From Tubulanus polymorphus (lineage: Eukaryota; Animalia; Nemertea): DNA of 64,000 bases. The notes under the pieces were generated by a model. It had not been told where the DNA came from. It searched no databases and saw only the letters and a program-made list of their open reading frames with translations. Below, piece by piece: positions 1-64,000 of this stretch. The first letter of the stretch is position 1. Each line of letters starts with the position of its first letter. A program made the position numbers and the translations under genes. The DNA lies in NCBI RefSeq assembly GCF_964204645.1, contig NC_134033.1, forward strand, positions 5,542,231-5,606,230. Direction: 5' to 3'.

Positions 1-3000
1 AGAACGAAACAAGTGTTGATTTACAGAAGTTCTCTAGTTCTTGTACTACTGAAAAGTTGGTGGAGAAGGACGAGACCGAAACCGCGCCAGATACAAGTGA
101 CGACATAAATGAAGCCAATTCTAAAAAAGGTGGTTTTGGATTTGGAATCAAGTTCCCAAAGTTCAAAGGGCCACGTTTTGGTAAAGGTGACAAATCTGAT
201 GACCTGGATACTGATGTCGACAAAACTGACGATATTGGTGGACAGATCCCCAAGATTGAATTGGAACAGACCGAAACAAGTGTCGAGTTACCAAAGTTCT
301 CTAGTCCTCATACTACCGAAAAGTTGATGGAAATAGGTGAAACCGAAGCCGCGCCAGATACAAGTGACGACACAAATGAGGGCAATTCGGACAAAGGTGG
401 TTTTGGATTTGGTATCAAGTTTCCAAAGTTCAAAGGCCCACGTTTTGGTATAGGTGACAAATCTGCTGACCTAGATATTGATGTTGACAAATCTGACAAT
501 ATTGATGGACAGATCCCCAAGATTGAATTGGAACAGACCGAAACAAGTGTCGAGTTACCAAAGTTCTCTAGTTCTCATACTACCGAAAAGTTGATGGAAA
601 TGGGTGAAACCGAAACCGCGCCAGACACAAGTGACGACACAAGTGAGGGCAATTCGGACAAAGGTGGTTTTGGATTTGGTATCAAGTTTCCAAAGTTCAA
701 AGGCCCACGTTTTGGTAAAGGTGACAAATCTACTGACCTGGATATTGATGTCGACAAAACTGACGATATTGATGGACAGATCCCCAAGATTGAATTGGAA
801 CAGACCGAAACAAGTGTCGAGTTACCAAAGTTCTCTAGTTCCCATACTACCGAAAAGTTGATGGAAATGGGTGAGACCGAAACCGCGCCAGATACAAGTG
901 ACGACACAAGTGAGGGCAATTCGGACAAAGGTGGTTTTGGATTTGGTATCAAGTTTCCAAAGTTCAAAGGCCCACGTTTTGGTAAAGGTGACAAATCTGC
1001 TGACCTGGATATTGATGTCGACAAAACTGACGATATTGATGGACAGATCCCCAAGATTGAATTGGAACAGACCGAAACAAGTGTCGAGTTACCAAAGTTC
1101 TCTAGTTCCCATACTACCGAAAAGTTGATGGAAATGGGTGAGACCGAAACCGCGCCAGATACAAGTGACGACACAAGTGAGGGCAAATCGGACAAAAGTG
1201 GTTTTGGATTTGGTATCAAGTTTCCAAAGTTCAAAGGCCCACGTTTTGGTAAAGGTGACAAATCTGCTGACCTGGATATTGATGTTGACAGAACTGACGA
1301 TATTGATGGACAGATCCCTAAGATTGAATTGGAACAGACCGAAACAAGTGTCGAGTTACCAAAGTTCTCTAGTTCCCATACTACCGAAAAGTTGATGGAA
1401 ATGGGTGAGACCGAAACCGCGCCTGATACAAGTGACGACACAAGTGAAGGCAAATCGGACAAAAGTGGTTTTGGATTTGGTATCAAGTTTCCAAAGTTCA
1501 AAGGCCCACGTTTTGGTAAAGGTGACAAATCTGCTGACCTAGATACTGATTTTGACAAAACTGAAGATATTGACACAGAAGAACAGATCCCCAAGATTGA
1601 ACTGGAGCAGAACGAAACAAGTGTTGATTTACCGAAGTTCTCTAGTTCTCGTACTACTGAAAAGTTGATGGAGAAGGACGAGACCGAAACCGCGCCAGAT
1701 ACAAGTGACGACATAAATGAAGCCAATTCTAAAATAGGTGGTTTTGGATTTGGAATCAAGTTCCCAAAGTTCAAAGGTCCACGTATTGGTAAAGGTGACA
1801 AATCTGATGACCTGGATACTGATGTCGACAAAACTGACGATATTGATGGACAGATCCCCAAGATTGAATTGGAACAGACCGAAACAAGTGTCGAGTTACC
1901 AAAGTTCTCTAGTTCTCATACTACCGAAAAGTTGATGGAAATGGGTGAGACCGAAACCGCGCCAGATACAAGTGACGACACAAGTGAAGGCAAATCGGAC
2001 AAAAGTGGTTTTGGATTTGGTATCAAGTTTCCAAAGTTCAAAGGCCCTCGTTTTGGTAAAGGTGACAAATCTGCTGACCTAGATACTGATTTTGACAAAA
2101 CTGAAGATATTGACTTAGAAGATCAGATCCCCAAGATTGAACTGGAGCAGAACGAAACAAGTGTTGATTTACCGAAGTTCTCTAGTTCTCGTACTACTGA
2201 AAAGTTGGTGGAGAAGGACGAGACCGAAACCGCGCCAGAAACAAGTGACGATATAAATGAAGCCAATTCTAAAAAAGGTGGATTTGGATTTGGTATCAAG
2301 TTTCCAAAGTTCAAAGGTCCACGTTTTGGAAAAGGTGACAAATCTGCTGTCCTGGATATTGATGTCGATAAAACTGACGATATTGATGGACAGATCCCCA
2401 AGATTGAATTGGAACAGACCGAAACAAGTGTCGAGTTACCAAAGTTCTCTAGTCCTCATACTACCGAAAAGTTGATGGAAATAGGTGAAACCGAAGCCGC
2501 GCCAGATACAAGTGACGACACAAGTGAGGGCAATTCGGACAAAGGTGGTTTTGGATTTGGTATCAAGTTTCCAAAGTTCAAAGTCCCACGTTTTGGTATA
2601 GGTGACAAATCTGCTGACCTAGATATTGATGTTGACAAATCTGACAATATTGATGGACAGATCCCCAAGATTGAATTGGAACAGACCGAAACAAGTGTCG
2701 AGTTACCAAAGTTCTCTAGTTCCCATACTACCGAAAAGTTGATGGAAATGGGTGAAACCGAAACCGCGCAAGATACAAGTGACGACACAAGTGAGGGCAA
2801 TTCGGACAAAGGTGGTTTTGGATTTGGTATCAAGTTTCCAAAGTTCAAAGGCCCACGTTTTGGTAAAGGTGACAAATCTGCTGACCTAGATACTGATTTC
2901 GACAAAACTGAAGATATTGACTTAGAAGATCAGATCCCCAAGATTGAAATGGAGCAGAACGAAAGAAGTGTTGATTTACCGAAGTTCTCTAGTTCTCGTA

Positions 3001-6000
3001 CTACTGAAAAGTTGGTGGAGAAGGACGAGACCGAAACCGCACCAGATACAAGTGACGACATAAATGAAGCCAATTCTAAAAAAGGTGGTTTTGGATTTGG
3101 AATCAAGTTCCCAAAGTTCAAAGGTCCACGTTTTGGTAAAGGTGACAAATCTGATGACCTGGATACTGATGTCGACAAAACTGACGATATTGGTGGACAG
3201 ATCCCCAAGATTGAATTGGAACAGACCGAAACAAGTGTCGAGTTACCAAAGTTCTCTAGTTCCCATACTACCGAAAAGTTGATGGAAATGGGTGAAATCG
3301 AAACCGCGCCAGATACAAGTGACGACACAAGTGAGGGCAATTCGGACACAGGTGGTTTTGGATTCGGTATCAAGTTTCCAAAGTTCAAAGGCCCACGTTT
3401 TGGTGAAGGTGACAAATCTGCTGACCTGGATATTGATGTCGACAAAACTGACGATATTGATGGACAGATCCCCAAGATTGAAATGGAACAGACCGAAACA
3501 AGTGTCGAGTTACCAAAGTTCTCTAGTTCCCATACTACCGAAAAGTTGATGGAAATAGGTGAAACCGAAACCGCGCCAGATACAAGTGATGACACAAGTG
3601 AGGGCAATTCGGACAAAGGTGGTTTTGGATTTGGTATCAAGTTTCCAAAGTTCAAAGGCCCACGTTTTGGTAAAGGTGACAAATCTACTGACCTGGATAT
3701 TGATGTCGACAAAACTGACGATATTGATGGACAGATCCCCAAGATTGAATTGGAACAGACCGAAACAAGTGTCGAGTTACCAAAGTTCTCTAGTTCCCAT
3801 ACTACCGAAAAGTTGATGGAAATGGGTGAGACCGAAACCGCGCCAGATACAAGTGACGACACAAGTGAGGGCAATTCGGACAAAGGTGGTTTTGGATTTG
3901 GTATCAAGTTTCCAAAGTTCAAAGGCCCACGTTTTGGTAAAGGTGACAAATCTGCTGACCTGGATATTGATGTCGACAAAACTGACGATATTGATGGACA
4001 GATCCCCAAGATTGAATTGGAACAGACCGAAACAAGTGTCGAGTTACCAAAGTTCTCTAGTTCCCATACTACCGAAAAGTTGATGGAAATGGGTGAGACC
4101 GAAACCGCGCCAGATACAAGTGACGACACAAGTGAGGGCAAATCGGACAAAAGTGGTTTTGGATTTGGTATCAAGTTTCCAAAGTTCAAAGGCCCACGTT
4201 TTGGTAAAGGTGACAAATCTGCTGACCTGGATATTGATGTCGACAAAACTGACGATATTGATGGACAGATCCCTAAGATTGAATTGGAACAGACCGAAAC
4301 AAGTGTCGAGTTACCAAAGTTCTCTAGTTCCCATACTACCGAAAAGTTGATGGAAATGGGTGAGACCGAAACCGCGCCAGATACAAGTGACGACACAAGT
4401 GAAGGCAAATCGGACAAAAGTGGTTTTGGATTTGGTATCAAGTTTCCAAAGTTCAAAGGCCCACGTTTTGGTAAAGGTGACAAATCTGCTGACCTAGATA
4501 CTGATTTTGACAAAACTGAAGATATTGACACAGAAGAACAGATCCCCAAGATTGAACTGGAGCAGAACGAAACAAGTGTTGATTTACCGAAGTTCTCTAG
4601 TTCTCGTACTACTGAAAAGTTGATGGAGAAGGACGAGACCGAAACCGCGCCAGATACAAGTGACGACATAAATGAAGCCAATTCTAAAATAGGTGGTTTT
4701 GGATTTGGAATCAAGTTCCCAAAGTTCAAAGGTCCACGTTTTGGTAAAGGTGACAAATCTGATGACCTGGATACTGATGTCGACAAAACTGACGATATTG
4801 ATGGACAGATCCCCAAGATTGAATTGGAACAGACCGAAACAAGTGTCGAGTTACCAAAGTTCTCTAGTTCTCATACTACCGAAAAGTTGATGGAAATGGG
4901 TGAAACCGAAACCGCGCCAGATACAAGTGACGACACAAGTGAGAGCAATTCGGACAAAGGTGGTTTTGGATTTGGTATCAAGTTTCCAAAGTTCAAAGGC
5001 CCACGTTTTGGTAAAGGTGACAAATCTGCTGACCTGGATATTGATGTCGACAAAACTGACGATATTGATGGACAGATCCCCAAGATTGAATTGGAACAGA
5101 CCGAAACAAGTGTCGAGTTACCAAAGTTCTCTAGTTCCCATACTACCGAAAAGTTGATGGAAATGGGTGAGACCGAAACCGCGCCAGATACAAGTGACGA
5201 CACAAGTGAGGGCAAATCGGACAAAAGTGGTTTTGGATTTGGTATCAAGTTTCCAAAGTTCAAAGGCCCACGTTTTGGTAAAGGTGACAAATCTGCTGAC
5301 CTGGATATTGATGTTGACAAAACTGACGATATTGATGGACAGATCCCTAAGATTGAATTGGAACAGACCGAAACAAGTGTCGAGTTACCAAAGTTCTCTA
5401 GTCCTCATACTACCGAAAAGTTGATGGAAATAGGTGAAACCGAAACCGCGCCAGATACAAGTGACGACACAAGTGTGGGCAATTCGGACAAAGGTGGTTT
5501 TGAATTTGGATTCAAGTTTCCAAAGTTCAAAGGCCCACGTTTTGGTAAAGGTGACAAATCTGCTGACCTGGATATTGTTGTCGACAAAACTGACGATATT
5601 GATGGACAGATCCCCAAGATTGAATTGGAACAGACCGAAACAAGTGTCGAGTTACCAAAGTTCTCTAGTTCCCATACTACCGAAAAGTTGAAGGAAATGG
5701 ATGAGACCGAAACCGCGCCAGATACAAGTGACGACACAAGTGAGGGCAAATCGGACAAAAGTGGTTTTGGATTTGGTATCAAGTTTCCAAAGTTCAAAGG
5801 CCCACGTTTTGGTAAAGGTGACAAATCTGCTGACCTGGATATTGATGTCGACAAAACTGACGATATTGATGGACAGATCCCTAAGATTGAATTGGAACAG
5901 ACCGAAACAAGTGTCGAGTTACCAAAGTTCTCTAGTTCCCATACTACCGAAAAGTTGATGGAAATGGGTGAGACCGAAACCGCGCCAGATACAAGTGACG

Positions 6001-9000
6001 ACACAAGTGAAGGCAAATCGGACAAAAGTGGTTTTGGATTTGGTATCAAGTTTCCAAAGTTCAAAGGCCCACGTTTTGGTAAAGGTGACAAATCTGCTGA
6101 CCTAGATACTGATTTTGACAAAACTGAAGATATTGACACAGAAGAACAGATCCCCAAGATTGAACTGGAGCAGAACGAAACAAGTGTTGATTTACCGAAG
6201 TTCTCTAGTTCTCGTACTACTGAAAAGTTGATGGAGAAGGACGAGACCGAAACCGCGCCAGATACAAGTGACGACATAAATGAAGCCAATTCTAAAATAG
6301 GTGGTTTTGGATTTGGAATCAAGTTCCCAAAGTTCAAAGGTCCACGTTTTGGTAAAGGTGACAAATCTGATGACCTGGATACTGATGTCGACAAAACTGA
6401 CGATATTGATGGACAGATCCCCAAGATTGAATTGGAACAGACCGAAACAAGTGTCGAGTTACCAAAGTTCTCTAGTTCTCATACTACCGAAAAGTTGATG
6501 GAAATGGGTGAAACCGAAACCGCGCCAGATACAAGTGACGACACAAGTGAGAGCAATTCGGACAAAGGTGGTTTTGGATTTGGTATCAAGTTTCCAAAGT
6601 TCAAAGGCCCACGTTTTGGTAAAGGTGACAAATCTGCTGACCTGGATATTGATGTCGACAAAACTGACGATATTGATGGACAGATCCCCAAGATTGAATT
6701 GGAACAGACCGAAACAAGTGTCGAGTTACCAAAGTTCTCTAGTTCCCATACTACCGAAAAGTTGATGGAAATGGGTGAGACCGAAACCGCGCCAGATACA
6801 AGTGACGACACAAGTGAGGGCAAATCGGACAAAAGTGGTTTTGGATTTGGTATCAAGTTTCCAAAGTTCAAAGGCCCACGTTTTGGTAAAGGTGACAAAT
6901 CTGCTGACCTGGATATTGATGTTGACAAAACTGACGATATTGATGGACAGATCCCTAAGATTGAATTGGAACAGACCGAAACAAGTGTCGAGTTACCAAA
7001 GTTCTCTAGTCCTCATACTACCGAAAAGTTGATGGAAATAGGTGAAACCGAAACCGCGCCAGATACAAGTGACGACACAAGTGTGGGCAATTCGGACAAA
7101 GGTGGTTTTGAATTTGGATTCAAGTTTCCAAAGTTCAAAGGCCCACGTTTTGGTAAAGGTGACAAATCTGCTGACCTGGATATTGTTGTCGACAAAACTG
7201 ACGATATTGATGGACAGATCCCCAAGATTGAATTGGAACAGACCGAAACAAGTGTCGAGTTACCAAAGTTCTCTAGTTCCCATACTACCGAAAAGTTGAA
7301 GGAAATGGATGAGACCGAAACCGCGCCTGATACAAGTGACGACACAAGTGAGGGCAATTTGGACAAAGGTGGTTTTGGATTTGGTATCAAGTTTCCAAAG
7401 TTCAAAGGCCCACGTTTTGGTAAAGGTGACAAATCTACTGACCTGGATATTGATGTCGACAAAACTGACGATATTGATGGACAGATCCCCAAGATTGGAT
7501 TGGAACAGACCGAAACAAGTGTCGAGTTACCAAAGTTCTCTAGTCCTCATACTACCGAAAAGTTGATGGAAATAGGTGAAACCGAAACCGCGCCAGATAC
7601 AAGTGACGACACAAGTGTGGGCAATTCGGACAAAGGTGGTTTTGAATTTGGATTCAAGTTTCCAAAGTTCAAAGGCCCACGTTTTGGTAAAGGTGACAAA
7701 TCTGCTGACCTGGATATTGTTGTCGACAAAACTGACGATATTGATGGACAGATCCCCAAGATTGAATTGGAACAGACCGAAACAAGTGTCGAGTTACCAA
7801 AGTTCTCTAGTTCTCATACTACCGAAAAGTTGATGGAAATGGGTGAAACCGAAACCGCGCCAGATACAAGTGACGACACAAGTGAAGGCAATTCGGACAA
7901 AGGTGGTTTTGGATTTGGTTTCAAGTTTCCAAAGTTCAAAGGTCCACGTTTTGGTAAAGGTGACAAATCTGCTGACCTAGATACTGATATTGACAAAACT
8001 GAAGATATTGACATAGAAGATCAGATCCCCAAGATTGAAATGGAGCAGAATGAAACAAGTGTTGACTTACCGATGTTCTCTAGTTCTCGTACTACTGAAA
8101 AGTTGGTGGAGAAGGACGAGACCGAAACCCCGCCAGATACAATTGACGTCATAGATAAAGCCAATTCTAAAAAAGGTGGTTTTGGATTTGGTATCAAGTT
8201 TCCAAAGTTCAAAGGTCCACGTTTTGGTAAAGGTGACAAATCTGCTGACCTGGATACTGATGTCGACAAACCTGACGATATTGATGTACAGATCCCCAAG
8301 ATTGAATTGGAACAGACCGAAACAAGTGTCGTGTTACCAAAGTTCTCTAGTTCCCATAGTACCGAAAAGTTGATGGAAATGGGTGAAACCGAAACCGCGC
8401 CAGATACAAGTGACGACACAAGTGAGGTCAATTCGGACAAAGGTGGTTTTAAATTTGGTATCAAGTTTCCAAAGTTCAAAGGTCCACGTTTTGGTAAAGT
8501 TGACAAATCTGCTGACCTAGATACTGATATTGACAAAACTGAAGATATTGACATAGAAGATCAGATCCCCAAGATTGAAATGGAGCAGAACGAAACAAAA
8601 GTTGAGTTACCGAAGTTCTCTAGTTCTCGTACTACTGAAAAGTTGATGGAGAAGGACGAGACCGAAACCGCGCCAGATACAAGTGACGACATGAATAAAG
8701 CCAATTCTAAAAAAGTCGGTTTTGGATTTGGAATCAAGTTCCCAAAGTTCAAAGGCCCACGTTTTGGTAAAGGTGACAAATCTGATGACCTAGATCCTGA
8801 TGAAGTTAAAACTGAAGGTATTGATAAAGATGGAAAGATCTCTGAGATTGAATTTCAGCAGCCGGAAACAAGTGTTGAATTACCCAAGTTCGCTAGTTCT
8901 CATACTACTGACAAGTTGATGGAAATGGATGTGACTGAAACCGCACCAGATACAAATGACGACACAACGGAAGAAGGCAAATATGACAAATCTGAAAAAG

Positions 9001-9290
9001 GTGGTTTTGGATTTGGCTTTAAGTTCCCAAAATTCAAAGGTCCACGTTTTGGCCGCGTTAGCAAATCTGGTGACCTAGATACTGATTTGGTTATGACCGA
9101 AAGTACAGAAATCGAAGAAGAAATTCCTAAGATTGAATTGAAACACAGCGAAACAAGTGTTGAATTACCAAAGTTCTCTAGTTCGCGTACTACTGACAGG
9201 CTGATGGACATGGAGAAGACCGAATCCACTTCAGATGTAGGTGATTTAGGTTTTGGTATAAAATTGCCGCGTTTCGGTCTTGGTGATAAA
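1..9290 (+). repeat. Coding tandem repeat, ~34 units of 267/273 bp (89/91 aa)
   Basis: GFGFGIKFPKFKGPRFG recurs every 267 or 273 bp with very high nucleotide identity, degenerating after ~8800. Confidence 0.95.
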
Positions 9291-11516
9291 AAGGTTGAAA
9301 TAGCCGATATCGACGGTGAATCGAATAAATCTAATTCGTTCCTGGGGAAAGCTAAAAATGCTTTAACGCATGAACCGAAAAGCATCGTTTATACTCCTGA
9401 GGGGACAAGCGAACCGGAAAGTGAACTATCTGTTCAGAATCCGTTTTACGATGAAATCGCCGTCGATCGCGTGGAAGAGGCAGCGGTACAATCAAAATCG
9501 ATCATCCAAATGGTCAAGCAAAGATTTTCACCCGATTCCAGCGGTAAGTTCGACCAGACTACGACCGTTAAATCTGCGCAATTCGAGGACGCTAGCCCCG
9601 TCAATAAAACTGCCAAAGCTGAAAACTTCCTACAAAAAGTCAAAAATGTTTTCGCCTCCGATTCAGATGAGGTTAATTCCGATGAAGTGGTCGTCGAAAG
9701 GATAACGGCAACTGAGAGCATGGCGCCTCGGAGATTCGACGACAACGTCATAGAATTCATGGCTGCATTCGATTCCTGTGAAGTAGCGCGGGACGAAAGC
9801 GATCGAGGAATTTCGAAAACTATACATTCTTCTGGTAATTGGTCAAACAGAAACGAGCCCGACCCGCTGATATTGGACGATTATCAGTTGAGAATGTCCC
9901 GAGCGGACGACCCGATTATAGTCACTGGTACAGTAACTAATAAGGTTGAAACGTTACCCGATTTCGGAAACGATTTTGATTACAGCGGCGATTTCAACAC
10001 TCAGTACAACACGGTTAATTTCGAGCCCAATTTCGAAATCGACGAAGAACTGCCGATTGAAGACGAATCGATACAAGCCACCAACGTAGCTCCGTCGCAC
10101 TCTTCTGATCCTTCGGTTTTCGACAAAATAAAAGATAAATTCACCATCGCCAAACGACCAGGCTCCAAAGGTAAGGCTCCTCTCGTAAAAAATGTCGAAT
10201 CGACTGATGTTGTGGCGGAGCTGAGCGATGACGAACTGAATCATTCATTTGAGGAAATCTTCGAGGATGAGGTAACGAACGCAGTTGACAACACATCCTC
10301 AGCCGACGGCGCGTTTCAGTCGACGAAGAAAGCTCTTCGAAAGATTAAGAAAACGCTAACCCCTAAATTACCGAGAAAGTCTAAAACCACGCCCGATTCG
10401 AAACGAACAGAAGCGAATGAAAAACTCAACACGACGTCACCGGATAACACCGTTAAAACACAGGATACTCGATCGGTTATGGCCATTGAGTTACCGCTTC
10501 CAGATGTATTGATGTCCAATAGCCAGTCATTGTCAAACAAGGACAAATCGCATCAAGAGCTGGAGTGCGCGAAAACGTCGTTACTTCCCGACGTAACTGC
10601 ATCGGCTGATGTGCATACTTCAACGAATCCCGGAGTCTTGGAAAAAGTTGAAGACTTGCTTAGTACTACGAACGGAAAAACCGACCCAAAAGAAACGCAC
10701 TTGCCGGATGGTACTGGCTTATCATTCGACAACGTAAATTATGTCTCACCGGACGCCGATACAACGGTAGAAGCCGGTAATTCCGAGATACAAATAGTGC
10801 CAATTTGTGAAACAAAGACCGAAGCCTTTTTCCAAGAACCGGTTGAAGAATTCAACCGCTCAAACGACGTTGATGTAACCGACGTTGAAGAATCGTCTAT
10901 CGTTCCGGTTACCGAAGAGAAAACAGAAGCCTTCTTCCAAGCACCAATTGAAGATGTCATCGGCAAAGATGATATCGTCGCGTCAGAACCTGAACCGATA
11001 AATACGGCATTGGATACCTATTATTTCGATTTCGATGTTTTGAATGGTTCCGATGGCGAAGAAAGGTCCGAATCTGTCCTCGTATCACCGCCCCGGGAAT
11101 CTATCTCGGCTGCCGGCGATAGGGCTGATGTCGATTGGACGTCGAGTCACGTTTTAGAATATACAGAAGATAACAAGCACGAAGATGAACTTAGTCGCCT
11201 ACAAAACGATCAGTTGGTGATCGATACGGAGGCGACTAAAGCGGCGAATAGAGACGAGATGCTTTCGCCGACGTCGTCACTGTATTTCACCGCTGACGAG
11301 GACGACACGTCGAACGCCCTTTACACGGCCGACGAATTGAACGAATCGTCGGAAACGTTACTAGGGGAAGACGAGATTACCGATCAGATTTATGAAGAGG
11401 AGATCAACGCCGATGAGCTTGCGCTTTCGGAAGCCGCGCCTAACGCCGATAACCTTGAGACGGCGGTTGACGAGACGACGGAGGATTTCGCCTCGGCGGC
11501 GGTGACTGTTGAGACG
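1..11516 (+). CDS. Giant coding exon (>11.5 kb), acidic low-complexity repeat region
   Basis: Frame open from base 3 to 11552; strong donor at 11517. Confidence 0.9.
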
Positions 11517-14500
11517 GTAAGATTCCAAACATCGTTGGAAGCGTCGGTTTAGATTGAGTTCTGCTATCAGTGTGGTCTCGCACTCTACATTTTAAGATGA
11601 AATATGAAATTTTATCGCTGTATCCTGCTTACGGCATATCTTGTTCATCCCATTTTCGCAGCATGCCCCTGCTTATTTATTTACCTTCAAATGTCGCTTT
11701 TGCTTTCGCTGGGGTTTTTAGGAACGGATGGACATGTCTGAACCGATTGAGTGTAGTTCTTCTTCCGAGAAAACGGTAAAAACTTTGGTGTGATTTTTCG
11801 TGGAGCTAACTGATGTATTCAATAACGAATTATGAATGTGTTTGTACTACGTGGTAACAATGAGTTCTCGTTCTTTTTTCTTTTAACAGAAGAAAAGTGT
11901 AAAACAAACCTCGGGCAAAGTTTTTCAACGTTTGAGCAAGGGTTGTGAAAAGTGAAGTGACAAAAATATCAAAACACCAAACACAGTCAATGTCCGTGAT
12001 AACTCTTAAATACCATTGCTCACTCCGAACACCAACATTTTCGAGGGAAGGCATTCGCTCAATCTAATGCAAATCCAATGGAAATACCATTATTTATAAC
12101 GCTGCCTAATTCGTTTTAATGCCATACTTTTCATTGGTCGCAATAGTGTCGTTATAATGGGCTTTTGCTATATTACTGTGAATAGACCTTTCTCGTAAAA
12201 CTTAGCCCGAGTAAGATTTCAAATTGTTATTTTCGACGGTTTCTCGTTGTTTATGGTGAAATAACGTTCTAACAAAAGTTTCGTTTCATCGTCATACCAG
12301 AAAACTGGATATACAGGTTTTGATACGTCTTCTCGAATTTTATTTTTAGATGGATTTGTTTCTTTCTTTCTTGAACTAAACGCGTTTTAACGGAAAACTA
12401 AAAAAAAATCTCGGTGCAGTTTTTGAGTTCAATTTGCCTCCGAGTTCGCAGTCAGAAAAGGACGATATCAGCACACGAGCTGTTGAACTGGGGCATTTGA
12501 GACGTTTCAAATAATTAATTTAAATGAAATGATTTCGAATTAGCGATGATCTGACCCCGCTGATGACCTGACCCAAAATCTGACCCCGCTGGTCGCTAAG
12601 ACGAACAAGAATCGGCATCTCACTTCTTTTAATTTCAATAATCGCATTTAATCTCTTCAGGTGTGGGTTATCAGCGCCGTTGTCGATCCGAGAAGCGGCA
12701 AGGAAATCGGTTTCGATGAAGCGACGAAGAAGGGCATACTGCGCATGAGTGAGGGTATCTACTACAATCCGTTGACGCGACGTTCGAAACCGATTCCGCA
12801 GGCGATGAACGAACGACTGATCATCATGGAACTGAAAACTAGCGAAACGTCGGCTGAGGAGAAAACTTCTTACGGTTAGTACGAATTCAGTTCCACAGTT
12901 GGGGGTCAACTTGACTCCGAATTCAGTTCCACAGTTTAATTTGACACAAATTAATTTGACTCGTGATCGAGATGCACAGTTTAGTAGGTTTTTCTTGCAT
13001 CTGAATCCAGTTCCGCAGCTGTGTGGGTCTAATTTGACTCTAGAACCAGTTCCATGGTTGTGTGGGTCTAATTTGACTTTGGATCCAGTTCCAAAGTTTT
13101 GTGGGTTTAATTTGAATCTGAACCCAGTTCCACACTTGTGCGGATTTAATGTGACTCTCAATTTAGTTCCACGCTTGTGTTTTGTTAGTTATATCTATGC
13201 CGATTATTGAATGTTTATCAAATATTACTCAATTCAAATCTAGCCTCTATGATTTACACCAAATAAATCTGCCCCCTTTGAATATATCGCTAATCTAGTT
13301 TAAAATCCCCGGGAATATTTCACTCATTGTAGCGATGTTGATGTTAATTTCATAGGCGTATTGACGGTTACCACCACACGACAAAGAAAGCAGTACACAA
13401 TCAAACGCGTTATGGACACCGAAACGGACGAATTCGTCTCCATCGACGAGGCTAAGAAACGAGGCATCCTCGACCTTGACACCGGCAAGTAAGTAAAGCA
13501 ATTTGTCAGAATATCGCTTAATGATTACCATTATCTTATCTGTACTCAAATTGCGAAAGATACGTAATCAAATTTTGAATATATCTTTTGTTGATTTCAA
13601 TTATTCAATGAATAGCAATTCAAAAGTAATGAAATTAAAAAGATGTAGCTAATGTCAGTTGAAACTTCAAATTTGAAAAAACGGTCAGTTTGATATTGAT
13701 TTCTTTATTGCACGTATTATACAGACCCAGTCACGAGCTCAGGTAACTTTTTTGAAAAACAAGTATCAATGTTTTGCACCTCCACTTTCTATATGCAAGA
13801 TCAGTTACAGTAATCACGCATCATTGATCCGGACTTCCATCTTATCCAAACAGTCCAGAGCCTCACACCAACAAAAGAATATATATTCGCACAAGATTCA
13901 CTTGGTTTTTAAAAGATCTAGGCGACTGTAGTTCAGTATATCTTCATGCGACTCTTCTCTTGGAAAGTGTCATGGAATCTGATATTTTGGTGTTAAGTTG
14001 TTCTTGCTCTGGTGTCGAATGGCACAGGGAATCACTTGATAAGAGGCTGCCCCACTGAGGATGCCTTATGTAAAATCTGGGTATTTCTGGTCGAGGGTCT
14101 GGGGATTTCGGACTCCCTGATCTGTAAGAACCTTGTGCACGATATAGTATTCGTCAAAAGAATTTGCGTGGACAAATCGATCCGGATTAAATGCGGTTTA
14201 CTGCATATCTTATAGATAACGATCGGACAAACTTTTCCAAATTCTGCAGCAGAAACTCGAACCCTAAAATCAATTTTCGTTAAGCCCAGTTGCGGAATTG
14301 CGTCTTTAATCGAAAATTGTCAGAAAGCAATCCATCAGTTAGTTAATTGGCCGTAGAAGCAAAATAGGCTTAGGCTGGTCTTGAGTTCTTTGCTTGGTCA
14401 TAGGCTTATAGACTGGTCTTATGTTAGATCGTTTTTAGAACCGAAATTAGCCGAGACTGGTTTATGCTTTTTCATTGGTATTGAACATGAATTCAACTTG

Positions 14501-17201
14501 ATTATTGAAGATGGTCTTAGTAGTAGATCTATAAAGCTTTGACTGTGCAATTGGTCCCTGAGTTGCATTTCCTAGTAAACTACACGTAGCATGTTGTACG
14601 GCAGAATTATTCTCCTTTTTTACAATTGCACGCAAATCATTTTTCTTATACTTTTTGCGAACTCCCGAAAATCGAACTCGTACTATAGCATGTTATATAT
14701 GTTTGTTTTTTTTTCTCAATCACATGGTTTTGAGTAAAAAAATGAACCGAACGCGTACTGGGCACTGCATTATTTTATGTAAATACACCCGAGCACTAGA
14801 ATGCAACGTGCTTTTTGATTTCTTATAAATATCATCAAATCCAATAGTCGAACAAGAAAGTCGAAATTATGGAATAGCGATGAATGAATTCTTGCATGGC
14901 ACTTGAACAAGCGCAGTGTACCTGATACAGTCGAAGGGATATCAGGTACATCGGTGTAACCCCTCGTACCTGCACCTGGAAATGCATTATATACCTGATG
15001 ATGGCCGTTAGTAAAGCGGGGTACACCATTTTCAGGTTCTCTTTGGAACGGTGGTCCATTGCGCCTGATGTAAACCGGTGTATCCAAAGATGCACATTAC
15101 TCTCCCGGTAGCAGCCGAGGTACTCTATCCTCGGAAGGTCGTTGTCAATACGTTGTATACAGATAATCCCACAATAATAACGAAAAACTATTGATAAGTC
15201 CGAAAGTAGTTCCTTGATTAGTAGTTTATTCGATGTTTCGACTTTATATGACTTCACATGATTTGTGATCGTTATTATCGTGGGACCGTCACAACACGGA
15301 TACAGTGTTTTATCAACGGTATTCGAAGGCTCTATCTATCGGATTCCATAAGTTCGTTTCTTTCCAGCATTTGCTGAAAAAATCGTCCATATTCTGTGTA
15401 TCTTGCACCGTCTGATTGCACTCCAGCAATTTGTTGCAAGTCCAGTGCACGAATTTCCATAAAGCGAGATTTTAGATAGTTTATGTTTTTTACACGTTAT
15501 ACCACGTTTTTTTATGGTGCATGTTTTTTCCTTGCTGGTCGTTAAGGTCACAGCCCGTTGCTTTATAAGTCTCTATATGGGCCGCGCAGTGACGAAATTG
15601 CTTCCAACAGCACTTTTGAGCCTTTTCACGTTACTCGAAGTACGGATCCGCCGCCTGCGAACGAGCCAGGAACATTTTTTGCATTCTATCGCTCCGATTT
15701 CATCAATATCTTTCAACTTAAAGTTTGATTCTTAGTATTTCCACCTCGATTTTCGATTTCATGATTTGCAAAAAGCCACTTTTTGGTGTTTGTCCCATTA
15801 ATGAATTGATCAACATTTTCAGCAATCTTATTTGTTCCGCATACGTTCAAAAATTTTCAAATTTGATATCCGTTCTTGCCGGGTTTCTTATCATTAAAAA
15901 GCCTGTAATTAATTTATACTTCCCCATTTTTCACTTTCCTTTTGCCCTTCTATTGTATTTCTCATGAATCCGTACTCCAAGTATTTGAAAAGGCCCGAAC
16001 TTCGCCGACACGCGCTTTCGAATACAGATACAGAAGTTCAATGAAATCAACATCGTTTTCTTTTCACCAATTGTTGCAGATATTATGACAAAGAAGAGAA
16101 GGCGGAAATTCCGCTTTCCGAAGCGATCGATTTAGGTTTACTGGAGGTCGAATACGACGACACCGACCCGGGAGAGTCGCAGTCCGTCACCAGAACGTAT
16201 TCCGTCCATGGAGTAGTCGACCAGCGTAAAAAACAAAAGGTGACTTGAAAAACAAAACGAAAAATCAAAACTTTAAAATCTATTGACATAGAAGAATAAA
16301 ATATGTTTTTACTTTATATATTGCCTAATGTTATGAATATGATATATTATCTAGGGTCCATGAAGTTATTTTGAATTCGAATAATATATCGACTTAATTG
16401 AATTGAATTGCCCGGGTACCAGTCTTACCGAGCTAGCCCTAATATTGATGACGTAGGGCGGCACAACGACTCGAAATTCATTATCAAATAACACAAGAAC
16501 TCGTTGAATAGAATGATCTAATAGCCATGAAATACATTTCATTACAAAATGAACGCCAGAATTTATAATTGTAATTGCTATTTTCCTAACGCCAATATCG
16601 ATGACGTAGTGCACACCGACGCACACAATACCTTTTGATTAATGCACAATAGTTAATCAATGTCTACCTAACATGGGCCAACATAAGACTTTAAATCCCA
16701 CAGCTTTAACATTTCAATATTGAATTTCGAGTAGACAAATTTTTCGGTGGTTTATGTTAATCTATGTGTTAATTTTATGTCAATTTATGTTAATGTTATG
16801 TCAATGTCATGTCTTATTACTGCATCATGCACATTGTGACTTTTGGTAGTTCATGGGGTAACATCTTTAACTTTTTGTTTGGACAATTTGGTTCAAAAAC
16901 CGGTCTAATGAAATTTTCCTCTAATCAAACATTAAGCATTTATTTCCACCGCTTGGTATCGCCACAGGTGTCGTTCGACGAAGCCATCCGCCTCGGGCTG
17001 CTTGACATGGACGAGGACGTCTACGTGAACAACGTCACCAAAGAGAAAATCGGCATCAGCGAGGCGATCCGGCGCGGTCTGATCAAAGCGAAAATCAGAA
17101 TCGACGACAACAAGGAGCTGTTCGAAGAAGAGGAGAAACTGTTCAAAAGCAAAGTCGGCAAGCTGAAATCGCGAATTCTAGCCAGTTCGGTGTTTTATTA
17201 G
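1..17201 (+). CDS. Giant multi-exon protein (5' end outside window): AHNAK/periaxin-like repeat exon plus C-terminal plectin (plakin) repeat-like exons
   Basis: Exons <1..11516 (ACG|GTAAGA, phase 0), 12661..12874 (cag|GTG; G|GTTAGT, phase 1), 13356..13488 (phase 2), 16080..16239 (phase 0), 16968..17201 (TAG). All phases match. The small exons encode VVDPRSGKEIGFDEATKKGIL, VMDTETDEFVSIDEAKKRGILD, EIPLSEAIDLGLL, VSFDEAIRLGLLD, KIGISEAIRRGLI (plectin-repeat-like D.....hs..EAh..Ghh pattern). Confidence 0.8.
12885..13175. repeat. Intronic minisatellite, ~39 bp unit
   Basis: CAGTTCC(A/G)CA...AATTTGA recurs at 12888, 12924, 13008, 13047, 13086, 13125, 13164. Confidence 0.8.
14284..14558. mobile_element. 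Degenerate MITE (Harbinger-like termini)
   Basis: GCCCAGTTGCG ... TGTGCAATTGGTCCC imperfect TIR; internal GACTGGTCTTA motifs also seen inverted at 60100-60300. Confidence 0.4.
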
Positions 17202-19841
17202 AGATTCTCCTCATAAAACTTTTAACATCAATCATAAATGTGCTGAATCGCCTTGTATGAAATACCAGAATTTGTAGAAGATCCCGATCACTGACGTAGT
17301 TGATTTATATATGCAATTTTGATATTCTACCATAGAATGTTGTCGCCCTTTTTTATTCTCTGATTCACGTTGCTACAGTCTACAGTTAAACCTAGCCTTA
17401 CGTAGCTTTTCGGCTGTACTTGCAAAAGCTAAATGAAAACTGGTTTGAGCTATACTTCGTATCGGGACTGTGAAACAGTGTCGCGCTGTCTTCCCAGTAG
17501 TGTTAAATTAATGTGAACAACGCTGATCTAGAAAACAGCGTTTTGACAATTTTATTAGTACTTTAACCAGAGATAGAAATAGCGTTCAAGCATCGATTTT
17601 AAATCCTTTAGTTTTAATTTCGCTTTTTTTCGAGTATCCTTTGCAATATTTTCGCTTTCGCTGTGACGAGGTCGGTTTCGCTTTTGGGTGTTAAGAATCT
17701 ATTGGATTTCGATTAGAACCCGCCCGCGATATTGAGGCCTGAATTGTGAGGGTACTAAGTTCACCAACAAACTGCGAATAAATTATGCTCATCTCCCACC
17801 ACAGCTGCGAGGGGCTCACCAAGAAACCATTTGACTGTCTGTTCAAGTTACTCACTCCCAACACTGCTGTGAGGGTGTTCTTTAAGATCCCAGATGCCTA
17901 CTTTAGTCCCACACTCTTCGTTGTGAGGGTAGTTCACCTAGACACCTATGTGTCTGTTCAAGGCCACTCACTCCTACACAAATCGTGAGGGGAATTCACC
18001 ACCTCCTCACCACACCTGTGAAGGATTACTTCAATTAGCTTCGTATCCGTTGTAGTTGTTCCACGGATGTAAGGGGTTCGCGAGGAATTCATTACGTTGC
18101 CCTGACCACAGCTTTGAGAGAAAGGAGATTGACCTCCATAGAACGGCTTTGATTCGTGGTTTGCATCGGGAATATGCTATCGAGCAACTGAGCAAAATTT
18201 AACCCCAGGCCGCTGACCGACTTCTGAATAACGTACATAACGTCAACGTTGTAAACTGAAACATTACATCGTTTCCTTTTTTTCGTTAAAGGATACAAAT
18301 GAACAATATTTTGCTCGCCTAAAAATATTTTCTTGTAGTACTAAAGGATTTTTAATCGCATGTTTATCGACGGTCGCTTGAGCTTGAATTGTAAATATAT
18401 AATTTGCCCGGTACCGAACGCCAAATATGTGATGTATTAGTATTTCTATCGCTATTGCATGTGAATATATCAAGTGATATTTATAATTGTATATTGACAT
18501 ATATAACAAACTGATTGTATATTGACATATATTACAAACTGATATAAATCAAGATTCGACCTTTCTTCGAAAATGTTTAGTTCGTTGTTGTGTATTAATT
18601 GCATACATTATCTGCGAAAAAGGGAAAACTTAAAAGAAAATGAACCGTAGATAATTAATGATGTAGATAGAAGGCCGCGCTGAAAAACGGTAAAACCTTT
18701 TGCCGGCTGAATAAAATAATCGGAAAACTACTGTTTAAAAGTCATAGGTCAAATCTCTACAAAAACAGTTTATTAGATATTCGGGATATTTAGATTATAT
18801 TGAATAGTTTTTCGTGAAATGAAATCTTTGTGGTAAAGACTGTTGAATTATGTTATAAGTTTTTTGTTTTGGGTTTTTTTTTAGAATTTGTTTCGTCATT
18901 TTTCTGAAGGTAGCGAGGATCCTTTTCTACTACAGTATCCGAGCTGCTCTTGAAAAAATATTAGTTGATATTGTTAGTATAATACATTATATACCATATA
19001 TTATATCGTATTACATCATCTTATACATTACATCATTATTACTAATATTATTATTATTATTATTATCATCTATATTTGATATTTATAAAAAAGAATTTAA
19101 TAAAACTATACTATCGCTATCGCGCGTAACTGACAACTTGAGTTAGCGTTAAGTAAGTAACGAAAAACGGATGAATCTAAAATCTCTGTGACGCAGTCCA
19201 GTTAAGCAGGAATGTCCCCCTTCCCTACGAGTTTCCCGTGCCTTTTTAGTATCGGCTCGTGCCCGTTTTGAAAAATTAGTCTGTATTTCAATTGCACCAA
19301 AATTCTGAGAACCAATGGTCAAAATCACACTTTAATTGTATATAACGAAACCGTCGTGCAACATAATTGTCTAGTCTTATGAAATACAATTGTTACATCC
19401 GATAGACGTTTAATGTAGAATCGTTCACTCGGCACTAACGAGGATTTTGTTACAGGCCTAGCAGAGTTTTGTTAGGACCTATAGAAAGAATCGTTATATC
19501 GTTTTTTAAAGGCTTTGAAAGCATAATAATAATTTCTCTGCCCGCCCCAATATTCATATGCTACATAGTACGTCTATGTTGTTTGATGCAGAGGGTTCAA
19601 ACTCAGCCCGTCACTTTGTGATATTCCTGCCAGTCTAGCCCTGAAATCAGCCGAATGTTTCTATACTACGGTCGTTATTGTGCGAGGCTTAGTTAAGGCT
19701 GAACGGTCGTTTCGCTTACTGAACCCCGTGCCGTGGTATTCAAAAACACCGGTAAATAGAACGTCAAACGACCATTGGAGGTTATCGCGGCACTTGTGGT
19801 AGACTGCATGTAGCAAACCAGACAATTACCTAAATAGCGAC

Positions 19842-20674
19842 TCAGTCGGATACACTGCTGTTTCCTTGCGCTGTTGCGGATTGACTTGTAACCGTCGCGT
19901 CGAACTGTATGATAATGATGAAGTACGTCAGGAACATACCGGTCAACTGGAAATGAGGAAAACAGGAACTACGGTAAGATTAACGATATATAGAAGTGTA
20001 AGTAAAACTACGTGCACTCACCGGGGCTCGAACCCCGGTCTCGTGCGTAGAAAACAAGCACGCCGATGAGGAGCGTACTCAAATACAAATACGGTGACCA
20101 CCGAATGCCTCCAAGTTCACTCTTTAATCGATCATGCGGTTATGAAAACACCCAACATAGTATTTAAGTGATTATACAGGCAACCATTAGTCTAAATCTA
20201 TCTTTTAGTTATGGAATTTGAAAAGCAACCAGTCCATAAACTGATAAGACAAACGTTCTCCACAATGCTTTTATGACTTTATTTCATTCCCTTGGTGAAA
20301 ATTATCCGGTGGTTCTCAGACAGTTGTAAAGGAATTCGCCCCATTAGACCAACATAACTAGTCTACTTGTCCAGCGGTTATAATGTATAGCTCGTCCTAT
20401 ACGCGTACAATTTTTGAGGAAATAATTCCGCCAATTTGCTTTCAAATCGAAGCTGTGTTAGGTTCCTAAGTTATTCGTATAACCTACCGTCAAGAACGTA
20501 TCCCTATTGATGACGAAGAATTTCCAGGCAGTGACGCCAATCGGTGGGCCTTGTAACCGGGCGACAAAAGTTGTAAACTGACGAATAGAAATGACGTATA
20601 TACAAAAACGTATTCAATCCATACATAACATTGTTAATGATAAGTGGACGTCAAACTATGCATGCATGTATGTA

Positions 20675-20726
<52 letters not shown>

Positions 20727-22935
20727 TGCGCGCACGTACGTATGTATGCATGTATGCATGTTCCCTCCCTCCTTCCCTCTCCTCCTCTCCCCCTCTTTCT
20801 CTCTTTCTCTTGAGTCCATCGTGCAATGCTTACCTGTAAAACTTGCATGGTCGAAAGATGTTCATTCGAATTTAGATTCAGATCGTGAATCGACTCGACC
20901 AGATCGTGCGCCTTGAAAAATAGAAACCAGAAACGACGTTTAATCTAATGATTCATATAGGGATATAATAAAGAGCTCGTGGGCGGGAATTTGTATGAAT
21001 TTATGCAAAGAATAGTATGATTATGTTATCTAAATCGCAGATAATTGAGAAGATAAACGAAACAATCAACGTTCATTCTATGAAACTAACTTAACCATTT
21101 TGAAAGTCTATCTTTTATTTCAGGCTACGAGTAAAAATTGCTTAGTAATCTGACATACCAATACGGCAGCCATTACCACCCTTCCGTGACGTAATGTTGC
21201 AGTATTCATGGACAAGGTTCTTACAAACATATAATGAGCAGTTAGATTGTCCCATCTAGGTTTTATTCCTCTGCGTTGGATGTGGGAACACAACATTGTC
21301 ATTCCGATGGCGCGATGTGGACCCATCCTACAGCATGGCACCTGTATGAACGCCATTTTAAGGGGAATGTGGAGCTCCTCAATGGGATGCTGACACCACC
21401 AGAGGGTGCAACAAAATACTGGGTCATTCTTAGTGAAATTCAGTTCATAGAAATAGAAAGTTGAAGTTGAATTTCAGGCTTCCAAGTATGAAAATTATCA
21501 AACGAGTCATCGGATAGATTGCCATTCTCACGCAGTCAGCAGTTGGTAAATATTTCACTGACAATTGATTTACTACTAAGAAAAGTTGAATTTAGTTTTT
21601 ATGTATAGAGAAATCGAAACGCGGTAACCCAGTGCCACTAGCGATCCTGGCGGATTATCGCTGAATCCTCGCTTCAGTAGCTCTGCCGGTATCACTTTAC
21701 CCCGAGGTGATTACGTTCATAACGATGTTATGGACGCGAGGGTAGGCTAGTTGCGGGCAAGCATAGCTTGATATCGGTGGTTACCATTGGCTTGCAACAG
21801 ATTATTGATGTTTTGTACTTACACTGTCATTGAGGGTGATTCCATCGAACAGCGTCATTCCAACTAAAACGCACATCAGTAGAATCCAATAAATATGCGA
21901 TAAGATTACGAACGCGCCCGACGACAATCGAAAATGCCAAATAGTGTTGTACATGACGCACATCAACCCGACCAGACCGCACATAGTCGTGTTCAAATTA
22001 TACAACTGTTGGATAGTGTCGATATGCGCCACCAGGTGGCACAATCTCTGGTGATCCTTGCGATGTTGTTCTAGATTGCGAAGCAGTGTGCGCGGGTCAT
22101 CGGTCATCTCTTCGACGAATCGGCTGTTCAAACTGCGGAATGCGGTGACGGCGCATTGAACGGACAGATGATTGAAGAAAGATGTCATCACCCAACCGGC
22201 GCTCATGTACACGTTTATGATAACGCAGCCGATTCTCAAGAACCATTTCAATCCGGGCGACGCGTCCTTTAACCAAAATACCGGTGATAATATGTTGCCT
22301 CCGGAGAGCGTGCCGTTTTCGAACGGTTCGATGGTTATGTACGTCGCGAAGGCCGTGTTCAAGAGTACGAACAACCAAGCTATCGTGGTCGACCGAATCG
22401 AACATCCGACGCCCTTCTCGAACGAGCACGCCTCCTTACACTTGATCGTTTCGAAGACACTCTGTAATTCGATGATCAGCGACGGTGCTAGTTTCTTCCA
22501 GCGCCAAATTACGAAACAATACGTGAAGTTGAACGCGACCCAAAAACAGTAGATCAGTCCTAAAATGGCAAACATGGTGAACTGGTCGAACGCGACGATT
22601 TTCGTGTCGGCAGCGAAACGAGCTAACGTCAGCCACCCGCAGGCCAAACACGCGATTACGCAGTAGATTTCGTTAGCGGTTATACAGCGAATAGCCGACG
22701 ATCCCCCGTGACGATCGTGGTACAGACCGAGCATCCGCATGCTGATCAAAATCGGTCGAAATACGGGGTAAATCGCCGTTTTTGTGTAGACCGTACCCGC
22801 GCCGATGCCGCCTCCATTTTTGCGCTTCGAAGATTCCGATTGCTGCAACCGTTGCTGCTGCTCGGAAACGTCCAACGTAATTGCGTGGTCGTTGGTTTTC
22901 AGCACGAGATCCGACGGCGAAATTCTGATCGACAT
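19842..22935 (-). CDS. Gustatory receptor-like (GRL / 7TM ion-channel family) protein, ~461 aa, 4 coding exons
   Basis: Exons 22935..21823, 20911..20834 (AHDLVESIHDL...QVLQ), 20577..20488 (FTTFVARLQGPPIGVTAWKFFVINRDTFLT), 19946..19842 (LTGMFLTYFIIIIQFD...*). All three introns are GT-AG, phase 0. TYhhhhhQF TM7 signature; RKDHQRLCHLVAHID motif in exon 1; in-frame stop upstream of the ATG; probable 5'UTR exon ending 23464. Confidence 0.92.
20012..20075 (-). other. tRNA-derived fragment (pseudo-tRNA/SINE head) in GRL intron
   Basis: Minus strand CCGGGGTTCGAGCCCCGG T-arm/B-box; no complete cloverleaf. Confidence 0.35.
20660..20810. repeat. Compound microsatellite (TATG)n(TG)n(CGTG)n followed by a CT-rich tract
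   Basis: Direct inspection; lies in GRL intron. Confidence 0.95.
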
Positions 22936-23253
22936 TTTTTTCGTTCGCGTTCACGATTCTGCGGTGAAATCTAAAATATCTCCAATACAGCTCTGACAAT
23001 CCGATTAGTTTCTACGATATGTAACTTCGGTGTAATGTCGAATTAGCGAATATTCTGGATTTCAAAAAGTCATTTGACGTGATAAAAAACCTTTTGAGAT
23101 CAATTGAAATAAGATTAGACCGAGTCTATGTGGTTTATATATATAAGAGACCAACGCCATTGAAGACTAACGATGCAAATCATCTAAAACTAGACCTGAT
23201 CGTTGAAGATGTTTTTGAGAATAAAAAACCCCTGAAGATTTAACCCGAAATAT

Positions 23254-23411
23254 CAGTTTCATCTGAGTTATCGTCATCGAATTTGTATAAAGTGGGTCAT
23301 TTATATGCTCGTGAATGACCCAGAATATCCATGTTTGAATATATCGGGGTCATTTATATACAAAAATGACCCACAAGGTCCAAAATTGATAACGATAACT
23401 AGTTGAAACTG
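23254..23411. mobile_element. Palindromic MITE (~160 bp)
   Basis: CAGTTTCATCTGAGTTATCGTCATCGAATTT mirrors AAAATTGATAACGATAACTAGTTGAAACTG; inner GTGGGTCATTT/AAATGACCCAC arms. Confidence 0.65.
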
Positions 23412-24126
23412 GTCTTATTTTCGTTATTAAACGTCGATAGTGTGGGTCTAAAATATACCTTACCGAGCCCATTCAACCGCAGCCTGCCAAGTCGATTAGC
23501 AATGTGTCGAATCGTTTTGTATGAATTCACGCGGTTTTAGTTGTGTAAATTGTAACTCGGCACCGCGTATTCAGTCCGTCACCGATAGCGCTCGGCGGAA
23601 GTTGACGGCCGTGTTTGTCTTCGCTACCCCCCTTCGTTTATTTATCGAAGTCATGAATTCCCATGGGTGCGTCATTTTTGTAATGATTAACGTATCATGT
23701 CATCCCGGTGCGCGTGTTTGCTTTGAGGTTGCGCCAACACGCGTTTAGCGCGTGTCGTAAATTGTTTATTTGTGAAATAGGTTTTGATTGATTTGTATCG
23801 CTGTTCTATGGAGCGTATGAAAGGTCACTGCCATTAGAGTAGAGCTACAGAATATAAACCATAGAAAATAAAAACTGATCTGCCTGCCGCAAAGATAAAA
23901 AAGTGATCGTCAACTCATCTCAACTGAACAAAAATACCAAAGATACGGGAATTAATTTCGCAAAAATCGTTTTTGATACCGAATTTTTATTTCACGAATA
24001 AGTGATATGATATACGAACATGATGAACGATACTGAGATCCTATTTTGACAGTATTGGTAAATAAAAACACATCCTCCTTCGGCAGGGATTCGAACCTGA
24101 TGGCATCGATAGACATAGCCACGGTA

Positions 24127-24376
24127 CGAAACCCTGCCACACAAGACCGGTTGCGCAGTTACATGCGCAGGTTTACCGTCCGAAAACTCGCGGCGCCAAT
24201 CAGATTGTTGGTTGTACAATCGCTGAGGTACATTTCACGGAAGAGCGGTACATTGAAGAGCCAATGCTAATATAAACAGGATATCTAATTGGCTAATAAT
24301 GACATCATCTAAGCTGCACAGTTAGTTAGTACGTAACGAATGTAGCAGCTACTCGATCTAGTGTGGCAGGGTTTCC
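24127..24376. mobile_element. MITE with TIR GAAACCCTGCCACAC, flanked by TA
   Basis: TA-CGAAACCCTGCCACACAAGACCG ... CGATCTAGTGTGGCAGGGTTTCC-TA. Confidence 0.65.
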
Positions 24377-24493
24377 TAGCGTGAAGAAAGAGGTTGATAA
24401 ACACAATGTTTTATAGGGTGACGAATAAATTGATGTAATATTCATCACATTTTTCATTGCAGTGTCCCGTATAATTTTCATAATTACTCGGTA

Positions 24494-24660
24494 GTGATAT
24501 TGATATTGTCATTGACATTGATATTGATATTGACATTGATATTGGTATTCATATCGATATCGATATTGGTATTGATATTGGTATTGGTGCTGATATTATT
24601 ACTGATATTGGTATTGATATTGATATTGATGTTGATATTAGTATCGATACTGGTATTGAA
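24494..24660. repeat. (ATATTG)n-type hexanucleotide microsatellite
   Basis: Direct inspection. Confidence 0.9.
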
Positions 24661-25055
24661 TGGTAATGCCAAAGATGATTGACGAATTACAGTTCATTAA
24701 AGTTTCATTGAAGATCGTACTTAAATTTGGTTTTTTGGGTGTAAATATGAAAGTGATAAGGTAAAAGGGTTTTAGTTACTGTATGAACATATCATTTTAA
24801 CGAACACTGGTAGATAATCTGATAAATTCTGCTACTTTTACTGAAGTCAAAATATGTAAAATTCAAGTGTGGTACTATCTAGTCGGTGTTTCTAGTGGAA
24901 CCAGTACATTTTCCATTGAACCGCATTATGATAAACCCGTCGCAGGCTGTCGCGAGAATTATGATTGGTTTCATACAAATGACAACTGTGCAAATGGACA
25001 CAGCTAGGCCACGTTCAAAGCCACTATAAATGACCGTTTAGCCAGGTATTTAGGT

Positions 25056-26156
25056 TTACAAACGTTTAATTATATATAACATCTCATTGAGCTGATGTCG
25101 AAACTTCTTTCTCGACGCGACGTAAACGAAGAAATTCGCCGACGCCGAACATTTCCTCGTCAGATCTTTCGCGAAGTCCATGTAATGGCCGATGCCGGAT
25201 AGAAGCGAGCCCCTCAAACCGTTTTTATAGATAAGATAGTTGTTTACCATACCGGACATGAGTAGGGAACGTTTAACCAAATAGATACAGCAGATTATCA
25301 CTAAAGCGATCGTCAAACTACGTTCGTCTTTATTCCTAGAAAGAATAGTCGATGACGTCATGTGTTTTCGGGTATTCGTGGTAGATTTGAGTATTTTGAT
25401 TATGTTTGCCGTTAACACGAGAACGGTGGCGGATGGGACTATATGAAACACCGGCGTGTACACGAATAGCATATATAAACGATAATTTCGACTTCTATTG
25501 AACGCCGTTATTCGTATGGACCATCGCTCGTGCCCGGTACACGGATTCGTCGATCTCTTAGCCCATTTCTGAAAGAACCACGGACAAGAAATGGCCGCCA
25601 TTATGATCGTTATTCCTATTGCGTTGTAGCGAGCCCGTTTTAAAGAAATTAGCGCGCTCGCTTTCAAAGGCCAACGTACTACGATAAATCTATCAACAGC
25701 TATGATTAGAATTAACAAATCGGCCGCACCAGAAAAGTAGAATCTGATCTTCTGCGTGTACGGGTATGTTCGTTTAATTAAGTGGTTGAATTGTAAGGTA
25801 TGGTCGAGCAGTAACGTATGACTGTACAGTTTATTTTGAAAGTCGAATAACAGATACGATGCGCACATACAAGCGTCTAGAATAGCCAGATATTTCAGAT
25901 AGAAAATACTCGTATTTTTCCCGTTATCTTTGCGAAGAATCGCGTAGGACAAAACGTTAAGGAAGACGCCGAAAGCGGCGACGCTCGCGACGACCCAGTT
26001 CGCGACCTGATAGAAAGCGTTCACGTGAAACGGTTTGTAATCGGAATGGTGGATGTATTTGCATCTGGGATGCGGTTTGAAGCCGCCGATTACTGCAGTG
26101 ACACCGGTAACAACGGTAACATTGAAGCTCAAACTCGCATTTATATGAGCTGCCAT
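25056..26156 (-). CDS. Intronless class A GPCR, FMRFamide-receptor-like/chemoreceptor-like (copy 1)
   Basis: 366 aa, 7 hydrophobic segments, TM1 GVFLN, TM2 LAILD, DRF motif, TM7 SANFFVY, helix 8 KKFR. Confidence 0.92.
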   Translation of the reverse strand: MAAHINASLSFNVTVVTGVTAVIGGFKPHPRCKYIHHSDYKPFHVNAFYQVANWVVASVAAFGVFLNVLSYAILRKDNGKNTSIFYLKYLAILDACMCASYLLFDFQNKLYSHTLLLDHTLQFNHLIKRTYPYTQKIRFYFSGAADLLILIIAVDRFIVVRWPLKASALISLKRARYNAIGITIIMAAISCPWFFQKWAKRSTNPCTGHERWSIRITAFNRSRNYRLYMLFVYTPVFHIVPSATVLVLTANIIKILKSTTNTRKHMTSSTILSRNKDERSLTIALVIICCIYLVKRSLLMSGMVNNYLIYKNGLRGSLLSGIGHYMDFAKDLTRKCSASANFFVYVASRKKFRHQLNEMLYIIKRL

Positions 26157-27949
26157 CGATCGTCTGCTCCTGAATACAGTCTGCTCACGAATATTCAGCC
26201 ACCAAGACGGGTCATAGTCACAGTCCGCACCGCCTCAAACTCTATCGATGGGCGATGTAGTTCCTTTTCGCTTTTCACGAAATTTCTCCGTTTGAGACTA
26301 AGTCCGGACGACTGTAGTCGCATTGATACTCGAACTTGCGTTTAAATGCCCCGTACATAAACGCCAATTACGAGCGTTCATGTTATGCGTGGCAAAGCAG
26401 AATCGATTCCATACAAAACCGATATAGCTCTATATTTTTGAGAAGGTCGTCGAGATTTATATCGGCAAATTCAGATTAGAAAGTTTTTTCCAAACATCAT
26501 AGATTTCTAAGAAATTTTTATAGAGTAAAATCATGGAACGATTTCCTTTTTTAAGTAGCTCAGGTAAACGTTGATAGTCACCAACGAATCCAATTGATTA
26601 TATCATGTAAGTCAAGAATTTACGAAGGCATATTGGAGCTCAGTATAGGATAAGGCGTAATAACCACGTTAGCTGTTAGTTTTGAGTGGCAAATGGGTTC
26701 GAGTCCTGCTGCAAAGGCGTGAAACGTCGTGAGGTTGAATGAATATTTCGGCAGATAAGAATGATCGGGTTAGTCTCGGAAAAGCAAGATTCAAGCGACG
26801 TAAGACAACAAAGACAACAAAGCAAACATACAAAACTATTGTTACGTAGAGGAATTTACCGATATTTATCATGTTATCAAATACGCTTCATTAAAACCAC
26901 GCAGGCCCATAGTAAATTTAGAAATAAGCGACGAACATTCAAGAAGCAAAAAAGTTACCAATAAGAAAATGCTTGATTTTATCATTACGAAAAAGGTGGC
27001 AAAATACTTTACCCATTTTAACTGATTTGTCGCAGGGAGGTGCAAAAATATATTTTCTACATCGGATTAAAGGGTTTTCGCGGTACCCATCTGATACGAG
27101 CAAGTGGGTGGTGTGGGCGAGTGGTTAAAGCAATCTTCTCATCTATGTACTTCAAAACAATTAACTAAATTTGAGTCCAGATATTCTGGGAAAAAGCTAC
27201 TAAAACATTTCATTGCAGGAAATCGAGGTTGTAACGAGGCGATTTCCTCGCTTTTGTCGAGATATATTAATGCTTTTTCTTTTTATTACATAAACGCTTT
27301 TTTATTTTGCGCGTAAATTGTGTATTGCGTTTTTTGACGAAAGCGGCGAATGTATTCAGGCGGCAAAACCTGGGGCCCCAGGTTTTGTCCGCTATTGTCC
27401 TGATACGTCCTGTAATGTCCAAGAAAGTAAGTGTGTAATTGTATTTTCAGATCAAAGGTCGAAAGGTCGAGCTTCACTCAATCGTTCTCCCTTCCATCTG
27501 AAAAAAAAAACAATTATACACTCTTATATTTATTTGAAAAAATAGAAAAATATTAAAGTAATCAAAATTTTCAATAAATAAAAGTGTCAATAGAATATCA
27601 ATATTTTGAAATATGAAAAGTGTGAAAAAAATGTGAGTAAATAATTTTAGATTTTCACTGAAAACATAGAAAAATATATGATTTTAAAAAACAAAAAGTT
27701 ATAATATGATTTATATTTTGATTTTATCATCCAAGAATTCTTAAAGAATTATCAAAGAAACTAAGAAACTAAGAATTCTTAAAGAATTCTCAACAATTCG
27801 AAGTCTTCCCTCTCATCCCTAATTGTCATTAATAGCTTTCAATATGAAAAGTGTGAGTAAAGTGTGAGTAAAATAATTTAGATTTTAAAATATTAAAAGT
27901 GTTAATAGAATAATTTGTAAATGTATTGTTATTGTGGAGGTAATATGAA

Positions 27950-28178
27950 ATGAAAATAAACGATACTGTCATTAAAAGTTTATATAAATCTGCGATATTA
28001 GTATCTCATTGTGAAATATAAAATAGATATCTGAATTCTAAAATAAACAGAAATAAATTTGAATTTAAATGATACAATAAAATTGTTATCAATCATATTT
28101 GCATCTGAAATTATAATTGATTTTGTTGCAAGTCAAGATTCTATACCTCTTAACAATGTAATTCCTTTGAAATATTAA
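27950..28178 (+). pseudogene. Frameshifted small hydrophobic ORF resembling a conserved Polinton accessory protein
   Basis: MKINDTVIKSLYKSAILVS / NLNLNDTIKLLSIIFASEIIIDFVASQDSIP in two frames; family match is from recall, not a search. Confidence 0.4.
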
Positions 28179-28339
28179 CTTTTTATGATAGTTTCCATTT
28201 AATTTTTTACAATGTTTTAGTAAATTTTATATTTTGATTTAATAAATCTTTTGAAATATTTTCATTATAAAAATATAATGCAGCCAATATTAAACCTCCA
28301 GCTACTAAATTTTAAACATATACATATATTATTTTTCAA

Positions 28340-28750
28340 TCATTAATTTATAATATATTTGAAACATATAAGCTTAAGATTTAAGATTCAAATTTAATAT
28401 TCGATATATATTTTAAAATATCAAACTGTTATATATTTGAAATACATAATTTGAAATTTACCAAGATTCGAATGTAATATTTCATTAATTATTCTTAAAT
28501 ATTAAACTTTTATATATTAGAAACATATAATTTTATGATTTAATTTTTAAAATTTAATTAATTGTAATTCTAACATAAAACTTGTATATATTAGAAACAT
28601 ATAATTTCATGATTTCATAATTTATTAATTATCATTTTAATATACAAATTTTATATATTTGAAACATATGATAGTATTTCAGATTTAATTCTAATATTTT
28701 GATATTTTTGATATGTTTCACTTTTATATATTTGAAACATATAATCTAGT
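28340..28750. repeat. Degenerate ~70-77 bp repeat with core TATATTTGAAACATATAA (~6 copies)
   Basis: Core at ~28357, 28435, 28512, 28587, 28654, 28727. Confidence 0.6.
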
Positions 28751-29482
28751 ATTTCAACTTAATCTATTTTCAATATAGAATCATTACTCCTTTCATATTT
28801 TTTATGTTTAATTGTTTGATAATGCTTTGATTTATGTGCTTTTAAATATTTACCTCCACGATAAGAATACATTTTTTATTAGGATTGCATCTTTTCAATT
28901 CATTATTTAAACTACATTGAATTGCAATGTCTTTAAAAGATTTACTATTTTTTTAATCACATTGAATTCCAATATTTTATATATGTTCATCATCAATAAT
29001 TTGTTAATCATCAAAATTGAAATATTTTAAATGTCATTCTTTAATTTTTAGGTTTATCAAATCATCACCTTTTGAAAGTATTATATTAATTTTTGTTTCA
29101 TTAAAAGGAATTTCAAGAATACCTATTATGTTTTCATCGAAATTACCTTTAGAATTTAACACTGTACTAAATATTTTATGATTTCTAATACCATAATCTA
29201 AAGTATCTATTAGTTCAATAATTAAATATGTTTCATTTAATAGTAATTGATTAAACATAATGATATTATCAATTTCATATTGTCTTCCATACACTAGATT
29301 TTTTTGCTGAGATATAGTTTTTAATGTAAAAAAGTGAAAATCAGTTATTAGCTTCTTTTATTTCAATTTCGAATTCGGTTAATTTCTAATTTTCTTTTTT
29401 TCTAATTATTTACTCACTCACCAATTTACTCAATTAACCTGTTCTCCTCTGTATATATTCCCCTGTTTGTAACCTATATCTC

Positions 29483-29524
29483 ACACCTGAGGATGATCTC
29501 TAGGGTGAGATCGAAACGTCGTGT
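29483..29524 (+). ncRNA. Minimal type I hammerhead ribozyme (Penelope-like retroelement pLTR type)
   Basis: ACAC-CUGAGGA-U-GAUCUC(UAGGGU)GAGAUC-GAAA-CG-UC^GUGU: intact core, perfect 6-bp stem II, 4-bp stem I, palindromic ACGU helix III. Confidence 0.8.
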
Positions 29525-31926
29525 CTTATAAATATTTTAGATCGAATAAATAAATTCTTGTTTTTAAATTCTTTTAATCTGTAGATAGTGTGTTTTTATC
29601 TTATTATCCGTTCACCACGTATGAGTGTGGTTACCGTTTCTCTTAGTTTCTTATTTTTCTTTAATAATTCTTTAAGAATTCTAGAATGATTATATTAAAA
29701 TCCAAGTTATATTATAACTTTTTATTTTGTAAAGTCAATTATTATCATATATTATCATATATTTCATTAAGTATTTTATAAATATCATATGTTATTTACT
29801 CCTCATTTATTTATTATTTTTCTCCTTTATTTTGTAAAAAGTATTAAAAAATATATTTTTATCAACTCGTTATTGACTCGTTACTTTTAATCAATTATTT
29901 TATTATGTTTTCAGTAAATATCTAAAATCATTTTGCTCACACCTTACTTACACTTAATATATTCCAAAAGATATTGATATCTTATTAAATTAACACTTTT
30001 ATTTATCAAAAATGTTGATTATTTTAATATTGTATCTTTTACACATAAATATTAGAGTTAGTGCATAATTGTATTTTCAGATTGAAGGGAGAAAGGTTGA
30101 GTTAAGCCCGACATTTCGACCTTTGATCTGAAAATACAATTATACACTTACTCAATAAGACCAAAACACGATGATATTCAATAGTTGTTCTTTGTTATTG
30201 TGAGTCCAAAACCAGAATGATCCGTTGTGGTGATGGATTCTCCGCCAATGTTATGGTCGCGTATATCTACCAGTGCTGTGAATCCGGGTTGGGTTCTCCA
30301 ACTAGCGTTGTGGTAATAATTCCTCTCGTCGATGTTGCGAGGGACACTCTCTTAGGTCAGATCCCAGTCCTTGGTTTTGACTTCTTACACGGCTCCCAGA
30401 TATAACAAAACAATTTCTTAAGTTATCTTTCGTTTATTTCTTCTTCCCAGATGTATCCAGATCATTCCCCGGAGCTCCCGTGTTTACTGAAACCTCCCTA
30501 TTTATATTACTTTCTCTTTTGTAACGTGTGCAGGTCCTCTTCCACACATGGCTTGGAATTCATGGCTTGTGATGTATTCATACGTCACAACATTCCTCCC
30601 ATCCATGTATGGGCGATGACGTATCTGCACACGTCACAATTTTCTATAAATATATTTTTGCACTCAACAGAGTCAATGGCCGCACCATATTAGGTTTACT
30701 TACGTAGACACATACGTCACTTTCAGACTTGTTTATTTGTATTTCTTCTATTTATGTTTATGTATGACGTACGCATCAACGCAGGTTGTCTGGGAATAAC
30801 AACACTAGCCATGAACTCCAGCTTCCGTATATTTATCTAAACTACTAAACTATCAGCACAACAGATCCAGATTTACGACCGATCATAGACCTTCTTGGGT
30901 TTGGCTCCACCTCCTTGGACAAGGCAACCGATTGGTGGATAGAAACCGAGCTAAGGTGGAGGTTTGCCCAATAATTTGGTCCACTAATAGACGGAATTTC
31001 GGGTGAAGCAGTTTCCTTTAACATTAATCATAACACACTCAAATGAGATGTCACGTCAAGTTTCTATAATAAACGAAGACGTGTCTACTCCGATTTCGAG
31101 TGAATGAATTTATTCCTAAAATAGTTAATGTACTAAAAAGTCTGATATTCATATAAAATTAATTATGATATCTAACTAGGAAATATCACACTGATAAAAA
31201 TGATGCTCTATAATGTAATATAAATCTCTAATCAAAATGGATAAATCGTAAAGGATGATTCAGTGATGGTTACAGAGAGAAGGGGACGGAGAACTGGTGG
31301 ACCTAGCAGTGGCTGTTGCAAAAGAAAAGTTTGCTGTTGTAGCTAAGTTTTATCGGAGGCTTGGTCCATTTCGACCGCATTGTACGATTGGAGGAAGTTC
31401 GAAAATGTGATAAAAATGTCCAGATCATAAAATACAGAGATTTGTCAAGACTGCATATCGATTTCGGCTGTGGACATTACGATTAAGGAAAATAAAATCT
31501 GATTTGACAGGATAATTTCGCCTCAGCTGAAATTTTGCTGAAAGATGCGCGTATATACATAATGTCTAATGTTCATAATCGTTCCAAACATACGAGCTCA
31601 TAATCGATGATATTGGCCGATGACTAATGACGTATATCTGGAAAGCAAATAACAAAAAAAGAATTAAAATTAATTTCGACTTAAGAAATCTATAAAGATT
31701 AGAATTTGTTCTGACCATACGTATATAGATTTCAACGTATATAAATTGTAGCTATAATAGTTTTGTTAGAAATTGATTCTACTCATCCGCGCATATTGTG
31801 AGCGCTCATTATTGAGGTCTTTATTACGGAGTGATAAACGTGAGTTCGGGTTTAAATACGACCACGGTCGTCGGGACTTCATTTCATCGGATAAGCTACG
31901 CACAAAAGAAACACAATCGGTTTTCA

Positions 31927-33027
31927 ATGGCAGTTCAGATAAACGTGAGTTTGACCGTCAATGCTACCGATGTCACCGGTGTCACTGCAGTAAACGGCGG
32001 CTTCAAACCGCATCCCAGATGCAAATTCATCCACCATTCAGATTACAAACCGTTTCACGTGAACGCTTTCTACCAGGCGTCGAACTGGGTCGTCGCGAGC
32101 GTCGCCGCTTTCGGCGTCTTTCTTAACGTTTTGTCCTACGCGATCCTTCGCAAAGATAACGGGCAAAATACAAGTATTTTCTATCTGAAATATCTGGCTA
32201 TTCTAGACGCTTGTATGTGCGCGTCGTATCTGTTATTCGACTTTCATAATAAACTGTACAGTCACACGTTACTGCTCGACCATACCTTACAATTCAACCA
32301 CTTCATTAAACGAACATACCCGTACACGCAGAAGATCAGATTCTACTTTTCTGGTGTTGCCGATTTGTTAATTCTAATCGTAGCCGTTGATAGATTGATC
32401 GTAGTACGGTGGCCTCTGAAAGCGTGTGCGCTAATATCTTTAAAACGGGCTCGCTACAACGCAATAGGAATAACGATCTTAATGGCGGCCATTTCTTGTC
32501 CGTGGTTCTTTCAGAAATGGACTAAGAGATCGACGAATCCGTGTACCGGGCACGAACGATGGTCCATACGAATAACGGCGTTCAATAGAAGTCGGAATTA
32601 TCGTTTATACATGCTATTCGTGTACACGCCGGTGTTTCATATAGTCCCACCCGCCACCGTCGTGGTAATAACGGCGAACATAATCAAAACTCTCAAATCT
32701 ACCGCAAATACCAGAAAACACATGACGTCATCGACGACTCTGTCTCGGAATAAAGACGAACGTAGTTTGACGATCGCTTTAGTGATAATTTGCTATATTT
32801 ATTTGATTAAACGTGCCCTGCTCATGTCCGGCACAGTAAACAACTTTCTTGTTTTTAAATACGGCCCAAGCGCCTCGGTTCTATCCGGCGTCGGCGCGTA
32901 CATGGATGGCGCGAAAGATCTGATGAGGAAATGTTCGGCGTCGGCGAATTTCTTCGTCTACGTCGGGTCGAGAAGGAAGTTCCGACATCGGCTCAAGGAG
33001 ATGTTTTTGACGATTAAACGTTTTTGA
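31927..33027 (+). CDS. Intronless class A GPCR, FMRFamide-receptor-like (copy 2)
   Basis: ATG 31927 aligns with the paralog starts (MAVQINVS); 366 aa; DRL and SANFFVY motifs. Confidence 0.92.
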   Translation: MAVQINVSLTVNATDVTGVTAVNGGFKPHPRCKFIHHSDYKPFHVNAFYQASNWVVASVAAFGVFLNVLSYAILRKDNGQNTSIFYLKYLAILDACMCASYLLFDFHNKLYSHTLLLDHTLQFNHFIKRTYPYTQKIRFYFSGVADLLILIVAVDRLIVVRWPLKACALISLKRARYNAIGITILMAAISCPWFFQKWTKRSTNPCTGHERWSIRITAFNRSRNYRLYMLFVYTPVFHIVPPATVVVITANIIKTLKSTANTRKHMTSSTTLSRNKDERSLTIALVIICYIYLIKRALLMSGTVNNFLVFKYGPSASVLSGVGAYMDGAKDLMRKCSASANFFVYVGSRRKFRHRLKEMFLTIKRF

Positions 33028-33488
33028 GCCTAGAATATCTGGCTCGACGAGATGGCGTCTTTTTGTGGCTTTGAATGACCAACGCGTAATAATGCGCCTT
33101 TCACATTTAGATCACGATCAATGATTGACGTAAATAGAATATCTAGTGTCGGGTGGTTTTTTCTTCTGGTGCTTTATCTTTATCATCGTCATTGTTGTAG
33201 AGGCTTATAAAACTTTGGAACATGCGGCCGATTCATTTACAATTAAACTGACGACATCCGAGCTGTATCCGGATTGGAACGTCACGGTCGTCATCGGCTG
33301 ATAGCTGAGGGCCTGACCGCATTCCAAATATTGGGAATCGATTTATTTCCATCGAAACATTGTCGATAATATGAAGCTATAAATATGTAATTTTCATTCA
33401 AGTCATCAATAAACTTTCAAGTTAGGTTTGTTTTTAGACACGTATTGTATCGTATCACTTGGTTGGGGTTTTTTTAGTCATCAGCACC

Positions 33489-33586
33489 TGCAGTTCAAGA
33501 GTTTTGAGTTAAGATTTCACTCATAGTAAACTCATTGAAAATGAACTAACTCAGATTTAACTCTAAATCGCAACTGCATAACTGCA
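33489..33586. mobile_element. Diverged copy of the palindromic MITE at 55953-56062
   Basis: Shares GAGTTAAGATTT...AACTCATTGAAAATGAACTAACT; TGCAGTT/AACTGCA ends. Confidence 0.6.
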
Positions 33587-35313
33587 TTCAGTGATGGTCG
33601 TAGTGATCAGGCCACGTAACTGAATATCCTGCAATCAATAAAGACGTAATCAATAAGATGAATACATGAAATATTGCAATATTTATTTCATTGAAGCGCA
33701 AATCAGAGTAATATGAACAGATATTACATCTGCTGTCTGTCACATCCTCTCCGTGCGACGTTTTGGTTTGTAATTTCGGTAACAATCAATTGATCAGTGA
33801 ATGTCATGGCTGCATCATTTTGTTCAGTAAGTAATCTGCATTCAAAAATGAATAATGAATTAGCATAAATGCATGTTCGTGGCCCGTAATGTGGCGCCAC
33901 CTACAGTGTTTTGTTATGCAAATGATTACGTGATGACGTGTTAGCAACGTTTCCGAGCGTCCGCGGAGCAGTTTTTCAGCATTACGCGAGCGTATGCTGA
34001 GTAAACTATCGCTCATAAATAAAAAAACAAAAGCAACTCTAGTAAAAATCGTTGTTTATTCCTGAATGCAAATACCTCACTGAACAAATTGATGCATAAT
34101 AAAGGTAGATCAATCGATTATTAACGAACGGTTCAAAACGTCACACGGAGAGCCGATGTGACAGACAGTTATCAGAAAATTGTCTATGATGATATAACTG
34201 CTCGTATAATCCACAACCTGTGTCATTCACAAATTCCTCGCAGTGGATAAATCTAAACTTACAAGTATCCAATGTACGAAATATAATTTTCACAATCCCC
34301 ACCGCCATCATCACCATCCCCGTATCCAACTCACTGTTGCTTCAATGCAGACCATCTAACGTTAGTTTTCTAATATGTATCGTTCATTCATTCATATGAA
34401 TTCAGTAAAAATTCTAAAAAATAATTCGCAATATCTAAACACTAGTAGCGACACATATCGAATCGAGTGAGACTCACAATACAAAAATTCGTTCTTCGTG
34501 GATATAGAATAATCAGTCATTACATGATTTGAATACAAAATATACACTGTAAACAATATTGAGACATATTTGACTATACAGACGCGTAGCCATGCGCTAA
34601 AGGCGAGTAGCACACCATTGTGAGTTCTGGAATTTTTGTTGTTGACAAATTGTGCGATGCATTCCGGTGATTGTACACGTACATGACATTTTTTTCGTGG
34701 CGTTTTTATTGCTCGGAGAAAAATATAGTGTATACCCGGCGTATGTAGGCCTATAAACAAACACTATACGAACATTGAACATTGAATAATTGCATAGAAC
34801 CATGAAAAACATGCGGTTTCAAGAAAAATTCAATGGACAAATTTTACAAGATTAAAACCGAAATCACGTACGCTTTCACAGCAAGGACGAAATACTAGGT
34901 CGATATTCAGTAAAATCATCGTATGATCCCAGATTGAGGGATTACGAGAGAGACTTATGTTTTTAACATGTCATAAGCGTTTAAATTGATGGCCACCATT
35001 TAACCATGGACTCCAAAACGTTTTAGAGTCCATGATTTCACCGAACACTAAATCGGCGCTAGGGTGGACAGACTGCATACGACTCCCAAACTGCGCCGTT
35101 CAAACTTCAATAGCGGGAGGAAAAACCGGATCCCGAAATCTAGCTTAAACGAATGCTCCCGCCAAATATTGTACAAACAAGATAGGGGTTATAATCTCAA
35201 AAAATATTATCATCATCCAATGATGATAATAAATCGTTTAATTGAATACGCGATATTTAGATGAAGGTTTAGTTAACATTTCCAGTTTTAGACTGACAAC
35301 AAATAAATGATCA

Positions 35314-36202
35314 CTATCTTCTATCCAATTCCATCGCATTGAAATCCGCAACCGGCTGATTTTCCGTCAAGCCTCGTCTATGTTTTTGGCGCACTCTGTG
35401 CACACTGCACCCGATAGCGATTAGAGTTACCAACCCTAACACACCTCCCAACGAGGCGATCACTGTGATGAGCAGTTCGTCCTCATTTGCGGTCGGAGTT
35501 GGCGGTTTAGGGCGAAGTGGTGCCGTTGCAGTTATGGGAGCTGATGTAGTTGTATGAGCCAATGTAGTTGTAGGAGCTGATGTAGTTGTAGAGCGTGTGT
35601 AGTTGTAGGAGCTAGTGTAGTTGTGGGAGCTGGTTTAGTTCTCGTAAAAGCTGGTGTAGTTGTAGTAGGAGCTGGTGTAGTTGTAGTAGGAGCTGGTGTA
35701 TTTGCAGGAGCTGGTGTAGTTGTAGGAGCTGGTGTAGTTGCAGGAGCTGGTGTAGTTGTAGGAGCTGGTGTAGTTGCAGGAGCTGGTGTAGTTGTAGGAG
35801 CTGGTGTAGCTGTAGGAGCTAGTTTAGTTGTAGGAGCTGGCGTGGCACCAGCTTTAGTCGCCTGATCAAGACTTTGCGCTTCGAAATCGTATTTAACGAC
35901 GCATTGTTTCGGAGTGCCTTCGTCCGACGCTTCTACATAAACGATAAACTCTCCGGCCAGTTTTCGATCAGTGGAACGACCGGCCACAGAATTCCGATAA
36001 AAACTGGACCGAAGAGGTTCACGCCGTACCTCCGACTGCAGTTGTTACCGTAATAACCAGTTTTACACTCGCACGTATTATTCATCAGTGCAGACGCCCG
36101 GGTTCTGGCACGGAGTCGAACACGTGGCCACGTCACACTTCAGCGATGAGTTCCACCCGCTGTCGCAGGCGCAAACATCGAAACCCGTGCAAATTCCTTG
36201 TC
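35314..36202 (-). pseudogene. Frameshifted terminal exon: 2 EGF-like + partial cadherin + Thr/Pro mucin stalk + TM + short tail
   Basis: Acceptor ttcctag|36202. GQGICTGFDVCACDSGW...CQNPGVC / NNTCECKTGYYGNNC...PVF / VYVEASDEGTP / (PAPTTT)n / LLITVIASLGGVLGLVTLIAIG. Frame changes at ~36086, ~35997 and ~35591. Confidence 0.7.
35545..35850 (-). repeat. 18-bp mucin-like repeat (PAPTTT)
   Basis: GGAGCTGGTGTAGTTGTA tandem on the + strand. Confidence 0.9.
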
Positions 36203-36478
36203 CTAGGAAATATAAGAGGCGATTTAGTACAATTTGGAGATTCTATAATAATAACAACATTAATAACGAGTTAGAATCCAAAACTGTACATAAACCAGAA
36301 GTCCAGAAATTCTGAGAAAAAGCTTCTCTAAAACATTTCATTGACGGAATCGAGGTTAAAGGCGATTTCCTTGCGTTTGAAGAAGGGAAGCTATCGGAGG
36401 TCTGATGGAGTGCTAGCAGTGGCTGTTGCAAAAGAAAAGTCGGCAACTTATGCCCTAGTTCAGTTTGATCGGAGGCTT

Positions 36479-36664
36479 AGTTTTTAAAATTTTTTAACAC
36501 CCTCAACCCACTAAGCGCCACGCAGGGCATTATAAGTGGGTTCGATGTTTCTTTTTCCCAATGGGGGAGACCACAGAAGAACATTCGACCAAGGTTTGAA
36601 CCCATAAACCCTGGATTGACAAGACCAGTGACCGGCGGCTTCGACCACTCGGCCACTGTGCCTC
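36479..36664 (-). mobile_element. tRNA-derived SINE with 10-bp TSD TCGGAGGCTT
   Basis: A box TGGCCGAGTGG, B box GGTTCAAACC, tail GCCCTGCGTGGCGCTTAGTGGGTTGAGGG plus A-rich end; TSD at 36469-36478 and 36665-36674; empty site at 31353-31362. Confidence 0.85.
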
Positions 36665-37379
36665 TCGGAGGCTTGGTCCGTTTCTGTCATGCACCGCGCG
36701 ATTGGGTGAAAGTTCCAAATTTAATGAAAATGTCATGATTATTTAAAACAGGTATTTGCACACATTGCGTATTGATTTCGGCTTTTAGACATTACGATTA
36801 TGAAAATTATTTATTTGGACATTTGGATCACGTACATTACGATTATAAAAATGAAATCTGATTTACCAAGATGAATTCGCCTCAGGTATTTCTGAAATTC
36901 TTCTGAAAGATCTGCGTATACGTATTTTTATTGTTCGTATATCGTCCAAACCGAACTCATAAAAATTAAGATTGGCTGATGACTATTGACGTATTTATCT
37001 AGTTAATTAAACAAAAAAAGAGAAAAAAAATATTCCATGACTCTGCTCACAAAAATCGACTTGAGAAATCGATAAAGTTTAGTAACATTTTTCTGGTTAG
37101 TATATATATAAATATAGATTTCCACTAAAAATATAGCTACGTACATCAGTTTTGCAAGAAATCGATTCTACTCATCTGCGCACATTGTGAGCGCTCATTA
37201 TTGGTGTTTCTTTACGGAGTTTTAACGTGAGTCGGGACTTCATTTTATCGAGTAGTAACTCCACCAGAATGATGCAAAAAGAAAGCATTTTGCTCATTTC
37301 TAAGTTAAAGGCGATGTTGAATGTAAGTATGAAGAGTTTTGTCGGCTGACTTTTCAACAGCGGAGCAGACAAACTATCT

Positions 37380-37645
37380 GCAGTGAACGACAGACGACTA
37401 TCTGTATTGAGGAGCAGACGACTATCTGTATTGAGGAGCAGAACGGCTACCTGTATTGAGGAGCAGACGACTATCTGTATAGAGGAGCAGAACGACTACC
37501 TGCATTGAGGAGCAGACGACTATCTGTATAGAGGAGCAGAACGACTACCTGTATTGAGGAGCACACAAATATCTGTATTGAGGAGCAGAACACTATCTGT
37601 TTTGAAGGGCAGACGACTATCTGTATTCAGGAGTAGACGAACGGT
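37380..37645 (+). repeat. Minisatellite of ~21 bp units (GAGGAGCAGACGACTATCTGTATT-like) directly upstream of GPCR copy 3
   Basis: ~12 tandem units ending just before the ATG at 37651. Confidence 0.9.
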
Positions 37646-37650
37646 ATTCG

Positions 37651-38748
37651 ATGGAAGCTCAGATAAATGCGAGTTTGAGCTTCAATGCTACCGATGTCAC
37701 CGGCGTCACTGCAGCAAACGGCGGCTTCAAACCGCATCCCAGATGCAAATTCATCCACCATTCCGATTACAAACCGTTTCACGTGAACGCTTTCTATCAG
37801 GCGGCGAACTGGGTCGTCGCGAGCGTCGCCGCTTTCGGCGTCTTCCTAAACGTTTTGTCCTACGCGATTCTTCGCAAAGATAACGGGAAAAATACGAGTA
37901 TTTTCTATCTGAAATATCTGGCTATTCTAGACGCTTGTATGTGCGCATCGTATCTGTTATTCGACTTTCAAAATAAACTGTACAGTCACACGTTACTGCT
38001 CGACCATACCTTACAATTCAACCACTTCATTAAACGAACATACCCGTACACGCAGAAGATCAGATTCTACTTTTCTGGTGCAGCCGATTTGTTAATTCTA
38101 ATCATAGCCGTTGATAGATTTATCGTAGTACGGTGGCCTTTGAAAGCGAGCGCGCTAATTTCTTTGAAACGGGCTCGCTACAACACATTAGGAATTACGA
38201 TCTTAATGGCTGCTATTTCTTGTCCGTGGTTCTTTCAGAAATGGGCTAAGAGATCGACTAATCCGTGTACCGGTCACGAACGATGGATCACACGACTAAC
38301 GGCGTTCAACCAAAGTCGGAATTATCGTTTATACATGCTATTCGTGTACGCACCGGTGTTTCATATAGTCCCACCCGCCACCGTTCTCGTGTTAACGGCA
38401 AACATAATCAAAATACTCAAATCTACCACGAATACCCGGAAACACATGACGTCATCGACGATTCTTTCTAGGAATAAAGATGAACGCAGTTTGACGTTGG
38501 CTTTAGTGATAATCTGCTGTATCTATCTGGTTAAACGTACTCTGCTCATGTCCGGAACGGTAAATAACTTTCTTGTTTATAAATACGGTAAAAGTGGCTC
38601 GCTTCTAGCCGGCATCGGTCCGTACATGGACTTCGCGAAAGATCTGATGAGGAAATGTTCGGCGTCGGCGAATTTCTTCGTCTACGTCGCGTCGAGAAGG
38701 AAGTTCCGACATCGGCTCAAGGAGATGTTTGAGACGTGTAAACGTTAA
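37651..38748 (+). CDS. Intronless class A GPCR, FMRFamide-receptor-like (copy 3)
   Basis: 365 aa, near-identical to copies 1 and 2; flanks homologous to those of copy 2. Confidence 0.92.
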   Translation: MEAQINASLSFNATDVTGVTAANGGFKPHPRCKFIHHSDYKPFHVNAFYQAANWVVASVAAFGVFLNVLSYAILRKDNGKNTSIFYLKYLAILDACMCASYLLFDFQNKLYSHTLLLDHTLQFNHFIKRTYPYTQKIRFYFSGAADLLILIIAVDRFIVVRWPLKASALISLKRARYNTLGITILMAAISCPWFFQKWAKRSTNPCTGHERWITRLTAFNQSRNYRLYMLFVYAPVFHIVPPATVLVLTANIIKILKSTTNTRKHMTSSTILSRNKDERSLTLALVIICCIYLVKRTLLMSGTVNNFLVYKYGKSGSLLAGIGPYMDFAKDLMRKCSASANFFVYVASRRKFRHRLKEMFETCKR

Positions 38749-41700
38749 TGGGCCTAGAATATCTGGTTCGATGAGATTTGGGTGTTTCGTGGCTTTGAAT
38801 AACCAACACATAATAAAGTGCCATTTTCCACATTCTTAGGATCTGAAATAGTAAATCTAGCGTCGGGTGGTTTCACTTCAGTTGCTTCATTATTATTATA
38901 GTCGTCATTGTTATAAGGGCTGATTAAACATTGGAACACGCAACCGAAGCCTTTAATTCGCAATCAAACTGACAACATCTGAGCTGTATCAGGATTCTAA
39001 CCCGTTAGCCTAGATCCTTCTCGGCCACCAATCCGACTGATGGTTTAGGGCCCGACTGCATTCCGAATATTTGGAGTCGATCTATTTTCATCAACCCGTT
39101 GTCGATAATATGAGGCAATGAATATGTACGTATAATTTTTCTTATCTTCCTTCAAGGCATTAACAATCTTTCAAGTTGGTTTTGTTTTTACACGTATTGT
39201 ATCGTACGTCGCATTGTATCGTACGTTTGTCGTGAAACATCTATTACTACTGTCTCGCAGAGCATAGACACCGACCGTTAAGCCATGTGGAATTGGTATA
39301 AGGGCTATTCGGTTTACTTCAAAACAAGTCACTGATAAACTTTAAAAAGCTTCATATCAAGGGTAAGTCGTAGGACTCTTGATGCCCATGAATTATCATC
39401 CCATAATAACAATGAATCTAATTCTTTATGCACGTTAGCACGACTGATTACCAATCCAAATATTGTAAACATGGATTAGAAAAAAAAACAATTACACACA
39501 ACGTCAGGCACTTACAGCGAGACAGTTGCGCATAAGTTACGGCTTTGACTGCCAATGACAAAAAAGCTTGATTTGAAAAGTACACTTGCACGCTGTGGTT
39601 TAAATATATTCCCACCAGCTGCAAGAATCTGCAGAGGAATTGGAGACCGTAGTGACCAGTTCATTCCACGAATATAAGCTGGAAAGAAAGTTATCGACAT
39701 AAATAGTCATATACATGAGTATAAACCAGCCCCTTACTAAGTACTTAGGATTTCTCCACTGGCTCTACACACTACATTAAGGGCCTGGATTTATTCTAGG
39801 TGTAACCCCAAAAAATGCTAGGCATTAAGTAGGTAGCCAACAATGATCATTGGCGTAGCTTCGCGGAGTACTCATTTGCTACCATATGTATACTCATATC
39901 ATAGCACCACCCAGTGGTAAGGTGACCTTAACTGCAGTTAGACCAAAAAACCATGTCTAACATTCCCTGGTTAATGGATTCTCACCTTAAATTACATAAA
40001 CTCTGCTGCCGTTGACATCGATCCGAGTCGTCAAGTGAACGCGGAAGTAAAATTCCATATGAAAATCCCTAACATTTCAGTCCATATTACGTTGATTTGA
40101 GTCAGAAATCTTCGTGAAATGCAGCCAACGTAAATTGATTTACGAATAGAATTTATCAATTGACTCATTTTAGGGATCATAGTTAATGTAAGTCCTAAAA
40201 CTCGCTATAGATTTGCGATAAATTTAAGCCGAAAATGATTTCCACCATCCGCCATGTTCTTCCATTAATAAGACTCTGCGCACTGGCTGATATTGTTCGC
40301 GGTAACTGACGGATGCGGACTAATTTTAAGTCTGAATTCGTGAATTACGGTTGAGTTTGACGCTCGAGGTCGTCAGGTAATTTGTAGGCTTTCCGGATGT
40401 ACTATTATCAATGGATGACAATGCTTTGCGTTATTCTTGTCGCTGTTTAGACCCGGTAATTACACGGGATTTATTCATAACAAATTACTATACGCAAATT
40501 CGAAATGGTCAGACGCTGAGTTGTATTTCTGTCAGAATTGAAAATTACGTTCATAAGCTGTTAGTAGTCCAATCTGAGAGGAGATACATTTCATGAAAAA
40601 GATATGTCTGGAAAGTGGAAAAGGAATAATCACGATGATTACAATACGGTTTCTTCGAAGAAGCAGAGACCCTTATTATAAAAAAGAATTTTATCATTTC
40701 CTGGGGATGTATGATTCTAGAAATGAAAGACTGGATTTAATTTGTCATCTTAATTGTGACTTTCTTCGTCCAGGTTGTTGTGAAAATGTTGTCTTGACAA
40801 ATAGGGGGAAGCCTAGGCCCAACACACCCATCCTGGTGTGGGTACAATGACCTACGAATCGTGTATACAATAGATCTTATTTTTAGATACAATGGGTACT
40901 GTGGTTGGTTATTGACAGAGGCTTTATACATTCATTATTAAGTATGACAGGCCCTGGCGTTCGCATGAACCGTCTCTGGATACGTCGGAATTCTCACTCG
41001 AAATGGGTGGTACAGTCGCCAGCTCACTGCTCTTTGAAATATATACAACTTTAGAGACATAGAACAGAACTAAAAGTATGACGATGGCTGGGTCGACCAG
41101 CTGAAATACTATAGTTAGTAAAGAATCAGCATTAGGCAGATTTCGGCCTCTCTCATTTAATTGTGGCACTATAATGCTATCACGTTATGTACGCCACGAA
41201 ATCTGACCTGATTTTGTCAACTGCAATGAACAATTTATCTATCATAGATCATTTCTCGTTGATCTATATTACATGTAAATAACATAACGGAATTTGGGTC
41301 AAATTGACAGATAAGTTAAACCTTGAATTACTAATAGCACAGCGTCAACGCACTAAGTGCGATACAAACAAATAAACGTCTGACATGTGATATGCGTCAT
41401 GGAAAATAACTGGTGCAGCCTATATTCGGGGTTCATCCTTGTTCGTGTAGAGTAGTTTGTTAACTATCTGACAGCTTGTTGTTGTTCATGTGTTTGCTTC
41501 CTTGATGTTGCTGATTCATAGGATTACGTGAATTTGAAATGAACACTTGGCAACTCTTTTATGAATAAAAGGTATATCAGTTTGAGATGGGATTTATCAG
41601 AGGGACAAAATAGATAGTTTGGTGCGTTCGTTGCGACAAGAATACGATCAACCTATACCGGAATAGCATGTTCTGTAAACCTGATAGAAGCGGTCGCCGG

Positions 41701-42038
41701 TGCTGAGTTTGTAATCCGTAAACCTGATAGTTCAAGTGGCCGGTAGAGAGTTTGGCAGATTCCGATCGGTCTCTGCCGATTCCGAAAGTCTCGGTATTGA
41801 GTTTGTGAATCTCGAATCGATATTACTTAAACGATTGAAATCTGCCTTTAAAGGTGAATAGTACAAATTACGTAAAAAAATCAACGTGGGCAGCTTGTGT
41901 GTTAACATGAGTAGGCTTAACTTTGAAACCAGGCATATGTGCTTGTTCAGAAAAGTATGTGTGCTTTGTCAGCACTTTTTGAGCTGCAAATGACTGAATT
42001 GTGAATTTTGTTTTTCAGTAGGCCTAAAATAATGCATA

Positions 42039-42174
42039 ATGGCGGAGAGTAATCCACAGATAAACGTAGATAATTCGGAATCAGTTCAAATCGGCGACAA
42101 ATGTACAATGATAATAAATCAGTGTTGCCACCATGAAGATAAACTATCCAACGAAAGACCTCCTCAGAATCTAG
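42039..42174 (+). CDS. First coding exon of the NLR, encoding a RHIM motif
   Basis: MAESNPQINVDNSESVQIGDKCTMIINQCCHHEDKLSNERPPQNL; in-frame TAA at 42030 fixes the start; acceptor ttttcag at 42018. Confidence 0.8.
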
Positions 42175-45100
42175 GTAATTATCGATTTTAACCATCTTAA
42201 CCGTTAAGGGGGCTCGTTTTGGTTCTAGGGCACCGTACTCTTTTTGACCTCCGAAGTCTCCAACCGAATTATCCGGTTGGCTCCACACTAAATCCGAATC
42301 GCACCCGCACCTTAACAGGACGGAGGTTTGGAACACGCTAAAAGGTCATTTGACCAATATAAGAATACGATTGGAGGCAAACGGATGCTCCGATCTGATT
42401 ACTGAGTAAAGCCTTACTGCAATCGTAAATCATAAGACTTTTCCAAAGGCCGGAGACAACAAGGATACCTTGCCCCTGGAGAATGGTCCAATCGACCCAC
42501 TTGGTTTTAATCTTTGTACAAAACACAAAAAGAAAAATAGGATATTAACCCACCATGTAGCCTATTATCTGAAAACAAATATGAAATCATTATTTCTCTG
42601 ATCGAAAATAAGGTACTTCATGTAGTAATTGTTTTATATTTGCACTATAAAAATCCAAAACTGATCTAATTATTACAGAAGTCAATCAAGTTCAGAAGTG
42701 TCTCGAACGAACGTACGACCAAATGATCGATGTTGAAGATTACAAAGAGGTTTGGTGGAGCGATAAATTCATCAATTTCCACGACTTCTTCACCAGAGAA
42801 CACGCAAAAATTCGACCCCGAAAGCAGAATGAAAACAACGAGGAGCAGTCAGTGATTTTACCCGATGATTTCGAGAAGCTTTTCGCTTATTACCCGCGCG
42901 CTATGAAACGTGTGTGCCTCGTAGGTGAGCCCGGTATGGGTAAAACAACGCAGGTTATAAATCTGGTTTTGAACTGGACGAGCTCACCGACGGAGTTTCT
43001 AAAGGGGTTCCCTATGTTGTTTTATATACCGTTAAATGATCTGCCCACTGATAACCCGTGTATTCATACGTACATTTTCGAAAATCTTTTGAATCAAGAA
43101 ATCAAACAGGATCTGCCGATTAGTATTTTTGAGACATTCGTACGGAAAAATTCAGAGAAGGCGATATTCTTTCTAGACGGCTTCGACGAGTTGAAAAGCG
43201 ATAAAGCGAAGAAGGACATCGTACGCGTTATCAATGCATTACCGAAAGCGCATATCGTCATAACAACACGTGAGTCCGGGGGCAGCATAATCGTCACTGA
43301 TCCAAAATTCACCGTTGCTTCGATATCCGGCTTCAGAATGGAAGAGGTCATCGACATTATGAGGAGAAAATTTCCACAGCGCGATCCGTATGATCTGTTC
43401 AACATGCTCAGTAACAAAGTAACTCCTTTATTTAAAAGTATCTACTACAACCCTCTGATACTACATATGTTTTGTTTTCTCTATATGGACGAAGAAGAAA
43501 TTACGGTTCCGTCCAAACTCACCAATATCTACATCGATATGACATGTTTTCTGATCAGTAAACGCGAGGGTTTCGACTTGTCGTCGGAATGTTTTTTCGG
43601 CGATATTGAAAATTCGGTAGCGCTCAAACAAATTTGTAAAATTGCGTACGAGACGCTCATCGCGCGTCAAAACAGCTTTAGCGAAAATCGTCTGAAACCC
43701 GACGAATCGAAGAGGACGGCTTTGACGTGCAAAGAGGTGTCACCGCGACATAAATCGGACCGCTCCGTCCAGCTACGATTTGTTCACAAATCTGTGCAAG
43801 AATTTCTGGCGGCGGTAGACTCGGTCGTGCAATTCAACGATCATTGTGGCGAAATACCCTGGAACAGATGCGCGTTTGATCAACTACCGGACGAACTTGA
43901 GAAATATGGCGAATTATACCCGAGATTCGTTGCAGGGCTACTGCATCGTTACATGCATAACCGTGGCCTTGCTGAACTCTTCAAGACTTTGATAGATGAT
44001 AGATTTGTAAAAGTAAAAGTGGAGGGTTTCGTGGATGTATTTAGCCGTCGAAATGGACTCCTGATGGCGCTCGTCCCCGATTACGAACGCTTCATCCAGT
44101 TACAATCCGAAAGCTATCAATTATCAGATCAGTTGTTAATCTACCTGAATGAAGCCGACTGTCCGGACGACGCCATCGGCGAAATCGTTCACTACATGGG
44201 AAAAATGTTAATCGTCCGTGTGGATAGCGGATTCGAAATAAACGTACTGGCAAAAATACTCCGACAAAACGAATGCCCGATCGAGGTTGTTTACATAATA
44301 GATCTCAATTACGAACTGGAACCCGGTGGATGCGCCGATGAATACCGCGAATTAGGAACGGCCATAACTAGTAACACTAGTCTTCGGGGTATGATAGTTA
44401 AGACGGACACGTCATCGTCATTAGACGGACCAAATCCGTACTTGCCTACGTGTCAGAAGAGCAACAGTATAGATTGGTTTGTGTGGGAAGATGGAAATAA
44501 TGTTTGTATATGTTACAAGAAGTTTAATTGCGAATGGACTAGAACCAGTCGGTTGATTACGCGTGAAGATGAAGATCAGCTGACCAGTCGTGATGCTTTC
44601 ACAAAGAGTAGAGAAGAAATTCTGTTAATCGAAACTGCGGCTAGTTCGAAACTTTTAGGCGATATTCGGAAATCCTATCCATTCGTAAAGCATTTATTTC
44701 TCCAAGTACCTCCGGTTAAAAGCGAAAATGTGATCGGAGAGCTGACGAAGATAATACCGGTGTTGAAGAGCGTTCACCTCAACGAGATCTTCGATGAATA
44801 TTTGAGCGGGGAAGAATTTAACTACTTTAACAACGCCTTAAAGTCTTCAGATATCGAAACAATTTGGCTCGATCTGAAGAAATTAACCACAAGTCAATGG
44901 GCAGAAATTAGCGACAGCGTCGGTTCAATGCCGAAACTTAAGCACCTTTTTGCTAATGCAAGAATAAGCCGAATTCTAGATCAACTGCCACAGCTGACAG
45001 TGTTATCAATAGATTTGCGTTCAGGAGCTGACGGCGACGCGCTTGTTCGGTATCTGTCATCGAATGCGGTAAACGAGCTGCGAGAAGTCGCTATCTCGAT

Positions 45101-45373
45101 GGAACGAAACATCACATTACCATCTTACGACAAATTAAAACGGTATCGACGCTTCGTAGGTTAAAGTTACTCGCGCATAGAAAAAGCATCGATACACAGG
45201 ACGATATCGACAAAAACGTCGAATTAATCGTCGAATTAATCGATAATCTAGCGCACCTGTCTTTTCTGCATATCGGTTATACGGGCGGCGACCATACTGC
45301 GATCATAGACGACATCAAATCAGCGCTAAAGGAACTCAATAAAAAATTGAGAGTCATTTTATCACCTTGGTAG
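42039..45373 (+). CDS. NLR: N-terminal RHIM - NACHT - degenerate LRR
   Basis: Exon 42039..42174 (G|GTAATT, phase 1) joins acag|42679 in frame with ORF 42723. Walker A GEPGMGKT, Walker B IFFLDGFDEL, sensor IVITTR, NPLIL, winged helix FVHKSVQEFLAA. The frame stops at 45164, but LRR-like coding continues in the -1 frame to TAG 45373. Confidence 0.85.
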
Positions 45374-46499
45374 TTCCCCTCTACGACGAACAACGTCCGT
45401 TCTAGAGACGGAACGGAACTGCACTGATATAAAAATTTAATCATGAAATCACCGTCGTGAAACATGTATTTCTGTTGAAATCTTAACTGCCCACTTATTA
45501 TCTAGTATAATTTCGATAATATTCAGCTGGAAATTATATTTCATACATTGGATTCCGTAAGTTTAGATATTTCCTTTGGGGGAATGGGGTACGCGCACAA
45601 CAAGCTATCCCGCCAGATGGCGTGACGAGTAGTAGGTCACCCGATGTCAAAATTAGTTCATTTTCAATGAACTTTGAACTGGATTTTTGGACTGTCTCCC
45701 GAATCGATATTATTATCACCCAGCACCCAGCAAATACACAATACTTTCATTCTTCTACTCGGACATCGCTGTAGCTTTCTCAAATAATTTATTCACATTT
45801 GGAGAAAAGTTTTCATTCAGACTTTATTGAAATGTAGAACGACCAAATATCTACTAGCGAACCTGGCGGATCCTCGCCTGCCATACGTGGAATCCTCGAT
45901 TGCCACAGTAGCACTGCGCGTACCCGTTTTGAGAATGCCGAGAAAGTTGTTGATTATACGAACAGTTATATCAACATTATGCTGGTATAACTGCTACCAT
46001 AGTAAATTTTCTAGTTAAATCTCTGTTTTATTCTGCTTTGCGCCTCAATAAAATAGATATATCGCAATAATTCATATCATCTTATTACCGTCATTTTTGT
46101 TCGTGATTCTATTGTTTCGTGGGCTGATCACCACTGCCATGTGAATCATGTTTTAAAAACGGCGTCTGGTTACTGGAAACATCCCCAAAGATCACAATCG
46201 GACTCGATTCACTCTAGTTTCACATAGTCAGGAATGGAACAATAGCTGATATTTTTGATTGATATATTGTGGGTTTTGTTCAATTAGTTGCTAGACTTTA
46301 TCAGTCCGCGAGCACCTGCGAGGATCGAGATGGGGACAACACTTCACTGCCGAGTAAAACTGATAGAAACCGCAAACTTTATGTGCCTTGGATTTTTTTA
46401 TAGTTTTTCAGAAAGTCAAACAATTTATAAACCTAAAGAAACGCGAGAAATCCTACAATAAATACAGCCGAAACGAGAAAAGAAGAGTATATATATTTG

Positions 46500-46539
46500 C
46501 GCAACGTTTCGGCTAAAGACTATAAGCCATCATCGGGCG
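46500..46539 (-). ncRNA. Second Penelope-type minimal hammerhead, with a core variant
   Basis: CGC-CCGAUGA-U-GGCU(loop)AGCC-GAAA-CG-UU^GCG; U4C change in CUGANGA; AACGUU palindrome. Confidence 0.6.
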
Positions 46540-47599
46540 TAGTGAGAACAGGAGAATATTACAATTTGTTTATACAAGGACAAAACAAAAGAACTGAGTC
46601 AGTGATTAAAAAGTCGAAAGGGAAACATATATTAAAGTAATTTGGCGATAGATTTAACAAAAAACAAAAAGGCGGCCTTTTCGATCGTAGAAAATTCAGA
46701 TTCCGGTTCTGGAGAGTAAGGTAATTTATTTAAGGTGATTCGATTTGTACCACGTGACTGAAGAGTAAAACGATTAGGAGGTGCTAACCCAGAACCCCCC
46801 TTTTGACCAAGTGCCCAAAATCACATGTGAAAGAATTCGCCCTACATTGATCTGTGACAAGAGTCTACAGTACTTCTTTAAGCAGTAATATGCACTGAAA
46901 TAACATAAAATACGGTATACCTTAATTTGCAACGTTTCTGGGGAGGACCCCCGCAAGGGCATATGGCATGCAGCGTTCGCCGGGACGCCCTACACCAGTA
47001 AGGAAGTACCCCTGTCATACGAGGCTCAAGCCCCTGATTTCATAGTTGCTTATAGATTAAAACGCTTTCGGTCAAAACCGTCGTCAGCAAAAGTGCAAAT
47101 TTTACCATCCGCGCTTGCCAGGGCTCGATTGTCACCCACCGAAGCTCACAACATTAACAATCCTGGCGGCAAGCGCTAAATATTAAAAAAAAACTTGTTT
47201 GGTTGAATACATGTGTGAATATATCGACACTGAATTGTTGTTTTTATGTTTGAGGAATTCATAAACCGGTTTTGATAATGAGAGCGACTTGCTTTGTCGT
47301 GAGAGATTAAACCTGACAGGAGTCTGGCACTGACACACAGACACACACACACAAGTATAATATCGGTAGGTATTTTTCTAATGTGTTTTAAAATTCTCCA
47401 GTGATATTGATTATAAGATATATGATCTGAAAATCGTAAATTTGTTTAACGAGACTTGTCAGTTTGGCGGATTACGTTGACTAAAATATCGAGGATTAGT
47501 TGATTCAATGCGGAACTTCCAACAATTCAATTGAGGATAACATTCAGTAGGAAACTATCGAATCCACTAGGTTTGCAGGTTTTAGATCTAACTTTACTT

Positions 47600-48045
47600 G
47601 AGATTCTGTCACTTCAACCTAATCTCACAATCAGAATAATCTGTTTTCTCTTACCTTTCACAATCAGATTCATCCGATTTAACTAATCTCTCTTATTCAG
47701 AATAATCTGATCTAACTAATCCCACAATCAGAATGATCATTTAAGAATCATTTAACCACAATCAGAATGATTTGATTTAACCAATCTAACATCGATTTAA
47801 CTAATCTCACTGTCAGAATTAATCTGACTTAACCAATTCCACAATCAGAATTGTTTCATTTAACCACAATCAAAATGGTTTGATTTAACCAATTTCACAA
47901 TCAAAATAATATGATTTAACCAATCCCACAATCAGAATTGTTTCATTTAACCACAACCAGAATTGTTTGATTTAACCAATCTAACATCGATTAAACTAAT
48001 CCCACAATCAGAATGATCTGATTTAACCAATCTCACAATCCGATA
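47600..48045. repeat. Degenerate ~30-bp minisatellite (GATTTAACCAATCCCACAATCAGAAT)
   Basis: More than 12 units; related copies at 48850-48945. Confidence 0.85.
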
Positions 48046-49591
48046 TCGTGCTGTATTATGAAATAGTATACAATCATCATAATTCATACAATACGCGTCT
48101 CGTACAGTTAGTAAATTACTACTAACTGCTACTACTACAAAATATAGATATAAATTCGATTAAAAGGAATTAACGAAGAAAGTAGGTATTTAAGTGGAAA
48201 ATCAGTTGAAGTATTTGGAAATAAGTAGACTATTTGAGCTCATAGTCTTGTCCTAAGGGAATTAATATCAACACGAATTCATTATCTGCAATCGAAAAAT
48301 TCGAAATAACTTCAATCGACTAATGTTTAGTCGTGTGTCTATTTTTGGTTTAAATTCCGTTTGGAATGAAAGATTTCTAGAACTGATTCGAGTATTTCCG
48401 TCGTTACGGAAATAGGTCAAGCGCCTTTCGAATCGATGCTTTTTTCCGGCGGAAAATCCACATTTCGCAAACAGCTTGTCAACCAGGAAGTTATCTAGAC
48501 AGTTGTGCGTCAACGTTAGGGTTTATTCCACGACTATATCGACATTTAAATGTTAGAGGTCGATCACGTTATTCGTATGTATATTACATTTTATTTCGTT
48601 TCGTTTGTTTCGCTGTGTCAAATTTATAGCTTGTCAAAAAATGAAAACGTAAGTTATTTCGCTGCGATAGAGGTTTTAAAGCATTCTAAAGAATTATTGG
48701 ACTGTACATAGAAAACAAATTTTTGTCAGTGTCAGTAAAATGTGGGAGCGGTTAAATGTTGGCCGACCATTATTGAATATACGGCCACGTTCATACGCGC
48801 TGTCGAAGAAACATTCGAAATTCCACCCGGTGATAGGAATTAGAATAATTTGATTTCTCTAATCTCACAATCCGAATCTGATTCTGATTTAATTCATCAA
48901 GCAATCAGAATAATTTGATTTTACTATTCTCACAATCAGAATAATAAAAATGGAATACTTAACTGCTCACGATCGGGTGATCTAATCGGACCTGAGTTCC
49001 CAACCATTGGCTTTGTCACATTTTGAGTAACGATGACTCGTGATTTCGGCAAAGTCAACTCACATCTGACTGATATCTACTGACCTAATTTTTCGCTAAA
49101 TGACGAACGGTCGAAGGAAGCAGCTCCTAATTCACCGGCGTGCTGTAGAACTGTCTCACAGTCGTTGAAATACCGATAAATGGCGAAACATTTCAAAAGA
49201 TGTTTCTTTAAAAGATGTTTTTTTTTAAATCGCAGAAAAATTCCCCGAAATCTCGCCATTGAACCCGATACACAACTATACTCGTAGGGAATATAGGCAT
49301 AGATCTACACGTATACTTGTGTAGTATTAACGATAAATTTTTCATATGCCGATCGCATTTGTTATCATCGCTAGTCAAATGGAAACCACAGCTTTATGCC
49401 GAGAACGTCAGGTTTTGAATTCATTTTATCAAAATTTCTTCGCCCACTCTTTCCTTTTATAACGAGTCCGAAGATTCAAATGCTGTTCACGTCATTTTCT
49501 ATTCTAGATTCAGATCGTTTAATCCGTTGTGTGAAATCGAGACTTATTGAATGGGAATCTAGAGGTCGATATTGGCGGAAACACTCCGAAA

Positions 49592-52500
49592 ATGACGCCG
49601 ACTAGAGTTTCGCTGCCCGTCGCGTTGTTGATGGTCACCGCTGCGTCGCTCGCGTCCGCCCTAACTGAATTACATCTGCCCGGCGCGATCACTGGTACTC
49701 ACGTGGTGACCAAAGCGGCTGGTCCGTATTTGATTAAAACGCGTCAAACGGTGACCGTGTCGTCGACGGGTTCGCTGAAAATCGAACCGGGCGCGATCAT
49801 CCGTTTCGAACGCGGAGCCGGGCTCGTTTTGAACGTGCGCGGCGGCGCGCTGGAAATGGTCGGCACGGCCGCCGAAAAAATCTCGTTCATCTCGAGCGAG
49901 ATGTCGCCTGTGCGTACGAGGCGATGGGTCGGGATTACGATTACGGCGACGGCCGGTAATCGAGCGCTGACAATCGGTCACGTGAATGTGCAGAACGCCG
50001 GGCAGACGGGTCGAATAGCCGCCCTCAATATCTCTGGTCACGGGGCAGATTTACGCGTACACGACGTCAAAATCGAAAACTCATCAGCCGCCGGACTGTA
50101 CGTGGATGACGATTGGTCGGAAATCGCGTTGTCGAACGTCGCGGTCGAAAACTGCAACGGTACCGGCGTGACAGTGTGTTCGTGGAGACGAAACGCGGTT
50201 TTGAAATCAGTGACGGTGGTCGGGTGTAAAAACGGCACAAAGATTCAAACGCCGTCGACGTTTCCGAGCCCGACGATCTCATTTTGTAATTCGCAACCGA
50301 AAAATCGACGTTTATCCGGAAGCGGAGTTTTAGCAGTTTCTTTCAATACACCGTACAAGGGATACCCTACCAGTTGTCAAATGGTACGTACACTACGCTT
50401 CTATCCATTTACCTTTCAGTGCGTGTACACCACGGTGCGATGTACAGCTGGTGATAGCCATTCACTAGTACACTGCACTGTGGTGTATTCATATAATCAG
50501 TAATTGATTTTTTCATCTGGTATTGAAAGATGGCAGCACCTTTCGAACGTGAAATATTAGTAGATCCCGGCTAACCAACGAAACATCGCAGCTCGGTAGG
50601 CGCGCTATAGTGGCATGCTCGTTATTCAACACAGTTTCATAGGTTTGAACCCAATTGCACAAACCGTCCTCTGGTATCAGTTTCGCTATTAATCCCCCTG
50701 TTACACATTGCCAACTGTACTCCACATCAAATTTCCGATTCGACGGTGTTCAGGATCCTCAAATATAGTTCTCAAACCAGTTCCACAGTTTGGATTTCGT
50801 TACTTGAAAGTGTCCCGAGTTCAAATAAGTTCGGAGCCAAGCTCATTCATTCATTCCCCAGTGAATTGCCCCTGGACTTATTAGGGGTATTCCACGCAAC
50901 ATCAGCACAGATAAATGAACAGGGCAGCTTGTGTATTTAAATATATTGAAAAAAGGCTTGTAGAGTCCAGAGGATTTTCAAACAATTTCTAAGCGCTTGA
51001 AGGACTTAATAAGCTAAGATAATAAGCTAAATCTCACGTTACGCGGACTGCTGTTGTCTTATTAGTTTGCGGGTAAATAAAGAGCCACGAAAAAAACACT
51101 GCCTTTGTTTTTTCGGGCACGGGTAAATTTCGAGTGAGCACGTTCTCCCTGTGCCATCCGAATGTACCGTTTTTTTAACGGGATTCATTTATTGTTGTTT
51201 TTCAGACGTTTGAAAGCGACCCGGGAGACGTGGTGGAACTGTTACGATTCGATACGACAACCTCATATCCCAACGTCGAAGTAAAAGATTCCAGCGGCGC
51301 CGTGATATATACTGGAATTATGAAACATTTTGAATCCGTTACGAGTCCCTCGTCGAAGATGGAGGTCAAAATTACGCAGAATTATGACAAGAAACATCGA
51401 TTTTTGGTAATTTCTCAGAAAAAAGGTAATATACATGATTATACGGGCTAAAAGTAGCGGGCATAGTTCCTACTCTGAAATCAGGATCAAATTTAAATAT
51501 CTAATATCAAAAATATCGCAGTCAAATTGGAAAACTTAGCTTTTAACATACCGGGCTGGCATTTGCGTGGGATGACGCTAGTTTCTAGTTACAAATAAAA
51601 TCGACCACAAATAAAATCGATTCTTATACCGCACAGAAAGGGTTAGATCCTAATCGATGAATTATATTTGGCAGTCATGTAGGAAATCTTCACTTAACTT
51701 ACCGGGTTGACATTTGTGTGTAGTGTTACGCCACTTTTTCATTACTTATAACACCAATACCACCGATTAATACACCGCACAGCGGTGTAGACGCACTGAA
51801 AGGGTTAATTTTTCATCGATGCTATTACCATGAAATTACGCTAGCAATAGCGTTCTCTTCCCCTACAGCCATTGGAAAACTTAACGTTTAACATACCGGG
51901 GTGACATCATTAATGTTGGGTAACGCCACTTTCAACATAATCAATATCAATTCCGCCGATTTATACACCGCACTGCGGTGTAGACGCACAGAAAGGGTTT
52001 ATTTATCATCGATAACGTTTACCTTTTGTAGGTCGCCGAATTTCGATCGAAGATTCCATCGCGCGAAACAACAGTGAAAACGGGCTGACGTTCGCCGGTA
52101 AACTCGGCGCCGTATCCGTGAGGCGAGTCATTATCGACCAGTCGCGAATCGGAATCCAGTCACTCGCGGATTCGTTCCTCGCGCTCGAACTGACGCGAAC
52201 GAACGTAACGCGCAGCGGCGAATACGGAATATTCTTTGCCACGAATTCCGGAAACATGTCCCTCGTCGATTCCGCGATAAACGACTCGAGAAAGCGCGGT
52301 ATCCGCGTCGTTAACTGGTACAGTTGGAACTGTCATAATAGAGCGATTACTATTCGTAATTCAACGTTGGAAAATAATGCGGAATCGGCCGTCGACGTCG
52401 ACGACGTTTGTCTCGTCGAATTCGACGCCGCGAACAACGTCGTCTCACGCAATAAAGTCGGGCTCAAAATAACAAACGTACACGGCCAAAACGGACTCAA

Positions 52501-55500
52501 CGTCCGTATTCGCGATAGTACCTTCATACACAATCGCGTCGTGGCCATTCGATTCGAAATCGATTCGAACAGCAGCATCAGCGTCGTCGTCAACGATTCG
52601 AAATTCGAATCGAACGGAAACTCGACTTCGAGAAACTCGACCGTCGAAGCGCGTATTTGCGGCGGGAACAGTATCCGAGCGGCAATCGATTTGACGAATA
52701 ATTCATTTGCTCGCAATTTAGCCGCGACGGGAATCGTCAAGATATTCGGATGCCCCAGTCGGAGCCCGCGAACCGAGGCGCGGTTGATCTCGAACGAGTT
52801 CGTCGCGAATACGGCGCGTGATTCCGTCGTGACGCTGTACGGCGGTGACGAAACGGTCATCAAACGTAACGTATTCCGCAATCCTGCGTCGAAATACGAG
52901 TGCGCGTTATTACCGGAAAACACGCGAAAAACGTTTAATTTGTCGTATAATTATTGGGGCATCGATACCGGTATCGAGAATCGGATACTCGGTCAGAATA
53001 TGAAGATTTCGCGGCCGACGTTTGAACTCGTGCCGTATTTCACCGATTCGACGTTGACCCGAACGAGTTCGGTTCTCACGCACGATTCGAGTGCGTTCAA
53101 AAACGGAAGTCGCCTCGGCGGAAGTTTATACGACGCGTTGACCTTGACGTCGAGCGGAAGCCCGTTTACGATCGATAGCGACGTGATCGTTAACCGCGGA
53201 GGTTCACTGCGTATCGAACCGGGCGTCGTTTTGAACGTGGCGCCCGACGTTGGATTTATCGTTCGTGGCGGGGGCCGTCTGCTCACGGACGGTGGCGCCA
53301 TCTCGCGTATACACTTCCGACTCGACAAGCGAACGCCAGATTCACGAATCACGATCGCAAACGCGACGAAAATAACCGAATACGAACTTCAAAACTATTA
53401 TCGTTTTCAACAACCGCACCGTCGCAGACGCAAGCGGCAGGCGGCTCCTTACAGACGCAAGCGGCAGGCGGCTCTTCGCAGACGCGAGCGACAGGCGGCC
53501 CGTTACAGACGCAAGCGGCAGACGTCTTACATGTTTACGGATGTCGTACAATTCTATCTCGAGAATGAAAAAAGGACCGTCTGCTCTCCTTATTTGGGTG
53601 AAAGTGGATTCACGCCTGTCGGCCCGACGCTCTGCCGATTGATGGGCCTCGGTCCGTATGTACCCCCACGAAGCTATAGACCGTATTACAGTGAGCGTAT
53701 AGCGTATAGAAGCATACACTGTGAAGAGGGCGCTAAAACACTCGACGATTGTCAACTTGAAAAATGTCCCGTCAATGTTCGGTGTTGCAACTCTCCGTTA
53801 CGAATGAAATGTCTACCGCCGGCCTGGGCCGGAATTCATCTAGCGGCTGGCGCCAAACCGAGCGTTCTACGTAACGTCGATATCTCCGGCGCCGGGTTGA
53901 ATTACGGCGGTAACCTGGCCGCGAGTTTATCGATCGATTTTCATCGGCATCGAATCGAAAACGTTACCATCGTTCAAAACACGTCGGGTCTGGGCGTTGT
54001 CGCGAGCGGCCTCGTGATCAAACGCGCCAGTCTAGCCGTCGAGGAAACGTTACGCCATGTCACCGTCGACGTTTCGCAAAATATCAACGGTTTGAAATTA
54101 CCGGCTTCGTCGACGACCAAACTCACAAACGTGACGGTAAGCAAAACAAACGGCACCACGAGGGGATACGGAATCGGTTTCGAAGACTCGGCGGTGAAGT
54201 TTAATCCGACGATTCGATCGTGTAACGATCAGAATCCGGTACGAGTCGACGCGGACGGCGCGTTCTACTCGTTGACCAATAACATGACGGCGACTAACTC
54301 TACACTAGCTGAATGTACAGTTCGTCTGCTACCCGACAAACTGACCGATTCGATCGTCATCGATTTGCTCAAAATCGTCGTTTCAATGAGGTTCGTTACA
54401 AATCTCCCTACGATATTATCAATGAATTACGTAGTGTACGTAATCCTTATTCGGGAAAACATGGCTACATCCATAAATCCCCTATGACATCACCAGCCGG
54501 CTGATGGAGGTATAAGTGTTTCTGTCGTCGATATCTGTCCCATTTATCCTTTTTTTGTACGGAAGAGCATTGCGGCCACATGCAATTTTGAATTCGGCAT
54601 TTCGACATTATAACACATGTGCGCATGTTGTAAAATTCACACCATGACACAATGAGATCAGAGATCAGTTTGACCGTCGCCTCTTCAAGCTAGGTTCAAA
54701 AAATGCCGATATACGATACTGACTTGGCAAGCACGATCGACCTCGAATGGGTGCAAAGTTTCGAGATTAAAAGTCAAAATTTCGAGATTAAAACTTAAAA
54801 TTTCGAGTTTGTAAAGTCGAAAATACGAGTTTCAACGTCGTAATTTCGACTTAAAAAGACAAGAAGGTTTCATGTGGCCGCAATGCTCTTTCGGATTTAA
54901 TACATCATCGGAATTCTTGTGATTTTTTTTAACCTTCCAGGAAAAATGTCTGCCTCCACAATATGACATTTGACCTAATATATACCTCTTGATAAAGGCA
55001 TTTTTCTCAATGATGATCTGCGCTGCCAAAAATTTCTCTATCACATAATCAGTTTGCTAAGTGATTGGATATAAATGAACGCTTCCAGAAAAGTTAGTTA
55101 ATGTTTTTTAAGAACGAAATATAAGATGATCTACGTTTTATAGGAATCATTCTCGAGTCGAGCCCGATAAGGGAGGTAAGGGAGATGGTAAATCCAAGGT
55201 CAAGCGGAGTACGAAAATATCAGGCTCTAAATGCAAGGAGAATCCGTCGGTGCAGTTGTATGCCGGGAGTCAACTGTTGACTGAAGAACTGACCACTAGA
55301 GACGGGTTTAGGTATAAACCGACAAGCGGAAATCAGGAACTCGCTTTGAAGATCGTAACAGGCGCCGATAACTGCGGATCTGTTGATATCATCATTCACG
55401 TTATTGCCGTCAAACATGCGTCATTGTCACCGAAACAAAATACCGGTAAATATCCACCGTATATCGATTTGCCTCCATGAAATCCCCCTATGACATCATG

Positions 55501-58500
55501 AATATTTTGATTAATTAATGTATATACCGTAATAGAAGAGATGTTTGCCTAAATCCGCTTAGACTAATCGTAAACTTAATGATTTTGTATATGAACGTTT
55601 ACGGAAAAAGACACCAGGCCCCATAAGCCCCCTTTGACATAGACCCTTCTATAAAAGATGTCTGCCCCCGTAAATCTCCTGATGATATCATACCCACTAG
55701 CGATTTGAAAATATTTCCAGAAGAGACGTCTGCCATCAAGACATCCATATCAACCCTTCGGATTTCATAGTCATTTCTTGTATAGAACCTTCCAAAATGA
55801 TGTCTGCCTCCAGAAAATGTCAAAATGACATTCATCAATAATGGCCTAGGGTCAGTTGCGCAGTCGTCGTTTAGATAGTTCCACAGCAAATTAACAAAAC
55901 TTAAAAACGGGTCTTGAATTAAATCTATTCCAGGTTTGCGCAATTGGGCCCAGGGTCCAGTTCCACAGTTGTAAGTTAAGATTTAACTCTGAGTTAACTC
56001 ATTGAAAATGAACTAACTTTAACTCAGAGTTAAATCTAACTCAGAACTGTGGAACTGGGTCCAGGTGATTTAATATTACAGCTGTTATGTTTCCAGAAAA
56101 GAAGTTCGCCTCCATAAATCCCCGTTTTTAAAGTGTTTCCATAGAATTTCGCTTCTCTAACAGAAAGTTCCCTTTACAGATAAACCTAAGAAAGAACTCG
56201 ATCAAGTGAAAGTTCACGGTGATTTCAAGACAGGAATTAACTTCGATTCTCCGTATTGTAAGTACACATGATTTCTGTGATTGTATTAAGCCGAGGGGTT
56301 CCTTTTTTGCTATGTTTAAACTCCGATTTATGAAAAAAATCTATGCATGAATTTTGATTTTGCCTTATTCACAGACTTTTGGGAAAAAACTTTCACTCGA
56401 AAATTTGATTTAGGCCTAATTGATATGGATCTTCTCTTAAAATCCACCCACCTCATATCGCACTTTCCCCGAGGTGTGATGTATCAATCATCAAAATAGC
56501 TTTTGAAATATGGCAGCACATGTCAAGCAATGTGAAAATCGCGCTGCAGAAGGTGTAATTTCGTGGTGAGCCCAGTGGCGGATTTAGCCTACCGCACTTG
56601 CCGCTAATGCGGTAGTCAACATTTTTCCTTTTTGATGCAATATAGCGGTACGCCTGTTATACACCGCACTGAAGGGTAAATTCAATAAGGCGGCACGCAT
56701 GGTACACACCGTACTGTGGGGTATATGTAATATAGCGGTACGCCTGTTATACACCGCACTGAAGGGTAAATTCAATAAGGTGGCACGCATGGTACACACC
56801 GTACTGTGGGGTAGATGTAATAAAGCAGTAATAGGCCCGTGATACACTGCACTGCGGGGTTGATGCAATTTAACGGTGGGCCTGATATATACCGCGCTGC
56901 GGGGCAGAATGTGGTACGCCTGTTATACACCGCACTGCGGGATAAACGCGGATAAATGCAATAAGTAATACGCATTTTATTCACCGCATCCTTGGGCAGA
57001 TCGAAATAGTGGTATTTCTGATATAAACCGTAGTATGGGGTAGATGCTATATGGCGGTATGCCTGTTATACACTGCACTGCTGGATAAATACTATCAAGC
57101 ATTACGCCTGATATACACCGCACTGCGGGGCATATTGAAAAAGTGGTATTCTTCAAATAAACCGCCGTGCAGGGTTGATGCAATATAGCGGTATGCCTGT
57201 TATGCACCGCACTGCAGGATGAATGCAATTAGTAATGTGCCTGATATACAACGCACTGCAGGGCGGATCAAAATCATATTTCTCATATACACCACTGTGC
57301 GGGGTAGACGCAATATAGGTGTATGGAAAGTGTTCGAATTTTCGATACTGAAAAATTATCTGTAGCATTTCTAAAGGATGTATCTATTCTATCGATTCAC
57401 GTGATATGAATTCGATATTTTCAGCAAAAGAAAAAGAACGAATCGCGATTCACAATTCGACGATCCGTGCCAGTGGTCCGTACGGGATTTACTTCGGATT
57501 CGAAACGGACGTGAATCTAACGATGCAAAACGTCAGCGTTTCGAACGTGACCGTACAAACCGTCTACGGGAAATTCGTGGCGTTCGACGTTCGCGACTCG
57601 ACGTTCAGCGGCAGACGCGTCGAGGTCGAGTTCGGAGGAAATTCAAACGCGACGGCGCGCATCGAAACTTGCGTGTTCACGAACGGCAGCTTCCTACAAT
57701 TTCGGATGCTGCAACTGACGAACAAATCGGGAAAACCCGAACACCGGCAGCAGACTTTGGTGGCGCGCATCGAAATATTGCGCAATAAATTTGAAACAGA
57801 CAATCGAACGATCTATCAGCTAGAGTGCGGCCCGATCGATTGGACGATCGCGTATAACACGTTTTCTAATATAACCGTCGACAAAAACTATTCGATCGTT
57901 GACGTCTGCGGAGTCGGGAAAATCTCCGACAATTTATTCCGCGGAATCCGCGCGCGAACGCGAGGATCGACCGCGGCGATCGTGAGCGTCGCGCAGAACG
58001 CGCGGGTATCGTCCGCCTCCACGACCGATCCCCGGAGCGTAGCTTGGGAAATAATCGGCAACGAGTTTCTCGATAATCGAGTTATGATGAGTTTGGTGCG
58101 AGTTCGACACGTAGCGAAGAGCGTCACGTTCGTGCGGAATAAACTCATCGGTAACTCCCGAATGTTCGACGGTTGTCGACTGCCGCCAGGTGGCAGCACG
58201 GCTTTAGAAATCGGAAGTGTCGAAAACGTCGCGGTTAGTTTGAACGCGTTCGACAACCCGGGACTCGATTCGGAGGTCGTTTCGGAATTTGGTCGTTCGC
58301 TCGTCGATTTCAACACGAATTTCTGGAACTCGCAAGACGCGGAGGCGATCGTGAACCGTCTGGCGGGGATGATCGTCCCGCCGCGTTCAAAGACATTCAA
58401 GATCTGCACCGATTCCGATTGTAAAATCGTTCTCGATTTACAAACGCGAAATCCGCACGTGTACGCGAGTCGCGACGAACCGTACATCATCGAACGGGAT

Positions 58501-61500
58501 ATCGTCGTCACCGCAGACGATCTGCTAACGATAGAAGCCGGCGTTACGCTGCATTTTCGACCGGGGCGATCGCTGATCGTTTACGGCCGGTTGTCAGCGG
58601 CGGGTACGTGCGATAAACCGATCGCGATGGACGTCGAGCGGCGCGCGCAAACGGGAAATCCCATCTGTTCGCCGGAATCTACACGCGCGGTGCTGGTTGG
58701 CGGAAACACATCGACGGAAGGCACCGTCTTGATCAAAAAACAACGGGGCGTTTTATATCAAGCGTGCGGTGGTAATTTATGGACGGCGGTGGAATCGGAA
58801 ATGATTTGCCGGTCGCTCGGATTTGGGCCGCCGGTTCTGTGGCAGAATCTAACGTCGCTCGCGGAAAAGAACAGGAGTTTGTCGACGCGTGTTTTGTCTT
58901 GTTCAGGAGCGAGTGAACTGAACGGTTGCTTTCCGAAGAATAGTTCGTGCAACCAGTACAATTACGAGGCAGTATTTATCCGCTGTCAGCCGGAAGTTTG
59001 GGGCGGCGTGAAACTGCGCGGTGAAAAATCACGCGCAGATTTCAAACACGTGAACATCTTAAACACAAAGGACGGTGCCATTACTCTGAGTGGTGGTACA
59101 GGTGATACCAGTAGTGCAGGTGGTACCAGTGGTACAGGTGGTGCAGGTGGTACCAGTGGTACAAGTGGTGCAGGTGGTACCAGTGGTACAAGTGGTGCAG
59201 GTAGTACCAGTGGTACAAGTGGTGCAGGTGGTACCAGTGGTACAAGTGGTGCAGGTAGTACCGACGGTACAAGTGGTTCTTCATCCCTAATAATCAGAAA
59301 CACCGATATCATCAACGCGACTAACGGAATTCAGATTTACCGCGCCGTAAGCGGTATCGAAATCGACGGCATCAATTTCGAAAACGTTTCCGATAAAGCG
59401 ATCGTGGCGAGCGTCGTCGTGCCGATGAGCGTCAAACGCGCGCGTCTGAAAAACATCGGCAACACCGGCGTCTATATTTCCCCGCCCGACAACGACCTCG
59501 AGCGATACCGGAAAAAAAAGGAACCGCTCGCGTACGACCCGGCGATCGGCGGCGGCGATTTCGTTCTATGTCGATCGGACGGGGTCATGGTCGAACCGCG
59601 GCAGACGTTACTGATGAAATCGACGAAAATCGCGAGTTGGAAATCGCGAGAGGCGGCGGGAAGTTCGATCATGGGTTGCGAACCGACGGTTTTCGCTACG
59701 GACCCCGGTTGCGTGCTACGCGTTTTCGTACGGTACTCCTCGACGGCCACGAGCGAATCCGATTTGTTCGATTTTTTTAACATCGACGGAAACGGCACGC
59801 GCGTCGAGCAAATTAATTATAAACGGAATTTCGGGCGAATAAAGAAACGTCGAACGTACGAGGTGTGGTCGAATTCGTCGCGGTTAGAAATATCGTCACT
59901 TTGCCACAGAGCTGGAATTGATAGATACATCGAATATATGGAAGTTTCAGCTCACAATGCGTCGTGTAAGCATTGCATTTGATCATTTTGCTAATTTACA
60001 TTTAGTTCCGAAACTTGGGCCAATTCCTTTAAACTTTGACCTTTTGGTGGTTCGTTTCGGTTCAACGCTGGGCAATCTAACACACTAACGCTCACTCAAG
60101 CAAGACCAGTCTTAAGTTCATTTTAGTTCTTAGTCTTTAGTTCAAAATTAAGACCAGTCTAAACTCATTTTGGTTTTCAACAAATCGATGCACTTAAGGT
60201 ATTTTGGTTCTATAACCAATGAGACAACTTAAGACCAGTCTAAGCTCATTACGGTTCTATAGACAATCTGACAACTTACGACCAGTATAAGCTCATTTTG
60301 GTTCCATTTGGCTCTAATGTTTCAGGAAATATTTTTGTATCATTTTTCATACATCTATTTCAGTTGCTAAATGTACGTTTGACTGGAGCAGCCCGTTCTG
60401 TCCTTGGAAATCCGATCCCAACCGATACATCGAGTGGAAAAGAGGAACTGCCAGTAGACGGTTTAATTATGAAGATAATACAGTAGGACACTCTGGTTTG
60501 TATTATACATGTAGACTCAATAAGTAATTGATGTCCCCGGATTGTTCCATGCCTGGAAATGGTTAAATAACTGCCTCTGAAATTGGTTGGCCGTGCCCTG
60601 ACTGTCTGAAAGAGCCCGTGAACTGCCAGGAACTGTCTCTGAGACTATTTTAATAGTAATGTCCCCTGATTGTCAGGAGCAGATTCTGGCAATGGTTTAC
60701 TTATCCCGATTGTCCGAAACAGCCGGGACAGTCACTGAAAATGAAAAAAACCATTGTGACGAAAACTCGGATACGAAAAATTGAACATCGATCTTTTTCA
60801 GGTAAATCGATTGCGGTGGTTCCTAAAAAATCAGCTAGACTAACATCGACGTTGCGCAGTGGGTTGATCCCGGTCGGCGCGTGTGGTATTGAATTTGCCT
60901 ACTCGGTGAGCGGTGAACGGAAGGAATCTCATCTCGAGGTATGGAAACGAATATGAAAATTGATCATAACAAATCGATCAAAGGCTTAGATCGGCCGCAT
61001 GGAAATCAGTTTTCTTAGAAAGTAGTCTCGACTAATGTTCGGAACTGATGATAATCGAACACACTCAACCCTTCAGGTGGCAGTATACAAAATAAAAATC
61101 CAGAAGCCCGAGAAAGCAGTTTTTCTAAAAAAAGAAATTTTCAAGAACTTCGGCCATATATCTGTTTGGGCATTTCAACGACTGTAAGACAGCTCTAAAG
61201 CATGCCATAGTGCAGTTAGAGCGGCCACCTTCGACTAGCTCGCCCTCTAGAGGACAATTAGGTCAGTAGGCCACTTCTGATACCTCAAGGTTTTCACTGT
61301 CACTCCCCACATGGGATGGCCGAGTGGTTCGAGCTGCCTCGTCAACCCATGGTTTCTGGGTTCGAATCCTTTTTGGTGATAGAGTTTTCTTGCCGGGGAG
61401 TTCTTTTCCGTTCTCTCCCCAATCGGGTAAAAGAAAAATCCTACCCGCTTATAAAGCCCTGCGTGGCGCTCAGTGGTTGAGGGGAAAAAAAAAAACAAAG

Positions 61501-63804
61501 AAACTTAAGTTCGAGTTTGACGCATTTCTTAAAGTGTCGTCCATCTTTGAACTAGTCCGGATTTAGAAGCAACTGTACACAGTCGTGTTGTCGACCATTT
61601 CCGGACCCATCTCCCGACCGAAGTTCCGATCGACTGACTATCGGCTTCATTTAGTTCGCAAATATGGAGTCTCCCACTTCCGATAACCGAACTTCGTCAA
61701 GGTTTGCTGGTTGGTTACCTCGCTTCTGGCTGGCTAGTTAGCCTTAAATAAAAAGCCACTGGTTCAGAGATCCCCGTGTTTAAAACAAAGGCATTCCGTT
61801 TTGTTCTTGTTTTTTTTCTAGATTTTCGTTGGAGATAGCACGTCTGATGAACTGATATGGACGTACGGCGGTCCGTACGAAACGACCGAGCCTGAGAAAT
61901 TCCTGAACGGCAAGGCGTGGTTCAAACCGGTTAGTCCTGATAGCGGCGCCGAACTGAAATTCGTAGCTAGATTTGAATACGTCCGGAACACCGAAATCGC
62001 GCTGGACGATATCGCATTTTTGGAATGCGACTCTAGACCAGGTAAAGACAAAAATGTGCATAGATATACCTCCGCTTTAATTGGTAATTGTTTTTTATGT
62101 CGATTGTTTGAAAAAAGTCCCCTTCGCATCAATCGGGCAAACGTTTCATGATTTCCGCAGGCATCGGTTTAAAGACACCCTACGTACACACCTTGTGTCG
62201 GAAATATAGGGAAAACCATCAAGTAGAAATTTAACAAATGTTTGTTAGCCTCCGAAGCGCACCCCCTGTATGCTGATCGGAAGAAATGGCTGAATTATTG
62301 CGTAGGCTTTGGTTAAAAAAAATCATCTAGGACTTTGAAATATCGGGTAGTCCCTCTGTAGGCAGATCAGGAGATATGGGAGCACCCCGTGTAGACATAT
62401 CAGAAGAAATGTTTGAAATATTTTTCGGACTGTAGTCCGAACGGACCCCAACCAAATTTCAAAAAGTCTGGTAAAACCTGCAGGTCAGGCAGAAATATAA
62501 AGCCACCTGTAGGCAGATCAGAAGAAATGGCTTTATTATTGTGTAGGCTTTGGTCATTAGATACCATATGACGAGTTTCAGGTTTTGGAAGCAATTCTAA
62601 GTTGAATATGTCCGACGGACAACAATTTAAGAACGGAGTTAGGCCTAATTGACAATTTTGTGGAAAATTCCACGCCAGTGCGATGCATTACAAGCTTACC
62701 GCTATATTGTGTCTACATTACCGCCATATCGTCAAATTGCATCTACGTTGATTTTAACTTACCAACCAATAGTTACCAGCTCGGAGTACCAGCGAAGTCC
62801 ATCGATATTTGATACACCGCATTATGGCGTAAACGCGTTGAAAGGGATGAGATGACGGACCGATCGAGATCCCAATAACCCACTAGGTCCCCGAGCTGAA
62901 GTATCTTTGTATTATCGGTTTGAAAGATCTGATTGCTTTTCTATTTCAGCGAGTTTAACCCCGGAGATTGTTTTGGAAGACGTAGAAATGGTCGACGTTC
63001 ACAACCAAGCTGTTTACATGACGTCACCGGACCCGGCGCTGCGCCCGCAGATCCTGCTCGATCGCGTGCATCTGCACCGGTTTTCGGGAATACACACGCC
63101 GCGAGTCATGCGCATAATTGACGCGTACACCTTGGAGTTCGGCGTCAAGAACGCCAACGTAACTCTACGTAACTTTGCGACGTACGACTTGAATCTACCG
63201 GGTATTCGCATTGACGCTTACGCGCTCGATCGTTCGAAATTCGAACTGGTCGGCTCGACCATCAACGGAACTCTCAACGCTGTTTTGTACGTCAACTACG
63301 GTTACCAGATCCCTTTCGAAGGCCGGTATCCGTTCGTTGCGCGTATTCGCAATTCTTCGATAACGGCGACGCGCGCAGAGCGGAAGAACTCGTTTACCAT
63401 CGCGATTATGTTCTACGGCGTCGCGTTGAATATCACGAATAGCCGCATCAACGAGAACCGTGGATACGGGGTGATGTTTGCGCACCGCACGGAGGCGACC
63501 ATCCGCGACAGTCAGCTGTTGTGGAATGCGCCGGCGAACTACTTGACGCAGAACAATCATGTCGTTCAACTCGAGTTCACGAGCGTTTCGATGGCGAATA
63601 GTTCGTTTTACAATCCGGGAACGACGAAACAGATTCAATGGCGGAATATGAACGGACAGAAAGTGAGCGTCGCGTGGAACTGGTGGGGACAGGCGTCTCA
63701 ATCGGCGGTCGGTAGCGTAATAAACGCAGCGACTCAGCACGGTTGGAGACCGACTATTGAATATTTACCGATCATTCCGTTTAACGACCCGGCGTATGAA
63801 TCAG
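49592..63804 (+). CDS. Bark-beetle/Anakonda-like large secreted or membrane protein (parallel beta-helix repeats, CUB-like, 2 SRCR-like, MAM); 3' end outside window
   Basis: Signal peptide MTPTRVSLPVALLMVTAASLASA. Phase-consistent exons 49592-50383, 51206-51425, 52032-54390, 55144-55445, 56180-56257, 57425-59965, 60802-60938, 61822-62041, 62950-63804 (~2500 codons). Three SP(Y/F).I..D..V.....L.IE(P/A)G modules, N(Y/F/W)W(G/N) module ends, ICRSLGFG SRCR, IALDDIAFLEC MAM end. Confidence 0.85.
51530..52000 (+). mobile_element. Three tandem right-end fragments of a piggyBac-like MITE
   Basis: Units end TACACCGCAC..GCACTGAAAGGGTT(AA) at ~51645, 51808 and 52000; a related end lies at ~62845. Confidence 0.5.
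53423..53522 (+). repeat. Coding 27-bp tandem repeat x4 (RRKRQAAPY-type)
   Basis: CAGACGC(A/G)AGCG at 53425, 53452, 53479, 53506. Confidence 0.9.
54560..54893. mobile_element. MITE with 23-bp TIR CGGAAGAGCATTGCGGCCACATG
   Basis: Inverted copy CATGTGGCCGCAATGCTCTTTCG; internal TTCGAGATTAAAAGTC repeats; TA at the left flank. Confidence 0.75.
55849..56062. mobile_element. Two abutting ~100-bp MITEs with Harbinger-like GG(G)YC termini and CAG/TAG junctions
   Basis: GGGTCAGTTGCGCA...TGCGCAATTGGGCCC followed by GGTCCAGTTCCACAGTT...AACTGTGGAACTGGGTCC (near-perfect palindrome). Confidence 0.7.
56620..57310. repeat. Intronic ~40-bp satellite with core CCTGTTATACACCGCACTG
   Basis: More than 14 degenerate units; core shared with the 51530-52000 element ends. 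Confidence 0.8.
59092..59280 (+). repeat. Coding Gly/Thr/Ser repeat (GGTSGTSGA)n, 27-bp period built from 9-bp subunits
   Basis: GGTGCAGGTGGTACCAGTGGTACAAGT tandem. Confidence 0.9.
61311..61497 (+). mobile_element. tRNA-derived SINE, same family as 36479-36664
   Basis: A box TGGCCGAGTGG, B box GGTTCGAATCC, tail GCCCTGCGTGGCGCTCAGTGGTTGAGGG plus poly(A). Confidence 0.8.
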
Positions 63805-64000
63805 GTGAGTAAACAAGCGACACCTACCATAAGTATAATCGGCTATCACCGCAGTAGTTGATACCCTATTGCGCACTGTCGACACCTGGTGGATCCTCAC
63901 TTGCCACAAGTGGAATCCTGTATTGCCACAGTAGTTGATGTCCTACTGCAAACTAGCGACACGCGCTGGTGAATTCTAACTTGCTGCAAGTGGAATCCAT

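What the first reader, a model, noticed from the sequence alone, without database searches (positions are those of the whole stretch)
42039..45373. Animal NLR whose only N-terminal signalling module is a RHIM amyloid motif, hidden in a small exon
Seen: a 136-nt exon missed by the ORF track splices in phase (G|GTAATT ... acag|AA) onto the NACHT exon. It encodes QINVDNSESVQIGDKCTMIIN (42057-42119, VQIG core at 42084-42095). An in-frame stop at 42030 leaves no room for a death, CARD, PYD or TIR domain. Known: this aligns closely with RHIMs (RIPK3 NIYNCSGVQVGDNNYLTM, RIPK1 TIYNSTGIQIGAYNYMEI), which assemble amyloid signalosomes. NLRs with an N-terminal amyloid motif are the architecture of fungal NWD2/HET-S signalling, and RHIM-bearing NACHT proteins have only sporadically been noted in invertebrates. 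Inference: ligand-induced NACHT oligomerisation nucleates a RHIM amyloid that activates a RHIM-bearing kinase, adaptor or pore-forming effector encoded elsewhere, i.e. a fungal-style NLR-amyloid immune or cell-death pathway in this animal lineage.
Basis: partly seen in the sequence, partly recalled or inferred. Interest (0 to 1): 0.9.

Follow-up and report, generated by a model that had tools for sequence, protein, structure and literature searches.

The report
Ribbon-worm NLR with diverged RHIM-like exon
A ribbon-worm immune-receptor gene (NACHT-LRR type) really does begin with a small exon descended from the RHIM amyloid-signalling motif instead of a death-fold domain, but this copy of the motif is diverged, the layout was already described in amphioxus and elsewhere in this genome, and amyloid signalling is untested.

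Summary
ATG 42039, donor G|GTAATT at 42174, acceptor cag|AA at 42678/42679 and the in-frame stop at 42030 are all present. The RefSeq model of Tubulanus polymorphus LOC141910891 (873 aa) is exactly this splice.

The exon belongs to a family of about 20 homologous mini-exons. Most of those examined lie upstream of a NACHT exon; a few are truncated fragments. Three of them pass Pfam's RHIM threshold. The window's own copy does not: VQIG is kept, but the Asn found in three of four comparison RHIM motifs is Cys. A RHIM profile built without the mini-exon family still ranks it first in the window, though only at 10.7 bits. So it is RHIM-like by descent and weak by score.

The C-terminus of a paralog folds as an NLR-type LRR. 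The reference allele carries a 10-bp deletion that cuts the last ~97 residues.

No RNA data were reachable, so exon use rests on RefSeq and on exon-level conservation. No partner is encoded nearby. Two non-NLR RHIM ORFs lie elsewhere in the genome.

RHIM-NACHT was described in amphioxus in 2014, and this scan has already reported the same family at least eight times on other DNA of this genome. Verdict: a new member of a known kind, with mechanism inferred.

The parts
42019..42174 (+). Exon carrying the start codon. Its 5' edge is inferred from the conserved acceptor-like tgtttttcag|TA at 42018/42019. The CDS is 42039-42174: 45 codons plus 1 base, with a phase-1 donor.
   Evidence: The same acceptor and donor (CTAG|GTAATTAT) occur in the paralogous mini-exons. 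Nucleotide identity to paralogs L030/L031 is 80% in the exon against 46-65% in the intron. The RefSeq model P0001 starts at this ATG.
42032..42052 (+). Six-codon upstream ORF (ATG 42032, TAA 42050-52), out of frame and overlapping the main ATG. The main ATG has A at -3 and G at +4.
   Evidence: read from the sequence. Any effect on translation is untested.
42060..42119 (+). RHIM-like motif (INVDNSESVQIGDKCTMIIN), core VQIG at 42084-42095. It is diverged: G-D-K-C where three of the four comparison RHIM motifs have G-x-x-N.
   Evidence: No Pfam RHIM hit. Scores 10.7 bits, E 0.034, with a RHIM profile built from four motifs outside the mini-exon family, and ranks first among 1,917 six-frame peptides of the window. 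hhalign of the family against those motifs gives probability 72.5%, E 3.3e-5. Homologous exons score 21.9-22.3 bits against the Pfam cut-off of 20.
42175..42678 (+). Intron of 504 nt, GT..AG. It is about 220 nt longer than in the closest paralogs and holds a high-copy repeat around 42150-42540.
   Evidence: Contig depth reaches 400-1,400 in bins 42152-42539.
42679..45164 (+). Large coding exon as it stands in the assembly: pre-NACHT linker, NACHT, helical domains and LRR-like repeats. The stop at 45162-64 is created by the frameshift.
42909..43376 (+). NACHT domain. Walker A GEPGMGKT lies at 42924-42947.
   Evidence: Pfam PF05729, E 7.5e-18, 65.4 bits against a cut-off of 26.7. Walker A position.
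44040..45161 (+). C-terminal repeat region, LRR of the ribonuclease-inhibitor/NLR type by homology to the modelled paralog.
   Evidence: AF2 model of the paralog P0002 C-terminus built on alignment A3: pLDDT 80.8, alternating strand-helix units. Foldseek best hits are chains of NLRP-containing oocyte complexes, NLRC4 and ribonuclease inhibitor, E 6e-9 to 1e-5. Pfam finds no LRR in the window's protein. The PDB profile search gives only weak ribonuclease-inhibitor and RSU1 hits, E 0.15-1.5.
45089..45090 (+). Site of a segregating 10-bp indel. The assembly has the short, frameshifting form.
   Evidence: table 4: 10 bases put in behind 45089 in X1 and X2 contigs, absent from the X3 contig. X2 and X3 come from the same sample.
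45092..45373 (+). Ancestral C-terminal coding tail, 93 codons plus TAG at 45371-73. It is out of frame in the assembly and in frame in the long allele, whose product would be about 946 aa.
   Evidence: for the frame; 49% identity, E 7e-26 to P0002:850-983. for the arithmetic.

Best explanation
This is a genuine two-coding-exon NLR gene of the nemertean Tubulanus polymorphus, LOC141910891.

Shown:
- A 45-residue N-terminus, encoded by a small exon, is spliced in phase onto a single large NACHT-LRR exon.
- No other N-terminal domain can be attached.
- The small exon is one member of a lineage-specific family of RHIM-derived mini-exons that head the paralogous NLRs. Some of those are canonical enough to pass Pfam RHIM.
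- This copy keeps the VQIG core and the following T-M but has lost the Asn.

Inferred mechanism: ligand- or nucleotide-driven NACHT oligomerisation brings several N-terminal RHIM-like strands together. They nucleate a RHIM-type cross-beta assembly that recruits a RHIM-bearing adaptor encoded elsewhere. Candidates are the non-NLR RHIM ORFs on C3 and C8.

The reference haplotype carries a 10-bp deletion that truncates the last LRR units. An intact allele segregates.
For: Gene model:
- Searches show the signals, the phase and the closed frames.

Exon reality:
- 80% nucleotide identity to paralogs in the exon, against 46-65% in the intron and 55% upstream.
- Conserved acceptor and donor.
- The one SNP seen in the exon is synonymous (42122 G>A).

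Family:
- About 20 homologous mini-exons. Most of those examined lie upstream of a 920-1000-aa NACHT exon; a few loci hold only truncated remnants.
- RefSeq isoforms splice them in series.

RHIM descent:
- Pfam RHIM run over the whole genome gives 5 hits over the cut-off. Three of them are these mini-exons.
- 3 of 15 family exons match RHIM.
- hhalign of the family against motifs outside the mini-exon family: 72.5%, E 3.3e-5.
- The window's exon is the top scorer in its window with a profile built without the mini-exon family.

NLR body:
- NACHT E 7.5e-18.
- LRR fold of a paralog.

Precedent:
- RHIM-NACHT-repeat architecture in Branchiostoma (PMC4262963).
- A Branchiostoma NLR with a VQIG motif just before its NACHT was recovered here (P0059).

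Possible partners:
- Non-NLR RHIM ORFs at C3:26755833 (21.7 bits) and C8:4552388 (19.4 bits).
Against: - This copy gives no Pfam RHIM hit at E<=10 and only 10.7 bits with the independent profile, against 8.1 for the best unrelated peptide.
- It has Cys where three of the four comparison RHIM motifs have Asn.
- Exon-1 dN/dS is 0.54-0.65 on a tiny sample, so constraint is weak.
- Sister genes tolerate core-deleted or degenerate mini-exons. One close relative, P0003, has lost the start codon in front of its core. The core therefore looks dispensable in parts of the family.
- No RNA run held the locus and no spliced junction was seen.
- No partner gene lies nearby.
- The reference allele is frameshifted.
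- Profile and single-sequence searches of PDB sequences found no RIPK RHIM.
Confidence: 0.5

Rival explanations
1. Relic motif. The exon is used, but in this gene the RHIM has decayed (Asn to Cys, no HMM match) and no longer nucleates amyloid. The N-terminus is a short disordered leader, or the receptor acts through other surfaces or through hetero-oligomers with paralogs. The gene may be drifting towards loss.
For: - No Pfam RHIM hit and a marginal 10.7 bits.
- dN/dS 0.54-0.65.
- Core-deleted and degenerate exons persist in paralogs.
- The closest relative P0003 starts after the core.
- A frameshift allele sits in the reference.
Against: - The VQIG core and the following T-M are kept.
- Exon identity of 80% is close to that of the NACHT exon, 84-88%.
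- An intact allele exists.
- The ORF is otherwise open over 2.6 kb.
Confidence: 0.35
2. Exon not used. The mature mRNA begins downstream or skips the exon, translation starts at Met 42723, and the product is a bare NACHT-LRR protein. The RefSeq model would then be a prediction carried over from paralogs.
For: - No RNA evidence could be obtained.
- An out-of-frame upstream ATG at 42032 precedes the main ATG.
Against: - Exon-level conservation against diverged flanks.
- Conserved splice signals in about 20 paralogs.
- The 14 codons between the acceptor and Met 42723 are conserved with the paralogs' linker.
- The RefSeq model includes the exon.
Confidence: 0.08
3. Chance resemblance. VQIG arose by chance in a short leader peptide unrelated to RHIM.
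For: - The tetrapeptide occurs 4 times in the six-frame translation of the window.
- No Pfam hit for this copy.
Against: - The exon aligns along its full length with paralogous exons, at 39-76% identity.
- Three of those pass Pfam RHIM's curated cut-off, and they are among only five such hits in a 268-Mb genome.
- hhalign E 3.3e-5.
Confidence: 0.04

Closest known systems
Branchiostoma floridae RHIM-NACHT-repeat proteins (e.g. BF82280; Kajava et al. 2014, Sci Rep, PMC4262963)
   Same: - An animal STAND/NLR protein in which a RHIM sits where a death-fold domain usually is. The authors compared it explicitly with fungal NWD2.
- A Branchiostoma NLR with a VQIG motif directly before NACHT-LRR was recovered here (P0059).
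   Different: - Different phylum (Nemertea, Spiralia) and no close sequence relationship: NACHT identity is 26-30%.
- P0059 has an extra HEPN_DZIP3 domain.
- Here the motif is a separate phase-1 mini-exon. This copy does not reach the Pfam score.
- Neither system has been tested experimentally, as far as the searched literature shows.
Paralogous RHIM mini-exon NLRs of the same genome (RefSeq P0002, P0004, P0007-P0012; earlier scan notes s1-484221, s1-500216, s1-500215 and others)
   Same: - Same exon family and the same splice signals.
- Same NACHT-LRR exon, at 59-69% identity.
   Different: - The window's gene has a single cassette and a diverged second half (D-K-C-T-M).
- Sisters have 2-4 serial cassettes, a ten-unit 21-residue array in one exon (7 units in the RefSeq protein), canonical VQIGDNNTMNV cores, or core-deleted cassettes.
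Vertebrate RHIM proteins RIPK1, RIPK3, TRIF, ZBP1 (Pfam PF12721)
   Same: A short, unstructured motif with an [IV]Q[IVL]G core. Paralog exons pass the Pfam model built on these proteins.
   Different: - The motif is attached to a NACHT-LRR, not to a kinase, a TIR domain or a Z-alpha domain.
- This copy fails the model.
- No RIPK match was found in sequence searches of the PDB.
Fungal NWD2/HET-S and other NLR-associated amyloid signalling motifs (HRAM, PP, sigma; bacterial BASS)
   Same: An N-terminal short amyloid-type motif on a NACHT STAND protein. PP and BASS3 are regarded as RHIM homologues (PMC12261475).
   Different: - In fungi the effector with the matching motif is usually the adjacent gene. 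Here the neighbours are GPCR, SRCR and beta-helix-like ORFs without the motif.
- The C-terminal repeats are LRR rather than WD, TPR or ANK.

Membership tests
RHIM (Pfam PF12721) | Score at or above the curated gathering threshold (20 bits) of the 22-position model | tested here: not met
   The window's 45-aa exon peptide gives no hit at E<=10. Paralogous exons score 21.9-22.3 bits, and 3 of 15 family exons match.
RHIM (Pfam PF12721) | Core tetrad [IV]-Q-[IVL]-G | tested here: met
   VQIG at 42084-42095.
RHIM (Pfam PF12721) | Asn three residues after the core Gly, then a hydrophobic residue (G-x-x-N-x-[MLI]) | tested here: not met
   The window has G-D-K-C-T-M. The Asn is replaced by Cys and the Met is kept. 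The three non-NLR Tubulanus RHIM ORFs have G-N-x-N (alignment A2); the Branchiostoma motif in A2 does not.
RHIM (Pfam PF12721) | Homology to sequences that do meet the model | tested here: met
   - 54% identity to the Pfam-positive exons of L033 and L037 in alignment A1.
- hhalign of A1 against A2 (motifs outside the mini-exon family): 72.5%, E 3.3e-5.
- hmmsearch with the A2 profile: 10.7 bits, E 0.034, top of the window.
RHIM (Pfam PF12721) | Forms homo- or hetero-amyloid with other RHIMs | not testable with these tools
   The complex prediction of four copies gave no answer. This needs ThT, EM or seeding assays.
NLR (NACHT-LRR) | NACHT NTPase domain with Walker A and Walker B | tested here: met
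   PF05729, E 7.5e-18. GEPGMGKT at 42924-42947. The LDGFDE stretch is read in P0001.
NLR (NACHT-LRR) | C-terminal leucine-rich repeat domain | tested here: inconclusive
   Met for the family: the AF2 model of the P0002 C-terminus has pLDDT 80.8, and its Foldseek top hits are chains of NLRP-containing oocyte complexes, NLRC4 and ribonuclease inhibitor. For the window's own protein, Pfam finds no LRR, and the reference allele loses the last ~97 residues.
Fungal-type NLR/effector amyloid signalling pair (NWD2/HET-S-like) | The same motif on an effector protein, typically encoded next to the NLR | tested here: not met
   - No second motif copy lies in the window.
- The family-type motif copies without a full NACHT exon that were examined are truncated NLR fragments beside LINE-like ORFs.
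- The only non-NLR RHIM ORFs are on other chromosomes, and their domains are unidentified.

The most novel reading that the evidence does not exclude
The diverged RHIM-like tip of this receptor is a working amyloid nucleator. Tubulanus would then run an NLR-to-RHIM-adaptor relay, an animal counterpart of fungal NWD2/HET-S. The family would tune or diversify its output by changing the sequence and number of RHIM cassettes, and this gene would be a single-cassette, Asn-less specificity variant that pairs with its own partner.
Probability: 0.25. Interest if true: 0.75.

Novelty: new member of a known kind. Interest (0 to 1): 0.45.

Why it matters
No animal NLR with a RHIM in place of a death-fold domain has been tested experimentally. 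The idea has rested on a 2014 sequence analysis of amphioxus. A second, unrelated animal lineage with an expanded family of such receptors makes the question testable: do animals use NLR-nucleated amyloid signalling as fungi do? The family offers natural variants to compare, namely canonical, diverged, deleted and multiplied motifs. This gene supplies the diverged single-motif case.

It also corrects a 2024 survey that listed Nemertea among the phyla without NLRs (PMC11508797). On its own, this gene adds little beyond what the scan already reported for its sister genes.

Tried and rejected
- RNA evidence. The look-up of sequencing runs found no RNA holder. The three runs that hold the locus are contigs containing intron sequence, so they behave as DNA. 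The one run guessed to be RNA held nothing, and no 42174^42679 joint appeared.
- PDB sequence searches with the exon-family profile and with a canonical paralog exon gave only chance hits, no RIPK or HET-s.
- Complex prediction with four copies of the 45-aa peptide returned 'no answer' (score 0.02). This counts neither for nor against binding.
- Candidate partner on C3 (L046):
  - The homolog search found nothing, probably because of the length window.
  - Pfam, NCBIfam and PDB sequence searches gave no TIR.
  - A genome-wide TIR_2 scan did not hit the locus.
  - The single-sequence AF2 model was unusable, pLDDT 35.
  - Only a language-model similarity to TICAM2/TIRAP-type TIR adaptors remains (0.91), and that is a lead, not a finding.
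- The helical N-terminus of paralog P0006 got no atlas, Pfam or NCBIfam assignment.
- The look-up of encoding contigs had no record for P0001.
- The bacterial promoter/terminator scan is irrelevant for an animal gene.
- The motif-bearing exons on C8 (L039, L042, L043) were considered as partner genes and rejected. They are truncated NLR 5' fragments next to LINE-like ORFs.
The only spliced protein used was the database's own P0001. All other searches were made exon by exon, by reference.
Full report
**Observation**

- An ATG at 42039 opens a 136-nt coding stretch that ends CTAG|GTAATT at 42174. This is a phase-1 donor.
- The acceptor ttattacag|AA at 42678/42679 continues the frame as Glu, then 14 further codons, into the 813-aa ORF that starts at Met 42723.
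- VQIG lies at 42084-42095 and an in-frame TAA at 42030-32.
- About 20 nt upstream of the ATG there is a polypyrimidine-CAG (tgtttttcag|TA, 42018/42019). All three frames are closed between it and 42052, so if this exon is included no upstream domain can be fused.
- A six-codon out-of-frame uORF (42032-42052) overlaps the main ATG, which has a good context (A at -3, G at +4).

**Identity of the gene**

A search of the large exon found a 100% match, which NCBI names an uncharacterized protein LOC141910891 of Tubulanus polymorphus, a palaeonemertean ribbon worm. This protein (P0001) is 873 aa, and its sequence is exactly exon 1 + Glu + exon 2. The exon is therefore annotated, not hidden.

P0001 is the database's own product, and all other searches were made by reference, exon by exon.

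Domain evidence:
- Pfam gives NACHT at E 7.5e-18 with weak NLRC4_HD2. Walker A is GEPGMGKT.
- Pfam sees no LRR.
- An AF2 model of the C-terminal 424 residues of paralog P0002, built on an 11-paralog alignment, reached pLDDT 80.8 and shows alternating strand-helix units.
- Its best Foldseek matches are chains of NLRP-containing oocyte complexes, NLRC4 and ribonuclease inhibitor (E 6e-9 to 1e-5).

The family is NACHT-LRR. For the window's own protein this is by homology (61% identity in that region).

**The 3' end**

- The stretch 45092-45370 in another frame is 49% identical (E 7e-26) to the C-terminus of P0002.
- Contigs from runs X1 and X2 carry 10 extra bases behind 45089 that restore that frame.
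- A contig of X3, from the same sample as X2, has the short form.

The reference haplotype therefore carries a segregating 10-bp deletion. It replaces the last ~97 residues (about two LRR units) with 24 unrelated ones. The long allele would give about 946 aa.

**Is the exon real?**

No RNA evidence was obtainable. No RNA run holds the locus. The runs that do hold it contain intron sequence and show no 42174^42679 joint.

The indirect evidence is good.
- A six-frame search of the animal's own 268-Mb genome with the 45-aa peptide found about 20 homologous exons.
- They share the pattern M-A-[EQ]-S-N-P-G-I-N ... core ... R-P-[AP]-[EQ]-N-L, the same G|GTAATTAT donor and the same tttttcag|TA acceptor.
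- Most of those examined lie 0.3-4 kb upstream of a 920-1000-aa NACHT exon that begins with the same linker; a few loci hold only truncated remnants.
- Against the closest paralogs, nucleotide identity is 80% in exon 1 and 84-88% in exon 2. It is only 46-65% in the intron and 55% upstream.
- The only SNP seen in exon 1 is synonymous (42122 G>A).
- dN/dS for the exon is 0.54-0.65, but on about 130 sites only.

**Is it a RHIM?**

By descent, yes. By score for this copy, no.
- Pfam's RHIM model (22 positions, cut-off 20 bits), run over the whole genome in six frames, gave five hits over the cut-off. Three are mini-exons of this family: C6:17608530 and its duplicate at 22.3 bits, and C56:25435 at 21.9 bits.
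- When the exons were scanned individually, 3 of 15 matched RHIM, with best E 7.2e-5. The window's exon gave nothing at E<=10.
- The canonical sisters read VQIGDNNTMNV. The window reads VQIGDKCTMII. It has Cys where the three non-NLR RHIM ORFs of this genome have Asn.
- A profile built only from four motifs outside the mini-exon family (three Tubulanus ORFs and a Branchiostoma NLR) scores the canonical sisters at 24-27 bits. It scores the window's exon at 10.7 bits (E 0.034).
- That is the top rank among 1,917 six-frame peptides of the window, but not far above the best unrelated peptide at 8.1 bits.
- hhalign of the family against those motifs gives 72.5% probability, E 3.3e-5, over 20 columns.
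- Sequence searches of the PDB found no RIPK or HET-s chain.
- The bare tetrapeptide is not rare: it occurs 4 times in the window's six frames.

**Family context**

A tree of the NACHT regions was built from 14 Tubulanus family proteins, rooted with a long-branched Asterias outgroup (P0043). The fragments P0040/P0041 and more distant NLRs were left out.
- It places this gene with the other chromosome-9 genes (P0002, P0003, P0004) as early branches.
- A well-supported derived clade (100/99) holds the cassette-array genes and paralogs whose N-terminus is an Ig-TM ectodomain or a ~300-aa helical region.
- The RHIM-type exon thus looks ancestral to the family, with later exon swaps. The rooting is uncertain.

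Sister genes show the range of variation:
- two to four serial cassettes that RefSeq isoforms splice in frame;
- a ten-unit array of a 21-residue unit ending at VQIGDK within one exon (L030; the RefSeq protein P0004 starts inside it and carries seven);
- degenerate cores (SIIG, RKSG);
- core-deleted cassettes;
- one gene (P0003) whose model starts after the core.

This variability cuts both ways. It shows an evolving signalling module, and it also shows that the core is dispensable in some copies.

Outside Tubulanus, an exhaustive HMMER pass over 1.84 billion representatives found only 8 hits below 1e-30. Six of them are Tubulanus-family proteins. The other two are a Branchiostoma DED-TRADD_N-NACHT protein and an Asterias NLR, at 27-30% identity. 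As far as the data reach, the family is lineage-specific.

**Partners**

Nothing in the window carries the motif. The neighbours are rhodopsin-type GPCR ORFs, an SRCR ORF and beta-helix-like ORFs.

Motif exons on C8 without a NACHT ORF turned out to be truncated NLR 5' fragments next to LINE-like ORFs.

Non-NLR RHIM hits:
- C3:26755833, in a 434-aa open frame with a globular N-terminal part, a coiled-coil-like stretch, the RHIM (21.7 bits) and acidic repeats.
- C8:4552388, at the end of a 231-aa exon (19.4 bits).
- C7:3977744, a weaker one at 16 bits.

The N-terminal part of the C3 ORF is placed by language-model features next to TICAM2/TIRAP-type TIR adaptors (0.91), which would make it TRIF-like. 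No HMM, PDB or fold evidence supports this, so it stays a lead.

**Mechanism**

Shown: the architecture (RHIM-derived peptide, NACHT, LRR), and that no other N-terminal module can be attached when this exon is included.

Inferred, by analogy with RIPK1/RIPK3 necrosomes and with NWD2/HET-S: NACHT oligomerisation clusters the N-terminal strands. They nucleate a cross-beta RHIM assembly that templates a RHIM adaptor.

For this particular copy I give that about even odds against the reading that the motif has decayed. The complex prediction of four peptide copies gave no answer.

**What is known**

Kajava et al. [quoted passage not shown] Later reviews of amyloid signalling still cite only that work for animals.

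A 2024 survey listed Nemertea among the phyla lacking NLRs (PMC11508797), which this family contradicts.

This scan has already reported the same family on other DNA of this genome at least eight times, and also the Ig-TM-NACHT paralogs. My family-level results were obtained before I read those notes, and they agree with them.

**Verdict**

This is a new member of a known kind. Interest is moderate. The gene is the single-cassette, Asn-less, polymorphically truncated member of an interesting family that has already been noted.

Noticed in passing
window 45089/45090 and 45092-45373: A 10-bp indel is heterozygous in one sample: present in X1 and X2 contigs, absent in X3 and in the assembly. The short reference allele frameshifts the NLR and removes its last ~97 residues.
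   Followed up: yes
window 1-11552 (+): An open frame of 3,831 codons whose first 9.2 kb is a 267-bp (89-codon) tandem repeat, 34 copies at 90% identity. Only spurious or weak Pfam matches were found. It looks like a giant repetitive, mucin-like secreted protein gene.
   Followed up: partly
window 21802-38748: A cluster of intronless rhodopsin-type GPCR ORFs (7tm_1, Srw-like) on both strands: 25056-26156 (-), 31831-33027 (+) and 37651-38748 (+).
   Followed up: partly
window 57406-59982 (+) and 59092-59277: An 858-codon ORF with an SRCR domain and a 27-bp Gly/Thr/Ser-coding tandem repeat. ORFs with weak beta-helix matches lie at 49547-50503 and 62907-63812.
   Followed up: no
window 42150-42540 and 45450-46030: High-copy repeats lie inside the NLR intron and just downstream of the gene, with summed contig depth up to 1,400 and 20,000. 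One X1 contig joins 42305 to 45606, presumably through this repeat family. This explains why the intron is about 220 nt longer than in the paralogs.
   Followed up: partly
L046 (G000:C3:26755419-26756720, - strand): A 434-codon open frame with a Pfam-positive RHIM (21.7 bits) after a globular N-terminal part that language-model features place near TICAM2/TIRAP TIR adaptors. It may be a TRIF-like adaptor, but no HMM or fold support was found.
   Followed up: partly
L049 (G000:C8:4552388) and L051 (G000:C7:3977744): Two further non-NLR RHIM-like motifs, at 19.4 and 16 bits. The first sits at the end of a 231-codon Pro/Ser-rich exon. The gene models were not recovered.
   Followed up: partly
L039, L042, L043 (G000:C8:3595869, 2387460, 3808436): Three near-identical copies of a two-unit motif exon followed by only the first ~80 codons of the NACHT exon, then LINE-like ORFs. 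These are NLR 5' fragments apparently spread with, or broken by, retroelements.
   Followed up: partly
P0006 (residues 1-300) and P0005, P0038, P0039: Paralogs in which the RHIM exon is replaced. P0006 has a ~300-residue helical region of unknown family. P0005 (seen directly) has a signal peptide, a weak Ig-like match and a TM ectodomain; P0038 and P0039 show a TM-like segment before their NACHT. All are fused to the same NACHT-LRR exon.
   Followed up: partly
literature: PMC11508797: A 2024 survey states that NLRs are absent from Nemertea. The Tubulanus family, with at least 12 RefSeq proteins, contradicts this.
   Followed up: partly
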